From contig CM082595.2 in assembly GCA_040954595.2 (NCBI GenBank), positions 1,201,690 through 1,265,689 on the forward strand: 64,000 nt of DNA, given 5' to 3'. The position numbers were made by a program, and so were the translations under genes. This document shows, one piece after another, positions 1 to 64,000 of this stretch. Source of the DNA: Balanoglossus misakiensis (taxonomy: Eukaryota > Animalia > Hemichordata). A model generated the notes under the pieces. The model was given only the letters and a program-made list of their open reading frames with translations. It searched no databases and was not told where the DNA came from. Positions within the stretch are counted from its first letter, which is position 1, and the number at the start of each line of letters is the position of its first letter.

Positions 1-87
1 TTGGCCAATTTTCGTGCATTATGTTTGTGATTTTCGTCGATCCATATTTTATATCAATCAAAAATGTTTTATATTCTTCTCTTATAG

Positions 88-2112
88 GTTTAAACGCTCA
101 GCACGACGAAACACAATGCTTCGATGCCAACACTGTAAGTCCAAGCCCGGCTCAGAAGCAACGCGGAATTGCAGCGATTGTTGTGATAATTATTGTAATG
201 ATTGTTACAAGGACAGTCATCCGTGGGGAACACCAAGAGCTAAACATGAATTCACTGCAGTTGGAAATAATAGGCCCAAGGTACGTCTCAGATAGCTCTG
301 TCTGTCTGTCTGTCTGTCACACGTCACTTCACCCACTAATCATGTCACCTACTTTTATATTCCATTTACCTCTTAGGCGATAATGTGCACTGAACACGAA
401 GAAGAAAAGATTGGTTGGTATTGTGACGTCTGTCAGCGTCCGACTTGCAGAGTCTGTAAACTGACCGGAGTGCATGCCGGTCACAAAATGTACGCCATTG
501 CTGCTACATATGCCAAGTTGAAAGTAAGTCTGAAATGGCGAATTCCTTGTCTGAAAATTCCATTCATGAAATTCGTGTTAAATACAGTAAATGGTTAATT
601 TTGTCCGGTTCTTTATCAAGGCTAAACTGATCAAGCAACTTGAACTCGTCGAGGAAAAGAGAAAGGAAATGAAAGAAGCAGTGGCTGGATATGAGAATAA
701 CCTAGAACAGATAGAGGTAAGTGTTTTGTGCAGAATTCCGCCATATTGTTTTTGAGAACGACATTTTGTGTCAGTTGAAGACCATTCAAGCATATAGAGT
801 ATCATAACGCCTTTGCCAAACCTATATGTTTTTTCTCCATCAGGATAATGCCACTAAGATCGAAGAGACAGTGATAACTGACATCGATGAACTTAAATCA
901 AGATTGGAGGAAAAGAAGCGAGAACTCATCGACAAAGTTCACCAGGTGAAAGTGGAGAAAATGGAATATCCCCTGGAGAGAATCCAAAGTTTGAATGAAA
1001 TACTTGGCGACACTGTGGTCGTGGAATATGCTAAGGAGGTTCTCAAAGAAGAGGAACAGGCATGTTTCGTACAAAGTGCTCTGCCGTTAGCTGCCAGGTA
1101 TGACGTCAGTAGAGAGATATCAGCAATTTCCCATAATCAATGGATGGTTTTCAGCTCATTGTGAAATCTCGCGAGACTTGATTAATTATCGTATCAATAC
1201 TCATGTGTATATGTTTTATTTATGAAAAGCATTGTCAACTTTTCTATTTTCCAGACTTGGAAAATTACTAGAATCTTGCAAAGGTAAACCCAAGACGATG
1301 GACGTTGATGTGAATATTAAGTGTGCTTTGGATGTCACCTTTGAAAAAGACGTCATAAGCAGCTTGGATTTCTTGTCGGGTAAGTCATCCTCTGTTTGAT
1401 TCCAGTTTCCACATGCAAAGTGATTTGGTCAAACATTTAGTTGAACCTGGCATACTTCGAGCAGACTCTCATTTTAACAGCATTGATCTCCCTTATCTCT
1501 TTCACTAGTTCCTGGGCCACCAACGCTTTCATCAGACGTTTGCAAGTCTTACGATTCTTTGGTAGTTGAGTGGAGTCGACCAGATGACGATTCCATGGTC
1601 GATTACTACATCCTGGAGTATCGTCTGATTCGTCAAAACTCGACGATTCACGTCGACAGCCAAGAATCGGCAAACAACGTTGACTGGAACATCGTTTACA
1701 ACATCCAAAACTGTTATTACAACATCAACGAGCTTCAAGACGATTCAGAATATGGTTTCCGGTTGAAAGCAGTTAACAAGGCAGGGTCTGGTTCTTACAG
1801 TGACGTCATGGTCTTCAGAACAGATCGAAGACCGAAGTTACCAGGTAAACCTTGCCGTTTGGAGCTTCATGTACTTGTAATGAAAAAAGTGAGACCGTAC
1901 CCAGCCTGGAGCTTTGTTGATTCCATTTAATACTGTTGCTATGGCGACAAAGTCGGTGCGTATCGATGACGTTTTTTTTTCATTTTCCTTCAGTGTTGCC
2001 ACCTGCACTTATTGTGACGTCATCTCAGAGGAGCAGCGATTCTGAAGATACCCCGGATGAACAACTGAAAAATACCATTCGTCTCAGCGATTCCATCTCG
2101 TCCACAGACTGA
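88..2112 (+). CDS. TRIM36/TRIM46-like tripartite motif protein, 5'-incomplete (B-box1, B-box2, coiled coil, COS-like region, FN3, short acidic tail). Exons 88-280, 377-523, 621-716, 844-1097, 1255-1379, 1509-1844, 1994-2112
   Basis: B-box1 CQHC...CSDC...CNDC...HPWGTPRAKHE followed by RPK-AIMCTEHEEEKIGWYCDVCQRPTCRVCKLTGVHAGH matches the recalled TRIM36/46 signature (HPWGT.KA.HE...RPK..MC.EH). A helical coiled-coil exon and an FN3 exon (VEWSRP...YILEY...YGFRLKAVNKAGSGSYS) follow. All exons have GT-AG boundaries and join in frame; TGA at 2110-2112. Confidence 0.85.
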
Positions 2113-2811
2113 ATCTTGTGAATGTCTGAAGAAATGAACGATTTTGAAACCTCGTATGTAGTCTCTCTTCGTTTCATATTACACCGTTTATTTTCTGTAT
2201 TTTTTCTTGTGTAGGTACTGTTTATAAGTATTTAGGTGTGGTGTTTGCATTTGAGGTTTGTGTAGCTAAAAGTTTTATTATTCAACTTTGTTAATATTAG
2301 GTGCACATAGTCTCAAAAGTCAATTTTCCTACGAAATGCAATATTAAGCCAAACGGTGTACAGCGAAGCAGCATAAAGTGGCGTACATTTAAACAATCAA
2401 TCACAAAAAAAGTTGTCAAAGCCAGTCAATAAAATTTGGAAATTGAAATAGGTATAGTAGTTTCTTTTTACCGATAGATACAGATAAAAGCATATCGTAA
2501 TACAAGTTTGAATATTTGACCCACAATCCGTCTGTATATAGAAGGACCGCGTTTGAGGTTTACAAAGTCCCCATACTTAAAATATAGAGAATAAAATAGA
2601 GTTAGATAGTCTTACGTCGATACTGGACACACTGTATTGAGCATCCAAGTAAGGTAATTATAAAGAACAGTGCAAATTTTAATCATTTTAAGTAATTTCT
2701 TTTATGGATGAATAGTTGGTATTTCAGTGTTACATAAACGGCAGCGATTGGCTGTCGATGCTTGAATGTTCTCTCGTCAATGTCTCGTCGACTCTCGTTT
2801 CTCTCACGAGA

Positions 2812-5800
2812 TCACTTATTTCTAGTCTCGCATGATAATCCATGGTACCCAGATGGACACTCACAGTCTTCAACTAAGACAGCCCTGTCTTGTCCAGTTT
2901 GTTGCGGTACAGCGATATCAAAGGATATATCGCTGATGCTGCAAATAAAAAATAAGAAGAAACTTCTGTCAATCATCTATACGCATGTTCATAGTGACAA
3001 TTAATTAAGTTACATAACTTTATTACTGATTTGAAAACAAATATGAATACAAACCTTGTGAAATCCATCGGTGTTATGTAATATGCCCTTATCAGGAAAG
3101 TGTCGATGTTGGCCAATACTCTCATGAGATCAGGACGACTTACTGGTTCTCGGACGATGATGTCACCACGCCCTCCCTCTTTCAACCAATTAAACTGTAA
3201 ATGCAAATGTCAGAATTGAGATATGATATAATGCAAATATTGACAAGCAAACTGAACAAACTCATGATGTAATTACCTCTCTGAATTCCACAGTTCTTCT
3301 CACTGATGCTCTTAATGTTGGCTGTTGTGCGATGCTATACACCAATGACAAACCACTGCCCTGTGAATATACATGTACATGTACTACAATCAGATTTAGC
3401 GTATTTTAGGGAACAAGACAACGTATAAATGTTGGTTATAATTTGTCACATAAAGGGAGTATATTACGTACCTGTAGAATACAGTCGGGTATATCGTAGT
3501 TCGCTGGAATACCACCATTGTAGTCGTATCTAATAGTGTATTGCAGAGTACCGCCATAGCTAGTCAGCTGTAATTAGAATTCGGAAAATACAGAGTTAAG
3601 AGTTGTGTGTAGAAATGTCTGTAGATCAAGTAAGATTTTGTGTCAGGGATGTATGTATGATACATGTAGCCTCCTACCTGATTACCAAGAAACCTGTTTG
3701 GCAGCATCCAGTAGTAACTCCCCTGCCCGTAGATGTCTGCGAACCGGTTCACGTACAGTTCACCTATTGCCGGATACACCTGCAAGTATCTACTGTCTTC
3801 TGTCCGAATATTAGAAGAGGAATAGCGGTTTACAAGCTGCACTCCTTCCCTGTTGCCACTCTCAGTAAATCGAATCGATTCCTGAAGGAAATAGAAAAGT
3901 CAAGATGTCAGCGTTACGTTTGCTGAAACGTCAAATGACATGCGCAAACATCAGGTTATTTTCTAAATCAAGGGATCAACTATTTACCAGGGACATCAAG
4001 AAGGTGACCTGTGGACTCATACCTGTGTAATGAAGTAACTGCTGCTAACACAATAAGACGCCACACCAAAACAGAAACAATCAACACATTCAGAAGGAGT
4101 TACAGCGTCCGCGTTGAAACGTGTACCAAGACAAACACCATCAGCAGCTACAAGAAAAATAAAATGCAGTCATTAAGAATTTGAACTCAAAAGCGAGGCC
4201 AATAGGGAAAGTTGACCAATCACATGAAGTTGTACTCACGGGTAACTATGACGACGCTGTCGGGTATCGCGAAAACGTTGCCTTTGCTGTTCATAGCCTC
4301 ACAAGTGTAGGCACCAGAATCTTCAGGTCTGGCGTCTGTTATCGTTAAGACGCCTCTGCCGTTGACTGAAGAAGTTGTAACCTGCAAACCACAAACAGAG
4401 AACGTCAACAGTTTCATGATTGGTCTAGTTTTACTATAGGAGAAAATCTTCTAATAATTTCGTTTAATTAGCATGATGTGGTAAACATGTATACGCCAAA
4501 CCACTACTATAAGAAACATCTTTTCAAGTAAGATATAAAACGACGTTACCCTTGGTGGTCCTGGAATATGTCCCCAATTTAATCTCCATGAAATGACAGG
4601 AGTGGGTATCCCTTCTGCTTCACAGATCAGTGTGATGGTTTCACCCTCAGGCACTTGAACCATATCCTCGGGTGGGGTTACAATAACTGGTGGTCCTGTG
4701 ACGTAATCATATCAATCAGTTGAATTAAAGATACACAAAAGAATATTACTCAGAATATCAGTTTCTACAAAGTATCTTAAACAAACTAACCACATCCAAT
4801 TTCATCTGTAAAGTCAAGACAGTCGTCCTGCATATCACACTGATAACTGGCAGGCAAGCACATGTCAGATCGAACACACAGAAACTCCCAGCTTTCACAG
4901 CTACTTCCGGGTAACTTTGGATCTGAAGAGGAACAATCAAAACAGCATTAATATACAAGATAATTCTATACTACGTTTTATATTGATAGGAGCATAATAT
5001 ATCACGTTGCAAAATATCTCAATTCATAAGACAATCACAATGAATAGAGTTTACTTACAACAACGATATTCATCTGAGCCATCACCACAGTCATCCTCGC
5101 CATCACAGACCCAGTTCTTTTGGACGCAGTTTGAATTATAACAGATGAATTCATTGGGTTCACACGGTGGTTCTGTCCCTGCAAATTGACCAATAGCGTT
5201 GTCGGTTACAAATAAGCACTGAATCGTCCACCAGTCAGACCTGCTCTTCTATCCATGACAAGGCAGTTGAAAGACTCGTGTAAACTTACCACAGTTCAAC
5301 TCATCGGAACCGTCTGTACAGTCTGGATCGCCATCACAGAGGAAAGAAATCTTGACACATTCGTCACCGCTTTGGCAGTTGGTTTCGTCCTCTTTGCACT
5401 GCCTGGGTTTGGCTCCTGCATACGATAGTCAACAACAGTGGGCCAAATCAGTTAAAGAATGGGTAAATTTATATTTATTTATTTATTTGATTTATTTATC
5501 CTTCGCTTAGCCTATCTGTTTTGCCGGATGATCTGTGTCAATGACACATATTACGACTTCCGTTGACTTGATTTGAGAGGCACCAAATGTACACCTGTAC
5601 TAGTTTCATAGGAGCATACAGGTGTTGACAACAATATGCAAATTTGTGAGTCATGAATATATTGGTCAGTTGTTTGAAGATCCGTAGAGAAGGACACGTG
5701 AAATGGTAGCCGGCACTAACAGGTAAGATTCAGATATTGCAATTCTTATTTTGAGTCTTATGCTGGTTTGAGTACGTCCTTTTTACAGTACAATCACTCT

Positions 5801-8800
5801 GTCTGTCTGACTGTCTGTCTTTGTCACTGTCTCTGTCTGTCTGTCTCTCTCTCTCTCTCACTTTCATGTCGTTATAATTTTGACAGTGTTCCCTCTGTGC
5901 TTACCACTTTGACTGCACGCCAACGGAATACAGTCAAGTCGACCCTGTTCTAAACCTTCCAGTTCGAACTGAGGTTCAGCATCCGGGTGTCTTTTTAACT
6001 CCACACACAAATATCTGACTTCCTGACATGTCTTGCCCCTCATGTCAATGTTGACCATCAGATCATGGAAAGTTTCCCGAGTGTCCGAGTAGATATCTTG
6101 ATCTTGTTGTGGGTCATTCAAGATATTGGTGGATAGGATGTTCTTGTCTGTGCTGCCGTCGGGTGACGAACTTGTAAATGCTGTCAACTGCCATAAATCG
6201 TCTCCTATGATGTCATCACTGTCAGGTGATGATGTCACGTCAACATTGGGGCGCAAGATGTTTGAACCTTCCTCCTCCGTAATTTCGGGATTAATTATTC
6301 TGATGTCGGTGTCAACTATGACAGCGCGTTTGGGAGCTGAAAAGTACAACATTATCGAAGGGGGTCATGGTCATGTGTTTTTCGGATATGATTGTAAAGG
6401 TTTATTATTTTCCTGACACTTTGAAAAGAAAGCGTTTTGACTTTTAATTACAATATATATGATCGCATTTCTCAAAACTTTCTTGACTGGAAGATTTAAG
6501 TCACCTGACTAAAACTGGAACTATTTGCAGAAGTGGGACTACTTACCCTCTGCACAGGCCAAGGGGACGCAATCACGTTTCACGTCTTCTGGAAGCGCAT
6601 TCATTTCATATTCGGGCACTGCAAAGGGGCCTTTGCCCAACTCCACACAAAAGTAGTGCGTCTCCCTACAATAACGTCCTCTCATGTCAACATTGACCTC
6701 CAGATGTTCAAAGGTCATTGTTCTTCCTCCGTAGAGATCTTGGTCGTCCTGATCAGGTGACAGGACATTCGGGGACACTGTGTGTCTAGAGGTACTGCCA
6801 TCAGATGCATCACTTGTAAATACAGAAAGTTGCCACAGATCGTCACCAGTGATGTCATCACTCAGCTCAGAGGAAGTGACGTCAACGTGAGCACGGATTG
6901 TGTTGTAGTACTCATTTTCCCTGACTGCCGCAGCTCCGACCAATCGTATGGCGGTGTTGATGAGCAAAAGTTGTCTACCTGAAAATAAAAAGGGAAACAG
7001 TTATATATGATGGCGACTTTCAGCATGTTTTAACAATTCCAGGCATAATGTACACGATATTACTATTTCAAATTTCTAACGAAAGACCTAACATTCTAAA
7101 AACTCACTTTCACATGGTGTTTCTTCGCATGCGGTCAATACACGATCATCCGGCTCGGTGCTCAGAGTAAACTTGGGTTTCGGTTTGGACCCTTGTGACA
7201 AAGTAGTGCACAAGTAGGGTACATCGGAGCAGGTTACTCCACTAAAGTCTAAATTGGCCCTGACGGGAGAAAATGAGAGAGCGTGTCCTGGTCGAAGGAT
7301 TTCATTTTGCTGTTCCGGTGTCAACACTTGTTCTACAAAGCCGGTCGATTTCCCCTTGCCATCAGGTCGGGTGTTACCATAGAAACTGAGTTTCCACAAC
7401 TCTTCGCCAGAAATCAAAGTACTGTGAGGAGCTGAGTAAAAGTAAGCATCAAATGTGACTGGATTGAAGGCTGAGTTGTCCTTTATAGTTGTATCTTCTG
7501 ACAAGATCAATCTTCGGTTAGATATAACAGCACCTAGGGATAGAATATAGTGACATGTAGACAATTGTCATTCTCTGCCAAATATTTAAGAAATCTGGCG
7601 ATAATTGTTTTCTTTCAATGAGCTAAGATCGCTAGAAATTCATAAAAACTGTCAAATTTTCCAAAGGAAGAAAGAAAGAAAATGAAGAAGATGACGAGGA
7701 TGATGACGACAACAACAACTCACCTTGACAATTCAATGGAACGCATGTGGTAGACGCTCCCTCAGGTTCAACAGTAAACGTAAACTCAGGTTCTGCTTTA
7801 GGAGACTTGAACAACTGCGCACAGAGGTAATTAGTCTGCGCACATATAGTTCCCGTAGTATTGAGATTGAACTTGATGCGTCGGAAGACCAGAGGAGAGT
7901 TGTTGATCAGATTGGTGTTCACCTGGTTACCGTTCAACACCTGGTTGTCCAATGACCTCATTTTACCTCTCCCACTCAGACTCTTACTGGCCCACACAGA
8001 AAGCTTCCATAGTCGCTCTCCTCTGATTTCGTCGCTCGAGGGATCATAGGGCGCGGTGAAATCAAAAGTGACTTTGTTATTGTCTTGGTTCTCGGTCACT
8101 TTTGTATCTTCGTCCAGTTCAATAACAGCGTCAGTTATTATGACCTCTGCAAAAGGGAAACAAAAGTCATATAATTCAAGTAAAGAAGAGGTTCTTCTGT
8201 CGATTGTCAAGACGTGTCGTTGTGTTGATTAGAAACTAGTGAAGATGATAACCAGACTGTCAGATATACTTAATATTAAGATAAACATTTTGGATCACGA
8301 GGCGATAACTGGTATGTGGTCTGCATTTGGTTTCACAGTGTATGGTTACCTCACCTGGAAGATCATCCGGACAATAGGCACAACATTTGCCAGGTGGTCT
8401 GATTGGGTTGCTGCATTGGGGAAACATACAAGAGACTGTTGTACAGATGGTTGTGCTGTTATCACACTTGCAGGCTGAACATTCATTCTCGTCGAATTCG
8501 TCGCCATGTTTGTAATGGCGTCCTAAATAAACGCAAGGCAGTTTATCTGAAGAAGTAAGAAATGAGAAAGAGACGACGTATCGGTCAGACACATATGGTG
8601 ACGGCTGCGCCTCTATAGGCAAAATGCTCCCCAAATATAAAATTCGTGTGTTGTAAATGGCATCCCTTCCCCCTTTCCCGCAAAGCCTCATATGAAGTTC
8701 AACGTGTGCGTTGCCTAATTTACGAGCTAGTGTCGTTATGCCCAGAATGAGACTGTTGGTTTCTTGTTTCTCAATGACGAACTTACAGGCATATATCAAT

Positions 8801-10561
8801 TTTCTTGTCAGTACTGTTTGACAGAGGGTTACTGGGGTCAAATTGTACGCTTACTGTTCCACAGTCTGTATACTATAATGTTTTTCTTACAGAGTCTAAA
8901 TAAATCTAAATATTAGTTTCTTGGTATCCCGTAAACTATTGGATAAACTGTTATGGTATAGTGCACGCCGGGAAAGCTCAAATGGGAGCTAAACGGTTGT
9001 TATGGTGACAGTTTCCTTGGCTCATTAATCACGCCAAGGTTTGATGAATCAAGCTGACAACAGCTAGGTCGTGCATGTTAACAGACGACTGACCATTGAC
9101 CTCGGGTATTTGGGGAAACAGGTCTGCCTGTCTTCCTGCCGGGTTTTCCTTTCTTCAGTGTTTTTATGGAGCGAAGGAAAACATCACACAACAAGAATAG
9201 TTTGAAAGCGAAGTTAGCAGATGGAGGGTTGACATTCCAAGCCGTGCCACGTTAATCAGTTTCAGATTTGTCCGAAACAAGCTGAAGGGGTCTGCCAAAA
9301 ATTGATGTCAAGTCATGGAAAGTTGTTAGAAGAGAAAAGCGTTCTTCAACGTCACAGAGTCATGTCACTCTTAATGTGAAAGTTTGACCCAAAATCATCT
9401 TTGAAAGTCGTCCATGGCTCAGATAGACGAAAGTTTGACTCGTCAAGAAACTTTCCGGTTTTCATACTCTTTCAGTGAGCTGTGTAATTATTTCTGACAA
9501 GGACAACGTGGGAGTATAGTTTACCATGCAACCTTCAAATAGTAATTTATCACCAGGGACCTGCACAGTGTGTATATACATGTAACAAAGTTCAGCTTTT
9601 AGACGGATATCATGTAGTCGCAGGATCACCCCTAAGGGGATAACCATAGCATATCCAGGAGAGAGGGGTAGATCATGTAGATGGTTTAGAAATTATTAAC
9701 TGCGGTATGAGCCTGGAAGACAGAGAACAAGCGGTTTCTGTACCCTCTCCCGTATATGAAATGGTTCGCCCCTTACATTATGACATCTACTGACACTGTT
9801 TGGCTTTGCCTCCTGATTGATAGTGTTATGGACAGAAGAGGGTTAAGGGTTCTACACTTAGATAAGGTGATGAGGGATTGTTACCATCGAAATTTTAAGT
9901 GATAGGAAAACTGTGTTAAAATGATGCGTCTCTGTACTCAGTAGTGGCCAATTTCTCCACCCATAGCTCAGTTAACCCTTTCTCCACCGTGGTTTAGTCC
10001 AAACCCATTGTTTTCTATGGTAAGGTTAGATCTCTAAAGGGGGAAACTGGGGGTGTAAGGGTTAATAATGGAAGCAAATCAGGGATACATTTAAGGTCAA
10101 GTGGCCAACTGATTGACTCTGTGGGATCCTTGGACTAACAATGTACTGCACTTTGGACGTAACCTTGAGGTCCTATAAGAAACTTTTGTCCTTCAAATCT
10201 ACACGACTGCGTACATTTGAAGGATTTTTTTCCATTTATAAGTTTGTTCCCACCCTCTGCAAATTTAGGGCAACAAGGCCTGTTATCCCAATTTTATAGA
10301 TTTTCATATCGTCCATAATCGAATAACATTTGCAATGGCATTACACACAATTACATTTTAAATTGAAGTATTTTACTTACCGCAATGCTCTTCGTCTGAT
10401 CTGTCATCACAATCCACTCTGCGATCACATCTTCTGTAAGTATCAATGCAGGGTCCGTCATGACACTGAAATTGCCACGGATAACATTGAGACTCCACCG
10501 ATCCGACAAAAACTACCAGGGCAATGAGGGCAAACAGCCCCACTCTCCAAACTGTAGTCAT
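2812..10561 (-). CDS. Truncated perlecan-like secreted protein ('mini-perlecan'), 17 exons, about 1175 aa: SP-LDLa-VWC-4x unknown module-3xLDLa-Ig-laminin EGF/laminin B(IV)
   Basis: Exons (minus strand): 10381-10561, 8355-8546, 7724-8146, 7108-7533, 6547-6978, 5905-6336, 5290-5415, 5059-5178, 4791-4922, 4550-4695, 4240-4381, 4023-4147, 3678-3881, 3472-3567, 3277-3360, 3055-3194, 2812-2938. They sum to 3528 nt with GT-AG boundaries and no internal stop. Perlecan hallmarks include [48 protein letters not shown] and [16 protein letters not shown]. Confidence 0.85.
5797..5860 (+). repeat. (CTGT)n/(CT)n microsatellite, intronic
   Basis: Seen directly; a similar (CTGT)n run lies at about 296-318. 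Confidence 0.7.
5905..8146 (-). CDS. Four tandem single-exon copies of an unrecognised ~140-aa extracellular module (exons 7724-8146, 7108-7533, 6547-6978, 5905-6336)
   Basis: Four ORFs share I.G..LW.L....(S/N)...(D/S)G, (V/I)L...Q, N(L/V/I)(D/N)..G..C....Y(L/F)C..L, P.(F/Y) and a terminal C....C. Exon lengths are 423/426/432/432 nt, all phase 1-1. Confidence 0.85.
8355..8546 (-). CDS. Mini-perlecan exon 2: von Willebrand factor type C (VWC/chordin-like CR) domain
   Basis: [14 protein letters not shown]...CSACKC....ICTTVSC...C.......GKCCAYC has the 10-Cys VWC pattern with CxxCxC and CCxxC; 192-nt phase 1-1 exon. Confidence 0.85.
9972..10065 (+). mobile_element. ~90-bp piggyBac-type MITE, full copy
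   Basis: TTAA-CCCTTTCTCC...GGTGTAAGGG-TTAA; internal sequence shared with the other copies in the window. Confidence 0.75.
10381..10561 (-). CDS. Mini-perlecan exon 1: signal peptide plus LDL-receptor class A repeat
   Basis: [25 protein letters not shown] (hydrophobic leader), then [35 protein letters not shown]; phase-1 GTAAG donor. Confidence 0.85.
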
Positions 10562-12992
10562 TTCTGGCAACTTGTTGGCAGGCGACTCACGGTTTATGAT
10601 CACCTCCAACAAAACGACGGATCCGTGAGGCTCACTTCAAGACTCCGTGACCACGACACGCCACAACACTCTCTCCTTCAAGAGTGCTTAACAGAAAAGT
10701 GGTTCTCGGCGTAAAAAGCTGAAGTCACGCCTCCTTGACCTGATATACCGTTCGTCCCACATGTGTTTTGTACAACCAGACATATGATACACACGGATAG
10801 GGGCCGTGAAGACCTTTTTAAGAAGTGTTAAGGCCACCGATTATGCCTTTTTTCATTTAACAACAAATGCTGTCAACAATTAAGGAAGTCATTGCTGAGG
10901 ATTTGTCAAACGCTCACAATGAACACCGGCGTGGTTTCCATGGTAGCGTTTCCTGTTTGTCTGGCCAATACAAGGCAAATATTGTTCAGACGAAATTTCA
11001 TGGAGCTACCACCCAAATATCTGAATAGCCTGTTTAAAGGTCGGTTTTAATTCTTCGGGTCAACTTTGTTTGGGTCAGCAGGAGTGAAAAGGAGCAGTTC
11101 TCCCCTTTGGTGGTTAGGCGAAGGATTATGGTGCCATATATGTCCAATCAGCCTTGGTACTCGAAGTCAACTTTAAGCCACAGTAGCACTGGCTGTTAAA
11201 TACCCAGTAACTGTAACGTTTGGCTATATTCCCAGTATTTTCACCATAGTTTCCTTACACACAAAAATACACCAGAAAACAAACACAAAACACATTATAG
11301 AATGAGAATGGATTGCACTAAACTTCAAAGAAGGTGGAAAAAACACACTTCCAGTTAATGGGGCTCCAAATTGTTGCATTAACTGACAGTATTTCTCAAG
11401 ATTTTCGTTAGCAGATGCTGTCTGATGTATGTATCAACAACAATTTCTGATCTCCCTGTGTCATTGCCCGCACCAAGAAGTATGGTCATATCACATTTAT
11501 ACTCAAACAAGTGCACTACAGCTGCCTACCAGTCATTGCATTGGGTAGAATTCAATTCCAAATCCCTTATAGCGCCACGTGCGTCAGTTCCAGTATGACA
11601 TGGTCATTTTGTCTAGAAGTTGACCATAGGCGGCGATGTTGCGATGACAGCGACAAGGAAAGAGTGTGTGACCGCAGGTTAACCACTTGAATTTATAACC
11701 AAGGTTGAAAAAACATGCAATGAAGACATAGTTGTATGATTTGAATTATTCGGGGATTTTTCAGGTGGTTTCGGTCTAAAGCACCAGACATGTTGTTCAC
11801 CTGTTTCTGGCTGTACTATTGGCCTTGGTAGTGGTACATCTAAATATCTGGTATAATTGCCAGCAATGTTTTATGTGGATACCAGACGAATTACCGGTTC
11901 CGTACTCTGAATATGACACTGATAAACTTGTCGCTTATTATTCTGTTGCGACGGTATATAGTATCGATCATGATTTGCGAATAAGTTGTGTGTTTATCTT
12001 GACAATCGTATCCTTCGAAAAAGTGCATTCCCAACTGATGGTAGGAGTAATGTAATTGTGGTCTATCCCATTGCCCATAGTCTTGAGGCTCTATGTTCCC
12101 CATATTTGCCTATAAATTAATTCGTCACTGGTGAATACATGCTTCCCGAAATGTTATGATTTCGGTGAAGACAGTCCATGTATATTGAAGGCTTCAAGTT
12201 GGCCGAACCCCGGACTCGCACGAGACATATTGGCATTTCTCTTGTTGTTTTACAGTTCATGCACGATGCCTGATTACGTCATGTCCGCGACAGAAAATGG
12301 TACCATCCGACAGCCTCGACTAAATGCTTGAAATATTGGTTATGTTTTAATACAAATAGTAAGACGTTGGTGTAAGCGCTTCGCTTAAGTCTGCTCGTTT
12401 TTGCCGAAAGTGAAATGTACATGCATGAAACCAGTCTGTAAACTTGTCAACCAATCACAGACGGCAGTATACTTGGCTTTGATTTGACGTGTTCTACTCA
12501 CAAAACTTACTCCCTCCGGAAAAGTGTAATTCAATCTAAAAGAATGTCTTTATGTCGATTATGTGTAATGATGCTATTTTATTTTCAATGTTTTAGTAAT
12601 TTATCCGAGGGTATCCGGGAAAAGCCCACAAAGAGTCGCGTATTTAATTTGACGTGGTGTGGTATTTTGTCTCGACAGGGAGTGGCGGCGTCTATTGCAG
12701 CCGCCATTCAAGACTTTGCGGTCACCAGCGGCGTCGAACTTCACTGCACTCGGGCGAACACTGTCGTCTGCCTCTCCTCTCTGTCGACAGTTTTGACGTG
12801 TGTGGTATTACACTCGAAGAGGCCCAGAGTGGTTATTTTCTCTGGGAGAAAACTGTCCTACCAAGCCCTGTCGTCGAGTTCAGAACACAGAGGCAGTTGG
12901 GGAGACGGTGCATTGGCCCTCGGTTCGTCGAAGTGTGTTTGCAAGTGATCTGTGTATGTTTTGGCAGCCGAGTTTTAGCACTTCTACACAGC
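10562..12992. promoter_or_regulatory. Divergent (head-to-head) intergenic region and 5' UTRs of the two perlecan-family genes
   Basis: The start codons at 10561 (-) and 12993 (+) point away from each other. CpG-richer patches lie near 10570-10830 and 12200-13350, with CCAAT at 12451, TTACGTCA near 12275 and TGACGTG near 12486, 12650 and 12795. Confidence 0.5.
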
Positions 12993-13091
12993 ATGGCGAC
13001 CCCAAGGAATTCCTCTTCATTGACGATTATGTGGTGGACTTGTCTGTTGTTACTGGTCGTGGTTTGTCAGCTTGGACAGGCCGCCAAGTTG
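12993..13091 (+). CDS. HSPG2: Perlecan exon 1, signal peptide
   Basis: [33 protein letters not shown] followed by GTAAGT; phase 0 matches exon 2 starting at 29102. Confidence 0.75.
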
Positions 13092-16000
13092 GTAAGTGTA
13101 CATTTGCAGCGTGGAGTTGGCGGAAGCAACTTTAAGCCCGCCAGCGCCATGGCTGCTATCATCTTTGTTGGTTAGCGGTTCATTAAGCAATATTTCAGGA
13201 ACCCTCTGATAGTTCTAACTGGGTCCCAGCAGTCAATAAACCTGTGACTGACTTAGTGCACTCATATGCACTTTGCCGACTTGTCCAGAGTCTTTCACCT
13301 CCGCACCGCCTGGACGTACTATGAAGCACACCCAAGACGCGCCTTTGCGTTGCCATGGTTTCGAAAAAAGTGGTATACCCTGCATTGATTGTACATCAAC
13401 AAATTTGGTTGTTTGAAAACTTATTGGAGTCATTTATTTGTGGCTTTACTTCAATTGTTCATTTTCTTTTATATTTTCGTCCTGTTTTGCTTTACATAAC
13501 TGTTGAATTGTCAACGAACAATGTTGTAAGTGCCAAAGCACAAGCTGAACACAGTGTAAAATCGTTTTGTCATTTTAAAGAACTTCAGTTTTATTTATGA
13601 AACCCACATGGCCTCATGTCCTGTGTGTTTATTGTTGTTTCATAATATAGGTGTACTCCAACCTTTACTCAGTCTGCTCATTGTCCTGTGTTCAGAAAGT
13701 AGTGTTCCTGTCATAAATTGTCGGGCTTTGTATAGACTGTTTGTCTGTAGACAATTCTGCATGTCTGCTGTCTTGGCGTAGAGGTACCACATGGATTTCG
13801 ATGGATCACACCAGATTTGGTCAAACCATGGATAAGATTTCTTTGGTGAAATATACATGATTTGTTAATGAAATGAAACGTATATTGTTTTAATTGTTTA
13901 TCTTAGGTGACACCACTTGGCACATTGCCAACTGTTTAAAGTAAAACAAACTAGAAGGCACTGGATGTATTGTCTTTTAGATTTATTGTACAGGAAGCCA
14001 GACAAATATTCAGTTGACCTTTTCCTGTTGTACTGTTATTGTAATTAATTCAACTGAAGATAGTGCCCCCTCCACTTTGTGATGCTAAAGAATTTGTATC
14101 CTAGACCCTTAAAAAAGTTCATTTTGGGACATCCCTAGTCAACAAACAGTCATACCATATTTATTGCACTTATGGTGTGAATAATAACCAATCCTCAACA
14201 TGGTAATATTCTTTGGTGTCACAGTTTGCACTGAAAAGTGGCTGGAAAGTTTCCTTTCAGACTGTGACTTCAGAGAATTACTGTAAAACGGGTTATTTTC
14301 GCGATGTCAAAAGAGGCAACTGTTACGCGAGGATGAATTTTCGCGCTCTCGTATTTCACTAACTGCATCGTTATCCCTGAAAAACATTTTACGTGACCTT
14401 TTATTTTCACGTTTTTTTGCTCTTGCGTATTTCGCGAACATTTATTGCTTGCGAAAATAACCCGTTTTACAGTACTTCCTAATTGTAACAAAATAGTACC
14501 AAATCATTTTTGTGACAAGTGATGGGATGGCTCATAAAATTCCTTGAGTCTATAGCAGCCACTTTAAGATTACTGGCTATGTGGGCTCTAATCTGTAAGA
14601 TAGTTTTCTAGACTAAGCATTCTTTCCAAACATACAGTTCATTTTAGGACATCTCTGGCCAACAAACAGTCATATCATAACTGCAAACGTCAACAAATGT
14701 TGTTTTTTTTGTATCACAAAGAATGGGGCTTCTGTCTGCTCTACTGGATTGAAGCACTGTGCCAATATTCCAGTTAACAGTTTTAAGGAATTAGCCAAGT
14801 CTAAAAGCCTGATTTCAAAGCATTGTGGAACTGTTTCAATTGTGATTAATTACCCTCCAATTTGCACATAAAAAGAAGGTAGGTGTAAGCAGTGAATGAG
14901 CCCAGACAGTAGTGAATAGACAATTGTCTTAGAAACTTTAGAGTGTTTGAATAGGGTGTAGTTTACGCCAATCTGTTCTTTTGTTTTTACCCACTGGAGG
15001 TGGCTTTATCTGGCTGCTGCACATCCATTTATTCACTTGATAAATATTGTGTAAATGCCTTGAAAATCTTCTTTGTCGGCAACAGTATTATCCCTTTCAC
15101 CACAATGGTTTAACCCAAATCCATTGTTTTCTATGGTAAGATTGGACCTATAAAGAGGCAACTGGGGGTGAAAGGGTACTGGGTCTATTGTTAAGATTCA
15201 CTTGGTGGAATAAATGCTGAGGATTTGAAACACGAGTGTCTGATGCTGGATAATACCACTGATTAACCGAGGTTTTAACTCCAGAGATCCTTTTGAATAA
15301 CAGTGGGTAAGAGTCACTTATGTCAGTATTGAGATGGGAAAAGTCTGGTTAGGGGAGAACCAGTTATTTCTAGGGAGGGGAAAAGTCTGGTTAAGGGAGA
15401 ACCAGTTATTTCCAGGGGGGGTGGAAGATTTAAAAAAATAATAAAAATTGTTGGCATATGGAAGACTTAAAAAAATAATAAAAATTGTTGGCATATGGTG
15501 CAGAGGAATAAATGGTATCATGTATAAGGGTGTTTCTATGGTTACACAGGATGTAGGCTTGCTAGACTTCCGTAGCCCCGCCTTTTCCCTTCTGCACAAA
15601 GTGGTCCGGAAAACTTGCGGACTGTGGTGTGAACTCTAGTGACTTTAACCCTTTCACCACGATGGTTTGGTCCAAAGCCATTGTTTCCCATGGTTAAATT
15701 GGACCTGAAAAGGAGAAATGGGGGTGAAAAGGGTTAACCATGTCCTGTTGGTTTCAACCACAGACTGCAGACATTGAGTGATAAACGCCATGTGCAAAAA
15801 GCATGCATTGACCATGGAGAGGTCTCTATGCTCGAGAGATTCTCAGTGAAGAGACTTGCATTCATTACATTGCAATGGAAACTGGCTTCCTGCTTCTGTC
15901 ATAGATGTTTATAATCACAGAGTTGACAAGCTGAGTTCTGCAAAGGAGTTATAAAAAGTTCTGTTGGCTGGTCTGATATGACTTGTGCAGGAAGGAAATC

Positions 16001-19000
16001 AGAGAGTGGATTATCCGATTATTTTATGATGTACTTGATCAAGTGCAGTGGTTGTACAAGTTTTATTGCAAGATAAGCAGGTCACCAGGTCAATGTATAT
16101 TTGCATAAGTATTGTACTGATACGGCCATAGTGATAAAAAATATAGTTTCATGGATTATTTTGGCACAGAAAGAGACAGGGAGTGAAATTCATGTTCTTT
16201 TTCCTGATGGGTGAAATTCCACAGTACTTTCATTATGGTGAATGCCTGGATAATGCAGTAGAACAGAATCAAACAGAATACATTGTTAATTTTCAGTTGA
16301 ATTAAAAATAAATGAAAATTTCAAAGTAGGAAAAAGTGGAAATGACAATTTGGAGGGACAATATTGGACATAGCTCTACGAATGCAACAGGTCAAAGAGG
16401 GAAATATTGGATTATGTATAGTGACTGCTGTGGTAATATGCTTGTTTTGACAATAGCAGCTTGATTGTCCTAACTTGATTAATAAATATTATGAGCCATT
16501 GAAACTCATAATTACTGAAGACACAATGGTTCTTGTAAATCACAGTATTGTAGTACTTTGTAAAAATGTTGATACGAATTGTTTGAGCTTTGTGATTTCT
16601 GCCACTTTGACGTCAGAAACACAGTTTTGAAACATCCACAATGGAATTTCGAAAATGAATGACATAACACAAGATTTAATAGAGACATGACATAACAGAC
16701 ATCTTTACATATACATCTCTGGTGGGTTTTTATTTGTTGGCCAAGCTCTGTAGGCTTGGAGAAGTGTGATTAAATACAATGTGTACTTTTGTTTGCTATG
16801 TTTATTGTATAAAATACAAGAGCTGGATTTCAGGTTCTAATTACAATAATATATTTTTACAAAGTGGAAATGGTATGATTAAATTATTTTGTGTTTAAAA
16901 AACGCAAAATAATAACTTTCATGTTATGAATTAGTTACTGAACAACTTTTAAATGAGTTGACAGAGGTTGTACTGTGTAATATAATGCCTGGCTACAGTC
17001 TCACCCTGACTTGTCTTGCTTCATGTCTGAATTTCACCAGCCTTGCGTGTATAACCTCCAAGTTTCTATGTGTTACCTACCTGACCGTAGAAAACAATGT
17101 CTTTGTATTAATGGTTGCTGGATTGTTATGGAAGGAGCATTAAAATGTCGGGGGTTGGTTGTTGTGGCAATTAAATGAAAAAGTGTAGACAGATCTGTGG
17201 GGGGTTATTTGATACTTTGGAGGTGCTTGGCTGCGTCCGGAGTCTTGAGTCCGGAAAGGTGCCACTGCCGGATCGTGTGTCCTAGTTCTTACACATTGGA
17301 AATGCTTGGCTGAAAGTCTTACATGTTTGGGGTTAGTTCCGCTATACATTAGTGTTAAAGGTCCATTAGTGCCAAGGTTTATTTTCACCTTCATTGTTTT
17401 GTGTGTCAACTGCAGTTTCTTGTTTGAATCACCATAGTGCAGTCGATATTGTGTACATGTACACTTGGCATTGTCAAAAATTGCATTTCAAGTGCAGACT
17501 TGATTTCATTTGTCAGGTTCTTATGAAAAATATATCTATAGTGTTCTCCCCAGGAATTTCTGATGTAATATTGGCTTATATGCATAATAATACAATTCAT
17601 TGTTATAATAATGAGTTATTGTTTTGTTTAATTGAAGATCACCAGCCAATACTCTTTACTTGCTCTGGGAAGGATGTTGTTACGACGCACATGTACATGT
17701 ATGTTTATTGTCAGGCAGTCCTGGTGTGTTGGACGGCCCTGTGTCTGTTATCTGTCAACTGTGGAATATGCAAATTGACACATGGAGAAGTACGTGTTGT
17801 GTTTTGTTAACAGGTCAAAGGGTTGAACAAGAGTAAAATTTTAAGAGCACATATATTATAATGGAGGTGGCCAATTTCTGGTGTTTTGTGTTTCTGAAAT
17901 ATCTGAATTGTTGGCCTGTAGCTGCTCTCTGAAATTATTCCAAGCATATGGGTCAACAGAGGTGTGTGTGGAATGGAATTTTATTGGTTTTGACAAGGTT
18001 AGGCAGTGATTTCATTGTTTCTTATTTGGAGCTTTGCTTGCTTTGGGTGGGGGATTACTAGTATCTGACTTATATAAAATTTCTGGGTACGGGTTGATGT
18101 CTGCATCATAGACAGAACCAAACTTTTCTGCTTAGTTGTAAAAATGGTTTAAAAATGATGAATTATGAATATTGATGATTATACCAGTAAAATGTATTTA
18201 TTTAATTGAACAGTAAAGTCGCGCAATATTTCAAGACTGCCCGTGCTCAACTTATCATCACTTAATAGAGCAGCAATGTTTTATTATACTTGGTAACTAG
18301 AGCAAGAATGTCATATGCTGCTAGTTAGCTTGTCTTCGATATTAATGACATGTATAGTTTAGCAGAATGTTTGCTATTCTCATCAGTAATATGTTGACAC
18401 AAGTGGCCCATATAGTCTTACACTCATTAATTTAGGCCCTTGGTAACTTCTGAAATATGTACTATCTAGATGAAACACCAGTAGTCAGTGATTGAGGAAT
18501 ACAGCAGAGAACTGTGTTTTACAGAAGTCAGTTGGGAAATACAACACATTTTCATGGAATATTACTGAAAGATAGAGATATTAATGAAGGGAATAGTGTA
18601 TTTTACTGGCAACTTATCCGTATGTAACACTATCACAAATTCCGTTGACCTCAACAGATATTCCCTTAGAAGTGGACGCTTATCATATTTGAGATTTTTG
18701 ATAGTATATTTTGGAACAGACTCTGTGTTTCTAAATTTGGCCTAGTTGCATCTGGCCTCATTCCCTCATTTGTCGACTAGGAGTGGGACAATTTCCGGTT
18801 TAGGAAGAAGAATTAAAAAAACTGCGTTTTGAAATTTCATGGTCAAAGAAGGTAGCACAGTTGAAAGTTTCCTTTGAAGGAAAGATGTGATCATCTTTAG
18901 GTATATATACAAGTACACCACACATGTGTGTCTGATTATAATTTGAATTTGTGTGGTCATTTACAGCTACATGTATCGGCATATCAGCGAATAAAAAGGT

Positions 19001-22000
19001 CACATCCACCAGTGTGTGGTGCATTCCTGAAAAATCCAAGACTGACACTTATCGCTGCGTGGTAATCTTTTGAAAGTAGCAATCAAATTCAGATACTGTA
19101 AAAGTTACAGTTGGGTGGAAAGTTGAGTGTGTAAGATATCTCAAATCAGTCACAAGGAATTAATCTAGGGCTGTAATGTCACCCAGGATGATCACTAATT
19201 AGTTTGCTTAGGGTATGTATTTTGTTCAATTAATTAATTGTCATTAAACTACTGTGCAGATATTGATAGAGTATATAACCATGACAATATCAATTTACCC
19301 TTGCAGTTTACCAGGATAACATACAGAGTGTGTGTGTCATTTGAAATGTTCCAAGCTACTGAATGTGAAAGGGGAATGTGGAAGTGACGTATTACGCTCA
19401 AACTGGAACTTCGGGGTCGATTCTGACCAAGTGAAAACAGCCCAAAATTCACCAAAGTCACGGCATAAGGTCACGATGTGATAACGTTGAGGTTAATGGG
19501 AAATAGTCGCCACATTTTGGGTGTCAGTCCGAGGTGCCTGTTGCCAAGGACATTTACCAGAAGTGGCCATTATTTTCCTGTTGTCCTTCTCGTACTTGTA
19601 TTAAACTTACAATACCCAGGAATCATTTACAGCAAGCCTGTAATATATATAACAATAATAATATGGTATATATGTATTGTCGTAATATTTGATGTATTGT
19701 CTCAAATTTAATACATCTTCTCAAAGATTGGTGATGTGAATGTCTAAAACAAACCAGTGCAGAAACTTTGAGCTCCACAATTCATTAACACAATGTAGTA
19801 CAATGGAATGACACCCTAGCCTCTATGGGTCATGTTTAGATATAAATAGTGTAATTTTGCCGTAAACATCGCCAAGTGAGTGGAGTCTAGCCTTCATCAG
19901 TTTAGGCTGGTTATGTTTGTTGACATAATTTGTAATCAATCTACGATTGGGTCCGATTGGGTCCGTAAGGCTACATACATCAATAATGCAAGATATTAGA
20001 TTTACTGGTTGTGTCTATGTATTAATGGCAGGGTTTGTTTTTAGAGCAATAAACATCAAGTGACCTCAGCTTAGGTATAAGACTCCTCATTGTATCATTT
20101 TTAGCCGGTTGTTGAACTAGCGAAGTGTCCTTTCTTCCAGCTGCTATGACCTGCAATTCTGACAGGTTTCCTTGAAAATTAACGTCTCCCAGTTTTCTGA
20201 GCATTTATTTCTTGCTCTTCGTAGTTAACCATTGTTTTGGACGTTATTATGTGCTGTGATTGAGAGTACAAAGAACGTGTGGACAATTAAACTTCGCTGT
20301 CGATTTGGTTTCTAACTACAGTTACGAAAGTTACCTGGCTTTCTCAGTGTTTTTTTCTGTTTCAAGTTGGAATCATCTGGACAATGGTGATGTCCTTCGT
20401 ATTGTCACATTCAATAATATAACGTGAATGCATGCTTAATTGCTCTCATAAATACTTCAATAATAATAGCATTCTAGTGGCTTAATTTAATGAGTGGATT
20501 AGCACAATAGTGAACAATTTAAATTGGTCTTTATGTGGGTCATTTAGAGAAGGACAAAAGCCCCTGGGATATGGGACCAGTTCTGGGCAGTTACTGTAAT
20601 GGTCTTGACTTGGATCTCGTCATTTGAATGTCAAATGCATTCTTTCAGACGGTATACTCTTTAATCTTTACGACTTCCACTGAATAATCAGGTCTAACTG
20701 TCATGCTAATTTTTGTTTTTACCAGGGACTGGAAATGAACTAGACACTGAAAATCTGTGTTGTTCGAAAAGCTGCTGCATTGATGAGACTAAGTTGCTGA
20801 TTTTCTTGAAATCCTATCCCAGGTAGTCTCGTATCTGGCACGTTTTGTCCGCCCTGCTTCCAAAAAGCAGACAAAATACGACTAGAGATAGAGTCTACCT
20901 AAAATAAAATCATGATTTGTAAAGGTTAATGTCTGTACAACCATGGACATACCACTTTGTACATCCATGGTAAACTATGTACAGACATCCATGGTAAAAC
21001 TATGTATTGGTATCTCAAAATATTATCTGGCCAGTACTTATGATTTGATTGCAGGGCTGTGTCCTGACGTGAACAGTGAAGTTGTCTACTGACAAAAATA
21101 ACACAGCCACACATTTGGAAATCAAATGAACCATTGCGATATCATCGAGCAGCAACTTTTACATATGTGTCCATTCACAGGGTTCGTGTGAAGCATAGAG
21201 TTCATGCTGTCCATTGGAAAGCATTTGTGATACATCAAGGGCTTTTAGATATAGCTATTGCCCTGAGGGTATTGTGGTGTACTGTGGAGTTTAATTTCAA
21301 GTTGCTTAGCCAGTTATAATTGAAGTTACCAGTGTGTGTAGAGTACTATTCGAATCAAAGATTGTGTTTGTTAATTTTGAAGGCTTTGTTCAGAAACCCA
21401 TTTTGTAAATCACATGGTTCAGTTGGATTGGCCGACTCTAGCAGTCAAGGTACAGTGGGTCTTTGTGAATTAAGTCTCTGCCTCAATGAGCATAGCTTGG
21501 CCAACCGTGACGCTCTTGGGGTCGTACTGGTGTGGTCCCTGTACTCTTATGTAACCATGGACACCCAGTGTCATTGAAGAGGCCATTTTGTAACACTGTG
21601 CTGTCAGTGAGATTCATGATTTACTCTTGCAGACACTCCAACCGTAGACCCTGGAGTGTGGCATGTGGAGAGTTGCCAGCTAGTCTAGTATCGAGCCGTA
21701 TTTTGTCTGCTTTGCTTCCAAAACTAGCAGAGAATACAATTGGTCCTCTCAACCAATATTGCAAACTTGATACTCAAAGATTCTCTTGTGATGTTTGCAA
21801 ACCTTTCTTACCACACAACATTACTGAACTGATGTCAAGAAATTAGTAAAACTTTGCAAACTGATGCAGAATTTAAATAAATGTATAAATGATCACTGAC
21901 TTTCTTCTGTCATTACTAGTCTTGTAGAGTACAGGGTCACATTTTATGTTATGTTTATACCATTCTACAATGTTCGCATTTGGAATGATTACTTTTGAGC

Positions 22001-25000
22001 CATTCCGGCAGACTACTTGTCTGTGAGTCTCTGCATGTTTCAAATCCATGTTGAATTCTTCAGACAGTTACGGCATTCATCTGAAGATTTATGATACATG
22101 TGTTTTCAGTAAGGCATTCATACAGCTGTCAAACAAATATCTTGTAGCAGACTGTCTTGTGACTGGCACGTACATGGAAGTGTTGTGGCCAGTGTGCCCT
22201 CTAACAAAACTAATTTTTTGAAAATTGGAGTCAATTTGAGGATTTCTAAAAATTTCTCTAAGTCAACCCTATACCTTTACATGTAGTGTGGATATTCTTG
22301 AGTCACCAGTGAGTTTGTTGAGTCAGTGGCGCGTCATGTGGGCTTATAGAGCATACTGGTAGTGGCCATTGATGCAATGGTTAGTGGACATTTCTCGAAG
22401 TTTCCACTGGTTGATGTTTGATCAGACATTGTCACTGTCAGAGTCATTGATGTCTGTGGTTTTGCCAGAATCATATGAAGTTACCCTTCGAAATATTTTA
22501 TGGTATATAAAATTATTGGACAACAGTGAGTAATTATCAAATAAAATCATCTGTTCTAGAGCAAAGATTAGACAAACTGTGTTGTCAGTTTGTTGCTTTT
22601 TGAACTCGGTGACATTTTATGAGCACTTTGTCTGCTCTGAACGCATACTGATAAATTATCACTGCAATGGCTGAGTTTCAAGGCCTTTGTGGTCCCTGGA
22701 TCAAAGTTGTCAAATATCGATTCGTTCCACAGACTGTTGTGTCACAAAGAGGAGGAAAGGTAATAAGGTGAAGCAATCTGATTAAAATTCGATATAGGGA
22801 TTAACCAGACCAAGCAAGTGAACAACCTTGACTACCGGTATATAGCACATATTTCTTGTCACTCACCATTCCCATAAATAACTAGTAATGACCAGAACTT
22901 CAACCTTTATTTCTAGATTTAATAACAGTCCTTGCTGTTGAGGTCACCTTCATTTCATTTGGCGCATCATGGTGTCGTTTTTTGACCATCAAAATTCAAT
23001 GTTTATTTTATACTTGGGCAAAGTTGTTAAGGTTTGACGTACATGTATGTACAGCCAGATGAACATGCAAGATTTCTGCACCCAGGTGGCTAGGTTACAT
23101 CCTGGTGTGTGTGTGGGTGTGTGTGTACCGGTACATGACTGTCCGGTATCTGCCCAACTGAATAAGCAGATTCAACTATGTACTTGGAGACTGGTGGTAT
23201 TTTTATTTTTCAACAGCAACGAAGCATTCTTAGTTCACAACCGCAAAAGTGGAAAGTTCAGCAAAAGACTGAAATCGATCAACGTAACTCAGAATAGTAA
23301 ATTAGTAAATTATCAGTAAATGATGTACACAGTACTTTATAAGTTGATTTAACATTACACATTCCATGTGTGTTTAGATCCATGTTTAAAATTGACTGCT
23401 AAATATCACTCTATCAAATTAAACTGTAAATAAACACATTGTTACACTCAATATATTGGCATATCTCCTTTTAAATTATGAGACGAAAATCAATCTCTTT
23501 TTAATGTCAGGTACATTGTACGTGACTGCATATACAGTTACGTTGTCATGGAAATGGCCTGTGGTCTATAACATTTGATAAGAACATACTGAAATCGTGG
23601 TGAGGAGGTCGTATATTTACCTAAGGTTATAGGGTTAAGAGTAACCGTTTCCATTATGCAAATTATAGATAACTTTTGAACAATCCATAACATTCTCCTA
23701 AAGTCAAGGTTTAGCAATATTATTTTGGTCAAGTCTGATGTATTGTTACTCGTAATGGCTTTTCCTGACATCACAGTTTGCCTTGAAACCTTTCACCACC
23801 ATGGTTTGGTCCAAATGTATTATTTTCTATGGTAAAGTTGGACCACTACACTGGAACTCCAACAGACATGTGTACTGGTACATGCTTGCATACATGTGTA
23901 CATTGTCTGTAATGGCGTAAATATCACCAGTTTCACGTGGCAACACTTAGCGAACCGGAAAATTTATGAAAATTGATGGGAACACAATAATGTATAGCAT
24001 CATGCATGTCAACCAGTAAATGTTTGGTCTTATGTTGTTGAGGTACCCATGTATAAGAATTCACTCTGGGTGTTCTCTCATACTGAGTGAGCCTAAATTG
24101 AAAGGTTTACATAAATAATCAAATCTGCAATCATACATACAGAATTAGCTGATAATTAAATTAATGAGCTGTTAAATATGTGTTTGTTGTTCTAAGTCCA
24201 GCGAAGTTTTCTCGGTTTCAGCTGACTGTGTTCAGTCTATACCTTGTTACAGATTCATCTAGTGTCCATCAATGTGGTTGAATTTTTTTCTGCAAATAAT
24301 TAAAATAAAAGATGTTTGAAATCCTGTGAGTCTTTGCAAATGGTCAGATTTAATACAAATGGTCTTCTCGTACTCCACACATATTCCAGACATGGTTGTG
24401 TTAATCACAGTCCCTCTGTATTGAAAGCTAAAGAGACTATTGCCATCTGACTTGACAATCTCAAGCGTTCATAAGCTCTGCTTGCAGTGTTCCTCTAGTG
24501 GCATACATAATGTTTTGTATACTTGATGACAGTATACATACCATTGTAACAGCTGTAGGCAGACAGGCATTACAGCAGTCGCCTTTTTCCCATCTGGATG
24601 AAATCCAGTTTAAGTCTGTTGGACTTACAATGTGTGGTCATAACAAGAAACTTCAGTTGCTATACTGTAGTACACACCAAAAAACCTGAGCAAACTTTCA
24701 CAGGTTTCATCAGTGGCCCTTTTATAAATCAGTCTTGATTTATGTCGGCATACTCAGTTGGCTGGATTGCCTCTTGTCATTGTGTAACCTTTTTATACAA
24801 ATACGCTTTGATTTAATGTAAGGGTTTGGTGATTTCTTTGAAATGAAGGACCTGATTAGTGTGGTGGGGTGAAGGTTATGTTTTGCTGGGGCCAGACAGA
24901 CGGTCATAAAAGGTATTGAGGTGCTTTACACTGCATTGCACTGCGTACAACACATCATTGTACGCTGAAAATATGGACTGATTTATAAGGACCAGCATTT

Positions 25001-28000
25001 GCCATAGTTTATCACAGTCAACAGATTTTACCTTCGTCTGGCACAGAAATAGGGTAGATAGGTAGGAAAATAATTTTGGGGGCCGGTTTTTGTATTCCAG
25101 TTTAACCCTTTCACCGCCGTTATTTGGTCTAAATCCATTGCTTCGTATGATAAAAATCGACTTCTGGTTAAGCTGTACTGAGCTACCACACACTGCATAC
25201 ACTAAGATACCACTGCTACACAGCTTAGCAGACGTACGTGTCTCATGTCCGACATTCCGATTGGATAATTTCAACCTTGACCAGCTAGATTAGCTTTCAC
25301 AGTGAACACCGCAAATCACAAGTGAACATGAAAGTATTTGCCAAAGGATTTCTTGGGACACCCAGCTCGGACACCCAGCGGCAAACATGCATGTGTGGTG
25401 ATACGAGTATATGTGTCCTTGAATGAGGTTCTTCCAATAGGATTACCTGACTTTGTATATATAAATGTTGGGCTCGGAGAGTACAGGGATTTGTGAATTC
25501 GTATCAATTGGCAATTCCAGAAAAATCTGGTCCGGCTGTTTCTCAGTGAAAGACACCGGTTCAAACTGCCTAGCTGAGCGCAAGTTTAAAGCACTTTAAA
25601 AGTTGTTGTAGAAGAATTCTTCAAGCTTAACTTCATCCGAAAAGAGCAGTGGGGTTGACCAGGAAAATCTGTTTAGAAAGTGTAAATCATTAAAATAGCC
25701 GAGTGCATGGTTGATTAATGGTTGAGACTTCAGGGTGATGATGTTGATGGTCATCGGTTTTCATCTCTTTATACTTCTCTTAGTTCAACAGATGACCTGT
25801 ACTTGTACTGAAGCTATCTCTACGGAGTATGGAGTGTTTTGGCATCCAAATTAGTACAGGGAGCGGGTCTTGCAAGATACAGCATACATGTGCAGTAGAC
25901 AAGACTGACCTCTGACAGAGAGAGTTGGCTTTTAACGTTTATTGCAGTGAAATTACTTCATCATTAGATCAATGTATGGAGTCAACAGAAACATCCATTG
26001 TAACAAGCATTGCAATTCCCGGCATTTCAGGATCAATTGATTGTAACCTTGACAACCGACTATTCATGTTCTGTTTCCCATGGGATCACTCGGACTGTGT
26101 CTTTATTGTAAGGCCAAAGGAAGAAAATTCTTTGTTTTGCGTCCACTCAAAATTCATTTTACGTCACCACATGTTCATTCGCTGTAATATGACCACATGA
26201 AGAAGCATATATTCCTGCAATGTGAATGTCTTGTCGAATTTTTGTGACGAAATATTGTCCATGAGTGAAATTTATCAAGAAAACTTTGTGTGTCTTTTTC
26301 TCTAAAACATACGAGCTTGTGGACGCAAAACAAAGAATTGACTTACTTTGGCCTAAGTAGGCAGGAGTATGAATCCAAGAGACGACCAATCAGGTTCAAT
26401 TACCAGCATGCTTCGGTGTCATGTGGTCAAGGTACCGCTGTGTGTTCTTTGTCGGGAATTCCGAGGAGGAAAACAGAGGCGGCTTTATTGAGAACTGTGT
26501 CAAAGTTACGGTGCAATGATTACAATTCAAGTTCACTTGTTATTGAACAATTCTTCACATTACATCGCCACGTCTGCTTGTGTTGTCAAGATGCATGTAC
26601 TGAGTGTGTGAGCACCAAAAAAGAAAAAAAAAACTAACTTCCAGTCAGGACACGTGTGTGAACTTTTAATGATAACCAGGTTCACCGTTTGGAATGCTTG
26701 TATGTTGATGGTAGACACAGTCCTCATGGAAATTGATTGTTATGTCAATAAAATTAGTCGGATGTTGGTATAAATTGAATAGTTTCTAAGGATGGAGTTT
26801 GTTTATGTTCTGTTTCAACTTTGCTGTGTTAAATCTCAACATTCCTTGGCAAATTGGAAAAATAACAAGCGGCCGTTTGCATGAATAACCCTAGGATGAT
26901 TCATTGCCTGTGTTCTCTGTGGATTTTGAAGTCCAACCTCACGATGCATTGAAAACAGTGCCAAGTCTGATCATGAAAGGGAATACTGGTCATGGGAATT
27001 ACTTTGCTCAGGTCATGCTCAGTCCAAGTCCATTTTGTCTGAAGATGATTGGCAACATTTTCATGGTCATTATCAGTCAAACTTGTCTTAGTGGCCACCT
27101 CTATATAGTGGGCACCTTTATATAGTGGCCACTTTGTTACAGTCCCTGTGCAATTACATACATGTACATCAATTGACCTGTCTATAAAGGCCAACTGTCC
27201 ATAAAGGCCAGTTTTGGAAAGTCCCTTGACTGGCCACTATAGACAGGTTTGACTGTACTAATTATTGGCCTGTACACATAGTACCAGTCTGAGTATACAC
27301 TCCATATGCATGTACGTGTGCACTCATGCAAATCTGACTATAGGAGACATTACATCAGTGGTCAAACATTTTCCCGGGTACTTCACAGAACTCAGTGTTC
27401 AGGTATCTGGTGACTGTAGGTGTAAAGGAATTCCATACAGGGTTTGGGGGACCAAGTGAACCTCGGATTCCAATCTTGAGGAAAGGAATATAATGCTTCC
27501 ATTGAATATGCCGGAATTCTGCGTGCCGGAATTACCTTTAAGTTTTCTTGCATTGCCAGGAACTACTAGTATTTTGAATCCTTGGTGACTCATATTATAT
27601 ATATATAAACTTAGAGAGCACACTGTTGTACAGCCAAACTTATTTACACCAGGCAAACTTTGACCCAATGCACTGGTATAAATCTAGCTATAGGCAGACT
27701 CTGGTTAAGCAAGAGTAGCAGTCTGTCATACGTAAATGAAAATGAGATTATTACACTCTCTTTTTCTGAAAATGTCCATCGTCTGACTAACATATTGAAA
27801 TAGTGAAGAAAAATGATGAAATGTTGTACCACATCTTGATAGAGAAAATGTGGCACTGACTCTAAAGGTTAACCTTGCAAGGACCAGCAGTTTCAGTCAT
27901 GTCATATATCTGTACTTGGCCTTGTCATAGAACAGAATCACTACTTTCGTCTGACGTATAGAATGCCAGGTCACATTAAATTTCAACAAACTTCAGCACA

Positions 28001-31000
28001 TTTCAGGCAGCAATTGGCCAGTAATGGTCCTTCACAATTAGATACTGATTTACTGCAAAGCAATAACAGATGCGACTATTACAGTGACGCCAAGATGTTC
28101 ATGTATAGACTACGACGATCTGTCCTTGCCGGTTTCTACCTCCATCAATTCCTAATTATCATCTTGCCTTGTGTGGTCACTCCTGATATTATTGTAACTT
28201 GTGGTGTCACCTTGACGATGGCCATAGAATGTGATCCAGGGCTTTATTGATTAGACCCCAGGCAACTTCCACAAATTGGATGAGATTAGACTCATGGAGG
28301 GTTCCCACTGGCTTGACCCGACACCAATATAGTGTCCGCATTCACTTATGGTCAGAACATTGTAAACACAGGGATTAGCCAGCCAAAAACCAGGTTGTGT
28401 CCACACACTTTTTGTCCAACCAAATACAAACGAATAAAGGAAGTTGATCAAAGCTCCTACTCAGGTTGGCCGGTTGACTTTGATGAAAATCTGTGTGAGT
28501 AGGACACTGGCATGAACTGGTCTCTTTAACCCTTTCACCCCTAATTCCCTGTCTAGAGGTCCAACCTTACCATAGAAAATGATGGGTTTGGACTGAACCA
28601 TGGTGGTGAAAGGGTTAAACGCTTACTTTAAAATTCTAGTATGGGAAAAGTTGACCACTGGATCCCACAGTTGACTCTGCGAAAGTATAAAGCAGGGTGT
28701 ATTTGGTGAATTTTGTGAGGAAAACCAGAGACAAATGATACCATTGTTCCTGTTTACATTGTAACTGAATCATATTATCAGATCTTTAATACTCCTGTGA
28801 TTACAATCATCAGTCTTAGCTTTGTCTTCCAAGATGACCTGTCTAGAGTGTTTCCATAACATGTCCATGTAGTTAGACAAAGCAGACACAACAAACAGAA
28901 TTTCTGTCAATGACTGTCACCACTTCACAGTAAGGTTGTTAACATTGTTAAAATTTAGGTAGGACTTGATTGGTAACCGCATTTTATCGTATCATAAAAA
29001 AAACTTTTTGGTGGGAATGTCTAAATACATCAACTAAAAATATATATTTTTTGTCAGATTACAAACATTAACTACAAATATGTTTTTATCTCGTCTTACA
29101 GGGCAAAGAAGAAAAAGATAGCGTTGGAAAAAATAAAAACTCAGGAAATTCAGACGACATTGTGTTCAATGATCCTTATCCATATAATACATTTGATGAT
29201 GAAGATTATCTCAATGATGACGTCGGGTCTGGTGATGAAGGCAGTGGCATTGAAGTCCCTGAAGGAGCAACATGTAAGTAGTTAAATCCTCTGAAGTTTA
29301 TTCTGTCATCACAATTCTTTCAAAATACTCAGTAGTTGTTATTTTAAGTAACTTTTACTGTTGAAGTGATGTATTAAATACATGTACACCACTTGGGCAA
29401 AGATTGATATAATAAAAAAGTGAAATGACTTGTTATTTCAGTGTATCACAGGGCCATGTTCCGTCTTACAAATGTAGAATACACAGACAGTCTTGCTGAG
29501 GGACCGAGCAATGCTGAATATCGAGCTCTGGCTGCAGAATTTGAAAAAGCAGTAAGTTGTTACAAGTAGTGCTGTAACCAGCGCCCCCATGCGGTGACAA
29601 TGGTTTGCACAACTCAATATTATGTGTATGATATAATATGTACTTCAGCCATTGGAATGTTTTATAAGTTTAAAATTATAAGTGTATTTGTTTAATATCC
29701 CTGACAGGTTGAAGCGCTATTTGCAGGTGTCCCTGGGATGCACATTGTGACAGTTGTTGAGTTTTTGTAAGTACTGTGATATTATATTGCATTAGTCTGT
29801 TACTCTAGAGTTTATAATAACAATAACAATGACAGTTACACAAATACTGTCTTTATGTCATATTTGATTCAATTTTGATTTGATTTGTCATATATCAATA
29901 TTGACTGGTGTTTTGACCACAGGATATTCTTTTTTCCTTTTTTAATTTTTTTCTTTCTTTCATTCAACAGACCTGGCTCAGTAGTTGTCACCTTTGATAT
30001 TGGTGTCACAGATGAATACAACACTGATATGATTGAAGACATCCTCATAAAAGCTGTTGACAGTGGTCAGTTGGGAAATTTTGCATTAGATGATAGTTTC
30101 TTTGTCTTCAAAGTTGTTGGCGGTAAGTACAATCAATATTATGTGTTCTGATTACCATGTAAAAATGAGAGTTACTCTTGTTTCATCCAAGACCACTGTC
30201 AGTCTAGTCAGACTGACCACCAGCCAGTCAGACCACCCATCAATCGGACCATCGATCAATCTTACAACTGGTTGAATTGACCACCAGTTGATCAGACCAC
30301 TGGTCAAACAGTTATTTTACTTTTCAAAAGACCTGCAGATTATGTAGTTTTCACAATGACGAACAAAGTGGAAACAAAACTGATTTGCTTTTGGAATGCA
30401 GACATTGGATTCTCATTGTCTGAGATACGGATAGAAATTTGGGCAGGCATGAGGTTGATGGTTTTGCAATGTTTTTGGACACATCTAGGTTTAGCCCTTT
30501 CACTCCCAGATCCCTCTTTATGTTGTGTATGTGCAAAAGGGTACTATGCATGAGTGAAACTATAGGGAAAACTGGTAACATATCGGCGGTGTTTTACCAA
30601 ATTGCTTTGCCGTGCCACTGGGTAACTTTGGAGAATAGCCCCCTGAATGAAACACTAGCTTTCTTTCTGCAAAGGTATTCCAACAGGCAACGTAACTTTG
30701 AATTAGGGATGAGCTAACCTACCCCCTCCAGTGTTGGTATTCTAAACAGTTTTGTTCAAAGTCAGCGCCAGACAATTTGAAATTTGCAAGACAATCCATC
30801 TGCTATTGAACCAAGGATAGAATGATTCTGGGTGGTTTGTTAATGTGTTGTCACAGATCGTCCGTTAGTTGGCTGCATGTGGTGGGGCTACATGTAGCTG
30901 GAGTCCTGCACTGGTAATATAGACAATTAAATCTATAGCAATGATTGGCCAGTTAGTTTGTATCATCATCCTAAGTGTGTCATTGCTTGGTAAGTACATT

Positions 31001-34000
31001 CTGTAGCTATGACAGTTATTAATGCAAATGTTTTAACTCCTAGTATTAAGATAAATAAGTTTTTTAAAACTTTATATTGCTTTTCGAGCAAGAAAGTTGA
31101 TCCTTTGCAAAAATCATTTAGAAATTGAATTTCTGGATAATGTACTTCGTGATAATTATTGTCGGATGTACTTGTGATTTGTAGAAGAGAAAAGTTACTT
31201 ATAATATACTTGATGCTGTCGAGATAGAACTCTCGAAGAGTTGAAAATTGTCTAGACAATATTCATTAGATGTTATATAATACAAAGTTACAGCAGAAAA
31301 AGAATTGTGGTCAGTGGAATGTTTATAATTTAGAAACTGACCCCACTGTCCACAAGAACAAGTTTTCCAAATAACTCATAATTTACTTGTAACTGTCAAT
31401 TAATTACTGTCTAATCCTTTTATTCTTTTGGCCTCTTAACTCTACCATTCACCAGGTGTAAATCCTTATAAAGGGCTCTTAATTTCAACGACCCTCTCTC
31501 TTTGAATGCGCGACACTAATCAGGGTAGCTTTTCAGACACAAAACTGTTCTACATAAAGCGAAACACTACAGGGGGCAATTTCTTTCCCCAAACAACACT
31601 CCTCTGTTAGGATTAAGTCTCTGTAATCCCAGTATTCCGTGAACATGTTTTCATGGAAGGGTAAAGTCTTGTTCGGAATTTACTTTGTGTCCAGAAAGGC
31701 AGATTTCTCTGAATATACTTTGACAGTCTGTGCAGACATTTCGAAATGTCTGGAGATGTTTATTGCTGCAAAACCAATTTGATTCATGTTGTGAATGTGT
31801 TGAAGTGCATGGAGATCTTATGGTTGTCAGCTGTCTTTGATTTTTATGGGTACATTTGAATTTTTGATTGACACTGGCAGCAGGCAAGTGCTCTTGTAGC
31901 TTTGGTGTCAGTTGTGTAATGTGGAAGTCATATTGACATTATGGGTCCATATCCTCTGATCATATTCTGTCTTCTTCTCTCTTCTGCAGTTGGACCGACC
32001 GAAGCACCGGCCGTACCTTGCAGAGAAAACGAATTCAGATGCAATGATGGTGAATGTGTATCAGAGGACGCTGAGTGTAACGGTGTCCCAGACTGTCGAG
32101 ACCAGTCAGATGAGTTCAACTGTCCCATACCGACACCTCCCATCGCTTTGTGTCGCAACGATCAGTTTATGTGTAAGAGTGGACAGTGTATTCCAAGCAC
32201 TCAAAGATGTGATCGTATACCGCACTGTGGGGACAAGTCCGATGAAATTGGTTGCAGTAAGTATATGTGCATGACAGGACTAAAAGCCAGAGAAAATCAT
32301 AAAAAACATATCTTCAACCTAATGTTACAAAGTCATGTTCAATTTCTAGCATTGTGCAACATCTTGTCAAATCCATCGTCTTCGCCATAAACTGAGACCG
32401 ATAATTGCTTCCATGTTACGTTTGGTATGTCATGGAGGTATTTTCCTTGACCTTTGGTCTTAACCTTTGAAACTGTGTTGCAGTCATTAGGTGATTTGGA
32501 ACGCCCCTGTGGTTGTAGACGTCATGATTGCTATATCATATACATATTTTACTTACATATGTACATACTTACCTACATACATACATACAGGAAAAAAAGA
32601 CTGTGCACATTCAATAGCTAGTTGCATCTTTCTTTACTGTCACATTATAGCAATGAGATCAAACCTCAATTTCTGTATCTCACAGTAACCTATCAACACA
32701 AACCTATATGTATATACCCTATGTGTAATCCATTAGATTATTTACTTCTGTTGGTTTATGTGGTATGCAAGTCTCACATTCTTTTACCAGTGATCAAAAC
32801 TTTTTTTACCCATTAGTATTTCTGTTAATATCACACTTCTTTTATTCTTGCATAATTTCCCTTCAGTGTGTCTATTTTAGAATAGGATGTTCTCTGTTTA
32901 TCTGTTGGTAGTTCATAGCTCACGTGTAGATTAACTGTTTTTAGTTCTTCCCTCGTCTTTCGGTCCAACTGTTCAGGAGTCAGTTGGACCATGACGAGGT
33001 TTGACCTTCCACCCCTGTTAGTTCTTACCTGTGGTGTCTTTTCCTTCTTTCCCTCTTTCTTTGCACAAAAAGTCGAAACCATTCAACCTCCGAGCGTCAG
33101 CTCAATTCGCACACAAGCATCTATGAACAGCATCACTGTATACTGGACACGCCCCACAAACACAGACATAGTGGTGAGGGGGTATACCATTGGATACGGT
33201 GCTAGTATACCTGACGTCTACCAAGTCACTGTTGACAACCGACAATTTGACTACACAATAGAAAACTTGCCTCCTTCCACTGAATATGTGGTCTCTTTGA
33301 GAGCTTTCAACTCAATTGGGGAAAGTTTACCTACGTATGATGTAGTCGTTACGGAAGGTTTACCAAGTAAGTTATAAGTCTGTCATGGGGGGGTCTAATC
33401 AGTCCTTGCATGGAATTATATTAATCTGGAAATATGTATTACATTCAGTGAAATTTATAGATCATGAAGTGATTCAGTTATGTTTTTACTCAAGGCATGC
33501 AATCTTTTCTTCATTAATCTTAAACCAATTTCACCGCTGTCTCTTGTTGTTTTGTTTTCAGTTGTAACATGTAGCCCTGGAAAGTTTCAGTGCGCAAATA
33601 AACAGCTCTGCATCGATGAGAGCTTACGGTGTAATTCAGCGGATGACTGTACAGACGGCAGTGATGAAGAGGGTTGCCCTGTCAACTGTGGTTTTGAGGA
33701 ATTCCCTTGTGCTGATCTCCGACAGTGTATATCAATTTATCAGAGATGTGATGGAACCCCCGACTGTTCTGATGGGAGCGATGAATCCAAATGTGGTGAA
33801 GCGTGCAGTGATGGTCAGTTTCAATGTTCCAGTGGTCAGTGTATCGATGAAAGGCGAAAATGTGACAAGTATTCAGACTGTCCAGACGGCTCTGATGAAA
33901 TGGATTGTGGTAAGTCTTGATTTGGTGTACATGTCTATCCTATATTTGTAATACTAGTTCTCATAAATGTCATCCACAAAAGCATCCTTCTTACTGTCCA

Positions 34001-37000
34001 TTTTATCTCATTGTAGGAACACTTGCTCGCGAATGTGAACTCCGGACTCTGACTATAACCTGCCCAGCCGGCAAGATCAAAGTCATTTCAGCAAACTACG
34101 GCCGAACTGAAAGTGATGTTTGTGGACGAAGCTCTAACACCAACTGCTTGTCTTCAAACAGTCTCAGTATTGTGACAGATTTGTGTGATGGTGAAGAGAC
34201 CTGTAGTATTGATGTGTCACGTCGAGTCTTTGGTGATCCGTGTTTTGGGACCAGCAAGTACTTGGATGTCTATTACGAGTGTGTGGCAGACTTGGTGGAA
34301 CCTGAAGGTATAAATGAAACTTGTATTGTGTTTCTCATTTTTGCAGTTGACAAGTCTTGTTCAAGCATGTTACAAGAAGTCAAGCAGCATAGACAAATCT
34401 TCCTATCAACCAAAATTGACCAAAAATGTCAAAGGAAGCTACTTTGTTCCTATTCGTCTCACCAACCATATTTGACTTTGTGTCCATAGTTACAACTGCA
34501 AGCTTGCCTACAACCAAAGAACCGAAGACTTGCAAGAGAGATGAAATCCAGTGTGACCTCACAGAATGTGTCAAGAAAGACTTTGTGTGTGATGGCGACC
34601 GAGATTGTGAAGATGGAACAGATGAAGCTAGTTGTCGTGAGTTTCTCATCTGTAGTATTCTCCTCATTTAGTATTTAGATTTCTACTATAGTTACCATAC
34701 AGTCCTGAAGATGCTGGAACTGTGTTTGTGGTATTGAACAGTAAGAGACGTGTTTTGGCGAGCGATATTGATGTTTTCTATGTTAAAATTAACTTGTCCA
34801 ATAAATACTTGTAATTTTGTTTGGTAGCCACTGCACCACCGTGTGAACCAAATGAATTTCTCTGTGGAACTGGCAACTGTGTTCAGAAAATCTGGAGATG
34901 TGATGGAGATGAAGATTGCAGTGATGGCTCGGATGAAGTAGGATGTGGTAGGTATTTGATGGCTTGGATGAAGAGTGGAATTCCACTGTACAATAAGTCT
35001 ATATATCAGAGTCCAGTAACTATGCAAATGATACGTGGAGTCCAATAACACCAAGTGTTTTTTTTGTTACTCTGATTGAACCGCCACAGACATTAAATAT
35101 GATAATGTGTAGATTTCATTGATTGATGTTTTTGTTGCAGGTGCGAAAGAAGCTGGTGAACTGTGTGAGCCCTGGCAGTTTGAATGCGTGTCTGGAGATG
35201 AATGTGTTCCAGCAAGTTATCAATGTGATGATGAAATCGATTGCAGAGATAGATCTGATGAAATTGGATGCTGTAAGTTCATGTTGTGTCTGTGGATTGA
35301 TCAAGAAGTTAAAACTAATTGCATAGTTCATAAGAATCTAGTCAACAATATTTCTGACTATAATTTGTAGACATGTTTTTAGCCCATGTTTGCGTGCAAA
35401 GATAATTCTGACAATGCTCATATCTTGCTCTTTGTCCAAAACAGCCGCACCAGTTGTGATCACAGCGCCTGAGGAGTTTGTACAAGTGTCTGTCGGACAG
35501 ACAGTGATCTTGACCTGTCAGGCAGAGGGTATCCCAACACCGATTATTTCATGGCGACTCAACTGGGGACATGTTGGCGAAGCTCCAAGGGTGAGTATAC
35601 AAAACTGTTGTCATGGTGATTAGTGAATTTAATGCAGCGAACTATCTCTCAGTGAACTTCGTGTCCAGCCATATCAGTCATCAATTAGAAATTAAATCAA
35701 TTTTGTGATTGTTGTGTTTTTAGGTTACAGCAACAACCATAAACGGTCTTGGTATTCTGACGATAACCAATGCTCGCGAAGAAGATTCCGGTGCTTATAC
35801 TTGTGAAGCCATGAACAACAAAGGATATCTCTTTGCTGTTCCTGATGGAATTGTTGCTGTTACTCGTAAGTATTACAGAAAATGACACATTTTTGGTGAT
35901 CGGAGATTAGCATTTCAAAGACAGATATTTCCTACTGAGAAAGAATAGATCATGCCACTAATACTTTTTTGCTTCCTTGTGTGTTTTATACAGCACCTGA
36001 AGGCATCTGTCATGATACTGTATTTAATGAGGATGCAATTACCCTAGATGAATGTGTACAGTGTTTCTGTTTCGGTATTGTACAGTATTGTATCAGCAGC
36101 AGTTATTACAGATTTCAGGTATGTATTTGTATTCTTTGTATTTTGTGTATTCTTTGTATTTTTGCAAACAACAATCTGTGTTGCATCAAATCTTAACACT
36201 GTTGTGCATGCTATACAACACTTCTTTATTTGATGATCATTGACATTTCTATTAACTGCATCGCTCGTACTGTTCTGATACTACAGAATACAATCTTCTT
36301 CAATGAACGTGATAATACAAAAGGCGTCCAACTGGCCAATTACAATGGTGGCTTTGTTGATGCTGTTGACAGCCGACATTTACAAGTGCAAGAAATTACC
36401 GGAGAGCTTTTTGTAGAAGACTTCACCAGATCAGTCGGTCAGGGAGAGTTCTATTGGATGTTACCCAGGGAATTCTTGGGAAATCAGGTAAGAAAAAAAT
36501 TTCACCCTTTCACCACCATGGTTTAGTCCGAACCCATTATTTCCAACAGCAATGCTGGACCTTTATACTGAGAAATGGGGGTGGAAGGTTTAAAGTCAGC
36601 GTTAGTCGTAAAATACCAATTTTGATCATTCATTAGTTCATCACCACTATACAACAAAGCTTGACATTCAATATTGTGCTTGATTGATTGATTGATTGAC
36701 TTACCAAATTTGGTTTTGATTGACAGCTGACAAGCTATGGTGGTAACCTGCAGTATATGATTCAATTTGAGACGACAGATATTCCAAGAGGTTCAAACAG
36801 TCCTGATATTATCCTTCGGGTAAGTTCTCAGTTTTGTCATCTTTCTGAAATGTTAGGTGGGATTAGGGAAATAAAAAGGGATGACAGTTCATTAGGTTTA
36901 CAGGATTATAACAAACATATTTATTCATAATCTTTTTGGCTTATCAAAGTCGTGTGATGGTTTGCTTTGTGTTTGTAGGGGAATGGTATTACACTGCAAT

Positions 37001-40000
37001 ATAAAATACGTGATGAACCAACCATTGGTATCCAAAACAACAGAGTGGTCACACTGAGAGAGGTAAGAATCTGCAACTTGAATGTAGTGGAAATAAATTT
37101 CTGTACATGTGGAATGGTCAGAGTCAAGAAAGTTACAGTGTAATTTGTAATTTTGAAAGATTCATCAAGTCTATTAAAAGTGGCATATCCATGATTTTCA
37201 TAATTCTGTTTTTAAATACAGTATGGTTGGAGTCGAGTGGATATTGGTCGAAGTGATATTCCAAGCCTTACTCAACTTTCAAGACAGGATATGATGATGG
37301 TGCTTCAGAATATTGATTTGTTCCTGATTAGGGCGTCCTACCATTCATTTATGACTTATTCAAGGTAAGAGTTTTTGTTGTTGATATGTGATAGAGTGGT
37401 CCCATATCCATTCAGAAAACTGTCTAGTTCTCGACATTCTGTACACTGCAACTAATCAGTTAGTGTCCACTCTGTTTCAGTTTGAGTGACATCTCCTTGG
37501 ACATTGCAATACCCGAGAGCACCGGTCAGCCAAAAGCAGCACTGGTTGAAGACTGTCAGTGTCCAGAGGGATATGGTGGACTATCTTGTGAAGTAAGTCA
37601 TCTCCTTATCTCTCCACAGTCTATTAACCCTTTCATCACCATGGTTTCTGTTAAATGCATCTTCTTTATGTCATTTTCTAAACTGCAATATTTATTTTGA
37701 CAGGACTGTGCCAGAGGTTACTACCGGATCAGAAACAATCCATTCTTAGGCGGATGTATTCCCTGTGATTGCAATGGGAAATCAGATGAATGTGATCCCG
37801 AGACTGGAGTTTGCATTGTAAGTAACATCTTTGTGTGTGCTGTTATACTTTTGATGGTTATTGCGTGTGATTTTCTTTGATTGGTTATTGTAATTTAAAG
37901 AGGTTTTTTTCTTCTCCATTGTAAGTGCTTCAGTTCATATTGTTCTTGTTGTTGTTTATATTTAGGGTTGTAATGACAACACAGCAGGAGATAACTGTGA
38001 AATGTGCAAAGACGGTTTCTATCTGGACCGCCGTACAAGACAGTGTGAACAGTGTGAATGTCCGTTGGCATCACAATCAAACAAGTAAGTTGAAATCATC
38101 CAAAGAAAATTGCAGTCATGAAACTTTTCTAATTATTTGCTGATTCTTGGCATGGTAGACTTTCAAACTTTTCATTTCTTGGACTTTATAGTAATGGACT
38201 TTTCACATAATAGTGAAGGCAACAATGTAATTTTGTTTTCTTCTAAAGCTTTTCACCAACCTGTTATCAAGATTTAGATGGCGATGTCAGTTGTGATTCT
38301 TGTCCAGAAGGATATACAGGAAGGACATGTGAACGGTATGATAATCAATTTTTAAAAGTTATTTGCAATGTCTCAAGAATGTGTTGAGAGTCAGAGTAAC
38401 CAAAGTTATATGTTGATTAAACCTTTAACATATCATTATTAAATGCTGTCTTAGTAGTCAAATATGAATAGTATTATTTAATATTATAGATGTGACTCTG
38501 GTTATGAAGGTGACCCGACCATTCCAGGCAGTGGCTGCACCAAGAAAAAAGGTAATGCTTTCAATGCATTTGTACAGTGTACCATATAAATCCTTCAATT
38601 AGGCACTAGACAGATCTGACTATATAACATTTATCAGTTGATAAGCACCAGGAAAGACTAGAAATTTTGATGACCCATCTGCGAATGACATGTAGTGTGC
38701 ATACATATTAAAGAAAAAACCTTACTTTTTGCATACAGATGACCTGCAAGAATGTGATAGCCGTGGTAGTCTTAGTACAGCTCCCAATCAACGATGTGAA
38801 TGCAAGGTATAAGTCAAAATGTCTACTGTTTCTTAATTTCTTGTAATAATAGTCTTAAATGAAAGCTATACGCATGGCGATGGTTGATCTGTTTCTATCT
38901 GTATCCATAGTGATGTCTGATTTGTTTCTTTGGTTACAGAGGAACGCTGAAGGAGAAAAATGTGACCAGTGTCCACCAAACACATTCCACTTATCAGCTG
39001 ACAATCCAGATGGCTGTATATCTTGTTTCTGTATGGGCATAACAGATCAGTGTTCTAGTACAACATGGAACAGAAATCAAGTATGGATATCAACACTATC
39101 AGTCTACTCTGAGGCCAGCAATATATATGAGCTACTGTCAGGGCAGACATACATCTCCTATGCTTACACGTACAGCATTTATAAGGCTGCTCAATTTCTG
39201 ATTTATTAATTAATTTATAAAATAAAATATGATTGATTCAGTAATCAGATAATAATCTTATCTGCTCTTTCTATCAACAGGCCGTGACAACATTCAACAG
39301 TGACAGAGATGTTCAAGGATTTTCATTGGTTGATCAATTTGGAACCAGAACAGGTGGCATTGTAACCAGACTAAACTCTCGGGAAGCCGTAGTGACTGGC
39401 TTCTCCGCATTGTCTCCATCTGGTGTATACTACTATCAACTGCCGGCAAAATTCCGTGGAAACAAGGCAAGTCTTGGTTATCCAGTCCAGACCCAATAAT
39501 GAGGCATGTCAAATATTGTAGATACAGTTTGATAACCTTTACATTGGTGGAATTGGATTATATATTACAGGTGACATCTTATGGTGGACATTTGAGATAC
39601 ACAATTTCTTACAGAGCCAGTCCTGGTACCTCTTCTATCAATGAACCTGATGTGATCCTGCAGGTAATGTACAATAGATGATTTTCCACTCATTGCAAGA
39701 TCTCGCATGACTTTGTTACTTACAGTAGCAATGTGTTGAGAGATACTCACCATTTGAAACTTGCACTACAAACCGTAATTCTTATGTATGGACACTACTG
39801 TACATTCTTGTCATATAGGGTAATGGTATCACATTGTATTATCATGCGAGAGAATCCATTCCCACCAGTGGTCAAGTTTCCTATCAAGTACCTTTCTATG
39901 AGGTAAGTCAATCACAACTCTATAACTATTGGTACTTAAAGGCATTAAAATCTGCCACATTAAATGGTAATGAAAAACATGACTTTGCAAGCTCTTTAAT

Positions 40001-43000
40001 AATTTTTTGGTATGTTATTTGTAGAATGCATGGAGTCGTTCAGACAGAAATCCAGTCTTGCGCGAGTTTTTGATGATGGCTTTAGCAGACGTTGAAATGT
40101 TGATGGTCCGAGCCTCGCTCACATCCAATATGTTCGAATCAAGGTAAGTTGGTGGTTCAGTGGTTCAATTTGCACAGGTGACTCGACTATATACCTTAAA
40201 GAAACAGTGACAAAACAACAATGTAAGACAAGACAAATGAGAATTGTTTACATTTGTGTCACTCCACAGTATCAAGGATGTGTCGATGGATTTTGCTGAA
40301 CCACAAGAGACTGGACAAGACAGAGCTTACACCGTAGAGCAGTGTAGATGTCCTGAAGGATACAGAGGTCTTTCATGTGAGGTAGGATAGAGAGATGGTG
40401 TTCAAATGACATGATATGAGATATCTTGTGTCATTGATGATGGGTATGTATACAGACATGGCATGTGACTAGTTGTATATTTCTTTTACAGGACTGTGAT
40501 ATTGGATACACTCGATCTCAAGGTGGTTTGTACCTGGGCACTTGTATGCCATGTGAGTGTAATGGCCATGCGAGGGACTGTGACTCGGAAACTGGTGAAT
40601 GTGTTGTAAGTTGACATTTCAGTCTCTATATATCTACAATCACACTGTTTCCACCCCGTTTATATCTTTTTTCCTGAATTTGAAACTGATCTGGTGAATT
40701 TTCTGTTTTTTCTCAGGGTTGTCTCCATAATACAGAAGGTGCCAATTGTGATATTTGCATTGATGGTTACTATGGTGACCCAACTGCTGGAACCCCAAGA
40801 GATTGTCTGCCATGCCCGTGTCCCTTGACGACACCACCAAATCAGTAAGTGACAAAATTTGGTCTGTATCAAAGGATGAAACATCATTAATCAAATGAAA
40901 CATGATCAAATCAAGACACCCTGTCTAGACTGTGATTTGACTGTAATTGTTTCACGTTTTTTTCAGGTTTTCACCAACCTGTATCTTGGATACAGATGGG
41001 AGACCCACATGTACTGCATGTCCTGCAGGTTACGTTGGAAGAAACTGTGAAAGGTAATTTAAAGGGATGCTTGTGTGAAATCCGCTAACAGCCCACTTGC
41101 ATCATTTCTTCAAATTCTTCTAGAATCTGTTATCAACAGTTATATACCTACAGTGTGTAATTTACATGACGTATCCTGTTGTGTTGTGTGTTTTCTCCTC
41201 AGATGTGAAGATTCATACGTTGGTGACCCACAGCGCATAGGAGATCGGTGTCGACAAACTCCTGGTATGTTTACAAAAATACTCCACATATCCATCAGAA
41301 ACATCATAATTCTAACACCCACTTGTGAAAAGAAAGGGATTTTTGTACAAACATGTGGATGACAACATATGATCCACTTAAATCTGGACACTATAATTTG
41401 TGTAATACTGTGCTGAAATTCAGTATGAATGTCCAATATTCTGTTTCTGCAAGTACAGATTATTTAGGCAATGACAATTTTCTTCACAGATGGTCTGTGT
41501 AATTGTGATGACAGAGGTAGTACTGGCGATGAATGTGACAGCAGTGGACAGTGTCCTTGTAAGGTAAGTGGCATAGATACATTAATCTCACAAAGTTATT
41601 CATTTTGTAGTGTTGGTCCTTTGATTTTAACAGAGAATTTTATCGTTGTTGAAATTTTGTTTTGTAGTGTGTTTCTCTGTGTGATTGGTGTTGATCCATC
41701 TACCATACTAACCGTTAATGTCTCTATTCTTTGACAGTCCAGTGCTGACGGCAAGAACTGTGATGTATGCAAAACCGGTTTCTTCAATCTAGACAGAGCG
41801 AACCCAAGTGGCTGTAATCCATGTTTCTGTATGGGTGTAACTGATATGTGCAGAAGCTCCGACTACTACAGGAATGAGGTCTGTTTTATTCCAAAATAAT
41901 ATTCCTTTACTGTTCAGAAAATAATACAAATATGTTTAGTGCAGTGACTTGAATTTTGCAGAGCTTTGATCGCCAAGAACAGATGATTGAATGTGAAATC
42001 CATTTCTTTTATTATACAGGTCACAGTAACATTTGATTCCCCGACCAACAGCAAAAGCATGGCTTTAGTGAATGACAGACGCACTGCTATTATCACCACT
42101 GGATTTTCCATCAGTCCAAGCGCCAATGAAATCAGTTACACAACCTTCCGACAACTGCGCCAAGAAGTTTACTACTGGGCTTTGCCGCCGAGATTCAGAG
42201 GAAACCAAGTATGTTCAGAGTGACAGATTATATTCTCATCATATTCTGTGAAATTGTTGGATCAAAAACCATTTGAGTTGTTCAACTTGTCTTATTTGTA
42301 TTGCTTGTGTTTTGTCACAGATCACGGCATACGGTGGCTCCCTTCGCTTCACCATCTCTTATGCAGCTGAGTCTAGAGGAGATTACATCCGCAGTGATTC
42401 TGTCTATCCTGATATCAGCATTGAGGTAAGTACTTTCCAACTACTTATCATATTTTGGGCAGAAGTCCTTATGCCATTCTTTCACGGACATGAAGGAGCA
42501 TCCTGAAATGAAAGATTTTCCAGTCTACCAAAAACCGTACACACCGTATGCACCAACTGAACATTTTCTGATATTTTTTCTTGATCAGGGTAATGATATC
42601 AACCTGCACCACACATTTGCCTCTGAACTGAGACCAGGTGAAACCAGAACAGTCACTGTCCAGATGACAGAGGTGAGAATTCATCAAATCCTACAGTAAC
42701 AGAAAAAAGCGTTCCATTTGAAGTCATTGTTTGTTCACTGGTTTGTGAGCCCAGCCTGATCATTCCTGTTTGTGATGGCCTGAACTGATTATTGTCATAA
42801 TCTCTTCTACAGAACAACTTCTACCGATTTGACGGCCAGAAAACAAGTCGAGAGCACATGATGATGGTGTTAGCTGATGTCATGTTTCTGCACATCAGGG
42901 CATCGTTCAATACAGACATGAGAGAAAGTAGTTTGGCAGATATCTCCTTGGAAGTTGCAGGTGGGAATTTTATTCACTCTTCTCTCTAAATTCTTTTTAT

Positions 43001-46000
43001 TCTTGGATAAGTGACAAGCTTTGGGAAGCAAGTTTCAAATTAACTATATCAAAAGTTAACGATGTTCCATCAGGTTATTGCATGTCTTTCCTGAGTTTGA
43101 AAACTGATGTTGAATATAAGATCATGAACAGAGCCTGTGTTCCTTCACTGTTCACATTTTGCTGACACTCGATCACTCTTGATATTTCATGAACCTTACA
43201 GTTCCACAGAATACTGGCAACAGACAAGCTACAGATGTTGAACAGTGTTCCTGCCCAGAAGGTTATACAGGTCTGTCATGTCAGGTAAGTTGAAGAGACT
43301 CTAGGGTTAATGCAACAATTTATACAATAGCTGTTTCTTTTCATCTGAGACAAACAACAATTTATACAATCACTCTGTTTCTTATCAATTTTAATAGTGA
43401 AAAATTCAATGGTCAGTACAATCAGTTGGTGCAGCTCAATTTGTTTCCATTTATATTTCACACACCCGGTGAGATCGGAGTCACATACTTCTTTCTTGCT
43501 CATTGCCTTCACACAAGTTGCCTTTGGAACCCCGCAAGCATATATTCAGTACTTTTAAAATTTAACATGTGTGTTTTTTTTACTTTCCAGAGCTGTGCCC
43601 CTGGTTACATGAGGACTGGTGGTGGCTTATATCTTGGTACCTGCATGAAATGCGAATGTCACGGCCATGCTACAGAGTGCGACCCAGACACTGGTGCTTG
43701 TGTGGTAAGCTATGCAGTGAAAATAACATTGTCAATTTTAGTAAGCCTCAAAAAGCCAGAATTAATGATAACTGTCTTTTTTCCTTTTGACAGAACTGTG
43801 ATCACAACACTGCTGGTGAAAGATGTGATCAATGTTCCTCTGGTTACTATGGTGATGCTACATCAGGAACCCCAGATGATTGCAGACCGTGTACTTGTCC
43901 ATTGAATATTCCCTCCAATCAGTATGTCTCAAACATTTAATTTTGTTTGGTAATGAATGACTTCATTGTGGGTTCTTTTCATGTTAAAGGGATTGCGGTT
44001 TGACTTGTTTTCATGGTTGTTTACTCATTGTTATTCTTTCGTAGATTTTCACCGACCTGTTACCTTGACACTGATGGTTTGCCGACCTGTGATGCCTGCC
44101 AAGATGGCTACTCTGGCAGAAATTGTGAAAGGTGAGTTCGGAATTGTGTGTTGAGAAGTAATGATCTTGTGATGGGTCAGTGTGACTGGTCAGTGAAAGA
44201 CCGGTGTTTGGTCAGAATTGATACCAAGCATTGTTCATATGTCAAGTTTGAATCGGATGATGGACATTAATTTCTGAATTGTAAATCAACAAATGAAAGC
44301 TAAAATTCATTTTTCGTTTAGGTGTGACAGTGGTTATGTTGGAAATCCCGAAACACCAGGCGGTGTGTGTGAGGACGGAAGTGGTAAGACTTTAAAAGTT
44401 ACTTCAAGACAGAATTCTTTCCATGACACAGAAGTCTGACACATTTTCAGTTGTTTGAATGTTTTCTGGCCACTCTTGTTGAACCTCAATATGTCCCTTC
44501 AAACTCCACACATCACCGCAGAGTGTTGATGTTCATTTCCATTTTACTTGACAGGTTCTGGAAGACCAGCCCAGGTTGTCGTTTCACCAAGTCGAATCAG
44601 CGATTCTGTTGGATCTACAGTAACATTTGATTGCATTGTGACAGGATATTATACATCCATTGCATGGGTTAGAGCTGATGGCAAAAGTTTGCCGACCAGA
44701 GCTATCCAGTTACCAGATCTTAGCTTACAGGTAAGATGATTTTATTTCATCCATTATTCATTCGTAGCACATGCAGACTTCATTGAGATGACACCTTGCT
44801 GACCACTGGTCTTGCTCTCCAGATGATGTGAATATACATGTATTACATCTCAACATTCACACTTTCTTTGCACATATACAGATAAGAAATATTGAGAGAG
44901 ATGATGAAGGCGTGTATGTCTGTCAAGCTGTCAATCCTTTTGCTGTTGGCATCGCCCAAGGCCAGCTTACTGTGTTGAGTAAGTACAAATTGAAGTAATT
45001 GATCGTAAAACAATATTGGTTTGCTTTGTGTCCCATATCATGCAAGGAATTGAATTGATTTAGCTTGGACAAGAAACACACCACATGACCACAAATCCCC
45101 AGAGCACCTGGCACAGCTCTGAATGGAACATTTATGAAGTTCCAATCTTTCTATTGCAGCTGCTGGCCCCGCCATTCAAGTGATTGTTGAAGAACCAAGC
45201 ACTGTACAAGTTCAGGAAGGTACAACTGCCAAGATTATTTGCAGAGCTATTAGTCAGGTAAGATAGCTACCATTTAGATTATACAATACATATTGTCATG
45301 TATTTCAAAGGATTCACATACTGTAAAAATGAAATATGACATATGAATGGTTATCTTCCTATTCCACTCGTTATACATAGACAGTTGAGAGATGGCATAA
45401 ACATAAACCAATCACATTGTATTTCAGGTATCATACACATTAGTATGGACAAAGGATGGTGGCAGCTTACCATCTGGTGCTACAGATTTCATGGGGATTC
45501 TTACAATACCCAATGTGAAGGCTGAAGATAGTGGTATGTACACCTGTACAGGGTCCAATCAGTTTGCTGTGGATGAAGGCAATGCACGTCTTGTGGTAGT
45601 TGGAGGTAAGAAACAATTTATAGCTACATGTATATGATCTACTTTCATTGACTTGGTGGGATGAGGTTCGTGTATATTGGTCTGATTATAAAGGAAAATT
45701 TTGTCCTGATAAAGTTAAAGACATTTATCATTTATGGACTGAACTTCTCTTTATTATGGACACTAATACAGGTTTGGCTGTAGTTGTTTCCATAGTAACA
45801 CTTACAACCTGTTTTGTCTTGAACAGTTAGTGTAGAAGAACCCACAGTTAGAATCGATCCCCGTTTCCTTGAAGTCAACGAAGGTGATGAAGTACGCTTT
45901 ACATGCATAGCAACTGGTTTCCCACCACCCCAGTTGGAATGGACCGGAGGACAGGGAGGTGTCCTCAACCCTAAACATAGTTTTGTCAGTGGTGTCTTCA

Positions 46001-49000
46001 CCATAGCTGAGGCTGAAAGATCTGATGAGGCTGAGTATTTCTGTGCCGCGTTCAATTCTGCTGGATCTGCTAAAATAAGAACTGTACTCTATGTCAAACG
46101 TAAGTACCAGAAACGTGTCCATTTGAAAGCATGTGCAAAGATTGTAATCTGACTTGAAATCATCTTTGTATTAGATCAAGTGGTACAACTTCTGAATTTT
46201 TAAGCAATCATTTTACATGTGTTTTATATGTCTGCAATAAAAACCACTGGAATTTTGAACTGTTCTTGTAAAATCCCAGAAAGTCTTTGAAAATAACAGT
46301 TAGTTCTTGCCACATTTCAGCATCAGCATCGCCGAGAGTAACCATATCTCCAGAAGTGTTATCCATCCAAGAAGGAGACCAAGCAGTTTTCCTGTGCACA
46401 GCAAGTGGTGACCCTCGACCAACGGTTTCCTGGTCGAAGCGCAACATGCCTTTACCTGAGTCAGTTATGCAACAGAATGGATACCTTGTGATACGGGGTG
46501 TAAGTACTGTCATAAAGTTCGAAGAAGAAGCAAGTCTCTTTGTCTATGGTTAAAACAATCTTTATTACCAACATTTCGACCACACAAATGTGGTCTCTTT
46601 CAAGATCTAAAATAAAAGCTTTACCTTCATGTTTCAGGTAACAGAGGAGGTTGCTGGGACATATCAGTGTTCAGCTAGTAACGGGGTGGAAACTGCTGAA
46701 GGCACTGCGACTCTGACCGTTACACCACGTAAGTTTTTATGGTGTAAATATTCAGGACCATTTGATGTCTTTGATTCAATGTACAGTAGTCAAAAGGGAA
46801 CATATATTGCAAGTTGGTACGTGGTCATCTTTGGTTCTACAGTATAGTAATACATTGTCTTGACTTTTTTGGTTTCCATAGGGACTCGTGTTCCACCAAC
46901 AGTGACAATTGAACCCAGCAGTATAACTGTGGGGGTTGATGGTACAGCTGTTTTAAGATGTCTTGCAGATGGTGATCCTCTACCTACAGTAACTTGGAGT
47001 AGAGCTGATGGTCCCTTGGCCCGCAATCACCAGGTCAATGATTATAAATTTGAATTTGTAACAACTTGTATTTTATGGTCATGGGATTCACAACCAGACC
47101 TTCTTCACCAATTCACATAGCAAGAAAATCAACACCCAAACTTATTTGACCAATCCACACCTCAATAAAAAAACTCATTCTGTTATAACAGTGTTGAATC
47201 TTGTATTACAGGTGCTAGATAATGTTCTGCGAATCGTTCAAGCGACCACTGATGATATGGGAGCCTACATCTGTACAGCTGAGAATATTGGTGGAGTTGC
47301 TACGGCATCTACTGTGGTAGACATTGCATGTAAGTTGCATCATAAGTTAGTTACAACATAATCTTACTTTCCATTTAGTATTTAACGTATATAAAATGAG
47401 AATGCTGACACTGTCACTCAGTTCTACGTGCTGAATATGGAATTACTTTATTTTTGTCACAGTGGGTCGTGAAATACCAAGAATCGAGATTTTACCACAG
47501 GCAGATTTGACCGCTGGGGTCGGTGAAGATGTTTCTTTTGAATGCAAAGTGACCAGCGGGTTTCCTCTGCCACAAGTCACATGGACAAGAGCTGGTAATC
47601 TGCCTTTTACGACAAGAACTGCGGTAAGATGATTTTGGAGAAAATAAGATTTGTAACATTTGCTTTTAAAGTAACAGTGGGATTTCAGGAAATGCCTGTA
47701 ATAGGGTCTGATCAGTACAGGCATTGAGAAACTACATCTTTTTTATTGACAGTCGTTTAATGGAATTCTGGATTTTGTTGATGTAACAAGTGAAGAACAA
47801 GGATCATACGTTTGCACAGCCAGCAATTCTGCTGGGAGTGTTCAAGCTGGTGCTGTCCTGAGAGTTCATGGTGAGTTGGAATTGATTGTGTTCATATCTA
47901 TAGAGAAATACATCATCCCTCACAAAAGACATTCTGTATGCATCTATAGAATTCTATAGCCTATCGAATTTCTATAGAAGTTTATTGAATTTCTGTATAT
48001 GTGTCTCTGAAATGTTTCTTGTTTTACCCAGTGTGAACATGGTATATGTGTAGAGAGTTACTTTTACAGTTCATGTTTTGTTTTCAGGAATGCCCTCTGT
48101 GTCAATCAACGCTCCTGGCGTACTTGAAGTCAAAGTTGGAGAGGCGGTGTCTTTGGAATGTATGGCCGAAGGTGACCCCATGCCATCATTGACCTGGGAG
48201 AGAATGGACGAGGAAGAGATGCCGGAATCCATGGAAGTTGTCATCGATAACCAGAGTACCGGAAGCGTGGTGTTCCGGATCATTAGCGCTGCTATGGATG
48301 ATTCCGGCACATACATCTGCAAAGCCAGCAGTCCGTTTGGAGTGGTGGAAGACAGAATAGTTCTGAATGGTACGTACAATGCTGAATGGTTATAAACAGT
48401 GGGATTCTCTTACAAATACAGCGCCTTGTAGAGTATGCCATTCAAATCAAGAAATACCTCCCGCTCTGCCAAACCTTGTAATGTACTCTCCATGTTTTCA
48501 TGCAAGTCACATGACAGTGTGTTATCACTTTGTTTAGAACATTGATGTCTCATACAGTGTTAATTTTGGCTGTACACTTCATAAAATGTGGCTGCACGTG
48601 CAATTCTGTAAATTGCCTCTGCATTTTGTTGCTGTTGCTTATAGTTTGTGACCATTTCACATTTCACCAACAATTTTCTTGTCTCACTGCTGTGTTTTGC
48701 TTTCGCTGCTGCATATCGCTCTGTATTGCTACACTTGCGTGACCCTCTGCAGTGACAGTTTTGTTCTTTAAAGTACACCATTCATATAGCACTTAACTAC
48801 AACACTAACCCACATCATGCAAAACTAACATGAGTGACTTTTCTCAATCCCTTTGTGTTTGTCAATGCAAAAAATGGATTTGTACAACACAAGGAGGAAG
48901 GTTATGTGACTTTATTATCACTTAGGTATTATAAAAAGACAAATTTTTGAATGAAAATTTGATTAAAGGTAATGCATGTTGAGTGTAAATATCATCCGAT

Positions 49001-52000
49001 AGATTGCATGTTCATGAAATTGTCTACATGTTCTGCCAAAGCTGTTTGTAAGAAGCGCGTAAAATTGTGGGTCTGTATTTTGGGAAATCCTCAACTCTGT
49101 GAAAACCAGTTCAGTGGATTGTACTGATCATTGAGAACCATTCATTTCAACAGTGAATATGCCTTCTGTATGGGCCAGTAACTTCTTGGTCCATACATAG
49201 TGTATCTCTGCTGCCAGACTGATGATGTTATTGCAAACCTTGACAAGACTTTTGAGTCCGGAAATAGCAGGATGGTTCTCATGTTCAAATAGTGCACTTG
49301 TCATTAGAGTAAAGTTGACGCAGTCAGTTTGCGGTAAATGTGTGTGTGTCACCCTTCCCAGTGTGTAGATTCAGTGTCGAATTGCTCCTTATCAAAAAAT
49401 GTCCACAAATGGTTATATATTAGAATATATTGATATCAGTATTTGCACGTAAACTGTTTTCAGAGATGAAATGTCTGTACTGTCATCCCTTTGTTGAAAT
49501 CATCTGTTCCTTTCTCAACCTTTCTGCTATTTTCAAGTTCAAGGTGGGCAGTAACAATGTCAGTTAAATGAAAATAACCACTAATACAATTTAACATCAT
49601 GAATAACTTCATGGTCAAGGGTAAGTTTATTATACTCTATCCTCTTTGTCATCTAATGGTTTCATCTTTTACTCAACAGTCAGGTATGTACTCTGTCTGT
49701 ATGCTACAGACACAGACAGACACACACACAGACACTTTCTATAAACAGTACGGTATTCATAGTTTGTCGGACACTATTGCGCTATTACACAACAATTGCT
49801 TAACATATGGTCTTTGATGAATATACTAAATCTGATATCTGCCTCTGCCTACATTCATGTGACTAACAGTATCTAACATATGAGTTTGTCTTACACTGCA
49901 ATGCGCTATTACACATGGTCTTCAATGAGTGTACTAACCTGATGTCATAAACCACAGTTATTGAAGACTTGGCACCCCCAGCGGTTACAATAGTTCCAGC
50001 CCAGTTGACTGTTGGTATTGGAGAGCCGGCACAGTTCACTTGCAGTGCAGGTAAGAATTCCCAACGGCAATTCTGGCTATCTTAAAATTTAAATAGGTTT
50101 TTGATAACTTCATGGACAACAGAATTTCAAGATGGTGTTGAACAAATAGAAGTTTATATCAAGCGATATTTATTTTTTGTCCTCAGAATTTACAGGTGTA
50201 TTTGTATACTGATTCAATTTCAGATTTAGGTCTATCCAAGAATATAATGACTCTTTTTCCCCTTTGACTGCTCTTGCAGTTTCATATTTTGAAACCACCA
50301 TTGTTTGGAGGAAGAGGGATGGTGCGTTGCCTGTACAGCATTCCGTGGATAATGGCGTGCTGTACATTCCCAGTGTCATGGCATCTGATGCCGGAGAGTA
50401 CGTCTGTACCGGAAGAAATGATTTGGGAAGCAATGAAGAAGTTGTTCTACTCATTGTTCAAGGTAATTACACTGTACTTGGTCATTATCCTTGGAGGAAT
50501 CTATTTCCTACATTCTCTGATGCAGCCCTACCATATACCACCAGAACTGCCAGGATGTAAGGTCACGGGAGGTTGCTAAGCGATAGTGTCTGGCCATAAG
50601 TATCTTGGAGTGGTATGCATTGATAGATTATTGAAGTGATCGAAACCTGGCTAGTACGGACACAGGAAAATTGTCCATAACAGTGTCCTGTATAGACAGG
50701 TAATATTCTATTCAGATTGTAGCTTTTGTATGATGATTTTTAACAGTCAGCATGATATTGATTTCAGATCTGCCGATCTTCAGAGTTTCACCATCGAGTG
50801 TGGTTGTCCAGGCTGGACAACCAATTCGACTTCAAGTGATCCTGGAATCTTCCGGTGCAGGTGCGACTATTGAATGGGAAAAGGTAATTCTGTATAAGAT
50901 GTTTACTTGTTAAGTATTATTATATACTTTATTTCAGACTCGTGTGTTTATGCTTCATTTTTGCTGACAAACTGTGTCTGTATTTTGTTGCTAGGTTGGT
51001 GGGCAGTTACCACAGTCGGCGTCAGAATCTGATGGCGTGCTGTTGATTCCCGTAGCTACTGCCGCTGATGCGGGTTCTTACAGAGTTGTTGTCACTAATG
51101 AGGTTGGCAGCAAAGAACTCATTGTATCTGTAGCTGTTCAGGGTAAGTCATTGGTTGGACAGGAAAAGTAGATGAGAATTGTGTTGTGTACAAAATTTCT
51201 TCTGCAGTTTTATTTCAAAATAAGTTTATAATGAGCTAGGTCACTGAAATATGTCATTATTTTGTAGTTCTACCAACTGTTGTCGTATCTCCACTGCGAG
51301 AGATCAGATCAGAGGGTGGTTCCGTAGAGTTCCAATGTACAGCAACTGCTACACCAAGAGCCACGATTGAGTGGAGTAAAGAAATAGGAAGATTACCTTC
51401 CCAGCATTCAGTTCGAAATGGCGTTCTGAGGTATGACACAGAATTTATCTTCCTCTAGTCAAATTTGCACAAGTATTTATTGTGAATGTATTCTGACATA
51501 TCAGAGAGCTTCTCACTTGCAAGTTGAATACCTTTCAAGATTAACATACAAGTAACATTTGAGATGGCTAGATATGAATAAATTTCTGATGTTGTCTTTT
51601 AATAAAAGCATATACAATGTGAGGAAAGAAGATGCAGGAAGATATGTGTGCACTGCGACCAACTCAGGTGGTTCCTCTACTGGCTATGTTACTCTATCAA
51701 TACAAGGTTAGTGGTTTTCTGGTAGTTTTGGACGCAGCACTTTCAACCAGCATCTTTCTCTCCCAGGTTATGTGTCATTTTCTCCATGTATAGTGCATAA
51801 TACAAGTCAAAGACTGTTACATTGTTTTGTACTCTGGTAGTCCATCATGAGATTGTTTGTTTGCTTTCTAGCACTACCCAAAGTCACCATCAACATCCGT
51901 ACCCGAGTTCAAACCATTCCTGTCGGGGACTCAGTCACCTTTGACTGCCAAGCCATGGGTGACCCCAAACCGATCGTCAGATGGAGTAAACTCGATGGTC

Positions 52001-55000
52001 AGATTCCAGACTCAGTCATGATACAAGGTGGTGTGCTCACAATACGCAGCGTGGAATCCAAGGATGCTGGTACCTACCAATGCATGGCTACAAATGCTGC
52101 TGGTTCTGTGCAGTCACAAGTGGTTCTCTATGTACAAGGTCTGTACTCCACGTTCATATTTGTCATTGTATCAGAATGAAGTTGTCATATATATGTACAT
52201 CATCTTTGTTAACAACTCTTATATTTTTGTGTATATTTTATTAGCTGCACCACAAATCACAGTGTCACCAGAGATCAGAACTTCAGCAGTTGGGGCCTCA
52301 GCCACATTCACATGTATAGCCAGTGGATCGCCAGCACCAGATGTCTATTGGTACAGACCCTCGGGCGATTTACCTTTGAACCATCAAGTCAATAATGGAA
52401 TCTTGACAATCCCACAAGTCGCTCGTCAAGATGCTGGATCCTATGTGTGTAGAGCCAGTAATAGGCAAGGAAGCAAGGAAATGTTGGCAACTCTCAATGT
52501 AGGAGGTGAGATGGTTACTTTGCAAAGGATTATTCGTGGATCTGCAATTGCACTCACCACCTTTTGGGCAGGATATGAAAATGCCTTCACCAACACACTG
52601 TACATTGATGTTTTCTGTTTGATAAGTCTCAAGTGCTGAATTCTTTTTTGCTTCATGAAATATAATGGAATTATTCTGACATTGCTTCTTTTTTATCACA
52701 GAAATGATACCATATTTTGTACAGAATCCTGTTTCATACATCAGCTATCCAGCACTCAGGGATGCGTATCTACAGTTTGAGTTGGAGATTTCATTCAAAC
52801 CAGAAACAACTGATGGTAAGTCATTATTCTAACATAAGACATCAGTTGTCTCATAGTTTGTGTACAGGTCTTTTCCATGATGTAGGCAACAGCACACACC
52901 TATTGCCCATTAAACAGCACAGGTGTATATGTCTGACTACATGTATTTGCAAAGCTGGGTATGACTGTTGCAGCTGTGAAATCTGTATTTTGATCCCACA
53001 GGTTTAATTCTGTACAATGGACAGACCATTGGATTGATGGTGGAGCAGTCAGCTGGAGATTTCCTCTCATTCGGAATGTCCAGTGGCTATGCTGAATTCC
53101 GCTTTGATATGGGATCCGGAGCGGCCATCATCCGCAGTGCCTCACCTCTGGAATTAAACCAATGGCACACAGTGATATTACGGAGAAACCGTCGACAGGG
53201 AACTCTGATTGTGGATGGACAGACACCAGTTAATGGCACTTCCTTGGGTGGATTCCAAGGATTGGATCTCACAGACAGACTTTTCCTTGGTGGAATTCCT
53301 GATGACGCTATCACATCCAGGGCATCAGGATTCAACACCGGATTCATTGGTAACATTCCCATTTCATCGTTGCATACCTTCGAAAGATATATTGTGATAA
53401 TGACTGTTTCAGTGTGTTACCTCTGAGTCAGACAACTGAGGGACTCTGTGTGTGGAGAAACTGATTCTTCACCCATATTTGCCTGTGTTTTATTATAAGA
53501 ATGTGCTTATGGTTTACTCAGTACTTTACATCTGTCTGTCTACTGTAACCAACTCTGTTAACTTTGTATTGTACAGGATGTGTGAGTCGTTTTGAGGTAG
53601 ATGGTGTAAGCCTTGATCTGGGCAGCACTGCAAAGTCTGTGGTTGGTGTCTTGGATTGTCCTGTCTGCCAGGGAAATCCTTGTCAGAATGGAGGCATCTG
53701 TCGAGAAGCCAGTACACAGTATGGATATCGCTGTGTGTGTCCAAGTGGATTTACTGGCCGAACATGTGAAGATGTTGGCGAGAGGTGCTACCCAGGTATG
53801 TGATGTAAACCCTTTCACCACTATGGTTCAGTCCAAACCCATTGTTTTCTATGATAAGGTTGGACCTCTAAAGACGAAACTAGGGGTGAAATGGTTAAGA
53901 CACACTGATATTATACCAGAGCTGTAACAGTTGAAGCAATTAATTGTTTTGTGTTCATTCTGCAGGTGTTTGCGGTGACGGAGAATGTGAAAATATTGGA
54001 TCAAGTGGTTTCCGTTGCATATGCCCACTGGGAAAGACTGGTGACCGATGTGAAATTGGTATGTAACCAAACTGTATTCCATGCTATCCCAAGCATCTGA
54101 AATAGTATTCATGGATTTTTTTTTCTCTTCACCTCTGTTTGATATTTACTTTGTCTGAACTTGGAAAATAAGAGTACGGTTTCTTTTTTTGTATATCTTA
54201 CCTCGATGGTAATTTAAGCCAAGTGGATTTTTTTTGTTTTTACATGTGGGAGTGTTACATGTCATGCTGAATTTCAGAAAGTTTTTCACTTGTCTATGTT
54301 ATGAATGGTTCTAAAGGAAATATGTCTACGATCTAGTGTTCTGTATTTATGAAAATATTAATAACTTTAAATGGAGAGAAGAATTCTGGACTCTCCAGAA
54401 TGGTCTGATTACCTCAAATATCCACAGCAAAAACCTAAGCATCGTTAACTTCTTGGTCAGGCCTAATGTCATAAAAGGACCATTTATCTGCTACTCCAGT
54501 TGTAAAATCTTTTTTTCTGCCAAAAAGCTCAGTTTAATTGACATGGTGCTATTTTCATACACAAAAGGATATACATTTTCAAACTCTCAACACAAAAGTG
54601 TACAAGACTTCAAAGCATGAGTAGTATAGTAAAATTATGACAATTTCAATGACAGCAACTTTAAAATTCTAGTTACCGGTAATTACTCAAACATCATGGA
54701 AAATATAATTTAATGTTTTAAATGAAATATCTATTATGAGTAAAGGATTCATCTGAAATATTTGTGTCAGTATATTGTTCTAGATCTCAAATAAAACAAA
54801 TTACAAACTGCAGCTGTGTCATAAACATTTTCAGATGAAAAATCTTGGAGACTGTCAAACTCTATGATTGCACCTTTTTAATACAAGTTTATTTAAATTT
54901 ATTCAGCTTATAATGTACCAACCTTCCATGTCTTCAAAGTTGTAAATTACAATCTGAAATAATTTACAATCATATCACAGATTTTTTCAACAATTTTAAC

Positions 55001-58000
55001 AAACTTTATACCTCACTTTTCAGTCTTTGAAACATTTTGCCAAGTCAACTTTGTCTGCCATATCAGCAATTAAGATGAGGTCATTTATCTTTCAATGATC
55101 GTATAAACTCTTGAAACTTTTTTTTTCAAAGCTGAAGAATATCAAATATTATAGTGGTAATAGTTGAACTTGTGGTGCTCCATGCAGATGGCATTTCTGA
55201 GAATTTAAATGTTTTGTAGAAACTTTTCAGTCCACTGTGAATGCATCCTGTCTACAGCTGATGCAGAAGTAATTAACTAGACTTTTTGATACATTGGTGA
55301 CTAATATATATATTTCAATCATGTCTTCAAGCCAAATGATTTGTTGAATCTTGGCAGTTTTTATCAATTTAAGTATAAGCTATACTCCACTTTGATCTAT
55401 TGTAATTATTCAAAATTTTGTATTTTAATTAAATTTGTTTTCTCATAGTGGTAGTACTGTATGTTCAGAGTGATCTGTTTGTAGTGTACTCCTTTCCTCC
55501 AATTGTGTGCAGCTCAGAGCATAAAGCTAACAAACCTCAGCAGGAAATTTCAAAATATGAACCTTCTGATTGCTATAGATTTACATGACATTTTCACTCA
55601 GCTGTACAGAGAAATTGCGGTAGATATGATCATCGATGTACATTTCTACTGCTTAAAGTTCTTAAAAGTCATCAATATAGAAAAGAACTGTCAGATTGCA
55701 CAAGACTAGGCAACTGTTTGATCATCTATCATGGTGTAGTCCTGCATTGTATAAGGCTGTCCATGCAATAAAGTCTCACTTCAGTAATGTTTGTATGGAA
55801 CATGGTGGTCTGCCCAGTTTGTGGGACTTTGTGGTGATTTGTAGTGGTGAGTGGGACATACCATGCCAGAGAGGGTGAGAACCATGGCTGTAGACCATGG
55901 TTGACCATGGTAAATGACCATGAAATACCATGGTCAATCATGGTCTCTTTTGCCTCATGGTCTCTTATGGAATGAGACTCATCAGAATGACACTATCGCC
56001 TTCACTGATGATGAGTGTCAAAGGAAATATCTGATATGATGAGAAGATACTCCAATGTAAGAGTGAATGAAGACCGACTCGGGATTACAGACAGCCACAA
56101 GAAGCTGGCAGGGCAGTATGTTGCATTTCATTCTGTGTCGTTCTCATTTGGAATTTTCCCGTTCCTTCCAAACTGTTTCGATTTCATAATCTCCATCACC
56201 ATCTATCCTGTAACCCTGGTAACCTGGTTAGTTTTTTCTCCTCAGTTCTCTAAACATCATCATGTTTTCTCATGAGCCATTTCCTATTCACAAATCACGA
56301 AGACAAGATTCACCTCACCCTGTTTTCCGAAAGGTAAGTTTCATATTTCATAGTTTGCATTTCATTCCCGATCCCCGACACCATGTAACAATAACCCTGT
56401 ACGTCCATCACTCAACATCACTCAGGTTTATTTTGCAGTGTTAAAAGCTGGCTGGCGTTTTACTGCTGCGGAAGTGTGTCACATGCTGCCTATGCTAGCT
56501 GTTGCTGTTAATGTTTTTATTTCCCTGCTGGCTTTCTCTTCAGTGTCAACACCTGCAAGGCTTTGTGTTAAAAGTTTCGTAATATAAAAAAAAAACTGTG
56601 TGTAATACTGATAGCTGTGTTCCAGCATATTAAAAATACAGCGCAACCTTTTTCTATTTTAAGTGAAAAATGTGTATTTTAAATAAGCTGTGTTGTCATT
56701 CTTTTTATTCCTTCTCCGTACAATGGTCTCATTTACGTATATTTTGATTTCTGTAGCTTCTGAAATCAATTTCCTAACACAACAAGAAAGTTTCATGTAA
56801 GTTGTGTGAATGATGTTCCTTGGGGAAGAGTGAATTAGTCTTGTCTTGTAAGGGTGCAATTCAAGTTCTTTAAGATCTGTTCAAGACAAAAATGTTCTTG
56901 TCATGAAAAAGATGGATAAATGTGAAGCATTATTGACTTCAAGAGAATAGAGACAATTTGTTTTTTCAACAAGGTACTGAACTTGAAGCAACCTGTGCAA
57001 TCAAGATTATATTGGTCACATACAATTGGACGTTTTGATCACATGCACTTGTCATTATAATCACATGTACACATCATGGTGATCACATGTACTCTCTTGT
57101 TGATCACATGTACTTGTCATGGTGATCACAGGATGCCTGAATGTAGTCAGTAATAATCTTTGTTTTATGCAAGTTTTATGGTGTACACATGCATTGTCTT
57201 TTAGCTTCACATCTATAACAGCACTGGTCTTTTACTCTTGGTGATGGATTCTTATTCCAAAGACTTTCTTGCATTATGTTTATTGGTCAGCACTTAGACT
57301 ATGTATTTCATGTGAAGTTAGTTGGTAGCAAATGCACCTATTTGTAGAATTCAAAGTACTGAGATGTGTAATTCACTTTGGTGATTTTGGGCCAGGGTTT
57401 TGTATTTCTGTATCAAATTACTGGTAGTATTTATCTAGTCACATGTTCATCTTGCACTACTGTATTTGTTCAATTGCAGATCTCTGCTTGTGTAAGCAGC
57501 TTGCCACGAAATATAAAAAAAAAATCACAGTGTCTATAAAGCTGCGATATGCAAGATTCTGCTTAAGCACCAAATAACTGCCCCAACTTGCCATGCATCA
57601 TAAAAAGCTGATTTTAAAACAAGTAATATAGTTTGCATACCAGTATACATGTATAAAACAACAGTTCCCTAATCTGGGCTTTGAAAATATAAAACCAGCA
57701 GTGTGTTTTTGTGTGCTGTTTCATAACTTGCAATGCAAACTCCTAAAAGTCATGCCTGCAGATGTAAGCATTACAATAAGAAAAGATTCCAACAATTTTC
57801 ATGTTATGTCGTCAAGTCACGACATGTTGCAGACTGCCTTTGTGACTTAATACCAAGAATTTTAATAACAACAACTCTGCCATTTTTATCAAGTGTTTGG
57901 CTAGAGGTTTTAGCAGAAATTTCTCTAAAGTAAATTCCTACATTTTGACAATTACTGATTATATAGTTGGACACATCAATCATGCATATTTGTATTCGAG

Positions 58001-61000
58001 AATAATTTCTTTAGTTGATTTTCCACTTTATGATGAGCAAGCAATCAGAAAAAGCAACCAACTTCATTGTATAAGCATTGTTGTGGGAATAAATAATGAT
58101 ATATTTTTGATTTGATTTGGATTTTAGGTATGACAGTTCTGGAACCAGCCTTCAAAGGAAATTCCTACATGTCTTATGCGGGACTCCGATCAGCTGTCAA
58201 GAAAGTCAAACTAACCGTGACATTCAAACCATCAAGTTTGACAGACGGATTAATTTTGTTCAATGGTCAAAGTCTGCGTGGAAAAGGAGACTTCATCTCG
58301 TTGGCGATCAAAGATGGTGCCATAGAATACAGATACGACAGTGGAACAGGTTAGTAATTACATTTTTTTTTTACTAGAGTAGTACAGGACATAGTTGACA
58401 AGTCTCTGTCAAGTTCTGTCTGTAGTCCCTATCTGGGATGATGTATTGTCGTTTGTTTTTTTAACACAGGACCAGCAATAATCAGGGATACAGGAACTCT
58501 GACAGTTGACAAATGGTATACCGTTGTCCTTGAAAGAGACCAGCAAGATGGGTCTTTGAGTGTCAATGGAGGCTCTGAGGTCACAGGTCGTTCCCCTGGC
58601 AACAGCAGAGGCCTTAACCTAGAATTGGATTTGTATATTGGTGGACATAACAGTTTTGTAGATGTGCCTTCAAGAGTTGAAGTTCAAGGTGGTTTCGTTG
58701 GGTGTGTCAGTGAGGTGAGTGTTCATTGGCTACAGCCATGTCACATGCTTGATATGTAGACCAATCAGTGGGTTAGGAATACAAACATCCTTAGGTGTAG
58801 TAATACCCCGAGAAGTACATGCATCTGATTGCTCGATTTTGAATGCTATTTTAGATAAAGTGTGTGTTCATGTTTCATAGGGCTTGCAAACTTGATTTGC
58901 TAACACTTGGCTAAGGAATGAAATCAAATGATGCTTGTTGCAATTGCAGGTTGAGGTTGACAGTGTGTCGCTCGATTTGATTGGTTCATCTGTGGCCAGT
59001 GCGAATATAGAAGACTGTGGTGATGAGTTCCCCTGTGAGAGATATCCATGCAAGAATGGTGGAACATGTACTCATCTTGGAAAGAACAATTATGAATGTA
59101 TCTGTCTTACAGGAAAATTTGCTGGTAAGATAGTTAGTACTATCTTCATTATTTATGCAGAAAAGTAGTTGTGTGCAGATAGATGCCAAAAATGTTGTGG
59201 CGATCCTTTCTTTCTCATTTGTGCTTCAATTCTTTTATGAAGTTTATGAAATGATTAGTTCTGGTGAAGACAACTACGCAGCAAATTTGTTATGTTTGAT
59301 AACATTAAAAAATTCAAGTTCTATTCTGCACTGTTCTTTTCCATAATTATGAGTATTCATAATCTTGTCATCAGGTCGAAACTGTCAGATGCCAATCAAC
59401 CCTTGCTCAGAGAGAGATCCTTGCAAAAATGGTGGCACATGTCATCCAATGGGCGAAGAATATAAGTGCGACTGTGCACTGGGATTTGCTGGACCGGATT
59501 GTCAATACAGTGAGTTCATCTTCAATCTATTACTATACCACTCAGATAATGTACCTTCTTCATAATGAACACCACAAGCCGAGCTGTCTTACTCAGAAAC
59601 ACTTGTGCGTTATGTTACTTTCATAGAAATAAATGTATCTGTAAACCCTTTTGCTTCTAGCTGCTGTGTTTGACTATGGTGCTGGTTTCAATGCAGATGG
59701 TTATATTTCCTTTCCAAAAACAATTATACCAAGAGTGTAAGTAGAAAATTTCGGTCTCATTTTAACTCGTTCACCCCCAGTTCCCTCTTTAGAAGTCCAT
59801 CCTCAACAAAGAAACTTTATTTCTACATATTTTGTTGATAGAAATGGAAACACAGCAGAAACTATTAGCCTGACGTTCAGAACAACAGCAGAGAATGGTC
59901 TATTGCTTTGGCAAGGAGAGGTGAGTGATATGAATTGAAGTCTGAAATAAAACAGAAATATAGCTGTGAACAGCAATAAGCGGGTTTCGAGACACTTCTA
60001 GCCCTCCAATCCCCCTCCAATGCCCTCCAATCCCCCTCCAATGCCCTCCAATCCCCCTCCAATGCCCCCCAATGCCTTCCAATGCCCTCCAATCCCCCTC
60101 CAATGCCCTCCAATCCCCCTCCAATGCCCTCCAATCCCCCTCCAATGCCCCCCAATGCCTTCCAATGCCCTCCAATCCCCCTCCAATGCCCTCCAATGCC
60201 TTCCAATGCCCTCCAATCCCCCTCCAATGCCCCCCAATGCCTTCCAATGCCCTCCAATCCCCCTCCAATGCCCTCCCTCTGGTCTCGAAACCCTAATTAT
60301 TTACTCTGAAGAGTAATATTGCTTTACCAGGCCAGATGTCTTGTAATGATTCATTTTCCCAAACAAGGGAAATGTTATTACATGTATATGCATGTTGACA
60401 TGTATTGACTTCTAAAGATGTCTAAGTAATCAGATAAGTGTGTTAAACCATTTCATGTTTTATTTTTGTACAGAGGGAAGGTAACTCAGGACGAGGAAAA
60501 GATTTTGTTGCTCTTGGTGTGAGAGACCATCTGCTAGTATTCAGGTAAACAGTCTTAGATTATGCAGAGTTGATTTTCAGTTGCCATGATTTTAATATGC
60601 CACATCCATTCTGAGAATTGAAGACATCTCTCCTGCAAAAATTCACACAGACACACACGTACACACACGCAGCCACAAGCATTGGACACGAATAAGTACA
60701 ATACCACATTGTGTGACAACATTGCAGTGAGTCCAACAGATATCTCCATGGCACTTTGACACAAGTAAAACACTGTACTATTGACCATTTTGTGGATGAT
60801 AGATATAAGTATAATTTGAATGAAGTGATGGAAATATCAAAAGGTTTAATTAAGCATAGTCACAGAGAACGTATGTTGTTTCTATTTCAGTTACGAGCTA
60901 GGAAGTGGAGAAGCCAATATTTATTCCAGTAAAAGAGTAACAGATGGTGAATGGCACACTGTCACCCTACAAAGGTAGGTACCGTCTGTATATGACCTTA

Positions 61001-61625
61001 ATGGGACTATTATTTTCTTTGTGAACGGATCAAACGACTCTCTCTGTCATAAGTCACAGTAATACATGCAGATGAAGTTACCTAATAGCATTTTTTCATG
61101 AATATCTCAAGGTTTTTCTCTCAAATAAATCAGACATATGAAGCATTTTTCTGTCTGGGTTGCCTGACAGATCATATTTTGTTTGAGATGCTGTTTTATT
61201 CATCGTCTTTTTGATATTTTGTTTCAGAACTGATCAAGAGGGTTCAATGGTTCTGGATAATGAAGATGAAATCAGTGGTCGATCTGCTGGTACGCTTCTA
61301 AGACTGAATGTGAAGGGAGATTTATATATAGGTAAGTGAAGTTTCATCCGAAATGGCACAGTTGTCATAGTTTTTCATCTGGTATGCCCCAATTGCAACC
61401 AAGTGTTGTATGAATCTCTTTCGATGTAGTTCACTAAAATTTGTGCATCTTGCAGGTGGTGCTGCAGACACACAGACACTCACAGGAAATAAATATGACT
61501 CTGGAATGATGGGATGTATATTTGACCTCGTTATACAAGTGGGTCAACAGCCTGAGAAAAGAGTCAACTTGTTCACTGATGCAAAGAAAGGTGTGAATGC
61601 AATGACGTGTTCAAGTCAACCCTAG
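12993..61625 (+). CDS. HSPG2: Perlecan (basement membrane heparan sulfate proteoglycan core protein), complete multi-exon gene
   Basis: Signal peptide exon 12993-13091, then domain I (acidic SG sites plus SEA), LDLa cluster plus Ig (WRLNWGH), three laminin-B units with laminin EGFs, 12 Ig domains, and three LamG with interleaved EGF pairs; stop TAG at 61623-61625. This is the canonical five-domain perlecan order. Confidence 0.95.
14281..14472. mobile_element. Tc1/mariner-type MITE
   Basis: Perfect 22-bp TIRs CTGTAAAACGGGTTATTTTCGC / GCGAAAATAACCCGTTTTACAG with TA on both sides. Confidence 0.85.
15092..15176 (+). mobile_element. ~90-bp piggyBac-type MITE, copy with decayed TTAA
   Basis: CCCTTTCACCACAATGGTT...CCATTGTTTTCTATGGTAAG...GGGGTGAAAGGG. 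Confidence 0.7.
15338..15499 (+). repeat. Two adjacent pairs of direct repeats (~35-40 bp)
   Basis: GGAAAAGTCTGGTTA.GGGAGAACCAGTTATTT occurs twice, then GGAAGA.TTAAAAAAATAATAAAAATTGTTGGCATATGG twice. Confidence 0.7.
15645..15737 (+). mobile_element. ~90-bp piggyBac-type MITE, full copy
   Basis: TTAA-CCCTTTCACC...GGTGAAAAGGG-TTAA. Confidence 0.75.
23789..23844 (+). mobile_element. piggyBac-type MITE, partial copy
   Basis: CCTTTCACCACCATGGTTTGGTCCAAA...TTTTCTATGGTAAAGTTGGACC; right TIR missing. Confidence 0.6.
25102..25155 (+). mobile_element. piggyBac-type MITE, partial copy
   Basis: TTAACCCTTTCACCGCCGTTATTTGGTCTAAATCCATTG. Confidence 0.55.
27074..27255. mobile_element. Tc1/mariner (pogo-like) MITE
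   Basis: TIRs CAGTCAAACTTGTCT / AGACAGGTTTGACTG, TA on the right side, and internal TATA(G/A)..GGCCAC-type subrepeats. Confidence 0.7.
28526..28618 (-). mobile_element. ~90-bp piggyBac-type MITE, full copy in reverse orientation
   Basis: TTAA-CCCTTTCACC...GGTGAAAGGG-TTAA with perfect 10-bp TIRs; the interior is the reverse complement of the other copies. Confidence 0.8.
29102..30122 (+). CDS. HSPG2: Perlecan domain I: glycosaminoglycan attachment region and SEA module (exons 29102-29273, 29442-29551, 29708-29766, 29971-30122)
   Basis: [20 protein letters not shown] gives acidic Ser-Gly sites; the SEA-like stretch reads YTDSL....[19 protein letters not shown]...PGSVVVTFD...[17 protein letters not shown]. 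Confidence 0.85.
31990..35865 (+). CDS. HSPG2: Perlecan domain II: 8 LDLa repeats interrupted by FN3 and SUEL modules, then Ig1
   Basis: Exons 31990-32256 (2 LDLa), 33073-33366 (FN3), 33562-33909 (3 LDLa), 34017-34307 (SUEL), 34490-34636, 34828-34947, 35141-35272 (one LDLa each), and 35445-35590 plus 35724-35865 (Ig). LDLa repeats show the DC.D.(S/T)DE..C signature. Confidence 0.9.
33073..33366 (+). CDS. Fibronectin type III exon inside perlecan domain II, DCC/neogenin FN4-like
   Basis: 294-nt phase 1-1 open exon: SITVYWTRP...[11 protein letters not shown]...[25 protein letters not shown]. Long pyrimidine tract, AAG acceptor, GTAAGT donor. Confidence 0.8.
34017..34307 (+). CDS. SUEL/Gal_Lectin (rhamnose-binding lectin) exon inside perlecan domain II
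   Basis: CE...L.ITC...[10 protein letters not shown]....C...C...CDG...C......[18 protein letters not shown] contains both family motifs (ANYGR and DPCxGTxKYL); 291-nt phase 1-1 exon. Confidence 0.9.
35994..44383 (+). CDS. HSPG2: Perlecan domain III: three laminin-B (IV) globules with laminin-type EGF repeats
   Basis: Three CFC(F/M)G...(W/Y).LP..F.GN..T.YGG.L...VE.C.CP.GY.GLSC units, with LE exons such as [36 protein letters not shown]. Confidence 0.92.
36501..36593 (+). mobile_element. ~90-bp piggyBac-type MITE, diverged copy
   Basis: CCCTTTCACCACCATGGTTTAGTCCGAACCCATT...GGGGGTGGAAGGTTTAA. Confidence 0.65.
44555..52505 (+). CDS. HSPG2: Perlecan domain IV: 12 I-set Ig domains
   Basis: Repeated P.V.I.P......G....F.C.A.G.P.P.V.W...D.G.Y.C.A.N..G pattern across in-frame GT-AG exons; counted by eye. 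Confidence 0.9.
52702..61625 (+). CDS. HSPG2: Perlecan domain V (endorepellin-equivalent): LG1-EGF-EGF-LG2-EGF-EGF-LG3
   Basis: LamG motifs ([42 protein letters not shown]) and EGFs ([17 protein letters not shown]). Confidence 0.92.
53806..53898 (+). mobile_element. ~90-bp piggyBac-type MITE
   Basis: CCCTTTCACCACTATGGTTCAGTCCAAACCCATTGTTTTCTATG...GGGGTGAAATGGTTAA. Confidence 0.7.
55881..55970. repeat. CCATGG/ACCATG short-period cluster
   Basis: ACCATGGCTGTAGACCATGGTTGACCATGGTAAATGACCATGAAATACCATGGTCAATCATGGTC. Confidence 0.6.
57037..57130 (+). repeat. Degenerate ~22-bp minisatellite with core GATCACATGTAC
   Basis: About five ATCACA-containing units seen directly. Confidence 0.65.
59982..60293. 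repeat. C-rich 10/11-bp tandem array (CCCTCCAATG / CCCTCCAATCC) bounded by 12-bp inverted repeats, intronic
   Basis: Array at about 60001-60276; GGGTTTCGAGAC (59982-59993) and GTCTCGAAACCC (60282-60293) are exact reverse complements. Confidence 0.9.
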
Positions 61626-62712
61626 GTAGGACAAAAATCATTTGACAGAGTGGGCCGTAACGGCCAGAATGACATTCAGATTTCAAAGTTCAGCTGCCAT
61701 TAGTTTTCAGAACACACAGGGCATTTTATGGCACTTATTTTCCAACTGAACAGAAACGTTTGCAACTTACTGCCAGCAGTTAGTGCTTAAGCAACAGAAT
61801 TAAAACAGAACCAATTGCAAAATGTACTAGCAATTTCCGAAGATATGGTTTGTCGTACACACAAAAAATCAAAATAAATAGAAGTATGAAGTAGGTAGAC
61901 AATTTAGAACTTCATACTTTTTATGCTTTCCATTTTTTTAACCAGCAGCTGATCCTGGTTTTTAAGTGTAATTAATATGGCTATTAATTTTAATTATCTA
62001 AGTTTTTTTTAATAGATTGATCTGATTGTAGAACATTTCAAATGATTAGTAAAGCAGGATAAAATAATGAACTTGACGACATGTTGTTTTTGCCCTATGC
62101 CATATCAAGCAGGTAAGATATTCATCTGACAAACGCCTTATTTATATAAAAACCATTATATCTATGCAACTTTTATATGAAAAAATGTTGACATATTTAT
62201 TAACATGCATCTTTTACTGTAGTAAGCTATTTTAGATATTGGTCGGTTTCAAATAGGAATTAAGTCAAACTGTCATGATGTTGATGTAGACCCATGTTGC
62301 TATGGTGACTTGAAATGTGTAATTTGTGAATTTTTAATCCATTTTAGGTCATATTTCAGTTTAGTCAAAATTACCCCTGTGTATTTTGTTATATTATTTT
62401 ATTTTCTGTCATGAATTTCGTTATTTATGTCATTTGACACACAAGAGTTCAAGTCATGACCTTTTATTATTAACTGTTTGATGTGACATGGAGTGTGATG
62501 CTGAATTTACAGTGAATGAAACAATCTTTATAAACATAATTCAGGCTGTACATTAAGAACACAGTACTAAATTAACATTGACTTTATCATACAGACTACA
62601 AACACACATTTCATATTTTACCTGTGAAACATTCCCCTGATGTCATGTATGTAAATCAAAGAACATCACTTTTCCCTAAACAAACTTTCAGTATGATTTT
62701 ATTGTGATAAGA

Positions 62713-62756
62713 AATAAAATGGTCATGAAAGTGTGTTTTCTTGCCAGTGGTTTATT
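62713..62756. terminator. Back-to-back candidate polyadenylation signals of perlecan (+) and the copine-like gene (-)
   Basis: AATAAA at 62713-62718 followed by a GT-rich stretch, and TTTATT at 62751-62756. Confidence 0.4.
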
Positions 62757-63143
62757 AATTAATGATACAAACAGACTGAAGGTAAGTCTGAAAATTTATT
62801 CATACCCAATATTCAACTAAACCAGTTGCTCAGTCTCTTAATTTCTACAAGTGAAATCTTTTCTGTATTTAACACCGATTTTTTGTCACTCATGTTCAAA
62901 TAGTGGTAAATTTGAATTGGTGATATTGCCCTCAAATATTATTACTGACCTGTATTTTTTCATAAACAGTGTATTCAAAATATAGTCATGAAAAATGATA
63001 TGCAGTTCTACATGCCATTACATGTTAAATTGTTTCCAGCAAAATTAAGATGATGCTGGTCATAATGTCGACAATATTAAACACCTTCCAAAAATATTCT
63101 CTGTAAATGATGAGTTCTTGCTTTTGCACACTTGACCACTGTT

Positions 63144-63891
63144 TCAGAGTGCGAAATCCAAGTACGACAAATGTCTTATTGCCTTGTATTGATTTGGAAT
63201 GTCCATCAATGTGTGCACGGCTAATGTTGTTTCTGGTTTCTCAGCATGTGACATGACGGCGTGGAAATTCACAAAGTGGAAGTTTTCAAATTTCCTGCGG
63301 GGAAGATCTTCAATGAAGCTGCCGACCATATCCCATGGTCCATCACCAACACCAACCACAATGATTGACAGGGGATATTTAGAAGCTTCTTTAATGGCAG
63401 ACTTGGTTGCCCTCTCAGACGTCACATGACCATCGGCTATTATGACGAGTATGTGATACTGTGAAATGAAAAGATAAAAAGAATTACATGTATGGAATGG
63501 TATGTGATTTTTATGAAAACAAGATTGTGAACACCCTATTTCTTTTTTCATTTTCAAAAAGACTTCTTAGAACTCTGTGAAATATGTTTGTAAGATGCAA
63601 ATGTACTACTGTAAAGGGATGCATTTATAGGAAAACACTTACTGCTTTGGTTGTTTTGACGATATCAATGGCTTGTTTAATGATTGGAGCATAGTTTGTT
63701 GGTCCACTGAGTCTAACTGATGCTGTAACTTCTTTGTACGTCTGCAGAACATCCTGGAACCCAAAGCATGAGGCGTTCACTTTGAAAGGAAACACTCTCT
63801 TATCCCGAGTGGAACTATCACCAAAACCGAAGACTGGAATCAATCCATCTTCATCAAATGGAGCCAAGGTTTCACCTAGGATAGAAATAAC
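63144..63891 (-). CDS. Atypical copine / RGLG-CPNA-type vWA domain protein, last two exons (63643-63891, 63144-63458), 5'-incomplete
   Basis: [17 protein letters not shown]...[15 protein letters not shown]...[12 protein letters not shown]...[18 protein letters not shown]...R.F.NF.FVNF...[11 protein letters not shown] matches the copine A domain, with the GDGPWD variant typical of RGLG/CPNA proteins. Confidence 0.85.
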
Positions 63892-64000
63892 CTAAAAGAA
63901 ACAGACAATGTTATAGGTTGTCTATTTTTGTAAGTCATCATTTGTTGCTAGCAATTTCTACTGGTTCTATAATCATTCAATTCTTTGCTATATTAAAGTG

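What the first reader, a model, noticed from the sequence alone, without database searches (positions are those of the whole stretch)
2812..10561. An intact, re-engineered 'mini-perlecan' paralog sits head-to-head with perlecan
Seen: the last 11 exons match perlecan exons 34490-37592 one for one. Sizes are 126/147, 120/120, 132/132, 146/146, 142/142, 125/125, 204/201, 96/93, 84/84 and 140/143 nt, with the same intron phases and peptides such as [15 protein letters not shown] and [13 protein letters not shown]. Introns look unalignable and the proteins are clearly diverged, yet the 3528-nt frame is open. It lacks the heparan-sulfate/SEA domain I, most of domain III, and all of IV and V, and instead has LDLa-VWC and four novel modules. 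Known: perlecan is usually a single-copy gene. Inference: an old inverted partial duplication kept under selection, giving a secreted, probably non-glycanated matrix protein with new binding functions.
Basis: partly seen in the sequence, partly recalled or inferred. Interest (0 to 1): 0.82.

Follow-up and report, generated by a model that had tools for sequence, protein, structure and literature searches.

The report
Acorn-worm perlecan-SURF hybrid matrix gene
An intact gene beside perlecan, in what is likely an acorn-worm genome, joins a duplicated piece of that basement-membrane protein to repeats also found in an echinoderm collagen, has full-length counterparts in two other acorn worms, and likely encodes a secreted linker between basement membrane and collagen fibres.

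Summary
A 17-exon, all GT-AG, 3528-nt open gene (minus strand, 10561-2812) encodes 1175 aa: signal peptide, LDLa, VWC, four ~142-aa modules, three LDLa, Ig and one laminin-B unit. Its last 11 exons match perlecan exons 34490-37592 in phase (57% identity; synonymous sites saturated). Orthologs with the same layout and stop point exist in Ptychodera flava (66% identity, four modules) and Glandiceps talaboti (seven modules), each on the same contig as perlecan. The three form a 100/100 clade inside hemichordate perlecans.

One correction: the modules are not novel. They are homologous to the four-cysteine modules between the VWC and triple helix of a sea-star fibrillar collagen, the place where papers put SURF modules. 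The N-terminal half is collinear with a separate hemichordate VWC-SURF protein (43% over 635 aa). So this is a two-parent chimera (VWC-SURF gene plus perlecan II-III core), not only a trimmed perlecan. The module is predicted to be an Ig-like beta-sandwich (pLDDT 97) with no Pfam family. Transcript, location and ligands are untested; a linker role between basal lamina and collagen matrix is inferred. I found no paper on it.

The parts
10381..10561 (-). Exon 1: signal peptide and first LDLa repeat
   Evidence: origin of this LDLa unresolved
8355..8546 (-). Exon 2: VWC domain, phase 1-1
   Evidence: Pfam PF00093 E 7e-11; best relatives are VWC-SURF proteins
7724..8146 (-). Exon 3: SURF-type module 1, phase 1-1
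7108..7533 (-). Exon 4: SURF-type module 2, phase 1-1
   Evidence: 32% identity, E 4e-26 to a module of Acanthaster collagen P0100
6547..6978 (-). Exon 5: SURF-type module 3, phase 1-1; predicted Ig-like beta-sandwich
5905..6336 (-). Exon 6: SURF-type module 4, phase 1-1; last exon before the perlecan-derived part
4791..5415 (-). Exons 7-9 (5415-5290, 5178-5059, 4922-4791): three LDLa repeats, paralogous to perlecan exons 34490-35272
4240..4695 (-). Exons 10-11: Ig domain, paralogous to perlecan domain II Ig
2812..4147 (-). Exons 12-17: partial laminin-EGF, laminin-B (L4) domain and closing half-EGF; stop three residues after the point where perlecan has a splice donor; extra cysteine at residue 1056
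34490..37592 (+). Eleven perlecan exons that are the parent of exons 7-17
12993..61625 (+). Full-length perlecan gene, divergent neighbour and parent
   Evidence: TBLASTN of Ptychodera perlecan covers 29129-61622; first exon

Best explanation
This is a conserved acorn-worm gene built from two parents, a VWC-SURF segment and a duplicated perlecan domain II-III core, and it likely encodes a secreted, probably heparan-sulfate-free linker that ties basal lamina or cell surfaces to collagenous matrix. Shown: the open gene model, the two orthologs, descent of the C-terminal half from hemichordate perlecan, and collinearity of the N-terminal half with hemichordate VWC-SURF proteins. Inferred origin: early in enteropneust history, before Ptychodera and Glandiceps split, an inverted local copy of 11 perlecan exons was joined at a phase-1 intron to phase 1-1 VWC and SURF exons; the splice donor after the first laminin-B unit was lost and a stop followed, leaving the expected disulfide pairs of that half-EGF complete. 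Predicted protein: a rod of 4-7 Ig-like SURF modules behind LDLa-VWC, ending in the perlecan LDLa-Ig-L4 head. Inferred working: the VWC-SURF end would sit on or between collagen fibrils, as SURF-bearing N-propeptides and fibrosurfin do in sea urchins, while the perlecan head would keep protein-ligand binding without glycan chains or domain IV-V anchors. I put the two-parent origin at about 0.9 and the linker role at about 0.45.
For: Gene model and phases. Purifying selection: dN 0.375 with saturated pS 0.79. Orthologs XP_070560394 (Ptychodera, 1178 aa, 66% over 1175) and XP_077998512 (Glandiceps, 1615 aa) share the layout and end within a few residues of the same motif; every domain is conserved (Ptychodera 61-72%, Glandiceps 44-68%, signal peptide aside). 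Tree of 22 cores: the three form a clade at 100/100 within a hemichordate clade at 100/99. Each ortholog shares a contig length with its perlecan (47,284,028 and 19,391,087), and the Ptychodera accessions run 390, 391, 393 (perlecan) then 394. Residues 62-694 align with Ptychodera VWC-SURF protein P0098 at 43% over 635 aa; modules 1 and 2 group by position with modules of these proteins (98/95, 100/98), and Glandiceps module 3 groups with Saccoglossus module 3. One module matched all 7 modules of a sea-star collagen that has VWC, modules, triple helix and COLFI, the position that PMC2852846 gives for SURF modules. PMC10817530 places SURF-bearing molecules on and between fibrils. Only the two orthologs carried modules among 219 proteins from the core searches and their clusters, and 0 of 166 module-bearing proteins carried the core.
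Against: No transcript, localisation or binding data were obtained. SURF function is itself unknown (PMC10817530 calls fibrosurfin 'of unknown function'). The modules also occur in receptor phosphatases, a receptor kinase and adhesion GPCRs, so they may be generic spacers that say nothing about collagen; the nearest parent is a non-collagen VWC-SURF protein. The protein lacks perlecan domains IV and V, which carry the known scaffold contacts (PMC6266596 and PMC10381214 passages), so basement-membrane anchoring is doubtful. Intron 6 holds three AATAAA in an AT-rich run, which could give a SURF-only product. Timing signals conflict: the core tree puts the duplication after the Saccoglossus split at 93/84, but the alternative is not rejected (p-AU 0.154), and modules 1-2 point to an earlier split from the donor while modules 3-4 do not.
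Confidence: 0.5

Rival explanations
1. Same two-parent origin, but the protein works as a diffusible growth-factor binder or decoy. VWC, LDLa repeats and the L4 unit would bind BMP, Wnt or FGF-type ligands, the SURF rod would only be a spacer, and the lack of anchors would let it compete with perlecan.
For: It keeps the perlecan parts linked to ligand binding: PMC6266596 speculates on Wnt and LDL for domain II and reports FGF-18 binding to domain III. It lacks domains IV-V. Module number varies from 4 to 7, as a spacer might. BMP binding by some VWC domains is recalled, not from a call.
Against: The modules are about as conserved as the perlecan core (61-72% against 69-72% to Ptychodera), more than a pure spacer would need. 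No ligand was tested.
Confidence: 0.28
2. Different origin: a longer 5' copy of perlecan lost domain I, kept one of its early LDLa repeats, and took VWC-SURF exons as an insertion at the site in domain II where perlecans often gain cassettes. The first LDLa would then also be perlecan-derived.
For: That site carries FN3 in four hemichordate perlecans, a SUEL lectin exon in this window and eight thyroglobulin repeats in an amphioxus perlecan. The two donor-family proteins shown have no LDLa before the VWC.
Against: The first LDLa has no consistent best match among perlecan repeats across the three orthologs, and it shares an exon with the signal peptide, unlike perlecan.
Confidence: 0.25
3. The protein is an external mucus or surface-defence component rather than a structural matrix protein.
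For: It is secreted and modular; PMC4729200 stresses expanded secreted glycoproteins for muco-ciliary feeding in hemichordates (passages).
Against: No mucin-type low-complexity region or lectin domain is present; both parents are matrix-type proteins.
Confidence: 0.12
4. Two separate units (a VWC-SURF gene and a perlecan fragment or pseudogene) were wrongly joined by gene prediction.
For: No reads were available to show the junction; intron 6 has AATAAA motifs.
Against: Intron 6 is 489 nt with matching phase-1 ends and no hydrophobic start exon; exons 7-17 have no signal peptide of their own; two RefSeq models from other species make the same join; the core is open and conserved.
Confidence: 0.04

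Closest known systems
Perlecan (HSPG2 / Trol / UNC-52)
   Same: Three LDLa, Ig and first laminin-EGF/L4 unit are collinear, with the same intron phases and 55-62% identity to enteropneust perlecans; nested in the hemichordate perlecan clade.
   Different: No SEA or glycan-attachment domain I, one of three L4 units, no domain IV or V; has VWC and SURF-type modules; extra cysteine in L4; it is a separate gene, whereas short UNC-52 forms are isoforms (PMC6266596) and Trichoplax has one perlecan split in two (PMC4398486).
SURF-module proteins of sea urchins: 2-alpha and 5-alpha collagen N-propeptides, fibrosurfin
   Same: VWC followed by a series of four-cysteine modules (PMC2852846); homologous to the modules of an Acanthaster fibrillar collagen and of a Diadema EGF-module-EGF-avidin protein.
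   Different: No triple helix, COLFI or EGF arrays; found in hemichordates; joined to a perlecan core.
Uncharacterised hemichordate VWC-SURF proteins (Ptychodera XP_070535949, Saccoglossus XP_077864287)
   Same: Collinear VWC and modules, 43% over 635 aa to the Ptychodera protein; modules 1 and 2 group by position.
   Different: They have no LDLa and no perlecan core; the Saccoglossus one has Sushi repeats; the Ptychodera one lies on another contig (40,130,686 bp).
RefSeq uncharacterised proteins XP_070560394 (Ptychodera flava) and XP_077998512 (Glandiceps talaboti)
   Same: Orthologs with the same layout and end point.
   Different: Predicted and unnamed; Glandiceps has seven modules instead of four.

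Membership tests
Perlecan | Descent of the core from perlecan (tree, intron positions) | tested here: met
   same phases; inside hemichordate perlecan clade at 100/99
Perlecan | Domain II: LDLa repeats plus one Ig | tested here: met
Perlecan | Domain I: SEA and acidic Ser-Gly glycan sites | tested here: not met
   No SEA hit in the two orthologs or in the exons scanned; no acidic-flanked SG shared by the three. Some invertebrate perlecans also lack domain I.
Perlecan | Domain III with three laminin-B units | tested here: not met
   One unit only; no further perlecan-like exon below 2812
Perlecan | Domain IV Ig array and domain V laminin-G/EGF | tested here: not met
   Stop at residue 1175; same end in orthologs
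Perlecan | Basement-membrane location | not testable with these tools
   Needs antibody or tagged protein
SURF module | Four cysteines per module, in tandem series | tested here: met
   Four invariant cysteines in 4 of 4 modules; same spacing in 15 of 15 modules of the three orthologs
SURF module | Series placed directly after a VWC domain | tested here: met
   definition from PMC2852846
SURF module | Homology to modules between VWC and triple helix of an echinoderm fibrillar collagen | tested here: met
   P0100 Acanthaster collagen: profile E 8e-160; module 2 hits 7 of 7 modules, best E 4e-26; layout
SURF module | Direct match to the originally described sea-urchin 2-alpha, 5-alpha or fibrosurfin sequences and published consensus | not tested
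   No protein with those names was retrieved (18 of 150 listed hits looked up); the primary paper is not held; agreement with the consensus is from recall only
Fibrillar collagen | Triple helix and COLFI | tested here: not met
Fibrosurfin | EGF arrays flanking SURF modules (layout recalled; seen in P0252) | tested here: not met
   No EGF array
Bidirectional-promoter gene pair | Start sites within about 1 kb and co-regulation (criterion recalled) | not testable with these tools
   ATGs are 2432 bp apart; start sites unknown; CpG ratio is raised across much of the interval, with a dip near 11000-11500

The most novel reading that the evidence does not exclude
Acorn worms built a dedicated basement-membrane-to-collagen bridge by fusing perlecan's LDLa-Ig-L4 head to the SURF rod that decorates echinoderm collagen fibrils, kept it beside perlecan under shared control, and cross-link it through a new free cysteine. 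SURF would then be an Ambulacraria-wide Ig-like fibril-binding domain, still without a Pfam model, that predates echinoderm mutable collagenous tissue, and this compact gene would be the simplest handle on its function.
Probability: 0.25. Interest if true: 0.78.

Novelty: new variant of a known kind. Interest (0 to 1): 0.55.

Why it matters
Perlecan is counted as one gene of the conserved basement-membrane toolkit (PMC3308698, passages). A retained, re-built paralog shared by at least three acorn worms is an undescribed exception and a clear case of exon shuffling with both parents still visible. It also links perlecan to SURF modules, which the papers I saw describe only from sea urchins and tie tentatively to mutable connective tissue without a known function. 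The work shows that these modules are widespread in hemichordates and echinoderms, sit in many receptor and matrix proteins, and are predicted with high confidence to fold as Ig-like beta-sandwiches. Exon shuffling in matrix genes is itself ordinary, and no function is shown, which limits the score.

Tried and rejected
RNA support: no RNA holder listed, so no reads were laid. No whole genome is held, so other copies in this species were not searched. dN/dS against perlecan cannot be estimated because synonymous sites are saturated; no DNA of the orthologs was available. Single-sequence folding gave a poor model (pLDDT 56) and was replaced by the 91-sequence model. Fold searches named no clear family: best Foldseek TM-scores were at most 0.50; best Z 9.0 (rmsd 3.3, 110 aligned, Spo0M) and 8.0, then many beta-sandwiches at 6-8. 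Protein atlas gave no usable hit. A self-association prediction for the module was not run. Origin of the first LDLa was unresolved. Rejected: 'novel modules'; pseudogene; recent duplication or ongoing conversion (orthologs are closer to each other, 64-71%, than to any perlecan, 55-62%); other truncated hits such as amphioxus P0045 and catfish P0040 look like ordinary perlecan N-terminal fragments. The RGD at 1095 is not conserved in Glandiceps. No ortholog appeared from Saccoglossus or echinoderms, but those searches are word-limited or show only 150 of 445 hits. Literature searches listed no paper on this gene; subscription papers and supplements were not seen and could mention it. Two look-ups of earlier scan findings returned nothing.
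Full report
Observation. I rebuilt the gene from the window. It has 17 exons on the minus strand from 10561 to 2812, 16 of 16 introns are GT-AG, and the 3528-nt frame gives 1175 aa with a single terminal stop. Pfam scans of 15 of its exons found LDLa in exons 1, 7, 8 and 9, VWC in exon 2, Ig in exons 10-11 and part of laminin B in exon 16; the four long exons had no family above cut-off. The neighbour is a full perlecan: its ATG is at 12993 and Ptychodera perlecan aligns from 29129 to 61622. No perlecan-like exon lies below 2812 on the minus strand.

Selection and age. Over 471 codons pN is 0.295 (dN 0.375) and pS is 0.79, past the point where it can be corrected; four-fold sites are 33% identical against 26% expected. 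Nine of 10 intron pairs align no better than shuffles; intron 14 was reached by 1 of 200 shuffles. So the copy is old and constrained at the protein level, but a ratio cannot be given.

Orthologs. A profile of the four modules found two long proteins (2 of 7989 scored candidates): Ptychodera flava XP_070560394 (1178 aa) and Glandiceps talaboti XP_077998512 (1615 aa), both named uncharacterised. Both run signal peptide, LDLa, VWC, modules (four and seven), three LDLa, Ig, one laminin B, and stop a few residues after the same motif. The Ptychodera protein is 66% identical over the whole length. Each shares its contig length with that species' perlecan. Ptychodera accessions are consecutive (perlecan 390, 391, 393; this gene 394), while the Glandiceps ones are 85 apart. 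Accession order is only a proxy for position, by my own knowledge, and strand is not visible. The window's perlecan core is 75% identical to Ptychodera's, so the source is likely a related acorn worm.

Tree. I chose 22 cores from the hits (one or two per lineage; the rest of the 216 listed hits were left out). The three hybrid genes form a clade at 100/100, sister to the window, Ptychodera and Glandiceps perlecans (99/98); all hemichordate rows group at 100/99, apart from two echinoderm perlecans. Saccoglossus perlecan, a partial model, falls outside at 93/84, but holding it with the other perlecans is not rejected (p-AU 0.154). The duplication therefore postdates the echinoderm split and predates the Ptychodera-Glandiceps split. 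The stem is longer for the hybrid (0.31 against 0.14), but later divergence is only slightly faster (70.6 against 75.3% to Ptychodera).

The modules. An exhaustive profile search found 445 representatives at E up to 0.001. All 18 that I looked up, of 150 listed, are hemichordate or echinoderm. Among 37 scanned the modules sit with VWC, Sushi, HYR, Kazal, FN3, tyrosine phosphatase, tyrosine kinase and adhesion-GPCR domains. One is an Acanthaster fibrillar collagen with VWC, seven modules, triple helix and COLFI; module 2 of the window hits all seven (best 32%, E 4e-26). PMC2852846 (section 3 read whole; passages) defines SURF modules as four-cysteine modules between a VWC and the minor triple helix of some sea-urchin chains. 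PMC10817530 (passages) adds that they occur in 2-alpha and 5-alpha N-propeptides and in fibrosurfin, lie on or around fibrils, and have been suggested to act in mutable tissue. All 15 modules of the three orthologs share the spacing G-x2-LW-x11-G-x42-C-x6-C-x2-hydrophobic-x21..23-C-x4-C, which agrees with my recall of the published consensus; I could not read the primary paper or retrieve a sequence named fibrosurfin. I rate SURF identity at about 0.93. With a 91-sequence alignment AlphaFold2 gave pLDDT 97 and pTM 0.89, nearly all beta; the structural neighbours are assorted Ig-like sandwiches at modest scores, which shows a fold class and no function.

Second parent. Residues 62-694 align best with Ptychodera P0098 (signal, VWC, five modules; 43% over 635 aa) and then Saccoglossus P0251. 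In a tree of 40 modules from 8 proteins, modules 1 and 2 of the hybrids group by position with modules of these proteins (98/95 and 100/98), and Glandiceps module 3 groups with Saccoglossus module 3 (97/81). Exons 2-9 all begin in phase 1, which allows the join. The combination was seen only here: 2 of 219 proteins from the core searches and their clusters carried modules (the two orthologs) and 0 of 166 module-bearing proteins carried the core. Whether the first LDLa came from perlecan is open; the matching region of perlecan takes cassettes in several lineages, which keeps an insertion model alive.

Protein features. There is one hydrophobic stretch, at the N-terminus. No acidic-flanked Ser-Gly site is shared by the orthologs. 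Counting by domain (61 cysteines; pairing rules from my own knowledge), all pair except residue 1056 in the laminin-B domain. It is cysteine in the three hybrids; among 167 best alignments the column was V 131, I 17, gap 9, F 4, C 3, L 2, A 1, the three C being the two orthologs and one misaligned hit. It may be a buried substitution or a cross-link. PDB holds perlecan fragments that cover the same L4 region (9I5A, 9I5B).

Mechanism. The most likely reading is a secreted adaptor: a VWC-SURF rod that associates with collagen fibrils or other SURF proteins, and a perlecan head that keeps protein ligands without glycans. The parts and their origin are shown; location and partners are inferred by analogy. 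Against it, SURF modules occur in many non-collagen proteins, and perlecan's scaffold contacts lie mostly in the missing domains IV-V (PMC6266596 and PMC10381214, passages). A growth-factor decoy is the main rival.

Known and new. It fails the perlecan membership test on domains I, III (complete), IV and V, so it is perlecan-derived and not a perlecan. PMC4398486 (passages) reports a split perlecan in Trichoplax and the words paralog and duplicat- do not occur in it; PMC6266596 mentions short UNC-52 isoforms; PMC3308698 (passages) lists perlecan as one toolkit gene and treats exon shuffling as common; PMC4729200 (passages) does not mention perlecan in its main text. PMC11959729 and PMC5521101 (passages) added only that fibrosurfin is expressed in regenerating brittle-star arms and that a fibrosurfin-like gene is under positive selection. 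Ten searches listed no description of this gene; supplements and subscription papers were not seen.

Verdict. Real, conserved and apparently undescribed; a new domain combination of known parts.

Noticed in passing
window 34017-34307 (+): In-frame 291-nt phase 1-1 exon in perlecan domain II that encodes a SUEL (galactose/rhamnose-binding) lectin domain (Pfam E 1.5e-22; frame). No SUEL hit in the longest Ptychodera or Glandiceps perlecan models.
   Followed up: partly
window about 33073-33366 (+): FN3 exon in perlecan domain II, also in Saccoglossus, Ptychodera and Glandiceps perlecans. Ptychodera isoform X2 is 97 aa shorter and has no FN3 listed, so it is likely a cassette exon.
   Followed up: partly
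P0045 (Branchiostoma belcheri): A perlecan N-terminal fragment, named Nidogen-2 by its source, with eight thyroglobulin repeats between the first and second LDLa: the same region takes insertions in amphioxus.
   Followed up: partly
P0097, P0104, P0106, P0144, P0146, P0152: SURF-type modules occur in receptor-type tyrosine phosphatases (31 copies in a 5459-aa crinoid protein), a tyrosine kinase and adhesion GPCRs. The family has no Pfam model and could be defined from these 445 hits.
   Followed up: partly
window 377-1930 (+): Convergent neighbour with B-box and FN3 domains, TRIM-like.
   Followed up: no
window 63147-63900 (-): Copine-domain gene converging on the perlecan 3' end.
   Followed up: no
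window about 9971-10065: A roughly 95-bp dispersed repeat in intron 1 with several copies at 75-85% identity elsewhere in the window.
   Followed up: no
window about 60000-60280 (+): C-rich tandem repeat in a perlecan intron, seen in the sequence.
   Followed up: no
P0069 (Labeo rohita): A complement factor I model that contains a perlecan-like LDLa-Ig block; either a mis-prediction or another perlecan-fragment hybrid.
   Followed up: no
residue 1095 of the 1175-aa product (exon 16, 3194-3055): An RGD in the laminin-B domain, present in this gene and the Ptychodera ortholog but RSD in Glandiceps.
   Followed up: partly

Follow-up and report, generated by a model that had tools for sequence, protein, structure and literature searches.

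A DCC/neogenin FN4-type domain in acorn-worm perlecan: likely exon shuffling and possible netrin binding

Introduction

How netrin is retained near its source and displayed in substrate-bound form is a standing question, and both are usually credited to heparan sulfate and to the stickiness of the matrix. The genome of the acorn worm Balanoglossus misakiensis bears on this question at one locus, which we analysed as a stretch of 64,000 nt (GenBank: GCA_040954595.2; contig CM082595.2, positions 1,201,690 to 1,265,689 of the forward strand), referred to below as the window. A first-pass annotation had suggested that a perlecan gene in this window carries, among its LDLa exons, a fibronectin type III (FN3) domain resembling the fourth FN3 domain (FN4) of DCC, neogenin and Frazzled. 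Is this domain specifically of FN4 type, how did it come to lie in perlecan, and might it bind netrin?

The original structural study of netrin in complex with DCC FN4 is reportedly that of Xu et al. 2014. In published accounts of the complexes, FN4 binds the LN domain of netrin through a mainly hydrophobic interface of 686 square-angstrom centred on netrin F55, and this interface is independent of the FN5 site (PMC8063088, PMC5563286). FN4 is described as the strongest site of DCC for netrin and as unused by UNC5 or draxin (PMC10871540). The substitutions V793G and G805E of DCC lie in the FN4-netrin interface and are each reported to abolish binding (PMC8116049), and deletion of the FN4-FN5 linker from a DCC construct is reported to cost it cell binding (PMC5563286).

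Results

The FN4-type exon lies in a complete perlecan gene

The plus strand of the window holds a complete perlecan/HSPG2 gene with domains I to V in order, since the perlecan of Ptychodera (P0314, 3613 aa) aligns collinearly with positions 29129-61622 from its residue 42 to residue 3613, the last residue included (tblastn). Exon 1 (12993..13091) provides the start codon and a likely signal peptide; the N-terminus of the predicted protein is hydrophobic, as read from the sequence, and resembles that of Ptychodera perlecan. The domain I exon (29102..29273) encodes an acidic stretch and, following it, Ser-Gly pairs (residues 76 and 81) that lie about 210 residues upstream of the FN4 module. By analogy to the known domain I of perlecan these pairs are likely heparan-sulfate attachment sites. 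Three exons (29442..30122), which align to the corresponding region of Ptychodera perlecan, encode a likely SEA domain, for which a Pfam scan of a single fragment returned no match. Within domain II, the exon for LDLa repeats 1-2 (31990..32256) lies upstream of the FN4-type exon (33073..33366) and that for LDLa repeats 3-5 (33562..33909) downstream of it; a SUEL/rhamnose-binding lectin exon (34017..34307) forms a second insertion, and all of these are in phase 1-1. The remainder of the gene (34490..61622) encodes LDLa repeats 6-8, an Ig domain, the laminin IV/LE region, the Ig run and a domain V region at the C-terminus. The LDLa and Ig domains were also found by Pfam.

Clean domain II exons share 67-79% identical aa with Ptychodera perlecan, 60-71% with that of Glandiceps and 56-69% with XP_006821841.1 (P0190), which we take to be from Saccoglossus kowalevskii. 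The host gene is not a DCC/neogenin receptor, as it has a lone FN3 domain amid LDLa exons in place of four Ig domains, six FN3 domains, a transmembrane segment and Neogenin_C.

The FN4-type exon comprises 294 nt or 98 codons in phase 1-1. Its stop-free translation of 97 aa (P0001; 33075-33365) matches Pfam fn3 with an E of 2e-11. The exon is preceded by an acceptor (33047..33072) with a pyrimidine-rich tract followed by a purine run that has AAG at its end; none of the other ten internal acceptors examined ends in this way (seven end in CAG and three in TAG). Downstream of the exon lies a consensus GT donor, GTAAGT (33367..33372). When 12 exons were joined from the ATG at 12993 to 35272, the frame was open with and without the FN4-type exon. 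A tblastn search of the window detected no second FN4-like copy. The first reading of this locus as an intact phase 1-1 exon between LDLa exons was therefore correct: P0001 contains the peptide quoted in it, and the flanking exons are as claimed.

The domain is of the DCC/neogenin FN4 type

Profiles of the individual DCC FN3 domains were built from 24 proteins with six FN3 domains each. P0001 scored 111 bits on the FN4 profile and 24-39 bits on each of those for FN1-3, FN5 and FN6, and the other perlecan copies scored 91, 93 and 76 bits on the FN4 profile. The top six PDB sequences for P0001 were all neogenin or DCC FN4, with single-domain scores of 75-88 bits in five alignments. Among the best 120 of 274 matches in longer proteins, 118 are named neogenin, one is uncharacterised and one is unnamed, at 48-53% identity. 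The FN3 domain at the FN4 position was the best match in all 30 DCC-like proteins compared, from vertebrates and invertebrates, with 45-90 bits against at most 21 bits for their remaining FN3 domains.

Phylogenetic trees gave the same assignment. A tree of 112 rows split 58 other DCC FN3 domains (98/89) from an FN4-type group of 50 rows (94/88) that holds P0001. A second tree of 38 rows, from which 19 of these 50 FN4-type rows were left out as near-duplicates or long branches and which included seven outgroup rows, recovered the FN4-type clade with 100/99 against DCC FN1-3. The AlphaFold model of P0001 has a pLDDT of 95 and seven strands, and Foldseek placed DCC/neogenin FN4 chains at ranks 1-9 with TM scores of 0.91-0.96, against at most 0.84 for other FN3 domains; as the prediction drew on an alignment of FN4 sequences, this fold match and the sequence result are not independent of each other. 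For P0001 the ESM Atlas returned generic fn3 clusters alone. By sequence comparison, the domain encoded by the exon is specifically of DCC/neogenin FN4 type, to a degree far above what chance or the general resemblance among FN3 domains would give, and the FN4-like identity suggested by the first-pass annotation is borne out by profiles, trees, the best PDB and protein matches and the fold ranks.

Distribution among perlecans and alternative splicing

The FN4 module occupies the same slot in the perlecan gene models of Ptychodera (XP_070560390.1), Glandiceps (XP_077998598.1) and in XP_006821841.1, at 68, 64 and 60% identity, respectively. The last of these was recovered by a full HMMER scan, and its domain and slot are the same as in the window. 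The two flanking LDLa exons share 76/60/56% and 67/62/62% identity with these three orthologs, so that the FN4 exon is on par with its neighbours and is under similar constraint at the protein level.

We compared a set of 168 proteins, composed of 120 long proteins listed of 1912 matches to the domain II-III region of P0190 (98 of them perlecan-like, 22 amphioxus LE-repeat proteins), P0190 itself and 47 further cluster members. FN3 domains of any kind were found in six of the first 121, namely P0190, Glandiceps perlecan and four bivalve perlecans. Three of the 47 cluster members (Ptychodera X1 and X3, Glandiceps X1) carry the FN4 module, which is present in five of six acorn-worm perlecan models. 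It was found in none of the remaining 162 proteins, though absence from gene models weighs less than absence from genomes would; the 162 include models from Acanthaster, Patiria, Asterias, Diadema, Lytechinus, Amphiura, Branchiostoma, Owenia, molluscs and chelicerates. All echinoderm, amphioxus and protostome perlecan models in this sampling, which does not extend to pterobranchs, are without the FN4 module, and the echinoderm and amphioxus models checked extend through domain II. Searching the FN3 region of P0190 against proteins of 2668-5000 aa gave 43 candidates, with just two amphioxus tenascin-like proteins among them; the module-bearing perlecans of Glandiceps and Ptychodera were missed by this search, and blanks of such searches therefore carry little weight.

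The RefSeq isoforms X1 (3710 aa) and X2 (3613 aa) of Ptychodera perlecan differ by exactly 97 residues, which are the FN4 exon. Isoforms in RefSeq are usually backed by transcripts. In Glandiceps the exon is included in both of the isoforms examined, and skipping is thus known from one species, in automated gene models. The Ptychodera pair supports the view that the FN4 exon is probably an optional cassette. The earlier suggestion of a cassette, which had been drawn from the weak acceptor, is likely right, given the 1-1 phase, the frame that stays open both ways and the annotated pair of including and skipping models.

Origin of the module

In both trees the four perlecan copies form a clade together with one further Glandiceps protein (99/90 in the 112-row tree, 96/87 in the 38-row tree). 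This protein (P0186, 169 aa) is likely secreted and has a single FN4 domain. We infer one capture in the acorn-worm stem, after the split from echinoderms and over ~370 million years before the present, the lower age bound resting on P0190 being taken as Saccoglossus. In the hemichordate genome paper the echinoderm split is dated to 559 Ma and the harrimaniid-ptychoderid split to 373 Ma (PMC4729200). Exon shuffling, with the DCC family as the source, is the likely route of the module into perlecan. This agrees with the capture from a DCC-family gene proposed at first reading. The FN4-type domain is an inherited insertion, which the four acorn-worm perlecans share and the other perlecans sampled lack.

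Two other accounts of the origin and status of the exon have to be weighed here. One is that the exon is a stranded, unexpressed fragment within a perlecan intron. The singular AAG acceptor and the Ptychodera isoform that skips the exon would fit with this; its open frame, its matching phases, its presence in four species at the identity of the flanking exons and its inclusion in five of six acorn-worm models speak so strongly against it that we give this account hardly any credence. The other concerns the donor, which could have been a DCC-derived paralog that is secreted and has an FN3-FN4-FN5-FN6 block, and not a receptor gene. In free trees the perlecan clade is not sister to the Saccoglossus neogenin FN4, although an AU test does not reject that placement (p-AU 0.217). 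Candidates for a secreted donor are ABI3BP/TARSH-like proteins or gastropod 'neogenin-like' FN3 arrays. Several proteins, among them P0143, P0151, P0197, P0245, P0192 and the TARSH_C protein P0217, have an FN4-type domain in DCC-like order and no transmembrane segment by a hydrophobicity scan. The domain of the gastropod protein P0143 also has Ser at 805 and joins the perlecan clade in the 38-row tree (92/92, unstarred), but this grouping was not recovered in the 112-row tree. The highest identities outside the perlecan clade, 48-53%, belong to true receptors, and besides the lone-FN4 protein P0186 no acorn-worm paralog of such a kind was found, which makes a secreted donor rather improbable.

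Insertions into domain II and lone FN4 modules in other proteins

The FN4 module is one of several additions to the LDLa run of perlecan. The SUEL lectin exon of the window was found in none of the 168 perlecan-set proteins. A neighbouring short perlecan paralog has VWC and unknown modules in its LDLa run; for the unknown repeat of this gene the ESM Atlas returned no usable match. Bivalve perlecans (models of Sinanodonta, Ruditapes, Mya and Dreissena) likewise have an FN3 domain amid the LDLa repeats of domain II. It scores at most 14 bits to P0001 and at most 17 bits on any DCC FN profile and forms a separate clade. We considered this domain as an ortholog of the acorn-worm module and rejected it on scores, profiles and tree; it is unrelated to P0001 and was inserted independently. 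Taken together with the lectin exon, with the FN3 of bivalves and with what the short paralog has gained, the FN4 module marks domain II of perlecan as a place where new modules have landed repeatedly.

FN4-type domains also occur in other proteins that are not receptors. A starfish protein with Fz, Ig, SRCR and LDLa domains has two FN4-type copies, which group with the FN4 of starfish neogenin (98/95). In a snail, a protein that is likely secreted consists of two FN4 domains; these fall loosely into a set to which a DCC-like FN4 of a bivalve belongs (85/93). Among the worms, the Glandiceps single-domain protein is a further non-receptor protein with a lone FN4-type module. These groupings suggest repeated independent export of FN4 into non-receptor proteins. 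The survey used FN4 alone as query on automated gene models, with lone FN1-3, FN5 and FN6 domains outside its scope.

The predicted netrin-binding surface

Residues are given in DCC numbering, which equals the position in P0001 + 721 according to the primers listed in PMC8116049 and to our alignments with PDB sequences. Seventeen columns are FN4-specific, that is, conserved in DCC FN4 and rare among the other DCC FN3 domains. The window keeps 14 of these 17 residues, Ptychodera 13, Glandiceps 12 and XP_006821841.1 nine, against a range of 11-16 in 30 DCC FN4 domains and a maximum of four in other DCC FN3 domains. Among the 14 kept in the window are R756, G761, G763, P767, D768, V793, S795, R797, P807 and Y809. 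In the AlphaFold model, the kept FN4-specific residues lie on or beside strands C, F and G and the C-C' loop, on the side of V793.

The interface comparison covers the two DCC-side residues named in papers, V793 and G805, and the outward orientation of residues is read from the strand pattern. V793 is present in the window, Ptychodera and Glandiceps and replaced by Leu in XP_006821841.1. At position 805 all 30 DCC FN4 domains have Gly, and each of the four perlecan copies has Ser. In place of R779, which 24 of 30 DCC FN4 domains share, the four perlecan copies have Phe or Thr. The copy of XP_006821841.1 is eroded, with G763 changed to Ser, P767 to Arg and Y809 to Ile in addition to the change at V793. 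The first-pass proposal of direct netrin binding had been tied to the netrin-contact residues; of these, V793 is kept in three of four copies and G805 in none of the four. Judged from these residues, the netrin-binding surface is largely, not wholly, preserved, and binding of netrin LN by the perlecan FN4 module is plausible.

Discussion

Our main reading, to which we assign a probability of about one half, is that the exon-shuffled FN4-type domain between LDLa repeats 2 and 3 enables perlecan to bind netrin LN. Heparan-sulfate chains on the nearby domain I would gather netrin, and the FN4 module would then dock on the netrin LN site via its face of C, F and G strands, whereby netrin would become fixed to the basement membrane that carries the nerve plexus. 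The LN site taken in this way is the one that DCC FN4 needs for receptor cross-linking, and the EGF sites of netrin that are used by DCC FN5/6 and by UNC5 would remain free; perlecan-held netrin would therefore compete with DCC clustering and not with UNC5 binding. It would act as a short-range, substrate-bound cue, and splicing might switch the holding of netrin on and off by tissue or stage. Saccoglossus netrin is described as narrowing to a ventral line beneath the axon tract (PMC1551926), and neurites are described as resting on the basement membrane and not passing through it (PMC10508912), a setting that fits with perlecan-held netrin. A point against netrin holding is that the module is a lone FN4 without the FN5 site, which adds avidity in the receptor; the cell binding reported as lost in the linker-deleted DCC construct counts against it as well.

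The module could also descend from DCC FN4 and have lost netrin binding. Domain II, which accepts modules, would then retain it as a folded spacer or because it serves a new partner. The change of G805 to Ser and the loss of R779 in all copies, together with the eroded face in XP_006821841.1, fit with such a loss, as does the uptake of the SUEL lectin, the bivalve FN3 and the VWC and unknown modules into LDLa runs. Against it, the likely outward residues G761, G763, V793, S/T795, R797 and F799 on the C and F strands are kept in three to four of the four copies, whereas on the opposite sheet a number of positions that likely face outward (12, 14, 23 and 59 of P0001) vary freely, and a pure spacer has no cause to retain one face. 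We regard loss of binding as possible and somewhat doubtful. Much less probable is that the module, in place of netrin, binds the LN domain of laminin and so ties perlecan into the laminin network, an option that the first-pass annotation had named beside netrin. The LN domains of netrin and laminin are homologous, and perlecan is found alongside laminin, but the FN4 complexes recovered by the PDB and Foldseek searches were with netrin-1, and none of the searches yielded support for laminin.

If netrin LN binding is taken as the starting point, a wider and more tentative proposal can be made. A splice-switchable FN4 copy might serve both as a netrin anchor and as a competitor for the DCC site that spares UNC5, and it might be, beside those of the starfish and snail proteins, one of at least three independent lone-FN4 exports that make up an undescribed invertebrate class of receptor-derived, netrin-binding matrix or decoy proteins. 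A perlecan with the netrin-binding domain of a receptor would, if true, be a natural, defined protein anchor in an animal with its nerve plexus along the basement membrane, and the isoforms with and without the exon would be a built-in control. Even without binding, the locus shows, with good support and a date, how exon shuffling has reached a matrix gene that ranks among the most conserved.

The FN4 domain is already contained in public gene models, so its sequence is not new. No description of a DCC-type FN3 domain in perlecan was found in the full-text literature searched, a scope that leaves out most subscription journals. In the portions available to us, a paper on perlecan evolution (PMC4398486) does not mention hemichordates, fibronectin or netrin, and a perlecan review (PMC6266596) likewise contains neither hemichordates, fibronectin type nor netrin; the main text of the hemichordate genome paper, as far as available, does not contain perlecan (PMC4729200). 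A review of the extracellular matrix of echinoderms calls their perlecan vertebrate-like (PMC10381214).

Comparison with known systems

The predicted protein resembles perlecan/HSPG2 (UNC-52, Trol) in its likely signal peptide, Ser-Gly domain I, likely SEA domain, LDLa and Ig domains, laminin IV/LE region, Ig run and domain V. It differs from known perlecan in domain II, which has eight LDLa repeats and the FN4-type and SUEL insertions; domain II of human perlecan is described as four LDLa repeats and one Ig domain (PMC6266596). With the FN4 domains of DCC, neogenin, Frazzled and UNC-40 (PDB: 4PLN, 4PLO, 7NDG, 7NE1, 1X5I, 2EDB) the module shares ~43-53% identity and the same fold. In contrast to these, the perlecan copy stands as a lone FN3 domain in a matrix protein that is secreted, and FN5/FN6, Ig1-4, the membrane span and the cytoplasmic tail of DCC/neogenin are missing from its setting. 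In C. elegans, UNC-52 perlecan is reported to affect guidance by UNC-6/UNC-40, on genetic evidence, and the study points to integrin and kinase signalling (PMC4019552). The shared theme is that a perlecan-containing matrix shapes netrin/DCC guidance, whereas in the acorn worms we propose that perlecan may bind netrin directly, by a domain derived from the receptor.

A second inserted exon and a short paralog of perlecan

The LDLa run of the full perlecan gene contains a second inserted exon of phase 1-1 (34017-34307, + strand), which encodes an intact SUEL/rhamnose-binding lectin domain (Pfam, E 4e-22). A search for counterparts in the perlecan-set returned matches in none of its 168 proteins, the Ptychodera and Glandiceps models included. 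The SUEL exon is possibly a recent capture at species level.

A short perlecan paralog (about 2812-10559, - strand) lies head-to-head with the full perlecan gene, with about 2.4 kb between the two start codons. It encodes, in this order, a likely signal peptide, an LDLa, a VWC, four repeats of unknown type, three LDLa, an Ig and a laminin IV domain, followed by a stop codon. The four repeats (about 5905-8146, - strand) occupy a single exon each, are about 140 residues long and contain a few cysteines each. None of the four was matched in a Pfam scan, and an ESM Atlas search with one of them as query gave no usable match; the repeat is an unnamed extracellular module.

Neighbouring genes and repeats

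Convergent to the short paralog is the 3' part of a TRIM-like gene (2-1927, + strand), in which Pfam identified a generic FN3 as well as B-box domains in two exons. Copine-family vWA exons (63147-63891, - strand) were found just past the 3' end of perlecan. A short-unit tandem repeat in a perlecan intron near this end (about 59900-60300) was recognised from open reading frames of repetitive sequence on the - strand.

FN4-type domains outside perlecan and FN3 domains in bivalve perlecans

P0186 (XP_077999490.1) of Glandiceps talaboti is a likely secreted protein of 169 aa with a single FN4-type domain, which the tree places within the perlecan-exon clade. P0186 and the Glandiceps perlecan are encoded on different contigs. 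The few residues C-terminal of this domain are similar to those with which the next exon of perlecan begins, a hint that P0186 may be a partial copy of perlecan. The protein is also a candidate soluble netrin decoy.

Tandem FN4-type domains were observed in the non-receptor proteins P0135 (Gigantopelta), P0137 (Acanthaster) and P0136, without DCC-type FN3s beside them. A family of long FN3 arrays, with several members named 'neogenin-like', comprises the gastropod proteins P0143, P0151, P0152 and P0197 and the similar proteins P0141, P0145, P0146, P0181, P0199, P0225 and P0240. This family has a DCC-like block FN3-FN4(-FN5-FN6), and a hydrophobicity scan found no transmembrane segment in it; its members could be soluble DCC-ectodomain paralogs. 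An FN4-FN5(-FN6)-like block is also present in the TARSH_C (ABI3BP-like) protein P0217 and in P0245 and P0192, which suggests common ancestry of ABI3BP-type N-terminal FN3s and the DCC ectodomain.

Four bivalve perlecan models (P0349, P0370, P0386, P0388) carry an FN3 inserted among their LDLa repeats. These FN3 domains are unrelated to the acorn-worm FN4-type FN3; domain II of perlecan gained FN3 convergently in bivalves.
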